This document shows, in pieces, positions 1 through 54,620 of a stretch of 54,620 nt of DNA (positions within the stretch are counted from its first letter, which is position 1; each line of letters starts with the position of its first letter). The position numbers and the translations under genes were made by a program. The DNA is from a virus (lineage: Duplodnaviria; Caudoviricetes): IMG/VR virus record IMGVR_UViG_3300004369_000597, positions 1-54,620 of that record; one strand, given 5' to 3'. Below the pieces are notes generated by a model. That model searched no databases. It was not told where the DNA came from and worked only from the letters and a program-made list of their open reading frames with translations.

Positions 1-358
1 CACCCTGTTTTCTAGCGGCTTTAGCAGGGGCGGCTGCTTGAGGCTGTGGCTGTTCGGGTTCAGCAACGGGTTGTTCGGGTTCAGCAACGGGTTGTTCGGG
101 TGGAGGAGTTTCTTTTTCTTCGGGTTTGCCGGGCTGGGGAGGAGCAATCAGGCCTGCGGCTTTAGCATTTTCTAATGCAGAAACAGCATCACTAACAAAA
201 TCTTTTACAAAGATGTCTTGTGCTAAAATAGTTGCGGCAGATTTACCACCACCAAATGCAGATTTGATTTTACTAGCGGCGGCGCCACCGATCATGTTTG
301 ACAGTCTTAACTCATCAATCTGCTCTGATTCTTTAATATAAATATCATCAATTTTCAT
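1..358 (-). CDS. Partial (3' end outside window) putative internal head/virion protein with a Pro/Glu/Ala-rich linker
   Basis: Not in ORF track; read manually from ATG at 358: MKIDDIYIKESEQIDELRLSNMIGGAAASKIKSAFGGG...PPPEQPVAEPEQPVAEPEQPQPQAAAPAK, open to the window edge. The N-terminus resembles the M(K/R)xx(D/E)...xxE leaders of T4-like head cargo proteins (inference). Confidence 0.75.
   Translation of the reverse strand, partial: MKIDDIYIKESEQIDELRLSNMIGGAAASKIKSAFGGGKSAATILAQDIFVKDFVSDAVSALENAKAAGLIAPPQPGKPEEKETPPPEQPVAEPEQPVAEPEQPQPQAAAPAKAARKQG
51..101. repeat. 21-bp tandem repeat (tgttcgggttcagcaacgggt, about 2.4 copies) encoding PEQPVAE repeats
   Basis: Seen directly; in frame within the 1..358 minus-strand gene. 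Confidence 0.9.
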
Positions 359-360
359 TT

Positions 361-603
361 TTAAACCTGTGTCTTTTTAATACTTTTTGAAAAGCGAGAT
401 TTGTCTCTGCCCCTAATGGCACTTATCAATTTCTTTTCCAGCATTTCAGCCTGACCTTCTTCAAAGTTTTTTTCAATAAACTCAATTAGATTAATAGCAC
501 TAGTGATAATATTGTTGCCACGAGATTCCACAATATGTGGAACATCACGGTTATTACCGATTAGTTCTAGTTCTTCCAATAGGCTTCTTGTTTTCTTTTG
601 CAT
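361..603 (-). CDS. Hypothetical phage protein (80 aa)
   Basis: Clean ORF with TAAATA at 624-629 and an AGGGAAG RBS-like sequence upstream. Confidence 0.8.
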   Translation of the reverse strand: MQKKTRSLLEELELIGNNRDVPHIVESRGNNIITSAINLIEFIEKNFEEGQAEMLEKKLISAIRGRDKSRFSKSIKKTQV

Positions 604-652
604 AAGTCCACTTCCCTTTTATATATTTATGCTATTAGGGTTTATTTTAAAT

Positions 653-2062
653 TTACTTTTTAAGGCTGTTTAACAACGATTTCAATTTAGTACTTTGTAC
701 GTCTGCGTCTACTCGTTTATTTATCGGCTCTACTTGTTCGTGGACTGCTTGATCGACTGCCCCAACTTGGCTAGTTGTCTTAAACTTATCCATAATTTGC
801 TGTGCTGAGGGCTGTGCATTTTGTGACACATTAGATGTGCCAGGGTCTGAAATTCTTAATGTTTCTATATCAAATGCTAGTTCTACTTTCTGTCCTACAC
901 CAGAACTGCTACGTGTTTTCATTAACTGAATTTGATATTGTCCGCGTTCTCTCATACTACGTGACGTAAAGATACCAAATACGTTATCTGCTGTGTTGAT
1001 TTTTGAAATACCACCTGAGATATGACTATGATCAAATTCGATTTCTTCTACTGCACTTCTGTTTAACTGTGAGGCTGTAACAAATATCAAATCAAACTCT
1101 TTTGCTAAGTTACGTAATTCTTCTGATACATACTTGTCTTTAACAAACAAGTCACTAGGACTTACTTTGGCACTTACTGGCATCAACAAGTCCAAATAGT
1201 CAACACACATAAAATCTATCTTCATGCCTGTTTGTATTTGCAATTCTTTAATATATGCTCTAAGATCGTTTACTGTACTTTGTGCTGGCATATACTTGAT
1301 TCTGAACTTGCCAGATGTTTTTTGTTTCATTTTAACTTTCATTTCAACGTTATCTAAGTCTTTAAACACTTCTTTTGCTTTAGTGTCAGTCAACATAGAA
1401 TCGATACGCATGGCTGATAGTTCTTCACTCAATTCAAGTGTAATGTACACTCCTGATAAGCCCTGTAACAACCAATTAACTGAAAGATTCTGCATGAACA
1501 AAGACTTACCTGAACCAGAACCACCTGCAAAAATTTGCAGTTCTCCTTTGTTGAAACCCCCATAAAGTTTTTGATCTAGTACGGGCCAGCCCGTAGAGTT
1601 TTGACCATTGCTTGTTTTAAGATGCATCAATCTAGCACGTGGATCAGCAAAGTAATCGATACCCATATCACGTTGTAATGAAATTTGAACCGCATCTTTA
1701 ATTAATTTTTCAACAGGATTATAGTCACCCTTTTCTAATAAGTCTGCTGACTTCATAATTGCACGTTCTAATTCTTGTCTACGTGTAAATGCTTCAAATT
1801 CAGATAAGAACCATTCGTAATGTTCATCTTGTAAATCATCCACTGGTTCAATTTCAACACTAGTTGTTGCTTTAATTTGTGTTGGGTCTGGAAGTAATTT
1901 ATATTTGCTAGAATGTTCCAGCATAAACTCTGCTACAGGTCTTAGTTTGCGATCAAAGTTTTCTGGATTAAAGATATTTGTGATTCGTACAAAAAGTTCT
2001 GCGTTTGTAACCATCATACGCAAGAATAATTCTTGCACATCAGCATTGAATTCTTTTAGCAA
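653..2062 (-). CDS. DnaB-family replicative DNA helicase (T4 gp41-like)
   Basis: Walker A GGSGSGKS, ITLE, VDYLDL, ASQLNR and KTR motifs; overlaps the primase gene. Confidence 0.95.
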   Translation of the reverse strand: MLKEFNADVQELFLRMMVTNAELFVRITNIFNPENFDRKLRPVAEFMLEHSSKYKLLPDPTQIKATTSVEIEPVDDLQDEHYEWFLSEFEAFTRRQELERAIMKSADLLEKGDYNPVEKLIKDAVQISLQRDMGIDYFADPRARLMHLKTSNGQNSTGWPVLDQKLYGGFNKGELQIFAGGSGSGKSLFMQNLSVNWLLQGLSGVYITLELSEELSAMRIDSMLTDTKAKEVFKDLDNVEMKVKMKQKTSGKFRIKYMPAQSTVNDLRAYIKELQIQTGMKIDFMCVDYLDLLMPVSAKVSPSDLFVKDKYVSEELRNLAKEFDLIFVTASQLNRSAVEEIEFDHSHISGGISKINTADNVFGIFTSRSMRERGQYQIQLMKTRSSSGVGQKVELAFDIETLRISDPGTSNVSQNAQPSAQQIMDKFKTTSQVGAVDQAVHEQVEPINKRVDADVQSTKLKSLLNSLKK

Positions 2063-3029
2063 TTTTTTTCCTCATCATTTCGATTTTAATTTTGTTGTTT
2101 GTTGCAGACTCTATAATACTTAGTAGAGTTGGCAATCTTCCATATTTAATTAGTGCATCGTTTGCATCTTTAACGCCAGTTCCCCAATTAGGTAAACTAA
2201 GTTCAAATCCCAATTCGATTGCTCTATCAATTATATCCAAGCCTGTCTTGTCCTGATCAGGAACAACAATTATACGCTTATCTAATTTTCTAATTATACT
2301 TGCTTGTTCGTCACTGATTGTATTATGACACAATGCTAATCCACTTAACGAGATAGCATCAAATATACCTTCAAATACTAAACAAATTTCCCATTCAGGT
2401 TTTTGCAAATCAGTACCAAACACATATCCTTTTTGTTGCTGATTAATATACTTAGGTTGCCTGTTATCAATATATCTGGACGTGTGACCCACTATCTTAT
2501 TTTCATATGTGTAGGGAATAATCAAACGTTGCGCCTCTCTCCCTTCAGCATCAGGTGTCACTAAAAACGGATATGCAGAATGACTAAGTCCTCTCTTTTT
2601 AAGATACGTTATAAATGGTTGATGTTTTTTATCGCCCACATAAATTAGATTGCCTTCAGGTCTAGGGCGTTCTTTAAACTTAACAACAGGGTCTTTTTTC
2701 TTTTTAGTTATAACTGAGTCTAGCAAATCTCTATGTTGTATTGACTGTAAGTTCCACTTATTAATTTGCTGATCGTCTACACCACACCAAGATAAAAAGT
2801 TACGTGTCTTTTTACTGATGCTTTTACCTAATGTAAATCCACATTTAAAGCCGCAGTTAAAACAATGATAAGACCAATTATCACCGTCGGTTCTTACACC
2901 TCCCCGTTGACGTTTGTCTGCATTGTGTCCATTATGATGACAACACGGTGCGTTGAATGAATACCATCCACTTTGTGTTAGTTTCTTTTTACCCGGTGCA
3001 ACCGTAAGTATATCAATCATACTTCGCAT
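2040..3029 (-). CDS. DNA primase (T4 gp61-like); true start probably ATG at 3020
   Basis: N-terminal Zn finger (PCCHH...HCFNCG), TOPRIM motifs EGIFDA and PDQD; adjacent to the helicase. Confidence 0.92.
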   Translation of the reverse strand: MRSMIDILTVAPGKKKLTQSGWYSFNAPCCHHNGHNADKRQRGGVRTDGDNWSYHCFNCGFKCGFTLGKSISKKTRNFLSWCGVDDQQINKWNLQSIQHRDLLDSVITKKKKDPVVKFKERPRPEGNLIYVGDKKHQPFITYLKKRGLSHSAYPFLVTPDAEGREAQRLIIPYTYENKIVGHTSRYIDNRQPKYINQQQKGYVFGTDLQKPEWEICLVFEGIFDAISLSGLALCHNTISDEQASIIRKLDKRIIVVPDQDKTGLDIIDRAIELGFELSLPNWGTGVKDANDALIKYGRLPTLLSIIESATNNKIKIEMMRKKIAKRIQC

Positions 3030-3056
3030 TATACATAAAAATTAAAGAAAATACAA
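3028..3056 (-). promoter_or_regulatory. Sigma70-like promoter TTGTAT-17-TATAAT, 7 nt before ATG 3020 (leaderless primase mRNA)
   Basis: Consensus -10, partial -35, 17-nt spacer. Confidence 0.55.
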
Positions 3057-3070
3057 CAGAAACGGTAAAC

Positions 3071-3862
3071 TTATCTTGCCAAAACGTTACCAATATTGCC
3101 CACATTAGATTCAAACTTTAGTTTGACAAACGGGTGATATCCTTCAAGGGTGTATCCAATTGTGCTAGTTTCAACAGACCCTGTGTTAGCATTACCATAC
3201 TGATATGATACAATATCATAGTATTCAGAGTCAACTAAAGTGGATCCCTGAATAGTCATGTTGCCTACGTAGTTTGAATAATGAGTTTGAATTGTTAAAA
3301 CTGGATTATTTTCTGTATTAATCACACTACTAAAAAACGTGACTGCTTCAGAGTTTGCATTTGCATTTGCATTAGGAAAGACTTGATCTGTAGGAATTGT
3401 AACTGCTTGGCTTGGTACGAATGAAGGTAGAATAGAGTTTACAATATTAAGATCGCCACGTGCTCCTGCTTTTGCATCTACGAATACTGGCAAATTTTGA
3501 TTGCCGCTTGGGTATTCTAAAGAGTACGAGCAAAACTGTGCAGGAATGTTTTCTATTTCTGCGGCAGTTGTATTGAGTTCAAAGATGCCGGTTGCTAGAT
3601 AGATAGGATCAAGTGCTTTTCTAAACAACACTGCGGTTCCATCTGAGTTTAAAATTCTAAACGATATTTGTCCAGTAAGACCGGTAAAGTCAACAGGCTT
3701 TTGTTCTTGGTTTAAGAATTGAAACTGTAGTTTGTTATCAACACCTTTGTTAAGTGTTAGTGGCTTTGAATAAACTGGCATATATTTCCTCGGACTTGTT
3801 CCATCAAGGACAACAACGATTTGTCTAATTGTATACGTGTAAACTGATGTAGTGTAAGACAC
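3071..3862 (-). CDS. Beta-rich hypothetical, probably virion-associated late protein (263 aa, GTG start)
   Basis: AGGAG RBS and TAAATA at 3886-3891 upstream; composition rich in Ser/Thr/Asn/Val. Confidence 0.7.
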   Translation of the reverse strand: MSYTTSVYTYTIRQIVVVLDGTSPRKYMPVYSKPLTLNKGVDNKLQFQFLNQEQKPVDFTGLTGQISFRILNSDGTAVLFRKALDPIYLATGIFELNTTAAEIENIPAQFCSYSLEYPSGNQNLPVFVDAKAGARGDLNIVNSILPSFVPSQAVTIPTDQVFPNANANANSEAVTFFSSVINTENNPVLTIQTHYSNYVGNMTIQGSTLVDSEYYDIVSYQYGNANTGSVETSTIGYTLEGYHPFVKLKFESNVGNIGNVLAR

Positions 3863-3947
3863 AAATCTTTAACTCCTAATAAGAGTATTTATCAGTTAGG
3901 TATATAATAATATTTTACCAATTTTTTTCCGATGTTAAATACAGATA

Positions 3948-4346
3948 ATGCCTAAGCAACAAGACAACTCGCCCATCGATTTCTTTAAAAAGTTAACCGA
4001 AACTCACCCCTTTATTTCGGTAGTCCAGTATGCCAGTCAGGACTTTGTAGGCATTGTCCAAAACCGTGATGATGTAGTCACTAGCATCTATGATTATGGT
4101 GCTATTATAGAAGAAAATTTAAAAATAAAGTTTTTAGAATTAGGCGATGTTTGGTGGTGGGAGTCTAATCGACAAATACCAATTAACCTTTTTTTAAAGG
4201 AAGAATGGACCGAATTCAAACCTTATCTAAGAACGTTCAATAACAAAAGTTTGACAATAGTACATGGTCCTATTGTCAGCATGTCTGATTTTCAAAAGAA
4301 AAGAGTAAAACGTAAATCTATTACTTTGGTGAAGCGATCTTTCTAA
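3948..4346 (+). CDS. Hypothetical phage protein (132 aa) with WWWES motif and basic tail
   Basis: One of two real-looking plus-strand genes; TAAATA at 3936-3941, 6 nt before ATG. Confidence 0.8.
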   Translation: MPKQQDNSPIDFFKKLTETHPFISVVQYASQDFVGIVQNRDDVVTSIYDYGAIIEENLKIKFLELGDVWWWESNRQIPINLFLKEEWTEFKPYLRTFNNKSLTIVHGPIVSMSDFQKKRVKRKSITLVKRSF

Positions 4347-4884
4347 GCAGTTTGTTTCGTTGACGTTGCTTTTTTGCTCTACGTTGTTTTGCCAATCGCA
4401 AACTTAAATCACTACCAACTCGTTGTTCAAAAGTAATTCCCAGCAAATGATCAAATTCGTGCAAGAACACTCTTGCTTTAATACCAGTAAGGTGCTGATC
4501 TTTGATCCACTCTCCGTTTAGTGTTTGATATGATACAACTACTTCAGGGTGACGTTTGATATGCAACCATAGATCAGGGAAACTTAAACAACCTTCTAAG
4601 TAAATTTCTTTTTCGCCTTGCAACTTTTCAACTACAGGATTGATACACACAACTAAGTCGGCATCTGTACCCATAATCAAAATACTTTTTTGTACTCCAA
4701 CTTGGTTTGCTGATAACCCTATACCCGTATGATTAGGGTTTAACATAACCTTGCCCATAGCAGTTACCAACTCAGTTGGATCACCGTCAAGTTTAAAATC
4801 CCAAGGTTCTGTGGGTTCTTGTAAGATAGGATTATTTTCAGATATAAGTTTAAGTTCTAATTTTTCTTCCATTATTTTTTGCAT
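4321..4884 (-). CDS. def: Peptide deformylase
   Basis: All three PDF motifs present: GIGLSANQ, EGCLS, HEFDH; start may be ATG 4872. Confidence 0.95.
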   Translation of the reverse strand: MQKIMEEKLELKLISENNPILQEPTEPWDFKLDGDPTELVTAMGKVMLNPNHTGIGLSANQVGVQKSILIMGTDADLVVCINPVVEKLQGEKEIYLEGCLSFPDLWLHIKRHPEVVVSYQTLNGEWIKDQHLTGIKARVFLHEFDHLLGITFEQRVGSDLSLRLAKQRRAKKQRQRNKLLRKIASPK

Positions 4885-5140
4885 CCTGATATGCTGAAAT
4901 TAATTCATCACCATCTAATTGTTCTCCAGAAAGTAAAACAATTTCACCTGATTTTAGTGTTCTTTCTATTCGTTGATCATTGTACATGATATCAAACACT
5001 TTGCCTTCTGGCTCTCTATCATCATACCAAAGTCTGGATCGATTAGAGTCAAATGAATGTATAAATTTTACACCATTTGCCCATGCTTCTGCTTCTAGTA
5101 ATAATTTTTGTCGTTCTATTCTTTCTTTATATTGTGTCAT
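4850..5140 (-). CDS. Hypothetical protein (96 aa)
   Basis: ORF overlapping both neighbours in an operon-like run. Confidence 0.7.
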   Translation of the reverse strand: MTQYKERIERQKLLLEAEAWANGVKFIHSFDSNRSRLWYDDREPEGKVFDIMYNDQRIERTLKSGEIVLLSGEQLDGDELISAYQDAKNNGRKIRT

Positions 5141-5720
5141 ACTTCAATGGGTCTTGCTCCTCTAGCAAATTCATATGCACAACAACTAACTGTGCATACG
5201 CAATTGCATGTGATTTTTTAAACGTGTATCCTGTGCTATTTTTATCCCACACAGTTTTACTTATTTCTTTAAACGTCTTGCCTATTAAATGTTTTTTACC
5301 AGGTCGTATGACACTTAAGAACATTGCTAAACGTGGAATAGAATTGACTGGTTCCGGAAAGTGACATAATGTGTCATACTGATTATTGATGTGAATTAAC
5401 TTTTCTACAAAATCTTTGTCTTTCAATCTGTCCCAGTTAGGCTCTTCCATTAACTGAATCAAATGTATTTCGTCTCTGACTTGATTATAAATGTTTACAT
5501 TAAGAACGTCTAACTTAAAGTAACCTCGTTCTTCTGCATGTTTATAATCCAACGAACACATTTTGTTTGCGGGATCATATGGAGCTTCTGTAATATAGAT
5601 ACCAGTAGGATGCTTTCTAATTGGATCAACCTCACGCATTGCCGCAGGGATATGATAGATGTGTTTAATAAGTTCTTCTCTGTTGCCACAATCAATATCA
5701 ATATCTGAATTTATTCTCAT
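5127..5720 (-). CDS. Miniature DNA polymerase III alpha (DnaE)-like protein, 197 aa
   Basis: Collinear DnaE motifs SDIDID, KHPTGIYI, GYFKLDVL, LSVIRPG, GYTFKKSHAIAYA; no PHP, HhH or OB domains. Confidence 0.85.
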   Translation of the reverse strand: MRINSDIDIDCGNREELIKHIYHIPAAMREVDPIRKHPTGIYITEAPYDPANKMCSLDYKHAEERGYFKLDVLNVNIYNQVRDEIHLIQLMEEPNWDRLKDKDFVEKLIHINNQYDTLCHFPEPVNSIPRLAMFLSVIRPGKKHLIGKTFKEISKTVWDKNSTGYTFKKSHAIAYAQLVVVHMNLLEEQDPLKYDTI

Positions 5721-6259
5721 TGTAAGCCTGCCACCATTAATTTCTTGTATGCTCTTTGCACAACTATTGCTTGATGTTCAGCATCTTCTACAGCCTTATG
5801 AGACGTCCTGTGAGCGCCGTCTTTTAGCGATACGTTGCACATGTCATAAATTGTACGTGTGTCTCTAATAGTGTAAAAAGGCCACGGAATACGCATGTCT
5901 AATTGCCTAAAGGCGTTTTCAGCCACAACAATATCAAAACCAGCACCATTACTCCAAACTGCTCTGCGGTTCCAACAGAATTTATAAAGTTTATCCATAG
6001 TATCTTTAAACGATATTCTATCTCTGTCGCCCATTGCTTCATCGATTGCTTCTTCACTTTGTTCTCCCCACCAGCGTAATGTGTCTGGATTAATTGTTCT
6101 GTTGTGTTGCTCTGTTTGATCTTCAATAGTAGGTCGCAGTTCCAAACGTTCTACTACCCCATCACCTTTGGGGTCGAAACGAACTGCACCGATTGTTAGG
6201 ATAACTGAGTCTGGATCCGTGCCCAACGTTTCCATATCAATCATTACGTCATTTGCCAT
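5717..6259 (-). CDS. DEDDh 3'-5' exonuclease (Rv2179c/RNase AS-like)
   Basis: MIDMET, WSNGAGFD, RDTRT and HKAVEDA motifs. Confidence 0.88.
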   Translation of the reverse strand: MANDVMIDMETLGTDPDSVILTIGAVRFDPKGDGVVERLELRPTIEDQTEQHNRTINPDTLRWWGEQSEEAIDEAMGDRDRISFKDTMDKLYKFCWNRRAVWSNGAGFDIVVAENAFRQLDMRIPWPFYTIRDTRTIYDMCNVSLKDGAHRTSHKAVEDAEHQAIVVQRAYKKLMVAGLQ

Positions 6260-8060
6260 AATTTTCTGTATCTAATAGTTTTAAGTTTTCTATTATATCG
6301 GATTTGACATAATTAATCAATAGTATTTCGTAATTATGGGTAACCTTTAAGGGGGCAAATGAGTGTAGTATCCTTGGATTGAATAAAACAGCAGATCCAA
6401 ATGGAACATGAATTTGAATGTGATCATTAATAAAATGACTGTCTACTAATCCGTCTGCTAAATCTGATAATGGCCAATCTTTCTCGTGGCTACTAGGTAC
6501 AAGACAAAATTCTGCACCTTTTTGATTAAGCGGCACAACAATACTTACACCCATAACATCTTGTTTATAATCTGATGCAAGTAAATTATTATATTCTGGT
6601 AATGTGTGGGGGAAAGCAATCTCTGTTTTCCATTCTGTGTTTTCATTTACTGTTATCATTTTTCTATTATAGAAAACCGAATTACGTAAATGTTGTTTAA
6701 CTTCTGCTTCGATTTCTGTATTGGTATATCCCATCTGATCAATGATTTCATATCCAATACTGTGACTTGTTAAATTCATTTTTGTTTTTAGTTGTTGCAA
6801 TTCTTCATATACATCAGGTATAAAATCTTTCATAGCACGTTTTCTAAACTTGTCTGAGTTATCAATAAAGTGCAAACAATGATCTATAAGTTGAGGATAG
6901 ACTTCTTGTTCTTCTTGTAGCCAAGTTTTAAGTAATCCAAACTGATCTTTCCACTTATCGTCTACTCCGTGAAAATAATCAATGTCTGTCATTTCACTTA
7001 ATATTTTTTCTTCTAGTTTTTGTAATTTTACTAGAGCCTTGTATCTTATTTTTTTTGATAAGACATTAGTTTTAAAGTGTGCAGGAGACCATACTCTATT
7101 AAGAAATACGCCATAGATATTATATCGATTACCATGTTCTTTGTATTTTTTAGTAAGTTCCCACCACCATTCTAATAAATCGTGTGAATGTAAAATGCTT
7201 AATAAACTTGCCGTGTGGCTTAGTGATACGGTGTACCTATCGGGATACAGTATAGTATACTCAAACATTTGCGTAACGTTTTCTTCTATCTTTTTCCACT
7301 TAAACGGATATCTGATATATTCATTTACTATGCCATATCCGTCAATAGAAACCGAAAGATGTACCTCTTTAAACTCTTGCCAAACGTCTGTCAGGTCTTG
7401 TGTTAAACCAGTTAAGTTAGTTACATAACTAATGCTTATATTTTTAGCCCGATCTAATTTAATTAATTCTTTTAAGAAACGAATGCCTTCTTCATGTATC
7501 GTTGGTTCCCCTCCCACAAACGCAATGCTTTCAACGTTGGGATATGATTGTATTAGTTCATTAACTTTGTCGTCTTCAATATAAATTTTAAGACCTTTTA
7601 AATTGTAGATATTATTTTGTAATCCACGCTTTGTATTTTTTGGTAAGTCTTTAGTTGATTGTTGATAAATGTAGTTCCATTCATCTTCCCATAATGTAGA
7701 AGCCGCCGGTCCACATGTCATGCACTTTGAATTGCATTTGTTACTGAATGTTAGGTCGAGGTATTTTACATTTGCTGGATCTACCGTTGTATCCATTGGG
7801 ATATCATTACCCAACCCTTGGTTCCAAATGGTACGCATAGAAGCGTAACCGTTTTCTTCTGATTCCTTACAGTTTACACAGCCTTTGGGCCATTTGTCAT
7901 TCTTAAGTAACTCTCTAACTTTAATTAAATGTGGATCATTGAGGTGACTTCCGTTGGTACTTTTTTCGTCATCAAACTTACCTTGAAAGTTACAACAGGG
8001 TTTATACCCTGTTTGATCAATTGATGCTGAACCAAATGCTAATGAACAATAGATTGCCAT
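6249..8060 (-). CDS. Radical SAM protein (N-terminal SPASM/twitch-like Cys cluster) fused to a C-terminal degenerate PhyH-like 2OG-Fe(II) domain
   Basis: CNSKCMTC (CxxxCxxC), GGEP, VTN, SID; N-terminal C...PCC...CxxC; C-terminal 176 aa align by eye with 8061..8774. Confidence 0.88.
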   Translation of the reverse strand: MAIYCSLAFGSASIDQTGYKPCCNFQGKFDDEKSTNGSHLNDPHLIKVRELLKNDKWPKGCVNCKESEENGYASMRTIWNQGLGNDIPMDTTVDPANVKYLDLTFSNKCNSKCMTCGPAASTLWEDEWNYIYQQSTKDLPKNTKRGLQNNIYNLKGLKIYIEDDKVNELIQSYPNVESIAFVGGEPTIHEEGIRFLKELIKLDRAKNISISYVTNLTGLTQDLTDVWQEFKEVHLSVSIDGYGIVNEYIRYPFKWKKIEENVTQMFEYTILYPDRYTVSLSHTASLLSILHSHDLLEWWWELTKKYKEHGNRYNIYGVFLNRVWSPAHFKTNVLSKKIRYKALVKLQKLEEKILSEMTDIDYFHGVDDKWKDQFGLLKTWLQEEQEVYPQLIDHCLHFIDNSDKFRKRAMKDFIPDVYEELQQLKTKMNLTSHSIGYEIIDQMGYTNTEIEAEVKQHLRNSVFYNRKMITVNENTEWKTEIAFPHTLPEYNNLLASDYKQDVMGVSIVVPLNQKGAEFCLVPSSHEKDWPLSDLADGLVDSHFINDHIQIHVPFGSAVLFNPRILHSFAPLKVTHNYEILLINYVKSDIIENLKLLDTENYGK

Positions 8061-8774
8061 TTACTTACCGTTACTCGACCAAACATTGTCTGTGCTTCTA
8101 ATGTCTTTAGCAATGTCTGGTCTTAAATAATTCATTAGTAAGATTGATCGTTTTTTAGATAGTTTTAAAGGCATTGTAGAATGCATCAATCTAGTATTAT
8201 AAAACAACATTGAACCAACTGGCATGTCTAGTTGAATTGCATTCTCCATAAACTCATTATCATAAAAACCTTCGTAACATTCTTGTATTGGCCAATCTTT
8301 TTTGTGACTGTCAAGTAACAAACCTGTTGCTCCTGTATCTTTATCCAAATCTTCTAATGGTATAATAACTTGGATACCCATTAATTCGTTGTTACCTTCT
8401 GCAACTAGATTATTGTATTTTTTAAATCGGTGTGGTGTATCTACGTGGGGACTTACCCAACGAGACGGTCCATTGATAGTAACAATATCACTTGCATAGA
8501 ATTCTGCGTCAGGTAAATATTGTTGAAGAATCGGTGCAATAATTTTATCTATTTCTTTTACTTCGTGCCAATCATCTGTGAGTTGTGACCACCATACGGC
8601 AATGCCAAATAACTTTTTACATGCATCGCCTTCAGCATATTCTTTTTTGTGTGTAGATGCTCTTACAGGATACAGCATATCTTTTTTACTGTTGATAGAA
8701 TTGATAAAATGCATTGGTACAATATCAGTAACTTGATCGTAACCTCTGCCGTTGTGAGTTAGCGTGTCATTCAT
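8061..8774 (-). CDS. Phytanoyl-CoA dioxygenase (PhyH)-family 2OG-Fe(II) oxygenase
   Basis: HVD...GAT...SH...G.MLFYN.RLMH...RS motifs. Confidence 0.85.
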   Translation of the reverse strand: MNDTLTHNGRGYDQVTDIVPMHFINSINSKKDMLYPVRASTHKKEYAEGDACKKLFGIAVWWSQLTDDWHEVKEIDKIIAPILQQYLPDAEFYASDIVTINGPSRWVSPHVDTPHRFKKYNNLVAEGNNELMGIQVIIPLEDLDKDTGATGLLLDSHKKDWPIQECYEGFYDNEFMENAIQLDMPVGSMLFYNTRLMHSTMPLKLSKKRSILLMNYLRPDIAKDIRSTDNVWSSNGK

Positions 8775-8775
8775 T

Positions 8776-9180
8776 TTAATTCCATCTTAGTTCAGTCCAA
8801 AGTTTTTCTTCGTCACTGACCAAATATATTCTAAATTCTTTTTGCCGTTCATCGTTAGCCCAACACCAATGCTGATTTAAATCTGCCTCAATGCCTAATG
8901 GTGTATGATAATGCATTTCCATATAGTCTTTGTGATCACATGATGGACCCCACGTGTCCCAACACCATTGTCTAAGAACAGTAAAGTCTACTATTCTATT
9001 TATCCTAGTATCTACTCTAGTTTGAGCCGAATACATTGAATTATTAAATCGTATATAGTCGGGTCGATTTGGGTTACGTAATTTTAAATACCATTTAAAT
9101 AAATGGTTACCGGTATGTCTACCATCTAATTTGGCAAACTGTATACCGGACAATATTTTATGATCTTTTACATTGATCAT
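8776..9180 (-). CDS. Hypothetical Trp-rich protein (134 aa)
   Basis: Clean ORF abutting neighbours; WCWDTWG and C-terminal LRW motif. Confidence 0.75.
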   Translation of the reverse strand: MINVKDHKILSGIQFAKLDGRHTGNHLFKWYLKLRNPNRPDYIRFNNSMYSAQTRVDTRINRIVDFTVLRQWCWDTWGPSCDHKDYMEMHYHTPLGIEADLNQHWCWANDERQKEFRIYLVSDEEKLWTELRWN

Positions 9181-9905
9181 TAATACCCTGCCTGCTGTAG
9201 TAACTCCTTAACTTCAGGAATAATATTAGAATCTCTTTTAAACTTGATTGCCCACTTTTCAGGATCAATATATTCTAAGATCATTTTTTGTTGCAGTTCT
9301 TCTAACTGACCTAAAAATTCTAATCCAGACTCACTGTGATAAAGCATCCAAGGTGAGATTCTGCCTGTCGTTACTTCATAACAAATACGATTGCGAGGAC
9401 CATAACGTAAACAATCTTTGTTTTGTATTTTTTCATCCTGTGCAATCTTAATTGTAGTTTCAATACTACGTGCAATTGCATCTAATGGGTCTTCATCTTT
9501 CAAGTGTTCGATAACAAACTTTGTGTAGTTTGTATCGCTAGTCCACTTGTCAATCTTAATTTGATTTTTAAGCAACCAATCTGCATAACGATTAACATTA
9601 ATAACATTGACGTTTACACAATAATGACCAAACTTAACAAAGGCTAGATAATAAGAACTTTTGATAAAGTCCAAATACGTCTTTTGTTTTTTGCTGGCTG
9701 TGTTCTTAAGATAAAAGTTTAACCATGCTTGAAACCCAATACGATTACCTTTTAAATCCTTGTCACCCCATCTGCGTTTGTTTTCACATAGATGTTTATC
9801 CATCGTAGACTCACGCACAAATCCACGTCCACAAAACTCACAGCCGAACTCAGTTACCAAGTTCTTTTTCGTACTGTTCGATTGTTTCATCACTAACAAG
9901 GTCAC
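9180..9905 (-). CDS. Hypothetical protein with an N-terminal Zn finger (CEFC...HLC)
   Basis: C2HC-type motif; sits next to the clamp-loader-like gene. Confidence 0.75.
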   Translation of the reverse strand: MTLLVMKQSNSTKKNLVTEFGCEFCGRGFVRESTMDKHLCENKRRWGDKDLKGNRIGFQAWLNFYLKNTASKKQKTYLDFIKSSYYLAFVKFGHYCVNVNVINVNRYADWLLKNQIKIDKWTSDTNYTKFVIEHLKDEDPLDAIARSIETTIKIAQDEKIQNKDCLRYGPRNRICYEVTTGRISPWMLYHSESGLEFLGQLEELQQKMILEYIDPEKWAIKFKRDSNIIPEVKELLQQAGY

Positions 9906-10443
9906 TTAATAACTCCAAGTCTTCTATTTTTAAATCAGGAAATTTTTCAGCAAGATACATTTTACGTTTATGTTGTTCGCAAAAGGCATCTGCTATATCT
10001 TTTAAATCACTATCAGAAACTTTGGGATATACTTTTTTATAGTACTCTTTAATTTCTTTTGGTGTTGCTTTGTCTTTTAACTTAGACACACTTTGTCTAA
10101 TGTTTGGGATCCATTGATGATATTGTTTGCCGATACCAGGACTAGCCGCACATAACATCAACCATTGCAGTTTAGGATGCTTCATTACGTTCTCGTTAAA
10201 CAAATAACGATTGGCATGATAGTCTACGCTTTGCAGATAGTATTGAGATACAGCAGACTTACCTTTTACTGCACTGATCCAGTGTAGCATCATAAAAGGA
10301 ACAAACTTCTTTTGTTGTTCTGGCGTTAATCTGTCGTAGTATCCATAATCTTTTTGATCGACTGCCGCAATTGCTTCAAACAAGTTAAAGTCTTGCCCTT
10401 GTAGTTTTTCATCACTTGGTGTCTTTGTTTTTCTTTTCGCCAT
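9850..10443 (-). CDS. Clamp loader small subunit-like protein (T4 gp62-like)
   Basis: FVPFMMLHW...N...HPKLQ...KQYHQW...IKEYY pattern recalls the gp62 family; replication-module context. Confidence 0.6.
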   Translation of the reverse strand: MAKRKTKTPSDEKLQGQDFNLFEAIAAVDQKDYGYYDRLTPEQQKKFVPFMMLHWISAVKGKSAVSQYYLQSVDYHANRYLFNENVMKHPKLQWLMLCAASPGIGKQYHQWIPNIRQSVSKLKDKATPKEIKEYYKKVYPKVSDSDLKDIADAFCEQHKRKMYLAEKFPDLKIEDLELLSDLVSDETIEQYEKELGN

Positions 10444-10582
10444 CTTTATATTCTTGTGGAGTAGTCATTATAACTTCTATAGCATCGTGGCTAGGCTTAT
10501 TCTTACCGAATATCTTTTCCCAGTTATCTTTATATGCTTTTTGATTTGCACCTTTACGAGGCGCAGAGCCTTTCCCTGCCAT
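10412..10582 (-). CDS. Small basic protein (56 aa), MAGKGSAPRKGANQKAYKDNWEKIFGK...
   Basis: Below the ORF-track cutoff; TAATG-coupled to the upstream gene and fills the gap exactly. Confidence 0.75.
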   Translation of the reverse strand: MAGKGSAPRKGANQKAYKDNWEKIFGKNKPSHDAIEVIMTTPQEYKDGEKKNKDTK

Positions 10583-11082
10583 TAGAACACCTGTGCATAG
10601 TCAACGATTTCGCAGTTTCTACTAATCTCTTTTACAAAGTAAATACATCTAGGTTGAGGACCATCATCGATTGGTACACAGAGAAACTGCCCGTTACGCA
10701 ATCGAGGAGCATACCAAGTTACATCTGAATAGATGTCAACAATTTCAATCGGAGCAAATGCCGGAGAGAACGATGACAGTGGATTAAACATAAACACTGA
10801 AAAGCCTCTGTCATTTAAACTAGAAAGAGGTAGCGTTTCTAAATCACCGCCGTCTTCATCACCGATTAATACTTGCCAATCAACTGGCATTTTAAGAGTC
10901 TTGTCACTAACCTTTAATACAACAGCCGGGGCATTAAAAGATTCTAAAAAGATTAGCGGGATATAATAATAATCGACAAAACTAGGATTAGAATTATCTA
11001 AAATAGCAAATCGAAGGTCATCGATTTCTTCTGGTAACGTTTCTAAATTATAAAATTCGTTTTCTAATGTTAATATTCTCAT
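10582..11082 (-). CDS. Hypothetical phage protein (166 aa)
   Basis: Clean ORF with its own promoter. Confidence 0.8.
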   Translation of the reverse strand: MRILTLENEFYNLETLPEEIDDLRFAILDNSNPSFVDYYYIPLIFLESFNAPAVVLKVSDKTLKMPVDWQVLIGDEDGGDLETLPLSSLNDRGFSVFMFNPLSSFSPAFAPIEIVDIYSDVTWYAPRLRNGQFLCVPIDDGPQPRCIYFVKEISRNCEIVDYAQVF

Positions 11083-11088
11083 AGTGTT

Positions 11089-11117
11089 ATTGTATCTTCT
11101 CCAGTTAGATAATTCAA
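11089..11117 (-). promoter_or_regulatory. Sigma70-like promoter TTGAAT-17-TACAAT, 6 nt before ATG 11082
   Basis: Near-consensus hexamers with 17-nt spacer; no RBS. Confidence 0.6.
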
Positions 11118-11131
11118 GTTATTCGGTAACC

Positions 11132-12586
11132 TTAGTAGTTTAATTTTTCTATCACAAAGGGATAGTTGGCTTCTCTATAAAAAGCCTTGCGTTGCGTCAA
11201 GTGTCTCTTTGCAAAACGACAAGAACTAGTGATATCCCAAATTTGAACAAAGTCTTTATCTTCTGCTTTGCGAATTCCACGACCAATAGACTGGATGACA
11301 CGAACAAAAGACTTACCAGGCTCAATAAGTATAAGGTTAAAAATACGAGGAATATTAATACCCACACTAGCAACACCATAGGTAGCAACAAGTACTTTTC
11401 CATCAGCCGTTGCAACTTCATCATATTCTTCTTTGCGTTCATTTACTTTGGTGCTCCCTGATATAAAGACAGCATCTTTTATGCGTTTAGTAATTTCATT
11501 ACCTGCATTGATTCTGTCTACTAGGACAAGAGTGTTACCAGAGTCTTTTATTGTATCAATCAAATCGCAAATTTTGTCTAAGCGATTTTCATCTGTCAAT
11601 AAATGTTTCAACTCTGCTTGGTAGTTTTGAAACTCTTGTCCATCTTGCAACTGCACAACATTTACGTGACAGTTAGCAAGTACTCCTTTGTCTTGTAGTT
11701 CGCTGGCTGATAACTTATTAGTTACTCCACCTAAACTTACTAACAAAGCAATACGTTCATATTCTGCTTTAGGAATCGTTCCAGTTAGTCCCCATCTAAT
11801 GGGTACACGTGACATTACTCCTGTTAATAGTTGCTTGAGTGCATCTGCTTTTGCCATATGAACTTCATCAACCATGACACAAACAACATCTTCAATAAAT
11901 TCGTGTATGGTGCAATCAGCACTACCTGCTTTAGTATTCTTCAATAAAATATTTAACGATTGCCAAGTACAAATTGTATGTTGCTTATTATACTCTTTGC
12001 GATCACCAAAATAAACACCAACATCTAGTCCTAAATTTTTGTAGTCTACTTCTGTTTGTGTGACTAGTGACTTGTTTGGTACAATAACAATTGATCTACC
12101 GTATGATTCTATGCTTGCTGACAATGCGGCAGTCATAATAGTCTTGCCAGCGCCGGTTGCTACTTCTTGTATAGACTGCGGGTTCTCTAAAAATCCGTTA
12201 ATAACATCAACTTGATAGTCTCTTAACTTGATAGGTTGCCCTTCGTGTGTATGTCCTTTTGGCCATTTAACGTGAGCAAATGTATCTGTGTCTACTTTAT
12301 TAAACACAAAGGTCGTTGAGTAGTCTCTGAGGTCTTCTAGTTCGATATCATAGTGTAGTTCTTCTAAGATAGGAATGATATCTTCTAATAGATTGATGTA
12401 GGTAGAACCTGCTAATGAAAAATAACTGACCTTTCCGTTCCATCTACCAAGTTTAACACTTGGCATATACCTTGCACCAGGAATTTCATATTCAAATTTT
12501 TTCATGCAGGCTCTACGTGCATCAAGTTCAAGCCCTTCGATTTTTAAATTTACCTCATCTTTAATGATGAGTCTAGCATTTCGCAT
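11132..12586 (-). CDS. uvsW: UvsW-like SF2 DNA helicase
   Basis: LRDYQ, ATGAGKT, DEVH, GLTGT and QSIGRGIR motifs; N-terminus typical of UvsW. Confidence 0.93.
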   Translation of the reverse strand: MRNARLIIKDEVNLKIEGLELDARRACMKKFEYEIPGARYMPSVKLGRWNGKVSYFSLAGSTYINLLEDIIPILEELHYDIELEDLRDYSTTFVFNKVDTDTFAHVKWPKGHTHEGQPIKLRDYQVDVINGFLENPQSIQEVATGAGKTIMTAALSASIESYGRSIVIVPNKSLVTQTEVDYKNLGLDVGVYFGDRKEYNKQHTICTWQSLNILLKNTKAGSADCTIHEFIEDVVCVMVDEVHMAKADALKQLLTGVMSRVPIRWGLTGTIPKAEYERIALLVSLGGVTNKLSASELQDKGVLANCHVNVVQLQDGQEFQNYQAELKHLLTDENRLDKICDLIDTIKDSGNTLVLVDRINAGNEITKRIKDAVFISGSTKVNERKEEYDEVATADGKVLVATYGVASVGINIPRIFNLILIEPGKSFVRVIQSIGRGIRKAEDKDFVQIWDITSSCRFAKRHLTQRKAFYREANYPFVIEKLNY

Positions 12587-12589
12587 AAA

Positions 12590-14185
12590 TTATTCTGGCC
12601 TATATTGTAGTGTCAAAAATATTTGTCTACCACCAGCTCCATAGCCAGGGATAATTTCAATTTCTTTATCTAGTATATCTCTAAACGTAACAGAAAGCAA
12701 ATAGTTGTTGCCCACTGACTTTTGCACACTTAAGTCAAATGAATTAACATTGTCTAATTCTTCAGTATCGTAAGGACTTTGCTTACGATCAAACATACCC
12801 TGATATGTAAGTTTTGCGGTGTAATCTTTTATAATATATGTACCCGATATAACAAACATGTACTTTGCAACACGTGGTTGTTCGGTGTCTGTCCAACCAA
12901 GATGTGTGTGAATCCACGCATTAGGGCTTAGTGTAATCATGTCTGAGTAACGAAAACCCTGCGTGTTATACTTACCTATGTTTACGTATTGATTCTCGTT
13001 AAAATCGTAATCTATGCCTTCGCTAAAACGATAATGAAAGTAAGACAGTTTGTTCCAACCTATTTCGTACCCAATTGATTCTTCGGGTTCTAGTTTAGGA
13101 TTAGGATTAGTCCAAGCGTCACCTCTAAGTTGGTATAGATTTGGATTGCGAAATGACGTACCCAAATTAACGAACAAGCCGTTATTCTCATACCCCACTC
13201 TATATACAAATGCATCTTGTGTTACACGGGAACCAACTTCAAGTCCAAACAATGTTTTTAGTACACCATATATGGCGTAGTTGTCTTCTGTGTCACTATC
13301 GTATTCTTCTTGTTCTGCGGTTACACCAATGATCGCATCACCCATAGTTAAAACAAGATTTGTTCTGTAGTCTGCATACCATCTGTTGGCTTCACTAACC
13401 CAAAAGTTATCAGAGTCAGCAAAATAGTCAGCATCGTTCCAAGTATGGCCCACAGTCCAATTTTCGCTACGTACACTTACTGCCCCGCGTTGACCTTCTT
13501 GCAAGCAATCGTTAGTGTAATCGTAACTGCTGTTCCAGCATTGATCAAAGTCATATTCATAATCGTTAATCATTACGTTTGCAGTGTACGAACCAAAATC
13601 AATGTGTGCCCTTGCAGTTACATTTTTGTAATCGTCTTCTTCATTGTTATCTGTGCGTACACTATCATTAGTTGCAGAAAGGTACGTAAAGTTAAATAAA
13701 TTCTCTAACGAATGGCTAACAAATTGATGATCAGAACCTGCTCTAACTGTAGAACCGGGTTGGATATTGTCATTAATAAAAATAGTACCTGCCAAACTGC
13801 CTGATCCATAAAGGACCGAATTAGGTCCATGTACAATTTTTGCAGTTTCATTTCCTGTTGCTAAGTCGTGCCCAAAATCATACCAACCTGCGCCTGCATC
13901 GTTAGCAGGAACACCATTACGAAATACAGTAGTGTGAATAGGCTGAGTGCCTCGTTCACTGTATCCTGCAAATCCTCCAAACCCACCTGCTACTGTAGTT
14001 GCTGGCATTAAACTTTCTATCAGTGTAACGTCAGTTACTGGATCACTTGTTACGGTGTGTTCTGTTGAACCTGTAACAACAATTGTTTCGATTTCTTCTG
14101 CATGTACTTCATTAAGTAGAAATGCATAAAAAATCATTACGATTGCAAAACCTAATATTTCGATTTTGCCATTTTTAATACTCAT
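12590..14185 (-). CDS. TonB-dependent outer-membrane receptor (BtuB-like)
   Basis: Signal peptide (VHA-EE), TonB box ETIVVTG, plug motif GPNSVLYGSGSLAGTIFI, FRNPNLYQL...NPKLEPE, amphipathic beta-strands. Confidence 0.9.
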   Translation of the reverse strand: MSIKNGKIEILGFAIVMIFYAFLLNEVHAEEIETIVVTGSTEHTVTSDPVTDVTLIESLMPATTVAGGFGGFAGYSERGTQPIHTTVFRNGVPANDAGAGWYDFGHDLATGNETAKIVHGPNSVLYGSGSLAGTIFINDNIQPGSTVRAGSDHQFVSHSLENLFNFTYLSATNDSVRTDNNEEDDYKNVTARAHIDFGSYTANVMINDYEYDFDQCWNSSYDYTNDCLQEGQRGAVSVRSENWTVGHTWNDADYFADSDNFWVSEANRWYADYRTNLVLTMGDAIIGVTAEQEEYDSDTEDNYAIYGVLKTLFGLEVGSRVTQDAFVYRVGYENNGLFVNLGTSFRNPNLYQLRGDAWTNPNPKLEPEESIGYEIGWNKLSYFHYRFSEGIDYDFNENQYVNIGKYNTQGFRYSDMITLSPNAWIHTHLGWTDTEQPRVAKYMFVISGTYIIKDYTAKLTYQGMFDRKQSPYDTEELDNVNSFDLSVQKSVGNNYLLSVTFRDILDKEIEIIPGYGAGGRQIFLTLQYRPE

Positions 14186-15234
14186 AATTTTACCTCTCTT
14201 TGGTTGATGATTTTTATAATTTTACCAGCGCCAGTTACTGGTAATTCATAATAATCGGTTAAACTAATTATTACTGGCATGGACTTTGGTTGTTCGGATG
14301 AAGCAAAAAAATCATTGTATGTATGCCATATAAATTTTTGCATGTCGTATTTATTGAGTATTCGTTCAATGTCTTTATTTGTGTTTTGATCAAACGTGGT
14401 ACTCTTAGGCAAAATCACATCAGTAATGCCTAATTCTTTCATCCACTTCACTGCATCATCAAAGTTACTAATGTTTACTTGCGTTTTAAACTCGGATGCA
14501 AATTTTAGTTTTGGATCATCTGCATAAATGTCTGGCGAAATTGTAATGGCTAACCTTGACAATTTGTACAATGTCATTGGACTGTTATCCATTACAATGT
14601 TATTTTCTTTTATTTTTTCTGCTAATACTTCATTGAGTGCCGCAACTTGATACCCGTCTCCTACTTTGACATAGGTTGGATCCCAATACTTAGTTGACGA
14701 TTTGATTTTGTTTAGTTTATCTACAATAGTTTTTACCTTGCCGTGATACACCGTTTCAAAAAACTGCGGCAAAGTATTATACGCAAGTTTTAAATTAAAC
14801 GTATTGAATTTTGCCTCGTACCTTTTCTTTGCCTTTTGCCATTGCCATTGATTATGAGGTATATTTCTAAATTGATTAATAAAGTCCTTTTTAAAAGGAA
14901 CCTTAATAGTCAAACAATTATCTACACTGTCATAATCAACATTGGCATTTGTGTACTGAGGTAAACTTTCTATGATATCACACTTCCAAGGTAACCTTTT
15001 AAGATCACCCTTATCAAAGCCTGCTTTAGCAAATTGTCGTTGATACTTACTAATCAGTTTATCAAATAGTGCGGCTTGGTTAGATGTGATTTCTTGTTTG
15101 TCGTGGGTTAAGTATTGCAGATTAGCAATGAATTTATAGTCATAGTGGCTTAGACTTATGTTGGGTTCTGCCAACCCAGTCTGAGTCGATAACATAAAAT
15201 AAATGACTTGTTCTTTGCTAGTAAACATATTCAC
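14182..15234 (-). CDS. Hypothetical phage protein (about 348 aa); true start probably ATG 15228
   Basis: Long ORF with ATGA overlap into the TonB receptor gene. Confidence 0.8.
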   Translation of the reverse strand: MNMFTSKEQVIYFMLSTQTGLAEPNISLSHYDYKFIANLQYLTHDKQEITSNQAALFDKLISKYQRQFAKAGFDKGDLKRLPWKCDIIESLPQYTNANVDYDSVDNCLTIKVPFKKDFINQFRNIPHNQWQWQKAKKRYEAKFNTFNLKLAYNTLPQFFETVYHGKVKTIVDKLNKIKSSTKYWDPTYVKVGDGYQVAALNEVLAEKIKENNIVMDNSPMTLYKLSRLAITISPDIYADDPKLKFASEFKTQVNISNFDDAVKWMKELGITDVILPKSTTFDQNTNKDIERILNKYDMQKFIWHTYNDFFASSEQPKSMPVIISLTDYYELPVTGAGKIIKIINQREVKL

Positions 15235-15235
15235 T

Positions 15236-15264
15236 ATTATATAGAACCTTAACTATTAAATCAA
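15236..15264 (-). promoter_or_regulatory. Sigma70-like promoter TTGATT-17-TATAAT
   Basis: Directly downstream of a terminator; 7 nt before ATG 15228. Confidence 0.65.
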
Positions 15265-15274
15265 TTAAAACGGT

Positions 15275-15299
15275 AAAAAAAGGGCGACCGAAGCCGCCC
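15275..15299 (-). terminator. Rho-independent terminator with a cUUCGg tetraloop
   Basis: GGGCGGC-TTCG-GTCGCCC-TTTTTTT on the minus strand. Confidence 0.92.
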
Positions 15300-15322
15300 C
15301 AACTCCTGACACAGAGTTAAAC

Positions 15323-16357
15323 TTAGACCCTACGCATACAAGTGCTTTCAGCAAGCAGACGCCAGTTAGTAGCACTAACTTTAGTCAAGTCTGCAATCTT
15401 CAACGCCATACGCATAGAAATTTCACGCAACTTAGTTGCATTTTCGGTCATGAAATCAAAGATTTCATCAGACATGAATTCGTTGAAATCATAGTCTGCA
15501 AACAAACCACCATCAACGTCTCTGTCAACTTGACGGATACGCAACATCTTATCACGCTCGGTGTCGATAGTCAGATCAAGGAAGTGACAACGTGACTGAA
15601 GTGCTTCCAAGTGATCCTGCAATTTCTTAGACTTGAGGTGTTCAAACTTCAAGTTAGTGATAAAGATAGCACTACCCTTGAATTCAAATGAGTTTGGGAT
15701 GCCCTCACGATTTAACAGACTAGAGTCAGAGTTCCAGCAGATTTTTCTGCGTTTGCCTGAGTCAAGTGCCGCTTTAAGAATGTTGAGTGCAAGGTCATCT
15801 TGGAATACTGAGTCACAGTCATCAAATACCAAAACGTTTTTTTCGTCTGAGTACTTGTAAAGAACTGCATACAAGCCTAGTGCGGTCATAGCACCTTTGA
15901 CAACCTCATAGCGGATCTTGCGTCCTGCAATTTGATCGAACAGAGTAGCCTGCTCTAGTTGAGATTCGACCCCAAATGACTTACCTACACCAGGAGGACC
16001 TGATACGATCATAGCACGAATATCGCCATTGATAGTAGCCTTAGACATATCGTCCAAGATGTTGAATCTTGTTTTGATTCGATCCATTGCTTCTTCATCA
16101 GTTTCAACTGGTGCTTGAACCTGAAAGCCAATAGCATCATTAGCTATAATCGGTGCTCCGCCTGTGAATACAATGTCGTTAATGGTGTTAACCTTAACCT
16201 TGACATTTTCGATTTGAACATGAGGAAACTGACCGTCATTTTTGACAGTGATGTAGTTGCCTCGCTTACCTTGTTGAAAGCCCTTAACTAGGGTGAATTG
16301 CTGATCGATTACAGGTTGATTTCTGTATTCGCCGAACTTGATAGTTACTGTAGTCAT
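15323..16357 (-). CDS. AAA+/P-loop ATPase, early gene
   Basis: GPPGVGKS Walker A, VLVFDD Walker B, FITN sensor, ALQSR Arg finger. Confidence 0.88.
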   Translation of the reverse strand: MTTVTIKFGEYRNQPVIDQQFTLVKGFQQGKRGNYITVKNDGQFPHVQIENVKVKVNTINDIVFTGGAPIIANDAIGFQVQAPVETDEEAMDRIKTRFNILDDMSKATINGDIRAMIVSGPPGVGKSFGVESQLEQATLFDQIAGRKIRYEVVKGAMTALGLYAVLYKYSDEKNVLVFDDCDSVFQDDLALNILKAALDSGKRRKICWNSDSSLLNREGIPNSFEFKGSAIFITNLKFEHLKSKKLQDHLEALQSRCHFLDLTIDTERDKMLRIRQVDRDVDGGLFADYDFNEFMSDEIFDFMTENATKLREISMRMALKIADLTKVSATNWRLLAESTCMRRV

Positions 16358-16396
16358 ATGTTGCTCCGTGTCAGTGAAGTGTGTGTTAAAGATATA

Positions 16397-16425
16397 ATTA
16401 TAATGGATTTTAGAACCAATGTCAA
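16397..16425 (-). promoter_or_regulatory. Consensus sigma70 (early) promoter TTGACA-17-TATAAT
   Basis: Perfect consensus with an upstream A-tract. Confidence 0.9.
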
Positions 16426-16431
16426 CCTTTT

Positions 16432-16770
16432 TTAATCGGCCCGTGAACCCATATAAGCCCGAATACCATGATCCTGAAGGACCTTAGCATATGCCCGGGC
16501 ACCAGTTTCCTTGATGTCCATAGACTGGGTCATAGACCCGCCCGGGTTCCAAAGTTGAAGTGATTTAGTGTAAGACTTGCGAAATCCAATTTTCTGAAGG
16601 GCCTTGCCTACCTTGCTATTAGAACGCACCCCGTAAATATCGACCCAAGCAAATCCGCAGTACGGTGTTTCACCGTATTGTGCGATAAAGTCTGATTCTG
16701 CTTTGCGGGCCGCCTCAGTAGCTTCAATGTGCATGTCAATAATTTGTGTTTCAGTGATTGCAGTAGTCAT
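16432..16770 (-). CDS. Hypothetical early protein (112 aa; CGFAWV, SRAD C-terminus)
   Basis: GGAG RBS and its own promoter. Confidence 0.8.
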   Translation of the reverse strand: MTTAITETQIIDMHIEATEAARKAESDFIAQYGETPYCGFAWVDIYGVRSNSKVGKALQKIGFRKSYTKSLQLWNPGGSMTQSMDIKETGARAYAKVLQDHGIRAYMGSRAD

Positions 16771-16801
16771 AATGATCTCCGTTTTCTCAGTCTATGTGTA
16801 C

Positions 16802-16830
16802 ATTATGAACCCAATCCAACCCAAAGTCAA
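16802..16830 (-). promoter_or_regulatory. Sigma70 early promoter TTGACT-17-CATAAT
   Basis: Near consensus; several upstream A-tracts (UP-element-like). Confidence 0.8.
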
Positions 16831-16884
16831 GCCTTTTTTGCCACTTTTTTGGATATTTTTCAAGTTTTTTTGGATTCCTAATAA

Positions 16885-16922
16885 AATCAATAACTTACGA
16901 TTCTAATAGAATCAATGACTTA
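16885..16922. repeat. Two copies of the 13-bp motif AATCAAT(A/G)ACTTA, 25 bp apart
   Basis: 16885-16897 and 16910-16922; third copy at 43364-43376. Confidence 0.75.
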
Positions 16923-16934
16923 GAAATGTTAGTA

Positions 16935-18200
16935 TTATTCTACATTCTTCCAAGTAAATGCACCGAAGAACATTTCGTCTTCAGACATCTGGCCCCACGG
17001 TACTTCTCTTGCGGGGTCTGGATTCTTTGGATTGTCTGTACTATTATCAAACGCACCTTCTACAAATAATCGAGTACCTGCAGGAATAAACTTAGGATCT
17101 TTCCATGTGTATGAAAGTTGCCAAGCATAGTCATACCTAGGAATGTCTATTAGTTCTTCCCTTGTACCGTCAGCATAGATTGCAGTAGCTCGCATACTCT
17201 TGCCACGGAAATGCATGTGTGGTAAGAAAGTGTGTAGTCTAATATCATTCTTTAGTGTAATCTCTGCTGTCTGTACAAAGTTAGGATCAAAGGGTGGAAT
17301 CGGCGTCCAAGTGTTAGGGAAGATACAGGCACAATCACCTGCCATTCTTTCTTCTGGTACTACGCCTTCATCGTGGAAGTATAGTCCGATTCTTGCTCTG
17401 TCAGTTCTTGCTGTACCATCAGGCGTATAGTGTAGTTGTAGATTCACGATTGAACCTGCTCGCAACAAACCACCTGTGTTCTCGTCATAGTAATCAGGAT
17501 CACCGCCAGGAACATATGCACTAATAGTAGCATAGTCCATATCGCCTTGTCCTTCGCCCTGTGCGCCTAACAAGTTACCGTTACGCTCACCTGGAATATT
17601 TACTGTGTTCAGCATGTGATGCATAACAGTAGGCTCGCTAGGCAAGAACTGTGATCCACGCAACCACTTGTCTTCCGTGAGACCAAGATCAACACTTGTG
17701 TATCTGTATGGTATCGCATTAGGACCCATTGTGCCAAATGCTGGAATCTCTTGTGGTGGTACTTCGATAATCATATCAGGCTCACCATGTACCCACTCTG
17801 AAGTAGAGTAAGTTGTTTCTGTCAGAGGATCAACATCTCCCTCAACAGGTGCGCCTGCGTCAATCCACTCTACAATAGTATCAATCTCTCTATTGCTTAG
17901 AGTTCTGTGATTGATAATTGTACCTGCGTACTTACGATCAATTTGACCTGGAGGCATACGCTTCTCAACGATAGCCTCTTTGATTGCAGGTGCAAAGCCT
18001 TGTAACATTTGATAGTTAGTCATTGCCCATGGAGCAATACCACCTTCTCTGTGACACGATTGGCATTGCTCTACAAAAATAGGCGCAACATCTCTCGCAT
18101 AGTCAATCTCATCTGCTTTTGCTGTAATAGCTACAGCACACAACAATGCTGTCCACACTGCTACTGTACTAAGCCAAAACATTTTCTTAATGCTATTCAT
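16935..18200 (-). CDS. Exported cytochrome c + copper type II ascorbate-dependent monooxygenase-like protein (copy 2)
   Basis: Signal peptide, CQSCH haem motif, RMPP, candidate Cu ligands MHH / LHY / HMH / DEM. Confidence 0.87.
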   Translation of the reverse strand: MNSIKKMFWLSTVAVWTALLCAVAITAKADEIDYARDVAPIFVEQCQSCHREGGIAPWAMTNYQMLQGFAPAIKEAIVEKRMPPGQIDRKYAGTIINHRTLSNREIDTIVEWIDAGAPVEGDVDPLTETTYSTSEWVHGEPDMIIEVPPQEIPAFGTMGPNAIPYRYTSVDLGLTEDKWLRGSQFLPSEPTVMHHMLNTVNIPGERNGNLLGAQGEGQGDMDYATISAYVPGGDPDYYDENTGGLLRAGSIVNLQLHYTPDGTARTDRARIGLYFHDEGVVPEERMAGDCACIFPNTWTPIPPFDPNFVQTAEITLKNDIRLHTFLPHMHFRGKSMRATAIYADGTREELIDIPRYDYAWQLSYTWKDPKFIPAGTRLFVEGAFDNSTDNPKNPDPAREVPWGQMSEDEMFFGAFTWKNVE

Positions 18201-19474
18201 TAGTCATCTCCCATAATACTTCTTTGTGCTTTCAATTGTTCAAACCCTTCATCATCCAAATGTGTAAATGCTAACCAAGCGTGAGTCATCTCATCGCCTG
18301 TTCTTGAACCACCCATTACCCACATATCAGGATCAGGGTTGTTGGGATTGTCAGCAGTGTTGTCATACCATTGCTTGAGAATAATAACCGCACCTGTTGG
18401 CAGTAATGGTGCTACTTCAGGCGAATACAAGTGGCTATGATGCCATGTTGCACTCCATTTAGAAATTTGACTTATTGCTTCTGTACGACCAGTTTCAGGA
18501 TAAAAGATTTCCAAACTTGCCGCATTCATACGCAAATGACCATGTGGTTGGAAGCTGTCCAGTCTAACAGGATGGTCGAAACTGTGAAACCCCTGGGTCA
18601 TCGCATATCCATTGGGTGGGATAGCTAAATCGTCCTGATTGCCAAGGCGATACAAACTCAAGTCTTGTTTGTATTTTAATTGTTTGCTTTCCTCTTCGGT
18701 GTACAACCAAAGACCAATCTCTACCACATTGTCTTTGATAACAGAACCTGGGGCCATTGCTCCAAGACCACCCGGGAACATGTGGATATCCCAACTGATT
18801 TGTGCGTTTGCTGGAAGTGTGCGACAAACTCCTTCTGGTACAATCTCTCCCCACTTTCCCATAGCGTACTCAGTGAGCATGCCTTCACGCCCTTCTGCGG
18901 TAATAATAGTAGAGTTGGCGTGATGTACTACTGACTTAGCTTCGCCACGTGGCTTTACTTGTACTGCTTTGATACATCTGTCTTCGCTGAGACCGCTTGG
19001 TACTAGATGCTTGTGCCATAGATCATTACCATTTGCAGGAATGTCGATGGCTACACTTGGAATGATTGCGTCTGGTGCACCGAAGTCGCCTTCAAAGTTC
19101 CACGCCTCTGGATCTCTCATCTTTGGCGCTTGTACTACTGTGTCAGGATCGCCGTAAATAGAACCGCTGTTGACCCATGCTACTACTGTGTCAATGTCTT
19201 CTTGTGCTAGTCGCCAATCACCCTGTAGGTCTTGTATGCCTATACCGTGATCGTAAGCATAAGGGGGCATCTCTCTACTTGCTACTTTCATAGCAATCAG
19301 TGGTGCCCATGGACGCACTTGCTCGTAAGTTTCAAAACTCATTGGACCGATACCACCTGCACGGTGACATACTACACAATTGTTGTTGATTATATCTGCT
19401 ACTTCGGATGTATATGTTTGAGAATATACAATAGCAGGGAAAAGTAATACTACAAACGCAAAAAGTTTTTTCAT
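18200..19474 (-). CDS. Exported cytochrome c + copper type II monooxygenase-like protein (copy 1)
   Basis: Signal peptide, CVVCH haem motif, EMPP, candidate Cu ligands VHH / IHM / HGH / DEM; AGAGGA RBS. Confidence 0.87.
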   Translation of the reverse strand: MKKLFAFVVLLFPAIVYSQTYTSEVADIINNNCVVCHRAGGIGPMSFETYEQVRPWAPLIAMKVASREMPPYAYDHGIGIQDLQGDWRLAQEDIDTVVAWVNSGSIYGDPDTVVQAPKMRDPEAWNFEGDFGAPDAIIPSVAIDIPANGNDLWHKHLVPSGLSEDRCIKAVQVKPRGEAKSVVHHANSTIITAEGREGMLTEYAMGKWGEIVPEGVCRTLPANAQISWDIHMFPGGLGAMAPGSVIKDNVVEIGLWLYTEEESKQLKYKQDLSLYRLGNQDDLAIPPNGYAMTQGFHSFDHPVRLDSFQPHGHLRMNAASLEIFYPETGRTEAISQISKWSATWHHSHLYSPEVAPLLPTGAVIILKQWYDNTADNPNNPDPDMWVMGGSRTGDEMTHAWLAFTHLDDEGFEQLKAQRSIMGDD

Positions 19475-19495
19475 TTTGTTTTCCTCTAGTACTAT

Positions 19496-19501
19496 TATTT
19501 A
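19496..19501 (-). promoter_or_regulatory. T4-type late promoter TAAATA upstream of the monooxygenase pair, in the loop of an imperfect inverted repeat
   Basis: TCTAGCACT-TAAATAAT-AGTACTAGA-GGA on the minus strand. Confidence 0.6.
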
Positions 19502-19551
19502 AGTGCTAGATAACGGTTCAAAATGAAAAAACTACGGGTTGTTACAATTTA

Positions 19552-19722
19552 TTACAATTGGTTAAATCTATGTTCGGTAATGCCGGGTAAAGCGGCAATT
19601 TGTTTTTCAACAACGCCCTTTACCCTGACATCAGATTTAGATGAAATTAGTTCTGTTTCGTAATGACTGATAAAATCAGGAATTACTGAAAGATCATGTG
19701 TGATGCGTGTGTACCAATTCAT
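19552..19722 (-). pseudogene. Truncated, diverged second copy of the uvsY 5' end (56 codons)
   Basis: MNWYTRITHDLSVIPDFISHYETELISSKSDVRVKGVVEKQIAALPGITEHRFNQL* versus MNWYTRITHNLAVIPDFIAHYENELTSAKNDVRVYGIVEKQISALPGVTEHRFNQLQE... at 20870..21328. Confidence 0.9.
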
Positions 19723-20870
19723 AAATTATTCAAATTCAAGTACTTACGTATGATCTGATCAGCGAACGGCCAAAGTTCTGCAAATGTGCTGGGATGGTCT
19801 TCATCTAGCAATATGACTTCTTTGGTAAAATCTTTCATAACACGAATATTGTGGTACTCTAACCGATTACTAATTTCCTTTTTTAATGCTTCTAATGTTA
19901 TTGCTGTTTTTTGATTAATATAATCTTTATATTTGGTTTGGACTATATCTATTTGTTCTATTGCCTTTTCTTTTATTTCTTTTGGATAGTTCATTAAGTC
20001 AAGGTGGGGAGGATGATCTAAGGTAGATATAAAAGAAGTATTATTGTTTGGATTAGGATCAATACTATACAACCAATCAAACACATCTACTAATGTAAAT
20101 GCACTCATAAGTGTGTAAGTAAAATGTACGCCAATCGGAGATGAAATAGATTCCTTTAATTTTTTGTAATTGGATTCAGTTAAAGACCAAGTAGCGTTGC
20201 GTCTAACATATTCAAAATGATCTCCGATGTTTTCAAAACTAACAAGCCAAGCAACTCTGTGGTCTAGTTCAACTAACTTTTTATAAACAGGTAAATCTTC
20301 AATATTTTTGACAGACAAATTAGTAACAATACCTACTCTAGTTTGATCGTCTACTAATTCTAGCAAATCAATATTTTCTCGTAATAGTAAAGGTTCACCA
20401 CCTAACATTTGAATATCATGTAATCGGGTAGTGTTGTCTTTAATATGCTGTAAAACTTCGTCTTGCCATTGAGTTTCAGAAACTTTAATATCTATACCTT
20501 TCCAAGATGCGTATGCACTACTCCATTCAGGATTGCAATAATTACATCTTAACTGACAAGTATTGTGCCATCTTATGTCTACTGATTTGGGTACAAACTT
20601 ATCTTCTTGTAGTTCATCATCAATTTCGTCATACAAATCTTTAAGGCTTTTGCCAGTGCGTTGATACTGGTCATGACAACTGGTGCAGTAATCAGAATAA
20701 CCTTTAGTAAGCATGTCCTCTCTAAGTTTTGCTAAAGGACCTGCTTTTAATAATTCTTGTAATGAGTTTTTATTAAGATTGCCAAGTGAGTTGCCACCAC
20801 AGCATACTCTTAAGTCACCGTCTGGATTTACGAATAAGCCTTCCCAAGGCGCTCGGCATTTAAATTCCAT
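19719..20870 (-). CDS. Radical SAM protein with N-terminal SPASM/twitch-like domain
   Basis: CQLRCNYC, GGEP, VTN; C.APW...VCC...CxxC; start moved to ATG 20870 (TAATG coupling to uvsY). Confidence 0.88.
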   Translation of the reverse strand: MEFKCRAPWEGLFVNPDGDLRVCCGGNSLGNLNKNSLQELLKAGPLAKLREDMLTKGYSDYCTSCHDQYQRTGKSLKDLYDEIDDELQEDKFVPKSVDIRWHNTCQLRCNYCNPEWSSAYASWKGIDIKVSETQWQDEVLQHIKDNTTRLHDIQMLGGEPLLLRENIDLLELVDDQTRVGIVTNLSVKNIEDLPVYKKLVELDHRVAWLVSFENIGDHFEYVRRNATWSLTESNYKKLKESISSPIGVHFTYTLMSAFTLVDVFDWLYSIDPNPNNNTSFISTLDHPPHLDLMNYPKEIKEKAIEQIDIVQTKYKDYINQKTAITLEALKKEISNRLEYHNIRVMKDFTKEVILLDEDHPSTFAELWPFADQIIRKYLNLNNL

Positions 20871-21328
20871 TACGATACCGTGACATCTTCCATGCCAGCA
20901 GTACGTAATCGAACAATGTGACCTAGTTGCCATTGTTTAGCATCGATACCTTTCATTATACCAAGATATCGATTACGTAACAATGCAACTTCGTTGATTA
21001 AGTATTCAAAGTCAATAACTTCTTCTTCACCGTCTACATATTTTTCTGCATCACGGCTAGTTAATGCTCTGTTGTAGGCTTCCAAATATTTTTGGAAGTG
21101 TTTTCTACGAATTTTTCTTAGTTGGATATTAAGATAGTTGAGCACCGCTTCAATCTCTTGTAATTGATTGAAACGATGCTCAGTTACTCCTGGAAGTGCT
21201 GATATTTGTTTTTCAACAATACCATATACTCTAACGTCATTTTTTGCAGAGGTTAACTCGTTTTCATAATGAGCAATAAAGTCAGGTATTACTGCAAGAT
21301 TGTGTGTGATTCTTGTATACCAGTTCAT
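20870..21328 (-). CDS. uvsY: UvsY-like recombination mediator
   Basis: Helical 152-aa protein with KYVDG.E and KQWQL...R.AG motifs; near uvsX and gp32. Confidence 0.72.
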   Translation of the reverse strand: MNWYTRITHNLAVIPDFIAHYENELTSAKNDVRVYGIVEKQISALPGVTEHRFNQLQEIEAVLNYLNIQLRKIRRKHFQKYLEAYNRALTSRDAEKYVDGEEEVIDFEYLINEVALLRNRYLGIMKGIDAKQWQLGHIVRLRTAGMEDVTVS

Positions 21329-21331
21329 AAA

Positions 21332-21583
21332 TTAGAAGTCTAATTCCTCTTCCTCATAATCGTCATCTTCATCATAATCTTCTTCATCTTCTTCTGTAGA
21401 AAAATACGAAAGTGCTTCTCTTACATCTGAATCTGCTCCAAACACCTTTTTGATTTCTCCTGGAGCATGTCCTTGAATATCAATTAAGTGATTAACTAAA
21501 AGATCAGCCGCTTCACTAGGATCACCATCTTTAATACTGGGTTTGATTAAAGCCCAAATTTCTGCTAAGTCTTGTAAATTCAT
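21332..21583 (-). CDS. Hypothetical protein with a highly acidic C-terminal tail (83 aa)
   Basis: ATGA-coupled to uvsX; tail EEDEEDYDEDDDYEEEELDF. Confidence 0.8.
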   Translation of the reverse strand: MNLQDLAEIWALIKPSIKDGDPSEAADLLVNHLIDIQGHAPGEIKKVFGADSDVREALSYFSTEEDEEDYDEDDDYEEEELDF

Positions 21584-22659
21584 TCAACTCCCTCTTCTGC
21601 TAGTTCTTCAACATCGATATTTATATCCTCTTGTTGAGTTTTCACAGTCGAGTATTGTGCCATGACTAAATCTAAGCATCCGTTTTCGTTTGCTTCCCAT
21701 GGCTTTCTGAATTGTTTGATTTCTGTACCGTCTTCAGCAATGTAAGTAAGACGATTGCCTTCTTTCTTTAGCAAGCCTGATTTTTCAAACAAGTCTACTA
21801 GTCCAGAATAAGGATTCATGCCTGTTTCGTAAGGAATCTTAACTTGCACACCCTCAAAAGGTTTTGCATATCTAGTCTTCATTACTTTACAACCTGCACG
21901 AATACCTCTGACATCAGAAATTTTATTTCCTGATTCGTCTTCTTTTAGTTTCATCTTTTTCATAGCAACTACAATACTTGATGCATAGATGAATCCTTGA
22001 CCACCTGAGATTTTATCATCTGGGTCAAACATATCTTGCGATGCATAAGTGTGATTAGTTGCTACTAAGCCTACGTTGTAACTACCAAACATATTGACTG
22101 AGTTACGAACAAGTGCAGTCAGTGCCTTGGGTTTACGACCCATGTCACCTTTCATGTCACCTTTATCAAACTGGTCAACGTCAGTTGGAGTCAACAACAT
22201 ACCCAATGAATCGATTACAAAAAGAACTTTAGGACGTTCTCCGTCTTCCATTGCTTTGTAATCTTTCATAAAAGTTGAAATTGTTTTAGCCACATCATCA
22301 ATCATACTCATGCTTAACTTGAGAAGTTTATCTTCACTAGTATCTACACCCAAAGCATGTAGCCATGCTTCATCAAGTGCATTCTCTGAGTCGATTAAGA
22401 CTACAAAAATACCCTGATCTTGTGCATGTTTAACAATGTTGCCTGCGGCAAAGTATGATTTGCCTGCGCCTGATTCACCTGCAAACACAGTTACCTTACC
22501 TAGAGGTACACCTTTTTGAAAGTCACCTGAGATAAGATAGTTGAGTGCATATGATCCTGTTGAGATCCAATCTGTCGGATCATTAAATCCTACTGACAGT
22601 CCCTCAATGGACTTGGTTATATCTTTTCTAAATTTAGAAACGTCAAATGGTTTAGCCAC
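21580..22659 (-). CDS. uvsX: RecA-like recombinase UvsX (GTG start)
   Basis: GESGAGKS, IDSENA, VIDSLG, TNHTY and SGG.G motifs; AGGAG RBS. Confidence 0.95.
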   Translation of the reverse strand: MAKPFDVSKFRKDITKSIEGLSVGFNDPTDWISTGSYALNYLISGDFQKGVPLGKVTVFAGESGAGKSYFAAGNIVKHAQDQGIFVVLIDSENALDEAWLHALGVDTSEDKLLKLSMSMIDDVAKTISTFMKDYKAMEDGERPKVLFVIDSLGMLLTPTDVDQFDKGDMKGDMGRKPKALTALVRNSVNMFGSYNVGLVATNHTYASQDMFDPDDKISGGQGFIYASSIVVAMKKMKLKEDESGNKISDVRGIRAGCKVMKTRYAKPFEGVQVKIPYETGMNPYSGLVDLFEKSGLLKKEGNRLTYIAEDGTEIKQFRKPWEANENGCLDLVMAQYSTVKTQQEDINIDVEELAEEGVE

Positions 22660-22667
22660 AATATCTC

Positions 22668-22898
22668 CTATCGGTTAGTTTGCTTTAGTCTATCAGAATA
22701 ATTTAACTTGTCAAGTATTTCTGGGCATTGCTCTGCCATATGATCTAAATCATAATCGCTTGGGTAATGCCTCAGTGCTCCGCGAGCCCTGTCTCTGATA
22801 AGTGAAGGTACTCTAGGAGTTTTACCTGGATCGCAAAGTTCTTCTAATAATTTTTTGCCCTGCTTGAGAGCCCTATATCTTTCGTCTGGTAATGTCAT
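22668..22898 (-). CDS. Small hypothetical protein (MTLPDER...LRHYP)
   Basis: AGGAG RBS; clean ORF. Confidence 0.8.
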   Translation of the reverse strand: MTLPDERYRALKQGKKLLEELCDPGKTPRVPSLIRDRARGALRHYPSDYDLDHMAEQCPEILDKLNYSDRLKQTNR

Positions 22899-22915
22899 TT
22901 CAAAAATCTCCTATC

Positions 22916-22940
22916 AAAATGGGGGAGGATAACCTCCCCC
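22916..22940 (-). terminator. Hairpin/terminator after the SSB gene
   Basis: GGGGGAGG-TTAT-CCTCCCCC-ATTTT. Confidence 0.8.
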
Positions 22941-22949
22941 TCAAATGAC

Positions 22950-23942
22950 TTAACTAGCGTTTTGTCTTGCACGAATCATTGCTAGAATGTCTTGTGCTTT
23001 GTCGCTAGAAGGACCTGATTCAGCAGGCGCCTCTTGTGCTACAGGGGCGGCTTCAGGAGCAGCCTGTTCTGTAACTTGAGGAGCAGCCTGTGCTGGCTGG
23101 GGAGCAGGAGTAGATGATTCAGAATCATTACTATTAGTGCTTCCATCTGGTGCTTCTAGTCCATATGGACGATAGTATGCACCCCACTTGTCATTATCAT
23201 ATGGTCGACCATCTACTGATGCTTCAAACATTTCTTTAATGACACGCAGTTCAGCCTCACTTGGCTTCTTGGGTAAGAAGTCAGCCAGATTGAATAAGCC
23301 ATGTGCTTCGATTGCGGCTTGTTCAACTTCAGTTAGGGCAGATTCTTTACGTGCCCATGAAGATGTACCGTAATCAGCATAACCACCTTTTTGAGTTTTA
23401 CGAACATTAAAGTCCAAACCTCTCATAAGGTCAGTTGGCAATTCTTCAATCTCAGGATCCATCAATGAGGATTTGATGATTTGGAAGATTTGTGGTGAAA
23501 TAACAAACCTACGAATTGGGTTCGCAGGAGTAGCATCGTCACCGATAGGGTTTTGACGAACAAAACCTTGGAAGATGTAAGAACGCTTCTTCCAATATTT
23601 GTTAGCCATTTCTTTTAAAGTTTCGTCTTTGTACCAAGGACGAACTTCTGCAAGAACAGGACAGTTCTCACCAAACATTTCTACGCATGGTACTTGAACT
23701 GTTACTTGTCTTACATTAGGATCACCTTTTACTCCATTAAATGGAAGTTTGATGATTTGACGTTCAACCCAAAAGAATGAGTTGTTTGCATCTGCATCGG
23801 GTAAGAAACGCAAAGATGCTGATGCACCTTCGTCCATTTTCCAATGTGGATAAATCGCACCGTCAGATTGAGGGTAGTTATTACCTGATGCTTTGTTTTC
23901 TTGTGCCGCGAGCCGGGCACGGATGTCTGCTAGACTGGCCAT
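22950..23942 (-). CDS. Single-stranded DNA-binding protein (T4 gp32-like)
   Basis: LRFLPD, C....G..CPV, KKRSY, G.DF and YADY motifs; low-complexity linker; upstream of uvsX. Confidence 0.92.
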   Translation of the reverse strand: MASLADIRARLAAQENKASGNNYPQSDGAIYPHWKMDEGASASLRFLPDADANNSFFWVERQIIKLPFNGVKGDPNVRQVTVQVPCVEMFGENCPVLAEVRPWYKDETLKEMANKYWKKRSYIFQGFVRQNPIGDDATPANPIRRFVISPQIFQIIKSSLMDPEIEELPTDLMRGLDFNVRKTQKGGYADYGTSSWARKESALTEVEQAAIEAHGLFNLADFLPKKPSEAELRVIKEMFEASVDGRPYDNDKWGAYYRPYGLEAPDGSTNSNDSESSTPAPQPAQAAPQVTEQAAPEAAPVAQEAPAESGPSSDKAQDILAMIRARQNAS

Positions 23943-24045
23943 AATGTTTTCTCCTTTAATGTATGCCTAAGTTTAGTTTTATATGTGTTGTCGCAAGACC
24001 GAAGTCTCACTAGTTTAGTTTTGTTAAAAACATAACACATGAACA
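23943..24045 (-). promoter_or_regulatory. Structured 5' leader of the SSB gene (putative autogenous translational operator)
   Basis: GAGAC-TTCG-GTCTT hairpin, two AAAACTAAACT repeats, ATGTGTT/AACACAT pairing, AAGGAG RBS. Confidence 0.6.
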
Positions 24046-24046
24046 T

Positions 24047-24085
24047 ATTGTATGACAATAATGTTCCTATGTCAATAAGTATTTA
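24047..24085 (-). promoter_or_regulatory. Tandem promoters for SSB: TTGACA-17-TACAAT (24047-24075) and late TAAATA (24080-24085)
   Basis: Consensus matches. Confidence 0.8.
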
Positions 24086-24299
24086 TGCCTTATTCGCCCA
24101 TTTATTTTTTTCAGCGAAATATGCACATAAAATCCCTGTAAGTGTTTGGTTAAATAGTAGTAGAAATAGAAACCAAGTAACACAACGCACTTACAAGGAA
24201 CACAAAAGTATGAACCGTATACTGTGTGCAATAATATTTATTGCAGAATTATCGATCTCAAATTTTTCCTAAACCCTAAGTGCGAATAGGGAATCGACT

Positions 24300-24713
24300 A
24301 TGGAAGATATCACAGATAAAGAATATCCAAAAGATAATAACGATAAAAACATTATCCATAAAATGGATTTGGACAAGTATACAGATTTGCTATTAAAGTT
24401 AGAAGAAGCAAACGACAAAATAGCAGAAATGGAAGCCTTAACTAAAGAATTAAAAGTTGCGGCTATTGAAGCAAAACCAAAAGAAAAATTTCATTGGAGT
24501 GGTTTGTTTTTAGACGACAATCATATCAATGAAAAATCTATTATTGGATTTATATCCTTTGCTTTAATGGTAGCATTTGGTATTACAGACTTAGTAACAG
24601 GATACGCAGGTAAAAATTTAGCAATTTCTGAAACCATATATACTTCATTTGTTATTATCACATTAGGCTCATTTGGTATATCAGAAGCTGGAAAAATATT
24701 CGGCAATAGATAA
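24300..24713 (+). CDS. Membrane protein with an N-terminal coiled coil and two TM helices (holin-like topology)
   Basis: Two hydrophobic segments near the C-terminus; TAAATA at 24151-24156. Confidence 0.75.
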   Translation: MEDITDKEYPKDNNDKNIIHKMDLDKYTDLLLKLEEANDKIAEMEALTKELKVAAIEAKPKEKFHWSGLFLDDNHINEKSIIGFISFALMVAFGITDLVTGYAGKNLAISETIYTSFVIITLGSFGISEAGKIFGNR

Positions 24714-24731
24714 GGAATAATACAATATTTA

Positions 24732-24938
24732 TTATTTAGAGTGAGGGGGCAATTTAGCCTCAACAAACATTTCGTGTTTGCGTTTTATAGGGTTATATTT
24801 TTTGAAACGCAACTTTCTACCCTCTTGCATTAAAGTTTTTGTTTTTTCTACAACATAATGATAAGTGTGATGTTCTCTGGTTTCACCCTCAGGAATTAGA
24901 TACACTTTAGTTCTTTTTTTAGTAGACTTGCTTGCCAT
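24732..24938 (-). CDS. rpmG: 50S ribosomal protein bL33 (Cys-free type)
   Basis: RTKVYL...YHYVVEK...KLRFKKYNPIKRKHEMFVEAK fits the L33 pattern R.KI.L...HFY.T.K...KLE.KKY.P..R.H..F.E.K. Confidence 0.85.
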   Translation of the reverse strand: MASKSTKKRTKVYLIPEGETREHHTYHYVVEKTKTLMQEGRKLRFKKYNPIKRKHEMFVEAKLPPHSK

Positions 24939-27679
24939 TATAAAAATCTTTTTAAATCTGCTAATGCTTGTTCTGCATCTTCTCTCATAGCAGAACCGTA
25001 GTCTTTAACATCTCTGTTATTATCTATATCTTGTACGACTCTAAACATGATTTCGTCTCTGTCATCATCCGCATGCATGTCAAGTTCACTAGCCTTTTCA
25101 TTAACTAATTGATCAAGTTCCTCCGTAGTTAATTTTAAAAATTCAGCAAGTGCATCTTCTCCGTCAACATGATAAATTCTATCTGCGTCACCTATCCAAC
25201 TACCTTCAGCATATGGATCAACACTTTCGTTAGCACCTACTAAATCACCCACTTTTGCAGGACCACCTGTTGGGCCTAATTGACCAGCACGTTTTTGATT
25301 AGCATCTAAATCTTCATCAATTTCGTCAATACCAAATTTGTCTTTAACTACTTTTTTAAACTTGGAAGATTTTTTAGCAACTTCATCTGTAAAGAAAGGA
25401 TGCTTTATTAAAGGAGATCCGTCTTTATCTTTGGGGAACAAACCTTTTTTCAACATATTAATTTTAAAGTCTGCTCTAGTTTCTAAATCGTCAGGTGTGT
25501 TTTGTGTAGCATACAATGCTCTTTGCACAGAAGGATGCTCTGATAAGCCGGGAGCAAATTTTTCGATTGCGGCAATCGCACCATCGTAGTCACCACCTTT
25601 ATATTTCTTGTCATTTAAAATACCGTATGCAACTTTAATTTCTTGGTCAGTAAAATCTAAATCTTCTGCTTCATCTAAATTATCAGGATCATCAAACTCA
25701 TGGTTGATAATCTTAGCATTGATTACGCCTGGAAAGTAAGACATACCGTCTTTTGTGTAAATTCTACCAGATGAACTTGGTTTGCGCGGAGCTTCAAATG
25801 ATACTACTTCGACATCATCACCCCTAAAATCTTTTACAGTAGCAGGAAGTTTAATTTCTTCTCCTGTTTTTGCGTCTACTAATTTAGGATTGTATTTTTT
25901 AGGTTCATCTTCCCATTTATCAAAATCTGAAGCCATAAACTCATCTAACTGATCTTCTGCTAATCCCGCACCCCATGGTGCTCCACCAAATGCGCCAAGT
26001 ATTCCTGCTAATGCTCTACCAATTGTAACATGATCTTTATCAGGACCTTTCGTGTCTTTTTTCTTTTGTAGTTTGCTTTTTGCATCTGCATATGCGGCAT
26101 CAGGCGCTGTTGTTGCACCTGAATCAGGAATTTCTCCTGATTTTATAAAATCCATTAACATTTTTGCTTCTTTTCCGAAATTTGTTCGTCTTGCTGGATC
26201 ATTAGTTTTAGCGGCTTCTTTCTTTAACCATTTAATTTTTTCTTTTATGACACGTTGGTAATCGCCGCCGTCTTTAGAAACGTCTGCGAGGAATCTCTGT
26301 ACCTTTTCTTTAATTTCTGCGTTTGATAATAAACCCTCATCCTCATGTAAATCTTTTGGCATTTTTTGTTGTAGTCGTAGCCATGCTTTTTGCACGGCTT
26401 TTTTAACCATTGGATCGTTTGCTGTTTCAGGGTCTAGCAATAAGTCTTGTAATGCTTTTTTTCTGTCTTTGAAATCTTTTGTTATTTTGGCTTTCGTGTG
26501 ATTACCAAGAGGAAAAGGAGGTGCTTTTTCTTCTTCCATCATTTCTTCATCTTCTTCTTCCATAACGTCTTCTTCAGATTCAGCAACTTTGAACTCCATC
26601 TCATCTTCAGATTCAGTTTCAGTAATTTCTTCTTCGTGACCTTGATTTTCATCAGATGGTGCATCTTCTGCGCCTTCTGTAATTTCTTGTGCCCATGCTT
26701 CTAATTCGTTTACTTCATTCATTTCAGCAACAATGTTTTTGTTGAGTTTGTTTAAGATTGGCAATACTGATTCAATTCTAGGATCGATGCTTTCATGTGA
26801 AAACATTTCTGCAATAGATGGATCATGCTCATCTTCCATAAGAGTAGGAGTCCAAGATTCAAAGTAATGATTATATCCACGATGACTTTGCATCTTTTGC
26901 AATGTTTCTTTTAATGACTTGTGATGCTTAACACCTTCACTGACTAATTGTGCTACGGATTCTGTAAACTCGCCGGTTTTAGTGGCACGAATAAATCCTG
27001 CCATCTTTGTATATTCTTCTACTAATTGGGTAATATGTTTGCCACGCTCATCGTACGGTGTACCACCTTCTGCTACATGTCTACCATATACACGTGCAAT
27101 ACCAGGACGTTTGGTTGGTACTAAAAATCTTTCGCCTTCTGTATTTTCTACAAAAATCTTATGAACATTTCTCCAGCGTTGCTCACCTTCTTGCACCTGT
27201 CTGTCATGTTGTATAACAACTTTAACATTAGGTATATTATCACTGTATGAGGTGGTTTTGTTTACGGCATGATAGCCTTCATCCATTCTTTCTTTCATCT
27301 TGTAATAATCCCGTTGACGCATATCATCACCCAACCGATCACTATCTTGTAAATCAAAATCTAATTGCTTAGATAACGTCCATTGCTTTAAATGTTTTAA
27401 TAATCCAGACCATGAATCATCATAATCTAGGCCGGGTGTTTTACCTGGAGGACTACCTGCTTGTTCTTCATCATAGTAAAGTTTGAGTTGAGATGCTTGG
27501 TCAATGGTAGCCCAAGCCTTTCCGTAATCTTGTCCGTCTTTAGTAAATGTGAACTCAAATACGTCTGCTTGTTCAGGGTTTGACCTCTCATTTTTAGAGT
27601 TTTTAGGTACTGGTTTGTATCCTCTTACTTTGAGAAGTTCATAAAGCCTTGAATTAAAAGATTCCTGATCGATTGCCAT
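24938..27679 (-). CDS. Large acidic late protein (913 aa), probable internal head/scaffold polyprotein
   Basis: Downstream of the terminase; TAAATA 5 nt before ATG; many hydrophobic-x-Glu sites separating modules. Confidence 0.7.
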   Translation of the reverse strand: MAIDQESFNSRLYELLKVRGYKPVPKNSKNERSNPEQADVFEFTFTKDGQDYGKAWATIDQASQLKLYYDEEQAGSPPGKTPGLDYDDSWSGLLKHLKQWTLSKQLDFDLQDSDRLGDDMRQRDYYKMKERMDEGYHAVNKTTSYSDNIPNVKVVIQHDRQVQEGEQRWRNVHKIFVENTEGERFLVPTKRPGIARVYGRHVAEGGTPYDERGKHITQLVEEYTKMAGFIRATKTGEFTESVAQLVSEGVKHHKSLKETLQKMQSHRGYNHYFESWTPTLMEDEHDPSIAEMFSHESIDPRIESVLPILNKLNKNIVAEMNEVNELEAWAQEITEGAEDAPSDENQGHEEEITETESEDEMEFKVAESEEDVMEEEDEEMMEEEKAPPFPLGNHTKAKITKDFKDRKKALQDLLLDPETANDPMVKKAVQKAWLRLQQKMPKDLHEDEGLLSNAEIKEKVQRFLADVSKDGGDYQRVIKEKIKWLKKEAAKTNDPARRTNFGKEAKMLMDFIKSGEIPDSGATTAPDAAYADAKSKLQKKKDTKGPDKDHVTIGRALAGILGAFGGAPWGAGLAEDQLDEFMASDFDKWEDEPKKYNPKLVDAKTGEEIKLPATVKDFRGDDVEVVSFEAPRKPSSSGRIYTKDGMSYFPGVINAKIINHEFDDPDNLDEAEDLDFTDQEIKVAYGILNDKKYKGGDYDGAIAAIEKFAPGLSEHPSVQRALYATQNTPDDLETRADFKINMLKKGLFPKDKDGSPLIKHPFFTDEVAKKSSKFKKVVKDKFGIDEIDEDLDANQKRAGQLGPTGGPAKVGDLVGANESVDPYAEGSWIGDADRIYHVDGEDALAEFLKLTTEELDQLVNEKASELDMHADDDRDEIMFRVVQDIDNNRDVKDYGSAMREDAEQALADLKRFL

Positions 27680-27696
27680 ACTATTATTTATCTCTT

Positions 27697-29253
27697 TTAG
27701 TTAATCACAGCAAAGAACGGTAAAGGGGGAACCATTTCATCATGGTCTCTAATTTGTTCTCCCAAATCACTATGATAGTCAGCAATATCTTGTAGTATGC
27801 GTACAACAAGTAAACTAGCCATTACTAAGTCGTCTGTGCTACCTAATTTAGCGGCATAACTGCCTCCGGATGCTACAAATGTTTTAAGTTCGCTAACTAA
27901 AGGCTTACTGTGTACTCGTAGTTTTTCGCTTTCTATCAGTGTTTTAAATTTTGCACATGCAGAAAGTTTAACTTTTTGCGTTGTTGTATACCCTCTGCGT
28001 TTTTTACCCCTTTCACTAATAAAGATACCGGGTATGTTTGATTCGCCAAACTCATTAAGTGATATCAATGCGGCTTCTCCTATTGAATTATTTTCAATAG
28101 AGTAGTATATGTTGTTAGGTTGACCCGTACACTCTACAATATATTCGTTTATCTGTTTTAATAACTTAATCTGATTTGGAATGTCTGTCTTATTGCTTGT
28201 CCATTCACCTATTTGTGTTGTTGTGTTTGCTTCAAATACTTGTACAGCACATGGATCACTACCCGTGCCCAAAGAAGGGTCGAGTGCAACTACATATACG
28301 TAGTCTTTTTTGGGCTTTTGAAACCATCGTATTTGTCCCATCTTTGTTATAGGTTCAATTCCTTCTAATTTAAAAAGAGTGTTAGGATTAATTAATGTTT
28401 CGTCTGCAATAATAAATTCACAACCAATTTCTCGGTTAAATCTGTCTTCTCCTAACTGTGCTTTTATCTGTTCAGCCCATAGATCATCTCTTCCGGGCTG
28501 TTCATGCCAATATGAACGATATGCTCTAAAGCCATTAACACCTACTTCTTGCTCGTTGCCGGATGAATCAAATGTTTTGTTTGCTTGTTTCCAAATTAGT
28601 GCAAACTGATCTTCATCTGAGTTTGGTGTTGATGTAATGATTGCTTTACCACCTGTTGCTAGTGTGGGTGTAATCGCAGTCCAAAACTCTTCCGCAATTG
28701 TAGGTCGCACAAACGCAAACTCGTCTAAGTATAAAAGTGTAATAGACATACCACGACCAGTGTTTTCAGTTGTTGTTTGTGATACAATACGTGAGCCGTT
28801 TTCAAAGTCTAACGATCCTTTATTATATGTAACAACACCTGCTTTAATATGCGTAGGACAGTTTTCATATGCATATCTGATACGTTGCATGATTTCTTGT
28901 GCGCCGGCATATTTGTGTGCGGCGATAAGAATAGTAGAATCAGGAATAAACATAGCATACCACAACAAATAACCCGCGGCACTTGTTGTTTTGCCTGACT
29001 GTCTAGGCATTAATGCGATTGAATATCTATAATTATGATATGTACTAATTAAACGTTCTTGGTATTCGTATGGGTGATATTGTATTGAACCCTGTGTTGG
29101 GTGCTGAATATAAAAGAAATTATCCATGAAGTATCTGTAGCCAGTGTCAGGCTTGCAACACTCAATGAAATCTTGCAAATCTTTGTCTGTTTTAAAAACC
29201 GTTTTTTTATACGGTGTTTTAACTAACTTATCAACCACTGTAGTTCTACTCAT
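27697..29253 (-). CDS. terL: Terminase large subunit (T4 gp17-like)
   Basis: YQ motif, PRQSGKT, LYLDEFAF, STPN, nuclease ALDPS and DDLVMA. Confidence 0.96.
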   Translation of the reverse strand: MSRTTVVDKLVKTPYKKTVFKTDKDLQDFIECCKPDTGYRYFMDNFFYIQHPTQGSIQYHPYEYQERLISTYHNYRYSIALMPRQSGKTTSAAGYLLWYAMFIPDSTILIAAHKYAGAQEIMQRIRYAYENCPTHIKAGVVTYNKGSLDFENGSRIVSQTTTENTGRGMSITLLYLDEFAFVRPTIAEEFWTAITPTLATGGKAIITSTPNSDEDQFALIWKQANKTFDSSGNEQEVGVNGFRAYRSYWHEQPGRDDLWAEQIKAQLGEDRFNREIGCEFIIADETLINPNTLFKLEGIEPITKMGQIRWFQKPKKDYVYVVALDPSLGTGSDPCAVQVFEANTTTQIGEWTSNKTDIPNQIKLLKQINEYIVECTGQPNNIYYSIENNSIGEAALISLNEFGESNIPGIFISERGKKRRGYTTTQKVKLSACAKFKTLIESEKLRVHSKPLVSELKTFVASGGSYAAKLGSTDDLVMASLLVVRILQDIADYHSDLGEQIRDHDEMVPPLPFFAVIN

Positions 29254-29453
29254 TCTGTCCTTTGTGCTTTATAGTCTTTATAGTCTAACAAAAAACCAAT
29301 AGCAACTATAATATTCATACCGCATGATGCTAGAATTATGTGAATATCTTGGTATATATCTAATTTAAGACTTAGATGTAAGTGTCCTACTGCCCAAAAA
29401 GGCACGGCTAAGTTTTGACTAACCCAACTTAATGTGTATCGAATAAACATCAT
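29250..29453 (-). CDS. Small membrane protein (67 aa); start moved from 29489 to ATG 29453
   Basis: TAAATA 5 nt before ATG 29453; hydrophobic segments; ATGA overlap with the terminase. Confidence 0.7.
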   Translation of the reverse strand: MMFIRYTLSWVSQNLAVPFWAVGHLHLSLKLDIYQDIHIILASCGMNIIVAIGFLLDYKDYKAQRTE

Positions 29454-29461
29454 ATAAGTAT

Positions 29462-30187
29462 TTATCCTAATCCTAATAACTCTCTCCAAAGTTGATGTAT
29501 AGAATTTCCCATATGGTATGGTAATTCAATACCAAGATATCCTTCTACTATACTAGAAAAATACTCAAATCCTGATTCTTCAAAGAAAAGAGCCGTGTCA
29601 AGTATAATTCGATTACCGGGTTGAACGTTGAATAAAGCGGCTTTTTCGGGACTAGGTTTGTTGAACGTTACCTCTTTATGACATTTCCAAATAGCAATAT
29701 CGTCTTTGATGTCGGCACTAGGATAAATCCAATCACTTTCTTTTTCAAATACATCTTTTTTGGATTTTATTCTTTCTAATGCAGGGCCAAATTTTGGCCA
29801 AGACATAAACATCCAAACTGGGTTTATTAGTTCTTTAATTTTTTCTCCGTCCTGATACAACTCTATCCAATTGTTCATGTGTCCTTGAACAATACTTATA
29901 TAACCATCACTTTGTTGTTTTACAATTTGACTACGCAAATCATTATCTAATACTCTCCCTGAATTAGCAAAGTTTTCTGGTTCGTTAAAATGTGCTATTC
30001 TATGGGACATAGGAGTGTCAATATCTTGTTCCCGATTTAAACGTTGGTATTCTGATTTAAGTTCTTTTGGTGATAAAAAAGAAGGCTCTATCTTTTCAGA
30101 TAAAGATAACAAATTTATAAGATGGTTGCCGCCTGCATATGCAGGGTATACTAGAAATATATTACTAACATTATTAAAAACAGGCAC
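29462..30187 (-). CDS. Hypothetical protein, possibly sulfotransferase/P-loop-like
   Basis: N-terminal FLVYPAYAGGNHL strand-loop-helix resembles a PAPS-binding loop (weak). Confidence 0.55.
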   Translation of the reverse strand: MPVFNNVSNIFLVYPAYAGGNHLINLLSLSEKIEPSFLSPKELKSEYQRLNREQDIDTPMSHRIAHFNEPENFANSGRVLDNDLRSQIVKQQSDGYISIVQGHMNNWIELYQDGEKIKELINPVWMFMSWPKFGPALERIKSKKDVFEKESDWIYPSADIKDDIAIWKCHKEVTFNKPSPEKAALFNVQPGNRIILDTALFFEESGFEYFSSIVEGYLGIELPYHMGNSIHQLWRELLGLG

Positions 30188-30188
30188 T

Positions 30189-30896
30189 TCACTTGATATC
30201 TAATGGTTGAGTTTTAGTTGCAACTATGCAGTAATAATGTTCTTTAACTACATTGGGTTTTTCAGGATCTTTGGGATCAGGAACGTTTAAATCAAATTCC
30301 ATATTGTTAAATTGATCGATCTTAAAACCTGTTCTGATCAACAATGCGGCTAATTGATCAGCGCCCATAATACTATAATGATTTAAATTAAATTCGTGTT
30401 TTCTATCACATCCTGGAGCAGGTACTTCAATATAAATTTTACTTCCTTGCTTGAGTACACGATTATATTCCATTAAACTAAAGATAGGATAAGGTGAGTG
30501 TTCTAATGCGTGGCGCAAAAAGATAAAGTCTACACTTTCGTCATAGTAACCTTCAATTTGTGGTAAAAATGACAAGTCATATCCTGCGGTAGTGTGTCCT
30601 TTATCTTTACAAATTTTAATATCACCGGGACTTAATGTAACACCCAAAACATCTGTATATTCCCGTGCTTTCATTTCATCTAAGAAATATCCAGGGCCAC
30701 AACCTAAATCTAAGATTTTTGCATCTTTGGGCAGATTCATAGGATCGATGTATGTTTCAACTACTTGTGCAGTAAGATTTTTATGGAACTGACTGTCCCC
30801 TTCATCGTAAATATGTGCTGTATACAACCATTCGTTGTAAAATTTAAGTTTGACTAAATCAAGTGTTTTGTTAATGTCGTAAGGGATTTCCATCAA
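30189..30896 (-). CDS. Class I SAM-dependent methyltransferase
   Basis: ILDLGCGPG, VDFIF.RHALEH, RVLK.G..IYIEVP. Confidence 0.92.
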   Translation of the reverse strand: MMEIPYDINKTLDLVKLKFYNEWLYTAHIYDEGDSQFHKNLTAQVVETYIDPMNLPKDAKILDLGCGPGYFLDEMKAREYTDVLGVTLSPGDIKICKDKGHTTAGYDLSFLPQIEGYYDESVDFIFLRHALEHSPYPIFSLMEYNRVLKQGSKIYIEVPAPGCDRKHEFNLNHYSIMGADQLAALLIRTGFKIDQFNNMEFDLNVPDPKDPEKPNVVKEHYYCIVATKTQPLDIK

Positions 30897-30945
30897 TCGC
30901 TCCTAATGCGTCTTAGTTTAAGATATTTAGTAGTGTAGACGGTGG

Positions 30946-32376
30946 TTATAATTTATTTTTTGCCCAGTGATGTATGCATGTCCCGATATAAGACAAACCA
31001 GCACGGTTAAAATGCGAGTGGTCAGTATGATGGCTAATCGGTATTTTTACTATTTCTACATTAGACTTTTTGGCATAACCCAACCATAGGTTGTAAACTT
31101 CTTCATCATACTTGCCTATTTCACTAGTAATAATTTTTTCAGGAAAAATTAACAAAAACTGCTTATCTAACTGATTGATGAATACCTCTATTTTTTCACG
31201 GTACAGATCGATATTAAGATCGTGCATGGGGTCTTCAATATTAGCAATATAAGAATTTAATTCATTCATTATACTTATTGCAATTAATTTAGCAAAGGTT
31301 GTGTTTTCTCCCCAATTATAGTACCAATTGACGATAGCATTACCAAAATTCCTTACCTCTATAATATGATTAGATTCACAAGTCGCCCATATAGGTAAAC
31401 CCAAACAGCCGGCAATCAATGTTATTTTAGGATTGTTACTTGTAAAACATAATTCTTCCCCGTGTATTACACTTTGTGCTGAAGCATAGTCTACAAACTC
31501 TATATGTGATATATCTTTTTTTGGAAGTCGTATGTTAAAATTATACGGTAGATTGTCTGTGATATAGTTAGAGCAATATTGTTCAATACCCATATCAAGT
31601 ATCCGACAAGAAAATACAAAATCTGATATGCATGTAAAGGGTGCTACGCCATTTGCATCCGGGGCTTGCTCATCGGCAGCAAAATAACCAACTAAACCAT
31701 AATATCCGTATTTGTCCCAAACAAAAACTGCATAGTTTTGTTTATTTTGAAAATTACTATAAGGCATATTAGTGCTTGACAAATCTTCAAATCTAGTTTT
31801 ACTAAAATTAAGTTGGTTACTGCGATTTACTAATTCAAAAATTCTATCATAAAATAACATGCAATTATTAAAATTAGTAATGCAAATTTTTATATCGCTA
31901 TCTTTTAAAAAGTCTATGTTGCTTTTATCAAATGATTTTGCTTCTAATATTCTGTACTGTTCTGTCCTAGAACTACCAGTAGGCATGTCAAACGTGTCCA
32001 TAAAAGAAGTGTCGATTGATACATTAATATCAGGACAAAAATACTTGACTTCGTTGAGATTAATTTCATTATCATCTACAAATAAGACATTAGATTCTCG
32101 TAGTTGAAAACTTTCTATAACTCTTTTTACTGCAGGACCTTTAGGAAAATAATCGATAGTAGGAAATACAAACAAATCCCACACACCTAATTCTTCTAGT
32201 GTTTGTTTTGCTTGAACAAAATTATTTTTACTACAGATAGAATGTGCGACACCCACACTTTCAGATTGTTTGATGAACTCTAACGCTTTGTTGTTGATTG
32301 TGCCGGTTTGGTTATCTTCGCTTAGGCTTTTTTCCCAAAGAACACCGTCTAAATCCCATACAATTAATTTTATCAT
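30946..32376 (-). CDS. FkbH-like HAD-IIIC protein (phosphatase/glyceryl transferase) with GNAT-like region
   Basis: WDLDGVLW, CSKN, FVDDN, RSNQLN, DKYG.YGLVG and SCRIL..GIE motifs. Confidence 0.9.
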   Translation of the reverse strand: MIKLIVWDLDGVLWEKSLSEDNQTGTINNKALEFIKQSESVGVAHSICSKNNFVQAKQTLEELGVWDLFVFPTIDYFPKGPAVKRVIESFQLRESNVLFVDDNEINLNEVKYFCPDINVSIDTSFMDTFDMPTGSSRTEQYRILEAKSFDKSNIDFLKDSDIKICITNFNNCMLFYDRIFELVNRSNQLNFSKTRFEDLSSTNMPYSNFQNKQNYAVFVWDKYGYYGLVGYFAADEQAPDANGVAPFTCISDFVFSCRILDMGIEQYCSNYITDNLPYNFNIRLPKKDISHIEFVDYASAQSVIHGEELCFTSNNPKITLIAGCLGLPIWATCESNHIIEVRNFGNAIVNWYYNWGENTTFAKLIAISIMNELNSYIANIEDPMHDLNIDLYREKIEVFINQLDKQFLLIFPEKIITSEIGKYDEEVYNLWLGYAKKSNVEIVKIPISHHTDHSHFNRAGLSYIGTCIHHWAKNKL

Positions 32377-32480
32377 TGAGCATTACGTAATTTCTTGCCG
32401 CTAACACTGTCGAGTGCTAGTGCTTCTGTTATGTTACGTAAATACCAGGGTTTTACATCTGCTGGTGTTGGTTCTGCCAT
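32373..32480 (-). pseudogene. 35-codon ORF MAEPTPADVKPWYLRNITEALALDSVSGKKLRNAQ, possibly a truncated structural-gene start
   Basis: Fills the gap between the lectin-domain gene and the FkbH gene; ATGA-coupled to the FkbH gene. Confidence 0.45.
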
Positions 32481-32483
32481 TTA

Positions 32484-33686
32484 TTATACCCACTCATTTG
32501 TTAATAGATTTTCTACGTTCTGAATTTCTATTGAAGTTAGATCATCACCTAAGAAAATAAAAAATGCTCCTGCTTCCATTTCACAGAAATTGCTTCCCCC
32601 ATATTTACAACCTAAAGTTATTGTATTATTGACCGATGATGTAGTTGTTGGTACAGTTCCAGTAAACGTTAATGGTATGTCTGCACTGTCAATACGCAGT
32701 CTTAATTTTGTAGCGTTTGTTGCTTGAGTACCGTCATATATCATTGTAAATACATGCCAGTTTGCATCACGTGTTATACCTGTTGTAGCCGACGCTGTAC
32801 CAAAATTAACATTATAATCTCCACCAGCAGTTGCTAATTCTAATTCTGTGTTTGTGGAAGGTTCAGAACCAAATATAGTTCCAGTATCTTCTAATATTCT
32901 ACCTGCCATAAACACTGTAACTTTATTTTGACTTACTAAGTTGGGGACAGGATTAATTGTCATGCACGAACTAGTTCCATTGAAATAAACAAATCCGTAA
33001 CCATTCTTAGTAGTAGGTATAGTTCTATAACTTGTTTTTTGTGAGCCGGTAGAATTTAAGTTATGAGAAAAAGCTGATTGGTCTGTCCATTGTGTTATTT
33101 GAGAACCTTCAGATGCACCGGGAACGATAGAATTTATAATATCGCCCTGAAACTGTCCTTCTAATTTAGTTAATGTTTCACCACTAACCGCATCATCAAT
33201 GCCGGTTGGATTAGGGTTAACCGATACTGCTATCCAAGGTCTGCCTAATAATAATCCACTTGGATTAGGATTGTCAACTATTGTGTTGCCTGAATACTGT
33301 GTAGGTAATGAAGTAATATCGTATGTGTTTTTTACTCTGTAACAAGGTAAATTAGTATCCCCGCTAGGACCGCCTTGTCTTTTCAATTGAGCAATGTCTA
33401 ATCTTTGTACTTGTAAATATTCTTTAGTTTGTGCTTGTTGTAGGGGTTTAAAGAAAAACACATCATTGTTTTCGTCAAAATTTAAAGAGGCTAATGTCGT
33501 AGTTGGTGTGTCAACTGAATTGTTGTCCGGATCACGTTCCAAAGACATTACTTCATAATAACTAGAAGTTAAGCCTTCAGCAGTTGAGGCCGCTGTTGCT
33601 ACTTGAGCAATAGTGTTAGCAGTGTCTAATGATAATACGTTAATTAAACCTGTTAAGCCTTTAACTGGGACGTTGATTGTTGCCAT
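32484..33686 (-). CDS. Putative virion protein with a C-terminal concanavalin A/LamG-like domain
   Basis: Thr/Ser/Asn-rich; W.DQS...FNG...WHVFT..YDG...LRID...IQNVE..L...W pattern. Confidence 0.72.
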   Translation of the reverse strand: MATINVPVKGLTGLINVLSLDTANTIAQVATAASTAEGLTSSYYEVMSLERDPDNNSVDTPTTTLASLNFDENNDVFFFKPLQQAQTKEYLQVQRLDIAQLKRQGGPSGDTNLPCYRVKNTYDITSLPTQYSGNTIVDNPNPSGLLLGRPWIAVSVNPNPTGIDDAVSGETLTKLEGQFQGDIINSIVPGASEGSQITQWTDQSAFSHNLNSTGSQKTSYRTIPTTKNGYGFVYFNGTSSCMTINPVPNLVSQNKVTVFMAGRILEDTGTIFGSEPSTNTELELATAGGDYNVNFGTASATTGITRDANWHVFTMIYDGTQATNATKLRLRIDSADIPLTFTGTVPTTTSSVNNTITLGCKYGGSNFCEMEAGAFFIFLGDDLTSIEIQNVENLLTNEWV

Positions 33687-33689
33687 ACA

Positions 33690-34073
33690 TTACCTCTTAT
33701 AACCCTTAAAAGGTTTTACTGGACTTTCTTTATTGATGGATGGTAGTTCTATTGATGCTAAGTCACTGTCGTTTATGTCTTCCCATTCAGATCCAACTGC
33801 TTTATAAGCGGCTTTAAGCATGTTTGCTTCTTCTTCGGTATATGGAAAAGCCACATTGCTTGTGCCAACCCAACTTTCAGAATCTAATTCTAATTGTTCA
33901 GTTGCACTTTCTCCGCTAGCAGATGCAATAGCCATCATTACACGATTTAATTCATATACTCTATCTCTACCTTCTACATCTTGGAATTTGTGTAAACCGC
34001 GTGTACTATAACGATATCTTTTGGATATATAACCTTTACTATTATCTTCTGTTAAAAATTCTTTTGCTCTCAT
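33690..34073 (-). CDS. Hypothetical, probable internal head protein (MRAKEFLTE leader)
   Basis: TAATG-coupled to the upstream structural gene; leader ends in an LTE site. Confidence 0.7.
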   Translation of the reverse strand: MRAKEFLTEDNSKGYISKRYRYSTRGLHKFQDVEGRDRVYELNRVMMAIASASGESATEQLELDSESWVGTSNVAFPYTEEEANMLKAAYKAVGSEWEDINDSDLASIELPSINKESPVKPFKGYKR

Positions 34074-34630
34074 TATGGGGTTTCTTCTGTTGTAATTTGT
34101 ACATTATTTTCTGTGGACATAACAGAGTCTACATAACCATCTAATGCAATAGGCAAGCCTTCAGGACCGGTGCCTTGGAACGCAACAGAATAATTTATAA
34201 AGTGATAAATTGATTGACTAGACACTACTGATGTATTAGGTGACACCAAAATTCTGACGTTGCCATTATAAATATCCATGTCATAATCGCTTACCACAGG
34301 ATCTCCCCAATAAGTAGTACCGTAAGCATTAAACTTGACCGCTGTACTGTTTGCACTCAGTTGTGCATCTATTTTAATATCCTGTTGATTAATAGTCCCT
34401 GGATCATTTGACTTGATAAAAAACTGACCTAATGAAAAGGCATTTGCCGGAGTTTCAAAAATAACCTGCCCGGCTGTATTTCCTATAGTATACGTATCAG
34501 TAGTAAACCATCCGGTACTGTATAGATTAGAAAAGTTATTATTAATCTTCTCAAAAGCAACTCGTAACGGATCTCCCGACCCGTCGTTTGGTAGAGTGCC
34601 TATATTAATAATTTCTGGTTGATTAGACAT
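34073..34630 (-). CDS. Virion protein with a T4 gp9/gp10-like N-terminus
   Basis: INIGTLPNDGSGDPLRVAFEKIN.NF motif; late promoter at 34654-34659. Confidence 0.82.
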   Translation of the reverse strand: MSNQPEIINIGTLPNDGSGDPLRVAFEKINNNFSNLYSTGWFTTDTYTIGNTAGQVIFETPANAFSLGQFFIKSNDPGTINQQDIKIDAQLSANSTAVKFNAYGTTYWGDPVVSDYDMDIYNGNVRILVSPNTSVVSSQSIYHFINYSVAFQGTGPEGLPIALDGYVDSVMSTENNVQITTEETP

Positions 34631-34635
34631 AAAGT

Positions 34636-34671
34636 TTTCCCAATATTATATAGTATTTATCGTTTGGGAAA
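34636..34671 (-). promoter_or_regulatory. Late promoter TAAATA within an 8-bp inverted repeat that covers the RBS
   Basis: tttcccaa (34636-34643) and ttgggaaa (34664-34671) flank tattta (34654-34659). Confidence 0.65.
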
Positions 34672-34683
34672 GACTATGAGGTA

Positions 34684-35109
34684 TTAATTGTTTTTTTGGG
34701 GAGTAGCCTTCATATTTTCTCTTGCTATACCGGTCATCTTTTCAAAACTTCTCATACCACCTAGACCTAACAGTGACAATGTAAGTGTCATCAAACCTTC
34801 TGTTTGTATGACTGGTAGTGTAACATCTGCTCCACTTACTACAACTGCCCAATTGGCAATTGGTGCTAAAACATAGGACCATGCCAATCCAAACGCACAA
34901 ATCCACATAATAGCGGGTCTAGCGCCTGCAACAAAGAGTGAAGGATGTTTTGCTTGTTCTAGGTTAATTTGATTTTGCTGAAGATTTGCATTGTGTAGAA
35001 CCATTTTAAGTTCGTGCTCCAATGCCGCTTTTTTATCTTTATCTTCTACAAACTTATCTAATATAGGACCTGCTAGTCCAAGAACGGATCCAACTATATC
35101 TCCTATCAT
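34684..35109 (-). CDS. 3TM holin family protein (DUF3154-like)
   Basis: N..QA.H.SLFVAGARPAIMWIC...LLGLGGMRSFEK motif; AAGGAG RBS; TAAATA at 35141-35146. Confidence 0.88.
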   Translation of the reverse strand: MIGDIVGSVLGLAGPILDKFVEDKDKKAALEHELKMVLHNANLQQNQINLEQAKHPSLFVAGARPAIMWICAFGLAWSYVLAPIANWAVVVSGADVTLPVIQTEGLMTLTLSLLGLGGMRSFEKMTGIARENMKATPQKNN

Positions 35110-35126
35110 GTAGTGCTCCTTTAAAT

Positions 35127-36257
35127 TTAAAATACACTACTATTTAGTCGTTGTTTTATAAAAAATCGCTCCACACAGTCAGCAATATAAACTACTTCAT
35201 TATCGTTAAGTTCAGGATAGATGGGAATACTTAATACAGACTTTGATAATACATGACCTGCACTTAAAATATCAGGCTTTTTAACACATCGGTCACTTAC
35301 ACCCAAATCTGATAAGACATAATCATAATGAATTTTAACATCAATATTTGAATGATCACTTAGATGAAGGTATAGTTCATCACGTATGTTTGGATCTACT
35401 CGTAACACAAACTTTTGATCCGCATGACGTTCACATCCTGCACTAAAACATGATATTTGTTCTAATTGTTCAAAACGTTCAAGGTAATACTGTCTGATTT
35501 TCTTTCTGCGTGATTGCCAATAATCAATATATTTTGTTCTTACTAAAATTTGGGCGCAATCTTGCTCACTCATTTTACTATTTGTACCTGTTTCATAGTG
35601 TCCAGGTTTGCCGTTGTCTCTATATTTAATTGCAAAATCGTATAGTTCTTTTTCATTAGTGACAATGGCGCCGCCATTACCTGATGACGGTAGATTTTTT
35701 GTAGGATCAAATGAGATAGCCATGCCTATACCAACATCACCGTCTGCTACTAACCAATGTTGTGCTCCGTCGATAATAGCAGGGAATTCAAATCGATCTT
35801 TAGGTATAGGACGTCCATACAAGCCTACATAACATTCTAATTTAGGATTTTCTGTATCTGTGTTTTGAACCATAATACCATCAGAGTCAACATCACACAG
35901 TTCTACGTTTAGTCCTGCATTAAAAAACGCATTTAATGTTGCAGGATAAGTTAAGTTTGGAACTCTAATTGTTTTATATGCTTCTTTGTCGTATACCCAC
36001 AATGCGTAAGGATCATTTTCAGGCATAGAACTTACTTCATAGGCGGCTATGATTTCTAATGCTTGTGTACCGCTATGACACAACACTGCATATTGTGTTT
36101 TTGTTTTTTGTTTTAACCATTCTTGGAATTCTTCTGCGAATGGGCCGTCGTTCCAGCAACCTGAAACTAAGGCTTTTTCAGTCGCATCCAGCAGTTGAGT
36201 TTTAATCTGCTGAGTTTGTCTTTTTAATCCAAAATGGGGAATTCGATAACCAATCAT
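35127..36257 (-). CDS. DegT/DnrJ/EryC1/StrS PLP-dependent sugar aminotransferase
   Basis: SGTQAL, TYPAT, IDGAQ, SFDPTKNL (PLP Lys), GGAIVT, LSIPIYP. Confidence 0.93.
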   Translation of the reverse strand: MIGYRIPHFGLKRQTQQIKTQLLDATEKALVSGCWNDGPFAEEFQEWLKQKTKTQYAVLCHSGTQALEIIAAYEVSSMPENDPYALWVYDKEAYKTIRVPNLTYPATLNAFFNAGLNVELCDVDSDGIMVQNTDTENPKLECYVGLYGRPIPKDRFEFPAIIDGAQHWLVADGDVGIGMAISFDPTKNLPSSGNGGAIVTNEKELYDFAIKYRDNGKPGHYETGTNSKMSEQDCAQILVRTKYIDYWQSRRKKIRQYYLERFEQLEQISCFSAGCERHADQKFVLRVDPNIRDELYLHLSDHSNIDVKIHYDYVLSDLGVSDRCVKKPDILSAGHVLSKSVLSIPIYPELNDNEVVYIADCVERFFIKQRLNSSVF

Positions 36258-37197
36258 AATATATTTTAAAACCTTCTTCTACGTCTACCTTGGGGTCGAA
36301 TTTAAAATCTTTTCTTGCCGCATCGATATTCAATGCTCCCCTACTTGGAAAATCTTTGTCTTTTGATTTTACTGTAATCTTGCCTTTACCTACAATATTT
36401 ACAGCAAGTTTAGCCGCTTCATATAATGAAACACTATGAGACTTAGTAATGTTGTACGTTTTATTTGCGGCTTTAGAACTAAACGTTGCGGCGGCAATAC
36501 CATCTGCGGCATCTTGTACATACGTAAAATCTAATGTTTCACTCTTGCCGTTAACTGAAAGGGTGCCGCCTTTCATAGCAGTAATTAAGAATTTAGAAAT
36601 AACTCTGTCTTCAACATCTAAAGGACCGTATACAGCACTTGGACGAATAATAGTGTGTTCCATACCGCATTGTCGGGTATAATCTCTGACTAACCATTCT
36701 CCTGCAAGTTTCATAATACCATATTGACCTTGAGGCTTGCAGTTATAATCTTCAGTAACTTGATCATCAAAATCACCATATACCATTGATGAACTGATGT
36801 ATGTAAAACGTTTTACATTGTGCTGTTTACTAAGTTCTAGTAAGTTGAGCAACCCTTCGCTCATTGCTCTACTTCCCGCCGTTGGATTGACGTTGACTAC
36901 TTTTTGCCTTGGAAAACTTGCTAAATGAATCACATGACTGAATTCATACTTTTCAAACAACGAAAGCATTTGTGGGCTTGCAATATCTATAGGATAAATA
37001 TTGATATCATTATTATTAGTTACTCTACTAGCAATAACTTTAAATCGTTCATTCATTAAATAATCGATTTCGTCCTGAGGCACCAAACCATATGTAGTTT
37101 TTGTATCAACAATAACGATGTTGTGGTCTTTCATAAGATTGACAACAACATTGTGTCCAATCAATCCCAAACCACCTGTAATTAATATATTACTCAA
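36202..37197 (-). CDS. NAD-dependent NDP-sugar epimerase/dehydratase
   Basis: TGGLGLIG, HLAS, SSSMVYG, YGIMK (YxxxK), DFTYV.D. Confidence 0.93.
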   Translation of the reverse strand: MSNILITGGLGLIGHNVVVNLMKDHNIVIVDTKTTYGLVPQDEIDYLMNERFKVIASRVTNNNDINIYPIDIASPQMLSLFEKYEFSHVIHLASFPRQKVVNVNPTAGSRAMSEGLLNLLELSKQHNVKRFTYISSSMVYGDFDDQVTEDYNCKPQGQYGIMKLAGEWLVRDYTRQCGMEHTIIRPSAVYGPLDVEDRVISKFLITAMKGGTLSVNGKSETLDFTYVQDAADGIAAATFSSKAANKTYNITKSHSVSLYEAAKLAVNIVGKGKITVKSKDKDFPSRGALNIDAARKDFKFDPKVDVEEGFKIYYDWLSNSPFWIKKTNSAD

Positions 37198-37447
37198 ATT
37201 TTAATCTCCACCAACATGCTTCTTCTTTAGTAAAGTAGCCATAAATTTTATATTCGTGTCCGTAGGTATAGGGGTTGTTTCCCCTCACCCATTTAGCAGT
37301 AGGATTACTTTTCTCCATGACCCATTTACCTGCATCAGTTTGTTGCCACTTGTAGATGGGTTCCGCAATCATAATATCAGGATCTTCTACATCGCCCATA
37401 TTAATAGTATGAACTAGAACCTGAACTGCATCTTTTTCATCTTTCAT
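37190..37447 (-). CDS. Hypothetical protein (85 aa)
   Basis: Coupled ORF in the thyA operon. Confidence 0.75.
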   Translation of the reverse strand: MKDEKDAVQVLVHTINMGDVEDPDIMIAEPIYKWQQTDAGKWVMEKSNPTAKWVRGNNPYTYGHEYKIYGYFTKEEACWWRLKFE

Positions 37448-37623
37448 TTTGACCTCTTGAACACCTTGTCCACAGTAGTTTTGACTGCGCCCGTTGCGGC
37501 TTTAGTCATTGCGTCTACATATGCTGTATACAATGCCTGTGCAAATTCTTTTTGTTTATCGCTTGGAATAAACAAATCTTGCACTTCATCAGGTGTCATG
37601 TCTACTTCAATTTTCACTTTCAT
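37444..37623 (-). CDS. Small protein (59 aa), MKVKIEVDMTPDEVQDLFIP...
   Basis: Below the ORF-track cutoff; GAGGA RBS, ATGA overlap downstream, fills the gap exactly. Confidence 0.75.
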   Translation of the reverse strand: MKVKIEVDMTPDEVQDLFIPSDKQKEFAQALYTAYVDAMTKAATGAVKTTVDKVFKRSK

Positions 37624-37632
37624 TATAGGTCC

Positions 37633-38463
37633 TCATACTGCCATGTTTGCTTTGATTTGCCCGTGACTTTTATAGTCTACTAATTTTACATCATCCATAG
37701 TGAACTTGTCAATATCTTTTACATCTGGATTTAACCAAAGCGTAGGTAAAGAATATTCTTGTCTGCTTAATTGTTCTTTAACTTGATCAACATGATCTTT
37801 ATAGATATGTGTGTCGCCTGTTGAAATAACAAGTTTACCTACTTTCATATCACATACTTGTGCGATCATATGAGTGAGCAAAGCATAACTAGCAATGTTG
37901 AAGGGGAGCCCTAAGAACGTGTCTACAGACCTCTGATACATGTGACAACTCAATTCATTGTTCTTGCTCACGTAGTACTGAGACATTACGTGACAAGGCG
38001 GAAGTGCCATCTGTTCTAGTTCGCCCACATTCCAAGCAGATAAAATATGTCTTCTGCTATTTGGATTAGTTTTTAGATTATGTATTAACTCTGCTATTTG
38101 ATCGGTTCCGGCCCAACTACGCCATTGCACACCGTACACTGGTCCAAGATCACCTTCAAACTCTGCTCGTTCTTTCCAATAAGGTGCCAGTGCGTTTGGT
38201 GTCCAAATAGTTACGTTACCTTCTCTTGTACCGTGAGTGATTTCTGCAAGTCTGCGTTCATCACGTGACCCTTCTAAGAACCAAAGCAGTTCGCCTTTAC
38301 ATGCTTTCCATGCTAACTTCTTGGTAGTGATGGCAGGAAAACCTTTTTGAAGATTAAATCTAAGTTGACGACCAAATATCGACTTAGTTCCTACACCAGT
38401 TCTATCATTTTTTTCTTCTCCGTTTTGGAGAATATCAATCAATAAATCATGGTACTGCTTCAT
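37633..38463 (-). CDS. thyA: Thymidylate synthase
   Basis: DRTGVGT, ELLWFL, YGVQWR, MALPPCH, YQRS.D..LG.PFN, HIY..H. Confidence 0.97.
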   Translation of the reverse strand: MKQYHDLLIDILQNGEEKNDRTGVGTKSIFGRQLRFNLQKGFPAITTKKLAWKACKGELLWFLEGSRDERRLAEITHGTREGNVTIWTPNALAPYWKERAEFEGDLGPVYGVQWRSWAGTDQIAELIHNLKTNPNSRRHILSAWNVGELEQMALPPCHVMSQYYVSKNNELSCHMYQRSVDTFLGLPFNIASYALLTHMIAQVCDMKVGKLVISTGDTHIYKDHVDQVKEQLSRQEYSLPTLWLNPDVKDIDKFTMDDVKLVDYKSHGQIKANMAV

Positions 38464-38479
38464 TTAATATTCCTATTAG

Positions 38480-38504
38480 AAAAAAGCCCTGTGAATACAG
38501 GGCT
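38480..38504 (-). terminator. Rho-independent terminator
   Basis: AGCCCTGT-ATTC-ACAGGGCT-TTTTT. Confidence 0.88.
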
Positions 38505-38508
38505 AAGA

Positions 38509-38808
38509 TTATGATAGAATGCGTAGCAAGTCATCGGTCTCAGGTTGCACTGTTAGTGCAATTTTTTCAACATTTAAAATAAAATCAATGTTTGTAATTT
38601 CTGATTCTAGTTCTTCTAGTTGACGACCTACTGCCATTTCTACTGATTCTGGGTCTAGCCCATTATTAAACAATCTTTCTATATTAATTGTTTTTTGCCT
38701 TCTACCGAGTTTTACGACTAGTTTTTTGATAAACTCAATTGGTATCTTGCTTTTATCAATATCCTCTAGGAGCTGTTCCCACTGTTGCAGGTGAGAGTCA
38801 TTCGACAT
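38509..38808 (-). CDS. Hypothetical protein (99 aa)
   Basis: GGGAG RBS; clean ORF. Confidence 0.8.
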   Translation of the reverse strand: MSNDSHLQQWEQLLEDIDKSKIPIEFIKKLVVKLGRRQKTINIERLFNNGLDPESVEMAVGRQLEELESEITNIDFILNVEKIALTVQPETDDLLRILS

Positions 38809-38821
38809 GTTTGACTCCCTA

Positions 38822-39517
38822 TTATTTAACTGCTACTTTTTTTGGTGTACGCTTAGTTGTTGCTTTAGGTTTAGTTACTCTTGCTGGCTTAGGTGCTAAT
38901 TTCTTAGCCTCTGCAATTAGTCTTTTAGACTCTGCCAGCAACGATTTTGCTTCTGCTTCCATGCGTTGTGCTTGAGAAGTAAAGTCAGCGGCTAGTGCTT
39001 CATCACTTAGCAAACCGTCAGCAGATTGTACATTAGTACCCATAGTAGGCATTGCTCGTTCTTTATCTCCGATAAGTGCCTCTTCCTTTCTGCGTCTGAC
39101 ATCGGCAGGATCTTGTAGACCCATTGATGCATCTGCTTCAGCAAGTTTACGTGTAGCATCTTCACCTGCTTTCATATCACGCAAGATTTTGTTTAGTTCA
39201 TCTAAACGAATCTGTGTGTTAGGCTGAGGTGTCATAACGATGTCTGCTGTTCTTACTTTCTTTAGCATGCCTTCAGCATGTAATACTTGTAAGATAGGGT
39301 TGCCGGCTCTAGTGAACTGACGATTCAATGCATTGGCTAGTTCATCACTGTTTTGTCCAATGTCACCCTCGATACACGCCATAAGCGGGTCGTGGATGTC
39401 TTGGTTTAGTAACTGTGTGTAAACTACCAAACACATATGTTCTTCGTTAGGAACTTCACGGAATACGACTGCTACTTTGCGGTCACCGTGTTTACCAACG
39501 TGTCGTAAAAAACTCAT
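38822..39517 (-). CDS. Hypothetical late protein with coiled coil and Lys/Ala/Thr-rich basic tail (231 aa)
   Basis: AGGAG RBS; TAAATA at 39546-39551. Confidence 0.8.
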   Translation of the reverse strand: MSFLRHVGKHGDRKVAVVFREVPNEEHMCLVVYTQLLNQDIHDPLMACIEGDIGQNSDELANALNRQFTRAGNPILQVLHAEGMLKKVRTADIVMTPQPNTQIRLDELNKILRDMKAGEDATRKLAEADASMGLQDPADVRRRKEEALIGDKERAMPTMGTNVQSADGLLSDEALAADFTSQAQRMEAEAKSLLAESKRLIAEAKKLAPKPARVTKPKATTKRTPKKVAVK

Positions 39518-39602
39518 ATTATTTCTCCTAGTAAAACTACATTTGTATTTATGGTGTTAATTGGGGTGTAAAAAATTTATTACGGAATTAATTTACCCTT
39601 TT

Positions 39603-39851
39603 TTAAGACCAAGTTAATTCCAATAAAAATGCTTCTTTAGGATCTTCAAATGCAAAACACTTGCGTTCCCAAATCAAATCATTGTGTGTTGCGCCGTCTA
39701 CAATAGAAAAGCGGCCTTTAGTATGGTCACATACCCACTCATACAAGTTATCATCTATATTAACAGTAGTGCGAGTAAAGTGTGCAGGACAATCTATAAT
39801 TTGTCTTTCTGCTACCCAGTGATCAACATTTAAATCGCTAATACTAATCAT
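39603..39851 (-). CDS. Hypothetical protein (82 aa)
   Basis: Coupled ORF; WV...GRF...AFED.KEA...LTW. Confidence 0.75.
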   Translation of the reverse strand: MISISDLNVDHWVAERQIIDCPAHFTRTTVNIDDNLYEWVCDHTKGRFSIVDGATHNDLIWERKCFAFEDPKEAFLLELTWS

Positions 39852-40131
39852 CTTTAACCAACTCGTAAATTGTTTCTGCTTGTTCTAATAGGTTCTTTAG
39901 CGTAGCAGAGTTTTCTGATGCCTGCAAAATATCTCTAAACTTGTGCCAGCGTTCATAAAAGGCTTTTTCTTTTAAATGGTCGGGGTCTTCAAATACCTTC
40001 ATGCGTTTGGATAAATGCTCTCCTAATGGCCTTGCGTACACTGTTTTACCCCCGTCAGGTGATTCATAGATAAACTTATCGTTAGGGCCCGCGTTAGCAG
40101 GCCTATGAGGTTCTAAATGTTTGTGTGTCAT
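39844..40131 (-). CDS. Hypothetical protein (95 aa, IYESPDGGKTVYAR motif)
   Basis: ATGA-coupled to the upstream gene. Confidence 0.78.
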   Translation of the reverse strand: MTHKHLEPHRPANAGPNDKFIYESPDGGKTVYARPLGEHLSKRMKVFEDPDHLKEKAFYERWHKFRDILQASENSATLKNLLEQAETIYELVKDD

Positions 40132-41426
40132 GCGGCCTTTCTACGTTTGTGATCATCATAGATCGCATAAGTACCAAACGGGGGATTCGGATCGGGGTCA
40201 CCATGAATGATCCACGTTGTGTCACAATAGTTAGAGTCACCCCAACTACCAAAAGGATAACCATCTGTGAATACTATTAGACGATTGGGTACACGACCTT
40301 CTTCTTTAAGATAGTTAAAGATAGAGTCAAAGTCGGTGCCACCACCGCCCATGATTTCGTATTCTTCGATATCCTCAAGGTTATCGCTGGTAAATTCTGC
40401 ATAGTTGTAAACTTGAGTATCGAAACAGTGAACACGCAACACATAGTTAGTGAACGTTTCCATAATTGATTTGACTTCAGACAAGAATGCAGTGCCTTGA
40501 TCGTAACCAATAGAACCTGACATGTCAAGGAAGATATCAACGTCAATCATTTCGCCGGGGATCATACCAGGTAAGATTGCATCCATGTGCCAAGACCTGC
40601 GACTAACACGCTGGAATGAGTAGTCACTAGATAGTGTGCTAGTCAAATTAGTGTTAAGTAGATCACTCCAAGGCATAACAGGATTAGTAAACTGCTTGAT
40701 CATGCGTTGTACACCAGCAGGGGTATTGCCAGCACCAGCAGCCTGAGCAGAATTCAAAATTGCTTCTTTGATTTCTTGCTTGAGTTGGTCCTTTTCTTCC
40801 TTAGACATTTTGACAGGACCCTTTTTACCTTCTTCGCCCTCGTTTTCGCCCTCAGCAGAACCCTCACCCTCACCTTCAAGGTGTTCATCTAGCAACATTT
40901 CGGCTAGTTGATCAATAGAAATCTTTTCTGCATTCTCATACAGAATGTCATAAATCTCCTCAGCAGGCTTGTCTGCATACTTGTGATCATACAAACAAGG
41001 AACAGTAGTGATAAACTCACCAACTCTGTGTTTTTTGAGGTCTGCATTAACTGCATAGTCATCAGCAATGTTCCACAGTTGAGGATCACGGTCGCCTCTA
41101 CGATCCATGTGATCGTAAACTACGTGAAGAACCTCATGTGCTACAAGAAACACAACCTCAGGTTGCTTGAGCATCATAATGAAACGTGAGTTGTAATAAA
41201 AATACTTGCCGTCAGTAGCGGCAGTTGGGCACCATTCATCAGCATTAATAAGTTGGAGCCTAGTAGCAAGATTACCAAAGAATGAATGTTTCATCAAAAG
41301 ACTGATGCGAGCAGTAACCAAACGCTCACGTGCCTCAGCATCAATTTTAGGGTCAGTTGGACCCACTAAATGTTGGAGTTTGGATTCTTTTGACTTTCCG
41401 TCGATTGAGTCAGTAATTTGAGACAT
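40128..41426 (-). CDS. HExxH metallopeptidase-like + VWA domain protein (DUF2201 type), MoxR partner
   Basis: TAATDG, HEVLH, WNIA.D..VN, MIDAS motifs DMSGS, GGGTDF, FTDG. Confidence 0.9.
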   Translation of the reverse strand: MSQITDSIDGKSKESKLQHLVGPTDPKIDAEARERLVTARISLLMKHSFFGNLATRLQLINADEWCPTAATDGKYFYYNSRFIMMLKQPEVVFLVAHEVLHVVYDHMDRRGDRDPQLWNIADDYAVNADLKKHRVGEFITTVPCLYDHKYADKPAEEIYDILYENAEKISIDQLAEMLLDEHLEGEGEGSAEGENEGEEGKKGPVKMSKEEKDQLKQEIKEAILNSAQAAGAGNTPAGVQRMIKQFTNPVMPWSDLLNTNLTSTLSSDYSFQRVSRRSWHMDAILPGMIPGEMIDVDIFLDMSGSIGYDQGTAFLSEVKSIMETFTNYVLRVHCFDTQVYNYAEFTSDNLEDIEEYEIMGGGGTDFDSIFNYLKEEGRVPNRLIVFTDGYPFGSWGDSNYCDTTWIIHGDPDPNPPFGTYAIYDDHKRRKAA

Positions 41427-41457
41427 TTATAAACTCCTTAATTGATTAATAGTAACT

Positions 41458-41486
41458 ATTATACTACCATTGGGTAGCAATGTCAA
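41458..41486 (-). promoter_or_regulatory. Consensus sigma70 early promoter TTGACA-17-TATAAT
   Basis: Perfect consensus; the spacer contains the inverted repeat ctacc-attg-ggtag. Confidence 0.9.
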
Positions 41487-41490
41487 GCCT

Positions 41491-42084
41491 TTATTCAGCA
41501 TCAAACCAACGCATATACAGCATAGTTACCCGATTTTTCTCTTTGGCCACGTATTCATGCCCCAAATTCATGTTATGTCCATATAATTGGTTAGTATTGG
41601 CCTTGGTCCTAACACCAATATTCCAAAACTCAGGTCCGTCAGGAGTAGGGGAAACCATAAACTCACTGTTTACTTCCTGATCAGTTATCGTGTACATAGT
41701 AAACCACAATTTTAATGGATCTTCTATGTGTTCAATAAGATTAAAATCCTTGTGCCACCCATAGTCATCACCCAATGGGTTAGGATTTGGGTTTACCAAA
41801 ACAGCAAAGTTAAACAAGACAGGTGTGACAACACCAGCATCTATCAATTTTCTTTCGTTCATTTCGATAAATTGTGCTACCACTTCAGGGACATTGGTTT
41901 TCAAAATGTCGTGGTTATCGTGTCTGTTATTCCAAACTAAAGTATCTTGCTCTGTAATATTGCCCTCTGTATCAATAAACAAGCCAGTCCCAAGATCATT
42001 ATTTACGGTAGTTAGTAACTGATCATGCAATCTTTGGTCTAAAAAATCGGACTCGTAAAACCAGCGGTATTTCGATTTATTCAT
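41491..42084 (-). CDS. Putative 2OG-Fe(II) oxygenase-like protein; start moved to ATG 42084
   Basis: WHKD (HxD) ... GH ... R.T pattern; TAAATA 5 nt before ATG. Confidence 0.6.
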   Translation of the reverse strand: MNKSKYRWFYESDFLDQRLHDQLLTTVNNDLGTGLFIDTEGNITEQDTLVWNNRHDNHDILKTNVPEVVAQFIEMNERKLIDAGVVTPVLFNFAVLVNPNPNPLGDDYGWHKDFNLIEHIEDPLKLWFTMYTITDQEVNSEFMVSPTPDGPEFWNIGVRTKANTNQLYGHNMNLGHEYVAKEKNRVTMLYMRWFDAE

Positions 42085-42115
42085 ATAAGTATTTACTACC
42101 AAAGAAAGACGTTAG

Positions 42116-42160
42116 AAAAGGGCGGGGAGAGTAAGGAATGTCTCGGACCCTACTCTCCCC
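42116..42160 (-). terminator. Long hairpin/terminator after the AAA ATPase gene
   Basis: GGGGAGAGTA...TACTCTCCCC 10-bp inverted repeat followed by GCCCTTTT. Confidence 0.65.
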
Positions 42161-42168
42161 TAGACCGA

Positions 42169-43263
42169 TCATTTGCGATCGGAAACGATATACTTTCCAT
42201 ATTTGGTATAGAAAGTATTGAAGTTTTTGAGTTGGGTAGGCTCAAAGGGCAGTTTGTAAGTAGTCAGTGCAATTTTTGCACCCATTACAACTAACTCAGT
42301 TTCAAAGTTATCCATCATAAAAGCAAAGAAGTTGTCACCCATTTCGTGGAACTTCTTGTTATCAACCTTTTTGACTTCAAGCGCCTCACGTAGTTCGTAG
42401 CACATTGAAACAGTCAACGAATACATAGCAGAGATTTCCTTGACTTTAAGTTCCTTGACCTTACCAGTCAATACATCAGACGGGTTAGGAAGTTTACCTG
42501 CCAGTTTACGATGGGCAAGAAACTTAGTAGACAGACCCTCACCTACAGTACCAGAAATCAGATTGTGCAGGTTAGTGTGATCTTCCTCAATGTCGAGCAG
42601 TTGACTTACAAACACCCAAGAACGGGGAGTAGCAAATGCACGGCTAGAAGATTTGCTGTCAAAATCATACAGGTCTTGCTTAGAGAATGACAAGTAACCA
42701 ACAACATCCTTGTGAATGTTGTTAAGTACGGCCCAGTCTTGCCAACATGCAAAATCGGGACGCAATTCAACGTGAATAAAACGATTAGCAAGGGGCATCG
42801 GCATGCGATAAGTAACACCCTTGTCAGTGTCACGGTTACCAGCGGCAACAATTACAACATTGTCAGGTAACACATACTTACCAACCCTGCGATTAAGAAC
42901 CAATTGATAACCTGCTGCCTGTACAGCAGGAGCCGCAGAGTTCATTTCATCGAGGAACAACACCACAATCGGATATTGACTAGCAAGCTCCTCATCAGGA
43001 AGATCGATTGGGGGAGCCCAATCCATTTTGCCATTGTCCTTGTTATAGAAAGGAATACCTCGTAAATCAGTAGGCTCCATTTGCGCCATACGCAAATCGA
43101 TCATTAAACCACCTAGATCAGAGGTCACTGATTCAACGATTTCAGACTTACCAACTCCGGGAGGACCCCAGAAGAAAATAGGACGTTTTACTTGAAAAGC
43201 AGTGTGAAGTGCTTTTTCGGCTTCGACTGCTGTAACAGTCAGGGTATCAGAAAATTGAGACAT
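42169..43263 (-). CDS. MoxR-like AAA+ ATPase
   Basis: WGPPGVGKS, DLRGIP, LFLDEMN, AAGNR, LANRF, TPRSW. Confidence 0.92.
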   Translation of the reverse strand: MSQFSDTLTVTAVEAEKALHTAFQVKRPIFFWGPPGVGKSEIVESVTSDLGGLMIDLRMAQMEPTDLRGIPFYNKDNGKMDWAPPIDLPDEELASQYPIVVLFLDEMNSAAPAVQAAGYQLVLNRRVGKYVLPDNVVIVAAGNRDTDKGVTYRMPMPLANRFIHVELRPDFACWQDWAVLNNIHKDVVGYLSFSKQDLYDFDSKSSSRAFATPRSWVFVSQLLDIEEDHTNLHNLISGTVGEGLSTKFLAHRKLAGKLPNPSDVLTGKVKELKVKEISAMYSLTVSMCYELREALEVKKVDNKKFHEMGDNFFAFMMDNFETELVVMGAKIALTTYKLPFEPTQLKNFNTFYTKYGKYIVSDRK

Positions 43264-43296
43264 TTGTATACTCCGTTATTTAACTTTACAATACTA

Positions 43297-43325
43297 ATTA
43301 TAGTGCCGGGTGAGGGTAATGTCAA
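43297..43325 (-). promoter_or_regulatory. Consensus sigma70 early promoter TTGACA-17-TATAAT
   Basis: Perfect consensus; upstream A-tract and AATCAATGACTTA motif at 43364-43376. Confidence 0.9.
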
Positions 43326-43373
43326 GCCTTTTTTGAAAAAAATTGATTTATTTTGCCCATATAAATCAATGAC

Positions 43374-43655
43374 TTAGTTCTCAGGCTCCATTAATTTGAG
43401 CATAAGTACCCATTTTTCGACCATTCCTATCTGCTCATGCATGTCTAAAACCTTCTTTTCCACAGGTTTGTAGTTTTTAGACTGTCTGGCTCTGATCTCT
43501 AATTTGCTTAGTTCATCGATTTGGGTACAGCAGTTTTGATACAGTTTACGGAGATCATAATTATAGCCACTCATAGACTTGATACTGTCATAGACTGTAT
43601 CATAATAGGATCTTGCTTCGACTGCGTTTTGGAACTTAATCTCACTCATACCCAT
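43374..43655 (-). CDS. Hypothetical helical early protein; true start probably ATG 43649
   Basis: Own consensus promoter immediately upstream. Confidence 0.78.
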   Translation of the reverse strand: MGMSEIKFQNAVEARSYYDTVYDSIKSMSGYNYDLRKLYQNCCTQIDELSKLEIRARQSKNYKPVEKKVLDMHEQIGMVEKWVLMLKLMEPEN

Positions 43656-43684
43656 ATTATAGTACCAGTGAAGTTAATTGTCAA
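43656..43684 (-). promoter_or_regulatory. Consensus sigma70 early promoter TTGACA-17-TATAAT (leaderless)
   Basis: Perfect consensus, 6 nt before ATG 43649. Confidence 0.88.
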
Positions 43685-43687
43685 GCC

Positions 43688-45046
43688 TTATTTTTTAGGT
43701 CTTAACAAAGGGGGACGGCCGTCACGTTTTATATTCCAGCCAAGTTTCTTTGCGTTTTTTTGCATAGTGTCTGGTTTGATATCTACAGTAAGTGCCATTT
43801 TAAATCTTGGATCATCTTTTTCTGCTTCGCTTGGAATATATCCTGAAGCACCTTCTTTATAGATACTTTTTATTTTTGGATTGTTACTAATACGATATTG
43901 ATTGACCATTTCCCATCGTTGAATTAATTCTCTGGAGTCTCTTTTGTCTACATCAAAATGATATTGCAAGAATTTAATTATTTCTGCTCTTGTATATCCT
44001 TTCTTAACAACACCGGAGATTGCTTTTAAATAATCAGAATAATCAGGCATACCAAACTCATCGTATTTTTGGTCGAGTCTGTACATTAGACTTTCATCAA
44101 ACTTTGCTAACAAGTCATAATAGTCTAGTTTTTCACCCAAATGATCTAATGCTATTTCTCTTGCTTTGGCTTTGTCTGATGTATGTTCTTTTTCTACCTT
44201 GATACCTTTATCTAATTGTTGTAATACTTCTCGTCTGTTTACGTTGTATTTCTGACACAATTCGTCAACTGATGGAGTTGGTGCGTCTAGTTTTTCAATC
44301 CCTTGTGATTCTTCAAACGTTCTGCGTAGCAATTCTTCTTCGATAGACAATTCTTTTGATCGCAATTCGTTTCTAAGATCAAACAATGCTTGGAAGTATC
44401 CTCTGCTACGTGCGGCTTTAAATGCTAAATTTTCAGGACCAAACTCACCGTGTTTATCTAAACCTGCTTGTCTGTATCGTTTAACAATGTCAATTGCTTT
44501 TTCTACTTTTTCTTTGTCTTGTTGTTTAAGTGCTTCTAAAATAAATTCTTCTAATCTTTCAAACTTCAATGCCGCATCTGCTTGATCAAAGTTAGCACGT
44601 TTCTTTGTAGGTATACGTGTCATTTTATCTCTAAGTACACTGTATTCTCCTAAACTTACGTGAGGCTGTGCTGTATCTTGTACATAAAGTTCTACTGGAA
44701 TATCTCTTACTGTAATGTCGTAAGTGTCGTTGTATAAAGATTTTTTTGCTTTAAATAATTCTTGGTATACTTCATTGTCAGGCAGTTGACTAAAATCTAT
44801 TAAGATATGCAAGTCTAAATCTGAGTGCGGAGTATATGTGTAGGCTACGTTAGAGCCAGTAATAATGATATCTTCGATAGCAAGATTGGGTATTCCCATA
44901 AACTCAATAAAGTCATCAGCAATAATTTCTAATTGTTTTTTAATGTTGGGCTTGAGTTTTGTGCCGTCGAACAAAAGCGGATTAAGTTCGTCATTAAACT
45001 TAACCGCATCTTCCAATCTAAATTTGTCGAGTTCGGTAATCTGCAT
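43688..45046 (-). CDS. Multidomain late protein: Pol-beta-superfamily nucleotidyltransferase + DUF5661-like domain + C-terminal modules
   Basis: ITGSN..Y.Y...SDLDLH and PVELYVQD; GIKVEKEH...IALDHL.E..DYY; TAAATA 5 nt before ATG. Confidence 0.8.
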   Translation of the reverse strand: MQITELDKFRLEDAVKFNDELNPLLFDGTKLKPNIKKQLEIIADDFIEFMGIPNLAIEDIIITGSNVAYTYTPHSDLDLHILIDFSQLPDNEVYQELFKAKKSLYNDTYDITVRDIPVELYVQDTAQPHVSLGEYSVLRDKMTRIPTKKRANFDQADAALKFERLEEFILEALKQQDKEKVEKAIDIVKRYRQAGLDKHGEFGPENLAFKAARSRGYFQALFDLRNELRSKELSIEEELLRRTFEESQGIEKLDAPTPSVDELCQKYNVNRREVLQQLDKGIKVEKEHTSDKAKAREIALDHLGEKLDYYDLLAKFDESLMYRLDQKYDEFGMPDYSDYLKAISGVVKKGYTRAEIIKFLQYHFDVDKRDSRELIQRWEMVNQYRISNNPKIKSIYKEGASGYIPSEAEKDDPRFKMALTVDIKPDTMQKNAKKLGWNIKRDGRPPLLRPKK

Positions 45047-45079
45047 AATAGTATTTATTCTCTATTGTTTTAAATGCAG

Positions 45080-45105
45080 AAAAGGAGGCCTTTTGGGGGG
45101 AGGCC
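45080..45105 (-). terminator. Possible Rho-independent terminator
   Basis: GGCCT-CCCCCCAAA-AGGCC-TCCTTTT. Confidence 0.5.
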
Positions 45106-45119
45106 GTACCCCATGAATT

Positions 45120-45626
45120 TTATTCGTCAGTCCAGTCTTTGGGTCCTGTTGTAATCACTACTGAGTTGTAAGGTTCTGATTCTGGTTTAGCAAAAGTTGC
45201 TGTATATTTCCAATTGTTACCTGTGTAGTGTACAGATTCAGTAGGATAACCTCTGTTGCAATTGTTATCACATGTTACGTGTGCTGAGTTACTCCAATAA
45301 CCATATGACATTGCAAAATTACCGTTGGCTGGATCAGGTTGTTTTACTGATGTAGGTGGAGTAATATAACATGTAAAGATTGAGCCTGAAGGAGCATGTG
45401 TGTTAGACTGCAAATTTACAGTTTCTCCTACACCAACAACAGTGGTAACATCTTTCTTGTCTACTGCAAATGTTTGATTACATTTGAATGCTTGATCACC
45501 TTTATTAGTGACTTGCAATCCTAATGTCACTGGATCGCTGTTAACTTGCATTTTTTGCGTTTGACAACCTGCAATTGCAAGTAAACTTACTACCAGTACT
45601 ACTGGTACAAATACATATTTTTTCAT
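45120..45626 (-). CDS. Lipoprotein (168 aa), beta-rich with paired Cys
   Basis: MKK + hydrophobic stretch + lipobox IAGC. Confidence 0.8.
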   Translation of the reverse strand: MKKYVFVPVVLVVSLLAIAGCQTQKMQVNSDPVTLGLQVTNKGDQAFKCNQTFAVDKKDVTTVVGVGETVNLQSNTHAPSGSIFTCYITPPTSVKQPDPANGNFAMSYGYWSNSAHVTCDNNCNRGYPTESVHYTGNNWKYTATFAKPESEPYNSVVITTGPKDWTDE

Positions 45627-45638
45627 TTTAAATACCCT

Positions 45639-45986
45639 TTATTTTTTTAATATTTCATTTAAGACAGCAATTTTAACCGCAATGTCAATTGCTTGTTCTG
45701 CTCTGTCCAAACCATCTTTACGGTAACCGTGATGACCATAATAATTATTATGTCTAACTACAATAGTACGCCCATGATGCTGATTCGGTGACATATAAGA
45801 ACCATAATGATGCTTTTTTAATGTCCAACCACGAGGATAATGGACTTGATACCCGTTTTCGATTCTAACAGGACCAGTTACTGGATAATGCTCGCGGATC
45901 ACTCTTTCAAAAGATTTATCGGCTAATGCAGGTTGAGCAATAAAGACAAGTGTCAAAACTGCAATTAAAGATAGTAGTCGTTTCAT
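45639..45986 (-). CDS. Exported His/Tyr/Gly-rich protein (115 aa)
   Basis: Signal peptide ending ALA-D; AGGAG RBS; TAAATA at 46011-46016. Confidence 0.78.
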   Translation of the reverse strand: MKRLLSLIAVLTLVFIAQPALADKSFERVIREHYPVTGPVRIENGYQVHYPRGWTLKKHHYGSYMSPNQHHGRTIVVRHNNYYGHHGYRKDGLDRAEQAIDIAVKIAVLNEILKK

Positions 45987-46058
45987 AAGAAGTCTCCTAG
46001 TTATTTACATTATTTAGTATATGACACTATACACCGTAGGAAAAGTAATTTGGGTAAA

Positions 46059-46685
46059 TTAATTTTGGAAAAGATGCAGAGCGCCATTGCCTGTTCCTGT
46101 CTTTGCCAACTCTGGTGCTGGTGCTAGTTTGTTGAATTTAATCCCATAACTTTCAGCCATTATTATCAATATCTTTGATATCGAATGATTTTCTATCTCT
46201 GATAAAATTATATCACTGTTAGGTTCTAAGTATTCACCGATCGTAGCATAAAATTCTGTATGTATATGCCAATTTGGATCTATAATTTTTCTTTCCCAAT
46301 CGTCTTTAAAGTTTTGTGGATTTTCTGGACTATGCGGAGGATTCCCTACAACTAAATCAAATTTTAAATTTTTAGGTAAATCCCCTATTTTATCTAAATG
46401 ATAGGCCTTCACTTTATCACTAACATTATTTTTTTCAGCATTACGCAAAGCATTTTCTATTGACGGTTTGTGTATGTCCATAAACGTTACGGTTTCGCAA
46501 ATTCCTGCATCTAATAAACTATAACCAATTGCACCTAAACCTGAACACCATTCTAAACAATGCTTATATTTTTTACCTGTTGATTTTATGTGGTCAAGAA
46601 AATCTGTATATTGGGTTGAACCGCCGCCGTCATGGCTGCTGTCATAATCTATAACTATACCGTTGTCAAATGTTAATGTGTGCAT
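46059..46685 (-). CDS. SAM-dependent methyltransferase (MTS/HemK-like NPP motif)
   Basis: LEWCSGLGAIG, MDI, FDLVVGNPPH. Confidence 0.88.
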   Translation of the reverse strand: MHTLTFDNGIVIDYDSSHDGGGSTQYTDFLDHIKSTGKKYKHCLEWCSGLGAIGYSLLDAGICETVTFMDIHKPSIENALRNAEKNNVSDKVKAYHLDKIGDLPKNLKFDLVVGNPPHSPENPQNFKDDWERKIIDPNWHIHTEFYATIGEYLEPNSDIILSEIENHSISKILIIMAESYGIKFNKLAPAPELAKTGTGNGALHLFQN

Positions 46686-46686
46686 T

Positions 46687-49600
46687 TTAATATGATACCT
46701 CTTCGTAACGTTGCTTCAACCATTCCCACTCGTAACTTAGACGCAACTTCTCAAAGTCGCCATCTACTTCGTTAAAATATTCTTCAGCATCTAGTGCTCC
46801 TTTAATCGAATCCTGGAAAAAATCTTGTTTAGGATCCGCTGTATTCAGCCACACTTCTAAACGTTCTTTGCTAATTTCTGTGTCGTCTACTAACAACTTA
46901 ATAACTTCTCTGAATGCTGTACGCCAGGTAGAGAAAGCATCAGTGTTGTACATTGCTGTTCCTGATAACAATTCTACACTAGCATGAGGGTCGTCTAGTG
47001 TAAAGTCTAGTCCATATCCTGGGTTGTCAAGTGTCAACTTTTTATTGTATGCTATCATTGCTTGGTGGCCATATATCAATCCATTAACAGGATTCTTTGC
47101 TTGGAAGATATAATGCTTTGGTGCTTGCATACGATCAGGTTGCCAGTTAAAGTCAAACTTAGGTGAAACTTTGAGTTTTGCAAACACGGTAAATGCCCAA
47201 GGTGTTTCAGATGCTTCAGCCGATGCATGGTATGCTTGCACACGACCATTAACACCGTCAACTCTTACAACACGATTGGGCAGTCCCTTTGTTATCCTTT
47301 GCAGATGTTCCCAATTTTCCTCTGCACCTGTTTCGCCGTTTGATAAAAATACTATGTCCATTGGTTTTGATAATGCTAATCTGTTAGCAGTCTTAATGTA
47401 TGGGTATTCGTATAGTTCTTTTTTAACAACATCTTTAACTTCTTTTGGTACGACAATTCGTGTCGCACCTGTCGATTGTACAATAATAGTTTTAGATTCT
47501 TTTGTCCACAATGACATTGGTTCTTCTTCGATAATTTGCAAGTCTTTATCTGTGCTAGAAACTAAAATACTATAAGGGAAATCTTCTAGTTGTTTGATAC
47601 TCTTTACATGAGAATCTTCGTCAGAGACGATTACAGGCGCTCTCAGGCGCTTGGCACGTAGTGTTTGATTATAATTAACATTGTCATAATCTTCTAGGGT
47701 GTCTGTGATAGTTTTGTTTTCTAATAGCTCACGTGTTTTGTTCACATCCATAAAAAATGTATCACCAAACTTTTGCTTGTCACTAGGGAATACGTGTAAG
47801 TTATCACGTGCAAAAGGATCACAGATATATGAAAAATCAAAATCATTATAATCACAAATAGATGATGCTACCCAAATATAGTGTTCTTTTTTCTTGGGTT
47901 GAGCATCAACAATTTGTAGCATATCCTGTACATAATCACCAGAATGACTAATATATGATACATTTTGTCTTGGTGCTTTGGCTTGAAGTTGTTTTATTAC
48001 TGCTTCAGTTTCTTTGTTACCGTGATCAACTACAACAATATCGTAAACACACTCTGTTGCTTTTGCTCTTATATGTTTAACAAAGTTTAAATTGTTTAAG
48101 TGTTCAATGACTTTGATGTATTTTGTATCTTGACCAAACGTTTCTCTGTTGACAAGATATGTCGTTCCCCAATGTGACCACTGCGTACCAAAGATTGTAA
48201 CCATCTTCATCTGCCAAGGATTAGGATAGTATTCAAAATCAAATTCTGCATAATCTAACTCAGAGTTTAATACCCAAACTAAATCAGTTGTAGAACGATT
48301 AATACAACGATTAACTGTATCTACCCATGAGTTTAGATACCTTGTTTTTTTCATGTTTGGATATCTTGTTTGTAACTTTTCAAAACGTTCTTTAGATTCT
48401 TTGTTGCCTCGATCAACATAAAACATATCAGGCTTGACAAATAGTTTTGCTAGTGATTTTTCATCAATACCTTGATCATCAACATACTTGAAGTTTCTAA
48501 ATCCACCTAAGAATTTCTTGGCACTAACAAAGTATGTTTGTGTTGTAGCACTTTCTGGAGATCCAAATACATGTACATAGTCAGTTTCCCAAGCAATTTG
48601 TACTTTTGCTGGTCTCCAATCAAAATCAAAATCAGTGTAATCAATACTTTTTCTGATAGCCCAAAATATTTCAGTAGGATGTTCACGTACCAAATCTTCT
48701 AGTGTTGTTGTGATGTAATACTTAGGTATGCTGATACCATCAGATTTGCGTTGTATGCGTTCTTTATATACTGTTTCAGTTGCGCCGTCTACTATGTATC
48801 TAGGACCGTCTTCTTGGTCTGCTACAGTACCAAACTGATAATTATAAGCAGGTGCAAGAGGAGACGGTCTCCAAGAAAAATCAAATGTGTTAACATCACA
48901 CGTGGGCGCAATTTTCCAGTTGTGTTTACTTTGCTCTAGTTGTGCTACAATATCATGTACATACTTAATTTCTGTAGCTCCTGGCATACGATATTCTACT
49001 GTAGGAAATTCTTCTGCGTTATGATGTTGATTACCAAACACGTAAATAAACGGGCCATCTGTATGATCAGGATGCCAAGACCAGTCAAAGTATTCAATTT
49101 GTGCCCCGTTTAGTACATTCCAATTTGGATCGTTTGGATTAGGTACTTTAATTGCTTTTAAGATACGAGGGTCAATGTATTTTACTTTCTTTGCTCCCTT
49201 AACAATATATCTAGGTCCACCTGTTTTTTGCCACTGTGTACCAAACTGATAGATGAACGGATCGTCTTCAGCATACGGATGCCAAGACCAGTCAAATGTA
49301 TCTTCATCTATGTTGTGTGGTATTTCCCAGTTAGTTTTATCTGGACGTGCTTTTGCTAACGGTTCTTCAATATACTTGACTTCTTTTGCACCTTTTACAA
49401 CATATCTAGGTCCACCTGTCAATGCCCATTGTGTACCGAACTGATAAATGTATGCAGGATCGTTATCGTCTGGGTGCCATGAAAAATCAAAATCATCAAC
49501 GTCTACACTATCAGGTATTTGCCAGTTGTCTCTACTTGGTTTACGTTTAACGGTTTTTTCAACATCAATATATTTGACTTCTGTTGCGCCTTCAACAATA

Positions 49601-52600
49601 TATTTTGGACCGCCTGTCTTTTGCCATTGTGTACCAAATTGATATATCCAAGGTTCTTCATATGGACTAGGCTCCCATGAAAAATCAAACTCTCCATGTT
49701 CAACATTTTCAGGCACTTGCCAATTATCAAATACTGGCTTACGTATAGCACGTTCATCCATATACTTGTATTCGGTTGCTCCTTCTACAGTATATGTTAC
49801 ACTAATTTTATCTTGTGGTTTATTCCATTGGTTACCCCATGCATAAATGAATGGGGGTTCGTCTGGATCCGGTACCCACGCATAATCTTCTAATTCACAA
49901 TCTTCTAAATGCTCAAACATTTCAGGTCTTGGTAATAACTTACATGCATCATTTAGATCATTAATATATTTTATTTCTTTTGCGCCTTCAACTCTGTATT
50001 CAATAACAGGCATTTTTTCAGCAGGATAGTATTTGCTACCGAAATGATAGATAAAAGGTTCTTCAGTTTCATCGTGGTGCCAAGACCATTCAAAGTTAGC
50101 AACTTTGTAATTACCTAATATACCCCATTCTTTTGCGTTAGGATTAGGCAATCGTGTAGATTTTAAAATACGAGGGTCAATATATTTTCTTGGTGAGCCT
50201 TCATGCACACCGGGTGTCATGTAAATATGTCCACCTGTTTTCTGCCATTGCGTACCAAATACATAAATGTAAGGCTCATCTTCTGCATAAGGATGCCATG
50301 AATAATCAAATGCATCTTCATCAACTAATTCAGGATCGTACACCCAGTTATCTTTGTTTGGTATTGCTCTTGCAACTTGATCTTCTACATATTTTACTTC
50401 TGTTGCACCTTCTACTGTATAAACAGGTCCACCAGATAATGCCCATTGAGTTGGAAATTTATAAATGTAAGGGGGAGAAGTTGCGTCTGGATGCCAAGAC
50501 CAATCGAAAGAATCTTCATCTATCTTATTGATCGTTGTCCAGTTATGTTTGCTGGATAGACGTTTTACTTTTTGAGAGTCTACATAACTGACTTCAGACG
50601 CTCCTTCAACTACGTACCTTGGACCACCTGTCTTTTGCCACTGAGTAGCAAACTCGTAGATGTAGGGCGGATCCTTGGGGTTAGGTACCCAACTGTAATC
50701 AAAACCAGTGTCATCAATATTGTCAGGAATTTCCCAATTATCATTGGGTCCTAACGTGGCAACAATATCATTTATATATTTGATTTGTTCTGCGCCGATA
50801 ACTCTGTATTGTACAGTAGGCATAATTTCTGCACTATAATATTGATTGCCAAACTGATAGATGTATGCTTCTTCCGTATCATCTGGATGCCAACTATAAT
50901 CAAAATCTTTTATTACTGCATTGTTTAATACAGTAAATGCATTTTCATTAGGTAAACGGTTTGCTTTTAAGATACGTGTGTCAATATACTTAACAGGAGA
51001 TCCTTCATGTACCCCCGGCGTACGATATACAGGTCCACCTGTCTTTTGCCATTGTGTGCCAAAAACATAAACGTACGGTTGATCTTCTACGTATGGGTGC
51101 CAACTAAAATCGAATTCGTTTTCATCGATAAGTTTAGGATCGTACACCCAATTATCTTTACAAGGTGTTGCATGTGCGGTTTGGTCGTCAATGTATTTGA
51201 CTTCTTCTGCACCTGGCGTCATGTAAATAGGCCCGCCGCTTAAAGCCCATTGTGTTGCAAAATGATAAATGTAAAGAGGGCTAGTAGAATCTGGATGCCA
51301 TGAAAAATCAAATCGATCAGTATCAATATTAGCAGGTACTTTCCAATTTTCTTTTTGAGGAAGTGCTTTAGCCTTGATAATGTCTTCATATTTTGTAGAT
51401 GTCGCTCCTTCTACTACATAACATGGTCCGCCTGTCTTTTGCCACTGTGTAGCAAATTCATGTATCATAGCAGGTTCGTTGGGGTTAGGTTCCCAACTAT
51501 AGTCAAATAATTTGTGGTCTATCTTATCTGGTGTTATCCAGTTCTCCATGCACGGTCTACGTGTAGCACGTTCATCCATGTACTTGTATTCAGTTGCGCC
51601 TTCTACTACAAACTGAATACTAACTTTGTCTGTGGGTTCATTCCACTGATTGCCCCATGCATAGATATAAGGTGGTGATGTAGGGTCTGGTCTCCAAGAG
51701 TAGTCAATGCCATATGAATCTTCTAAATGTTCAAACAGTTCTGGCTTTGATGCTAATTTGGGTTTAATGTCTTCTACATATTTAATTTCTGTTGCGCCTG
51801 GCACAGTATATTTTAACGTAGGCATAACTGCGCCTTCGTATAAATGATTACCAAACACATAAATGAAAGGGGGTTCTAATGGATCCGGGCGCCAACTAAA
51901 ATCAAAGTTTTCTACTTCTTCTATAATTTCCCAGCGATCCCATTGGGGCATAACTGGAATAGGATTAGTCATGTACTTGACTTCTGTAGCGCCGAGTACT
52001 TTATATTCTAATGTAGGTTTGATTTCAGCAGGTTCATATTTGTTACCCCAAATGTAAATATAGGGGTCGTCCATTGGATCTGGTCTCCAACTTAAATCCC
52101 ACTTACTTTCATCAACTTGTTCGTGTATAATTAAACACTCAGTGTTAGGTAGCAGTTCAACGATTTCTTTCATGTATTTTACATGTCCGTTGTTACCTGG
52201 TGTATGATACTCTAACGCAGTTTGCAATTCAACTGGATAAAATTTATTACCCCATTTGTATATGTAGGGAGGTTCCGTAGGATCTGGATGCCATGTAAAA
52301 TCAAATTTTGATTTATCTATGTTATCTAAAATCTTCCAATAATTGTTAGGCTCACGTTTGCGACTAACAGGATTTACATCTTGTCTATAGATTCTAATAT
52401 CTGATTGATCTTTAGGACACAACCAAGTACCTGAATCTTTTTGATGTAAACTAGGCCAAATGTTATTATGATCTTCTGCCCAAACTTCATCGTCAGGTAA
52501 GAAATCAAAATCAAAGTCCCAATCAAAAACAGAGTAATCACAATGTTCGTTGATTATCCAAAAGTGACTTGTTCTGCACTGTGTACGTGCATCGTCTATG

Positions 52601-52668
52601 TCGGTTGCGAATCGTTCTCTAGGATGAACGTTGGGTTTTTCACCAAAGTAAAATACGTCTCTCAGCAT
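46687..52668 (-). CDS. 1993-aa protein: about 18 aromatic tandem repeats followed by several degenerate glycosyltransferase-like domains
   Basis: Repeat consensus W....FDFSWHPD..PPYIY.FG.QW...GGP.Y...GA.EVKY; C-terminal DIVFLSNGE...V.GVNGR..AYHA...NPVNGLIYG...WRTAFRE; TAAGTA 5 nt before ATG. Confidence 0.85.
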   Translation of the reverse strand: MLRDVFYFGEKPNVHPRERFATDIDDARTQCRTSHFWIINEHCDYSVFDWDFDFDFLPDDEVWAEDHNNIWPSLHQKDSGTWLCPKDQSDIRIYRQDVNPVSRKREPNNYWKILDNIDKSKFDFTWHPDPTEPPYIYKWGNKFYPVELQTALEYHTPGNNGHVKYMKEIVELLPNTECLIIHEQVDESKWDLSWRPDPMDDPYIYIWGNKYEPAEIKPTLEYKVLGATEVKYMTNPIPVMPQWDRWEIIEEVENFDFSWRPDPLEPPFIYVFGNHLYEGAVMPTLKYTVPGATEIKYVEDIKPKLASKPELFEHLEDSYGIDYSWRPDPTSPPYIYAWGNQWNEPTDKVSIQFVVEGATEYKYMDERATRRPCMENWITPDKIDHKLFDYSWEPNPNEPAMIHEFATQWQKTGGPCYVVEGATSTKYEDIIKAKALPQKENWKVPANIDTDRFDFSWHPDSTSPLYIYHFATQWALSGGPIYMTPGAEEVKYIDDQTAHATPCKDNWVYDPKLIDENEFDFSWHPYVEDQPYVYVFGTQWQKTGGPVYRTPGVHEGSPVKYIDTRILKANRLPNENAFTVLNNAVIKDFDYSWHPDDTEEAYIYQFGNQYYSAEIMPTVQYRVIGAEQIKYINDIVATLGPNDNWEIPDNIDDTGFDYSWVPNPKDPPYIYEFATQWQKTGGPRYVVEGASEVSYVDSQKVKRLSSKHNWTTINKIDEDSFDWSWHPDATSPPYIYKFPTQWALSGGPVYTVEGATEVKYVEDQVARAIPNKDNWVYDPELVDEDAFDYSWHPYAEDEPYIYVFGTQWQKTGGHIYMTPGVHEGSPRKYIDPRILKSTRLPNPNAKEWGILGNYKVANFEWSWHHDETEEPFIYHFGSKYYPAEKMPVIEYRVEGAKEIKYINDLNDACKLLPRPEMFEHLEDCELEDYAWVPDPDEPPFIYAWGNQWNKPQDKISVTYTVEGATEYKYMDERAIRKPVFDNWQVPENVEHGEFDFSWEPSPYEEPWIYQFGTQWQKTGGPKYIVEGATEVKYIDVEKTVKRKPSRDNWQIPDSVDVDDFDFSWHPDDNDPAYIYQFGTQWALTGGPRYVVKGAKEVKYIEEPLAKARPDKTNWEIPHNIDEDTFDWSWHPYAEDDPFIYQFGTQWQKTGGPRYIVKGAKKVKYIDPRILKAIKVPNPNDPNWNVLNGAQIEYFDWSWHPDHTDGPFIYVFGNQHHNAEEFPTVEYRMPGATEIKYVHDIVAQLEQSKHNWKIAPTCDVNTFDFSWRPSPLAPAYNYQFGTVADQEDGPRYIVDGATETVYKERIQRKSDGISIPKYYITTTLEDLVREHPTEIFWAIRKSIDYTDFDFDWRPAKVQIAWETDYVHVFGSPESATTQTYFVSAKKFLGGFRNFKYVDDQGIDEKSLAKLFVKPDMFYVDRGNKESKERFEKLQTRYPNMKKTRYLNSWVDTVNRCINRSTTDLVWVLNSELDYAEFDFEYYPNPWQMKMVTIFGTQWSHWGTTYLVNRETFGQDTKYIKVIEHLNNLNFVKHIRAKATECVYDIVVVDHGNKETEAVIKQLQAKAPRQNVSYISHSGDYVQDMLQIVDAQPKKKEHYIWVASSICDYNDFDFSYICDPFARDNLHVFPSDKQKFGDTFFMDVNKTRELLENKTITDTLEDYDNVNYNQTLRAKRLRAPVIVSDEDSHVKSIKQLEDFPYSILVSSTDKDLQIIEEEPMSLWTKESKTIIVQSTGATRIVVPKEVKDVVKKELYEYPYIKTANRLALSKPMDIVFLSNGETGAEENWEHLQRITKGLPNRVVRVDGVNGRVQAYHASAEASETPWAFTVFAKLKVSPKFDFNWQPDRMQAPKHYIFQAKNPVNGLIYGHQAMIAYNKKLTLDNPGYGLDFTLDDPHASVELLSGTAMYNTDAFSTWRTAFREVIKLLVDDTEISKERLEVWLNTADPKQDFFQDSIKGALDAEEYFNEVDGDFEKLRLSYEWEWLKQRYEEVSY

Positions 52669-52676
52669 ATATGTAC

Positions 52677-54236
52677 TTATGAAATAACACGTGTGCCGTA
52701 AAGTTTTTCAAATCTATCTGCGTCTGATCTATCATTAACCATGGGTTCTCCTCTGATGTTTAATGATGTGTTTAGAAGTATAGGGCAACCTGTTTCTTTG
52801 TACCATGCTTCTAACAATCGTCTAATACCTGTATCGTCTTTAGGAACAGTTTGCACTCTGCTTGTGCCATCAGCATGTATGATAGCAGGGAACTTTTTAG
52901 GATGTCTGCAAGGTGCAACTACTTGCATGTAGGGGGAAGTTTCCCAACCAGGTGGCATAACAAAATAATCGTCCACTAGTTCTTCTAAGATCATAGGAGC
53001 AAACGGTCTAAATTTTTGTCTCTTTTTAATTTCATTTACTTTGTCTTTTATCTTAGGACCTCTAGGGTCTGCTAGTAAACTTCTAGTACCTAATGCTCTG
53101 GGTCCAAACTCTGCTCTACCAGATGCGATACCTACAATCTTTTCTTTCTTTAGTGCTTTAACCATTGCATCTACTGGATACTCACCCGGTATGTTTGTGC
53201 CTAAAAAAGCATTTTTCCAATTTAATTTTTTACCATAATCTAATGCCGCGGCTCCTAATGAGTTACCAGCATCACCTGGATTAGGCATGATCCATATGTT
53301 CTTAAAGTATTCGCCTAGCAATCTGTTTGCTGAACAGTTAAGAGCAACACCACCACCGTATACTAAGTTTCTGCTCTTACCTTTGATCTTTGCTTTGTTC
53401 ATTACAATGTTAATTAATCTTTCAACGTATGCTTGTGATGATGCGGCAATATCAAAGTCGTCTGCACCTTTTAAGAATTCAGGATCAACTCCAATGTGCG
53501 AATTAGTTTTAAAGTCTAATTTTTCCGTGTGGGCTCCAAAGTAATCTTCAAGTTTTTTAGTATGCTTAGGTTCGCCGTATGCAGCCATACCCATTAAAAT
53601 ATATTCTTCATCTAGCGGACGCAAGCCAATTCTATGAGTCATTGCACTATAATACAAACCAATAGAGTTAGGATACTTTAAAGACCACAAACGTTTGTAT
53701 TTTGCATTACCTTTTTTGTCATAGTATGCATGCCATATAGTTGCACTATCTAACTCACCAATAGCATCAATAACAACTACAGTTGCTTCATCATAAGGTG
53801 ATGTTTGAAATCCAGCGGCCGCATGACATTTGTGATGCGTGTGAGTATTAAGGGGCAAAGCATCATAAAAAGGATGTTCAATGAGTAGTTTTGGGTCAAA
53901 CGAATCTAAAATCCACTCATGCAAATAGTCGTGAACTTTAGGTCCTATAAGGTCTTTTGCCATAAACGGACCCAATTTCTGACCTGCTCTAAATTGACGT
54001 ATGGCTTTGAGCCATGGTTTTTCATAATAATTAACAGTTAAATAATCATTCTTTTGATCACAGAAAGAAAGTGCTTCTTCTATAATATCGATACACAGGT
54101 CTTTGTCGTGTTTCTTTTTACTGTATCGTTCACTGTGCCCAGCAAAAAGTATTTCACCATTATCGTCAATTAATGTTACACCGGCGTCATGGAAACCACA
54201 ACTTAGCCCTAAATATTTTCTATTTTTTCTACTCAT
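52677..54236 (-). CDS. O-carbamoyltransferase (NodU/CmcH/TobZ family)
   Basis: GFHDAG, ERYS..KH, HH.CHA, IDAIGE, MGMAAYG, GGVALNC, EFGPRALG.RS, R..FRPFAP, LLNTS.N. Confidence 0.95.
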   Translation of the reverse strand: MSRKNRKYLGLSCGFHDAGVTLIDDNGEILFAGHSERYSKKKHDKDLCIDIIEEALSFCDQKNDYLTVNYYEKPWLKAIRQFRAGQKLGPFMAKDLIGPKVHDYLHEWILDSFDPKLLIEHPFYDALPLNTHTHHKCHAAAGFQTSPYDEATVVVIDAIGELDSATIWHAYYDKKGNAKYKRLWSLKYPNSIGLYYSAMTHRIGLRPLDEEYILMGMAAYGEPKHTKKLEDYFGAHTEKLDFKTNSHIGVDPEFLKGADDFDIAASSQAYVERLINIVMNKAKIKGKSRNLVYGGGVALNCSANRLLGEYFKNIWIMPNPGDAGNSLGAAALDYGKKLNWKNAFLGTNIPGEYPVDAMVKALKKEKIVGIASGRAEFGPRALGTRSLLADPRGPKIKDKVNEIKKRQKFRPFAPMILEELVDDYFVMPPGWETSPYMQVVAPCRHPKKFPAIIHADGTSRVQTVPKDDTGIRRLLEAWYKETGCPILLNTSLNIRGEPMVNDRSDADRFEKLYGTRVIS

Positions 54237-54239
54237 ATT

Positions 54240-54389
54240 TTACTTGTAAATAAATGGATCTCGCTTTCTTAATTCTTTAAGTCTGCGTCTATATTCTCGT
54301 TCTCTTTTAAATTTAACATATGGATATTTTAACAAGTCCCATAATTTTCTAAAAAAACGTTTGATCTTTTCTAATAATTTTTTAAACAT
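54240..54389 (-). CDS. Small basic protein (49 aa) ending LKELRKRDPFIYK
   Basis: Below the ORF-track cutoff; GAGGA RBS; fills the gap before the carbamoyltransferase. Confidence 0.78.
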   Translation of the reverse strand: MFKKLLEKIKRFFRKLWDLLKYPYVKFKREREYRRRLKELRKRDPFIYK

Positions 54390-54620
54390 TTGTTTTCCTC
54401 AATGAACAGTAATAGTTCTTCTGCATATAACATGTGAGGTTCTTTGCCATGATGCCAGTATTTTGCTTTTTCATTGACATATCCCAGACGTTTGTACTTC
54501 GGATAGAAGCCCTCATCTAATTCGTGCATCTGATAGTATTTAGTAGGGTCAACCAATGGCAAAAAATCTTTTATGGCTTCATTGTCTTCAGTATATTGTT
54601 GCATAGAATTACACATTATA
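54371..54620 (-). CDS. Partial gene (5' end outside window), possibly an SGNH-hydrolase-like C-terminus
   Basis: Frame open to the window edge; WHHG.EPH..YAE.L resembles the terminal His motif of SGNH-like proteins (weak). Confidence 0.55.
   Translation of the reverse strand, partial: IMCNSMQQYTEDNEAIKDFLPLVDPTKYYQMHELDEGFYPKYKRLGYVNEKAKYWHHGKEPHMLYAEELLLFIEENKCLKNY

Follow-up and report, generated by a model that had tools for sequence, protein, structure and literature searches.

A probable C-terminal subunit of a two-piece minimal Pol III alpha, encoded beside a DEDDh exonuclease gene in a jumbo phage fragment

Overview

A 197-amino-acid (197-aa) open reading frame (ORF) in a jumbo phage fragment is a member of the split minimal Pol III alpha family that was already published in 2021. 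The best overall explanation, and one that we consider very probable, is that it encodes the C-terminal subunit (the C-half) of the two-piece minimal Pol III alpha of group 2.2 jumbo phages. A separate N-terminal subunit (the N-half), known from relatives and expected in this phage by analogy with them, would supply a palm strand and the helix carrying GRGSS, and the two halves would assemble into one active site. The assembled enzyme would be devoid of the PHP, thumb, (HhH)2, and OB domains. Its putative role is that of an auxiliary nucleotidyltransferase, most likely a DNA polymerase, in a replisome module beside a family B polymerase. Without a thumb, processive template-directed synthesis by the split enzyme is uncertain. 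In an aquatic clade, a gene for a DexA/Rv2179c-like exonuclease appears to have been inserted directly upstream, where it would be co-expressed with the C-half, and its product may be an editing or end-processing partner.

Iyer et al. 2021 (Viruses 13:63, PMC7824862) described a split minimal Pol III alpha in group 2.2 jumbo phages, which also have a family B polymerase. The copy described here has the same family, length, motifs, and neighborhood as that published system. To it, the aquatic clade represented here adds an overlapping DEDDh exonuclease gene directly upstream, and no link between an exonuclease and the split Pol III alpha was found in the main text of the 2021 paper. The features are collected in Table 1; "the window" refers to the whole 54.6-kb stretch of DNA analyzed.

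Table 1. Features around the C-half gene in the window, in descending order of position
Feature	Positions	Strand	Remarks
Conserved upstream block	9180..12586	-	UvsW-like helicase and three proteins with no assigned function
UvsW-like helicase	11132-12586	-	conserved upstream block
Protein, no assigned function	10582-11082	-	phrog_11279; conserved upstream block
Protein, no assigned function	9850-10443	-	phrog_11758; conserved upstream block
Protein, no assigned function	9180-9905	-	phrog_11058; conserved upstream block
Variable insert between upstream block and exonuclease	6249..9180	-	includes a 134-aa ORF
PhyH-like dioxygenase	8061-8774	-	variable insert
Radical SAM protein	6249-8060	-	variable insert
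Stand-alone DEDDh 3'-5' exonuclease, Rv2179c-like / DexA-like	5717..6259	-	180 aa; PF16473, phrog_255
ATGA stop/start overlap, exonuclease gene to C-half gene	5717..5720	-	plus strand 'tcat'
Probable C-terminal subunit of split minimal Pol III alpha	5127..5720	-	197 aa; phrog_11778
Conserved downstream block	653..4346	-	
ORF in downstream block	3948-4346	+	132 aa
ORF in downstream block	3071-3862	-	263 aa
DnaG-type primase	2040-3029	-	downstream block
DnaB-like helicase	653-2062	-	downstream block

The C-half resembles Pol III alpha

The C-half translation contains SDIDID at residues 5-10, KHPTGIYI at 36-43, GYFKLDVL at 66-73, VIRPG at 137-141, and GYTFKKSHAIAYA at 164-176. These five strings, along with the ATGA coupling of the 197-aa ORF to the exonuclease ORF, had been quoted in an earlier note on this DNA and are all present as described. 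The DxD residues are D6, D8, and D10, the KxD residues are K69 and D71, and the RPG and FKKSH motifs occupy residues 139-141 and 167-171. Only 5 residues precede the DxD strand, and 21 remain after the FKKSHAIAYA helix motif. The phrog_11778 profile, labeled "DNA polymerase," matches the protein end to end (3.9e-53; residues 4-189 against profile positions 6-194 of 197), while no Pfam or NCBIfam model matches it, PF07733 and the NCBIfam DnaE models staying below their cut-offs. The closest cultured homologues found by tblastn belong to PA5oct-like, Atu_ph07, RaK2/121Q-like, XacN1, and SCTP-2 phages, at 30-46% identity.

How firm is the connection to Pol III alpha? A PDB search with an 87-member family profile returned nine distinct sequences at E values of 10 or less, all nine of them Pol III alpha, with E. 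coli Pol III alpha giving the best E value (2.3e-5). In the profile alignment to the E. coli protein, GYfKiD corresponds to GLVKFD (K553/D555 in alignment numbering), liRP to LFRPG at 637-641, and FKkSHA to FNKSHS at 756-761. An AlphaFold model of the C-half alone has a pLDDT of 95.3 and a pTM of 0.88. The earlier note had called for structure prediction and superposition on Pol III alpha, and the outcome agrees with its reading: the top 15 VIA-align rows and the top 17 Foldseek matches of the model are all C-family polymerases. VIA-align Z scores for the C-family rows run from 9.5 to 5.9, and the next row, which is unrelated, has a Z of 3.2. E. coli Pol III alpha (2hnh) aligns with a Z of 8.2 and an rmsd of 4.7 over 189 residues, model residues 1-197 being matched to chain residues 397-813. 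The DxD motif is tied to Pol III alpha by the VIA structural alignment and by a PF07733 match across DFDID of a naturally fused homologue, P0171 (described below).

The resemblance of the C-half to Pol III alpha exceeds chance and, judged from sequence profiles and a predicted model, the homology is real. Of the "five DnaE motifs" previously claimed, GYFKLDVL, RPG, and FKKSH align with Pol III alpha in sequence and DxD does so in structure; KHPTGIYI was tied to DnaE by no sequence alignment, its H37 and G40 being at least 90% conserved within the C-half family only. In the Pol-beta-like palm, the metal-binding half comes from the C-half (D6, D8, and D71, with K69), which also has a shortened fingers element (RPG and FKKSH).

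The rest of the palm is encoded separately in relatives

What completes the palm? The GRGSS triphosphate-binding motif and the palm strand before it are found in a separate N-half gene of about 170 aa, in which GRGSS is invariant, and the earlier idea that all catalytic motifs are contained in 197 aa does not survive this result. The N-half of a relative matches PF07733 at 3.7e-10 (40.3 bits, against a cut-off of 23.9) and lies far below every NCBIfam DnaE cut-off. Stand-alone N-halves with PF07733 number 5657 proteins; among the 120 listed, lengths are 148-184 aa, mostly 168-175. An AlphaFold model of a relative's N-half, built from a 20-row alignment, has a pLDDT of 71, with the GRGS region under 50, and Foldseek with that model found nothing below an E value of 1.7. 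Because this model is uninformative, the homology of the N-half rests on sequence profiles.

On Taq Pol III alpha, N-half residues 94-167 match 381-454 and the C-half model matches from 459 onward, which places the break after the GS helix and before the DxD strand. A natural fusion, P0171 (375 aa), has an N part with GVGRGSS joined to a C-half, and PF07733 runs unbroken over the junction (residues 97-207 against profile positions 12-121, 4.8e-16). P0171 is one sequence on one 2.4-kb contig, a singleton cluster with no relatives found in viral_contigs. No longer or fused relatives of the C-half were found among 432 candidates, which is weak evidence, and when the N part of P0171 was run as a single phmmer query over the window and related loci, no match was significant. 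A MAFFT alignment for P0171 with both halves as rows was discarded, the N-halves having fallen on C-half columns.

Where, then, is the N-half of this phage? No gene for it was found in the window (best six-frame HMM match, E value of 2.9), which is a 16%-complete fragment with 5.1 kb downstream of the C-half gene. Among five larger related contigs, two have an N-half gene; it lies downstream of the C-half, by 38.8 kb in one and 46.5 kb in the other, and a few genes before the clamp loader. The other three have no N-half match; two of them, possibly all three, end short of the expected distance. Each of five complete cultured relatives has exactly one N-half and one C-half, at a distance that ranges in cultured phages from 15 to 182 kb and is unusual for obligate subunits. 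Searches by tblastn matched 96 phage records for the C-half and 92 for the N-half, with the same jumbo-phage groups among the rows listed for both.

Several domains of full-length DnaE are missing altogether. Loss of PHP and (HhH)2, as the earlier note proposed, is borne out by the lack of a Pfam match to either on the C-half and by searches of the five complete cultured relatives, in which PHP (PF02811) was found in 0/5 (controls positive in 14/14) and HHH_6 (PF14579) in 0/5 (controls positive in 11/14). Given these two results, the arrangement is not a conventional split of full-length DnaE. The same note had reckoned with missing domains being encoded elsewhere in the genome; this is so for the GRGS part of the palm, which has its own gene, and not in the sense of a full-length polymerase conventionally split. 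The thumb insertion is absent as well, the 197 residues of the C-half spanning E. coli 397-813 with 189 aligned. D10 and K69 are 58 residues apart, against about 148 at the matching E. coli positions, which we take to be D405 and, from the profile alignment, K553.

Conservation and genomic setting

A search restricted to lengths of 108-345 aa yielded 7607 homologues of the C-half, measuring 187-206 aa among the 120 listed; the family forms 355 clusters at 50% identity. Across 87 sequences sharing 28-81% identity, no variation is seen at D6, D8, K69, D71, or P140, and conservation of D10 is at least 90%. The median dN/dS over 162 pairs is 0.061, and no frameshifts or stop codons were seen in 82 loci matching the C-half. 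Relatives of equal length, an invariant acidic triad, and this low dN/dS uphold the earlier suggestion of selected miniaturization rather than decay.

The source of the window is a jumbo phage fragment (16% complete), distantly related to T4 and not a classic T4-like phage. Its gene order matches that of Ettore, Atu_ph07, Turkey5, and related contigs; wherever a locus is long enough, UvsW is followed by the three genes of no assigned function, the C-half, primase, and DnaB. The presence of the insert between the upstream block and the exonuclease gene differs among related loci. A protein-atlas look-up of the phrog_11058 neighbor returned only viral clusters without names. Family B polymerase (PF00136) had no match in the window; a 905-aa PolB ORF was found on one of the five related contigs (G002).

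The upstream exonuclease

The product of the gene directly upstream of the C-half matches PF16473 at 1.5e-34 (119.6 bits, against a cut-off of 27) and the phrog_255 exonuclease profile at 2.5e-42; the NCBIfam epsilon model gives it 17 bits, against a cut-off of 236. All 18 sequences compared share D8, E10, D109, H154, and D159, and the median dN/dS is 0.104. A tblastn search matched 860 phage records, including T4-like entries named "dexA: exonuclease A," at 21-25% identity. With the window exonuclease as a protein query, no match was obtained in five cultured jumbo genomes; with the Pfam model, the nearest PF16473 gene in two cultured phages lies about 39-43 kb from the C-half.

How general is the linkage? 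It was counted in 74 places, namely the window and 73 related loci, each with at least 600 nucleotides (nt) upstream. In 57 of the 74 the start of the C-half gene is overlapped by the exonuclease gene, 54 times by the 4-nt ATGA; in 8 more the exonuclease gene lies 83-408 nt upstream. The linkage is missing in 9/74, among which are three cultured jumbo phages and relatives with no more than 54% identity. The 73 loci were retrieved with peptides from the window's own C-half protein. They all belong to one clade, and most of the count can therefore be put down to one insertion. The exonuclease stays adjacent to the C-half while genes further upstream vary. Of the 49 neighboring ORF pairs on the minus strand of the window, 13 overlap, 3 of these by 4 nt; with overlaps so common, the ATGA is weak evidence by itself. 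Conservation of the exonuclease linkage is seen in one uncultured aquatic clade only.

Metatranscriptomes contain some matching material. Five runs had small shares (0.06-0.13) of positions 4300-6700; short contigs lay on the exonuclease gene in 4/4 runs and on the C-half in 2/4, and one 197-nt contig bridges the junction of the two genes. Because DNA can be present in such libraries and a contig is no proof of a transcript, these data were not counted as expression or co-transcription, and stretches that lack coverage carry no meaning.

Relation to known polymerases and exonucleases

Like DnaE and PolC, the phage enzyme has a Pol-beta-like palm, DxD and a third Asp after a Lys, RPG, and the (F)xKSH fingers motif. 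It differs from them in that its palm is divided between two proteins, in its length of about 365 residues versus more than 1,000 in a single chain, and in doing without PHP, thumb, (HhH)2/beta-binding, OB, and tau-binding parts. Another C-family polymerase made from two distant genes is cyanobacterial DnaE, whose pieces carry split intein halves and are spliced to full-length DnaE. The phage protein is split at a different site. Its N-half ends in ...EEFLK, and the alignment of the C-half with Pol III alpha begins at the very first residues, leaving no room for an intein.

The exonuclease shares PF16473 and DEDDh with T4 DexA and Mycobacterium Rv2179c and differs from them in its place directly upstream of a polymerase subunit gene. 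As in the E. coli Pol III core, a C-family active site is encoded beside a stand-alone DEDDh exonuclease; unlike E. coli epsilon, the phage exonuclease belongs to another DEDDh subfamily, and the PHP domain of alpha, on which bacterial epsilon docks, is missing.

Alternative explanations

Could the C-half be a functionless, decaying remnant of a captured bacterial dnaE? Its N-half counterpart was termed "truncated" in passages of earlier genome papers (CBB_328, 172 aa versus about 1120 aa), but length and motifs are kept over the 355 clusters, dN/dS is low, and gene order around the C-half is fixed even in very distant phages. The chance of a remnant is virtually nil, these conservation data having already refuted it. 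A self-sufficient mini-enzyme, one that extends primers, makes signaling nucleotides, or acts as a template-independent transferase, would be in keeping with the three acidic residues and K69 being invariant and all in the C-half, with a model that is compact and confident without a partner, and with an N-half gene that is tens of kilobases distant in relatives and not found in the window. It is nonetheless very improbable, considering that the C-half lacks GRGSS and the strand before it in the Pol-beta-like fold, both of which are invariant in the separate N-half, that the C-half begins 5 residues before the DxD strand, that one N-half accompanies the C-half in 5/5 complete genomes, and that the natural fusion P0171 is collinear with DnaE. 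Pol-beta-like folds support many chemistries. The two-piece enzyme might thus be active without being a template-directed DNA polymerase, acting instead as a terminal transferase, a ribonucleotide polymerase (or in primer maturation), or a DNA-modification or nucleotide-signal synthase. We regard this as unlikely, even with the thumb missing and the D10-K69 stretch shortened, with no clamp-binding, (HhH)2, or OB domains, and with the phage group having its own family B replicase: the fingers motifs retained, RPG and FKKSH, are those common to real Pol III alpha, and the C-half gene has helicase, primase, and DnaB genes around it, while the N-half gene is a neighbor of the clamp loader. The main text of Iyer et al. 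2021 (PMC7824862), moreover, reads the C-half as Mg- and template-binding.

Might the exonuclease bind the C-half (with the N-half) physically and act as its proofreader, so that together they make up a small counterpart of the alpha-epsilon core? The overlap or close proximity of the genes in most of the places counted speaks for it, as do the persistence of the exonuclease beside the C-half as further-upstream genes come and go and the purifying selection on both genes. Such a complex is still doubtful. The linkage is missing in 9 places, three cultured jumbo phages among them; the count comes from one clade, where one insertion could explain most of it; the nearest PF16473 gene is far off in two cultured phages; and overlapping genes are common in the window. 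The exonuclease family also includes T4-like DexA, and T4 DexA is a non-replicative DNA exonuclease, while bacterial epsilon docks on a domain that is absent here. When the exonuclease was modeled in complex with the two halves, the prediction scored 0.02 (mark, 0.32); it was run without controls and counts neither for nor against binding. It is rather improbable that, in the aquatic clade, the exonuclease was recruited as a dedicated third subunit of a PHP-less "mini core" that polymerizes and edits. If this were true, the alpha-epsilon partnership would have been reinvented independently, with a docking mode necessarily unlike the bacterial one.

Implications

No relative of the bacterial replicase is known to be smaller than the minimal two-piece Pol III alpha, and Iyer et al. 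2021 (PMC7824862) propose it as a model for the ancestral form of the enzyme. No biochemical test of it was found in the literature searched, which makes any well-defined copy a candidate for reconstitution. Thousands of C-half and N-half sequences show that the family abounds in uncultured aquatic jumbo phages, and in one clade the exonuclease gene beside the catalytic half offers a concrete and testable hypothesis as to a partner.

A conserved relative of Pol III alpha

The window is a complete IMG/VR record of 54,620 bases. Its CheckV completeness estimate of 16% implies, by simple arithmetic, that the phage genome it comes from measures roughly 340 kb. The five DnaE strings quoted in the earlier note are all present in the translation of C-half, the C-terminal subunit of a split minimal Pol III alpha (SDIDID at residues 5-10, KHPTGIYI at 36-43, GYFKLDVL at 66-73, VIRPG at 137-141, and GYTFKKSHAIAYA at 164-176), and the stop of the upstream DEDDh exonuclease gene overlaps the C-half start in an ATGA. 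That sequence observation is confirmed.

Features of the window discussed in the text
Feature	Position	Strand	Remarks
C-half ORF	5127..5720	minus	197 aa
Exonuclease ORF	5717..6259	minus	180 aa
phrog_11279, phrog_11758, phrog_11058	9180-11082	minus	fixed places near C-half
132-aa ORF	3948-4346	plus	fixed place near C-half
263-aa ORF	3071-3862	minus	fixed place near C-half
Peptide deformylase	4321-4884	minus	PF01327, 6.3e-32; two genes downstream of C-half
603-aa protein	within 6249-8774	minus	radical SAM domain, residues 104-268
Second radical SAM gene	19719-20933		
531-aa ORF	12590-14185	minus	TonB-dependent-receptor Plug domain (PF07715, 1.4e-7), unusual in a phage protein
Largest ORF	46687-52668	minus	1993 aa

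As a single sequence, C-half had no match in Pfam, NCBIfam, or PDB sequence searches. PHROG 11778 ("DNA polymerase," a 197-position profile) matches it end to end (3.9e-53), and three long DnaE-type PHROGs weakly match residues ~149-194. The nine distinct PDB sequences matched by an 87-member family profile at E<=10 are all Pol III alpha, including those of E. coli (2.3e-5), Thermus aquaticus (Taq; 1.1e-4), and M. tuberculosis DnaE1 (2e-4). The same profile aligns GYfKiD with E. coli GLVKFD (K553/D555 in the alignment's own numbering), liRP with LFRPG (637-641), and FKkSHA with FNKSHS (756-761); the DxD of E. coli alpha is presumably D401/D403. The AlphaFold2 model, built with the 87-sequence alignment as input, is confident (pLDDT 95.3, pTM 0.88). 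When it was compared with the PDB by Foldseek, C-family polymerases filled the top 17 rows (TM by query 0.38-0.51; E 2.5e-3 to 0.39). The same was true of the top 15 rows from VIA-align, among them PolC 3f2b (Z 9.5), Taq 3e0d (Z 9.2, chain 459-868), and E. coli 2hnh (Z 8.2, rmsd 4.7, 189 residues aligned, chain 397-813); the next row is unrelated (Z 3.2). From the span on 2hnh, the 197 residues stretch across ~417 residues of E. coli alpha, compared with which C-half lacks the thumb and ~100 fingers residues. The resemblance to Pol III alpha is real.

Could so short a protein be the product of a decaying gene? A word-indexed search found 7607 homologues in a 108-345-aa band (187-206 aa among the 120 matches listed), and an exhaustive search gave 355 clusters at 50% identity (E<=1e-3). 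Across 87 sequences, 28-81% identical to the window protein, D6, D8, K69, D71, and P140 are invariant, and D10, A26, H37, G40, P47, W96, A132, R139, K142, K168, H171, and A176 are at least 90% conserved. Median dN/dS (Nei-Gojobori) is 0.061 for C-half (52 distinct related genes, 162 pairs, dS 0.05-1.5) and 0.104 for the exonuclease (362 pairs). Homologue numbers, invariant residues, and dN/dS together exclude decay. C-half is under selection, and with its catalytic residues invariant, the earlier reading of a selected miniaturisation holds.

A probable two-piece enzyme

Where is the rest of the enzyme? A clue comes from P0171, a 375-aa protein in which C-half (residues 190-371) is preceded by an N-terminal part with VIGVGRGSSSASL, the sole such case among 150 representatives listed. 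Pfam PF07733 (DNA_pol3_alpha) matches its residues 97-207 (profile 12-121, 4.8e-16), running continuously over the junction and into DFDID. By tblastn, 92 phage records match the N part and 96 match C-half, with identical jumbo-phage groups among the matches listed. In those phages the N part stands as a gene of its own, N-half (169-182 aa), often annotated "DNA polymerase III alpha," with the clamp loader a few genes further downstream. Each of the five complete cultured genomes checked has a single N-half and a single C-half, separated by 15 to 182 kb. Stand-alone N-halves form a family of 5657 proteins (PF07733 precomputed), with lengths of 148-184 aa, mostly 168-175, among the 120 listed; G136-R137-G138-S139-S140 is invariant.

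The N-half of a related contig, L088, matches PF07733 at residues 88-167 (profile 15-94, 3.7e-10). Its residues 94-167 correspond to Taq alpha 381-454 and the C-half model starts at Taq 459, so the break comes after the GS-motif helix and before the DxD strand, within the Pol-beta-like core. Because the break falls there, with C-half starting 5 residues before the DxD strand, the pair would be obligate. The "mini-DnaE with all catalytic motifs" proposed earlier survives as a relative of Pol III alpha that is miniaturised and under selection, but not as a complete one: C-half is very probably one of two subunits, the GRGSS motif residing in N-half. Downstream of N-half in L087 (1942-3429) and L088 (419-1489) are an ORF of ~125 aa, perhaps GroES/gp31-like, and a protein that is small and basic; in L087 an RFC-like clamp loader follows.

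Searching the window's six-frame translation with an HMM of four N-halves gave no match (best E 2.9). N-half is carried by two of five larger related contigs, where by derived distances it follows C-half at 38.8 kb (G002) and 46.5 kb (G003) on the downstream side. In the window, 48.9 kb lie upstream of C-half and just 5.1 kb downstream; the absence of N-half is therefore expected. The other three contigs, lacking a match, have about 33.5, 16, and 35 kb left downstream by arithmetic, and two of them, possibly also the third, stop before the 38.8-46.5 kb distance. We infer an N-half partner in this phage.

A conventional split polymerase, with the missing domains encoded elsewhere, had been one of the alternatives stated. 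The GRGSS part is indeed in a separate gene, but PHP (PF02811) and (HhH)2 (PF14579) were found in none of the five complete cultured genomes with both halves, by searches positive in 14/14 and 11/14 control genomes, respectively, and this alternative is rejected. The text of Iyer et al. 2021 (PMC7824862) likewise describes the other Pol III domains as absent.

Linkage to the exonuclease

The exonuclease is Rv2179c-like (PF16473, 1.5e-34) with invariant DEDDh residues; the family occurs in 860 phage records, some of them T4-like "dexA: exonuclease A" entries with 21-25% identity. C-half is matched in 82 fetched loci and the window, and 74 places have at least 600 nt upstream. In 54 of these the exonuclease gene and the C-half start overlap by 4 nt, and in 3 more the overlap is 1, 11, or 17 nt; a gap of 83-408 nt separates the two in 8, and the exonuclease gene is missing upstream in the other 9 (L055, the three cultured phages, and five relatives whose identity is <=54%). 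Genes beyond the exonuclease (134-aa ORF, PhyH-like, radical SAM) differ among loci while the exonuclease keeps adjoining C-half. These loci, fetched with peptides of the window's own C-half, represent one clade with only 52 distinct C-half sequences. The linkage is real and clade-specific. Is the exonuclease also a physical or functional partner of the candidate polymerase? Overlapping gene pairs are frequent in the window (13/49), and in two cultured phages the sole PF16473 gene lies tens of kb from C-half. A partnership seems unlikely.

The 83-408-nt spacer replaces ATGA in L049 (6643-7032), L067 (9593-10000), and six similar loci; three inspected contain no ORF of at least 60 aa, only short Cys-rich open frames.

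Neighbourhood and proposed role

One gene order recurs in the window, in three cultured jumbo phages, and in related contigs of sufficient length: UvsW-like helicase, phrog_11279, phrog_11758, phrog_11058, (variable insert), C-half, (96-aa ORF, peptide deformylase), 132-aa ORF on the other strand, 263-aa ORF, DnaG-type primase, and DnaB-like helicase. Other window genes include those for UvsX, UvsY, a gp32-like SSB, and a large terminase. A family B polymerase ORF (905 aa) is present on G002, with none in the window or the other four related fragments.

Five proteins of unknown function hold fixed places round C-half in every related phage examined, including cultured jumbo phages, and may be uncharacterised replisome parts or mini-polymerase partners; a phrog_11758 homologue is labelled "sliding-clamp-loader small subunit" in one GenBank record. 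The genes for the 603-aa radical SAM protein and the PhyH-like protein belong to the variable insert, which separates the exonuclease from the conserved block, and the C-terminal part of the 603-aa protein resembles the adjoining 237-aa PhyH-like dioxygenase. Peptide deformylase occurs in many related loci, not all.

The split minimal Pol III alpha was already known before this analysis, and C-half is not new. N-half had appeared before in genome papers as a "truncated" DnaE, namely CBB_328 (172 aa; PMC5259590) and Atu_ph07 gp316 (PMC6102473). In the text of Iyer et al. 2021 (PMC7824862), the split enzyme accompanies a family B polymerase, with one-strand synthesis or repair as the suggested role; a word search of the main text found no exonuclease link. 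Literature searches (jumbo phage, C-family, RaK2) turned up no biochemical study of a phage split or minimal Pol III alpha.

How might the two proteins work? Joined together, N-half and C-half would form a single Pol-beta-like active site whose fingers element is short, and template-directed DNA synthesis by the pair is somewhat favored. Most likely, the assembly would act as an auxiliary polymerase within the replisome module of the phage, itself distantly T4-like.
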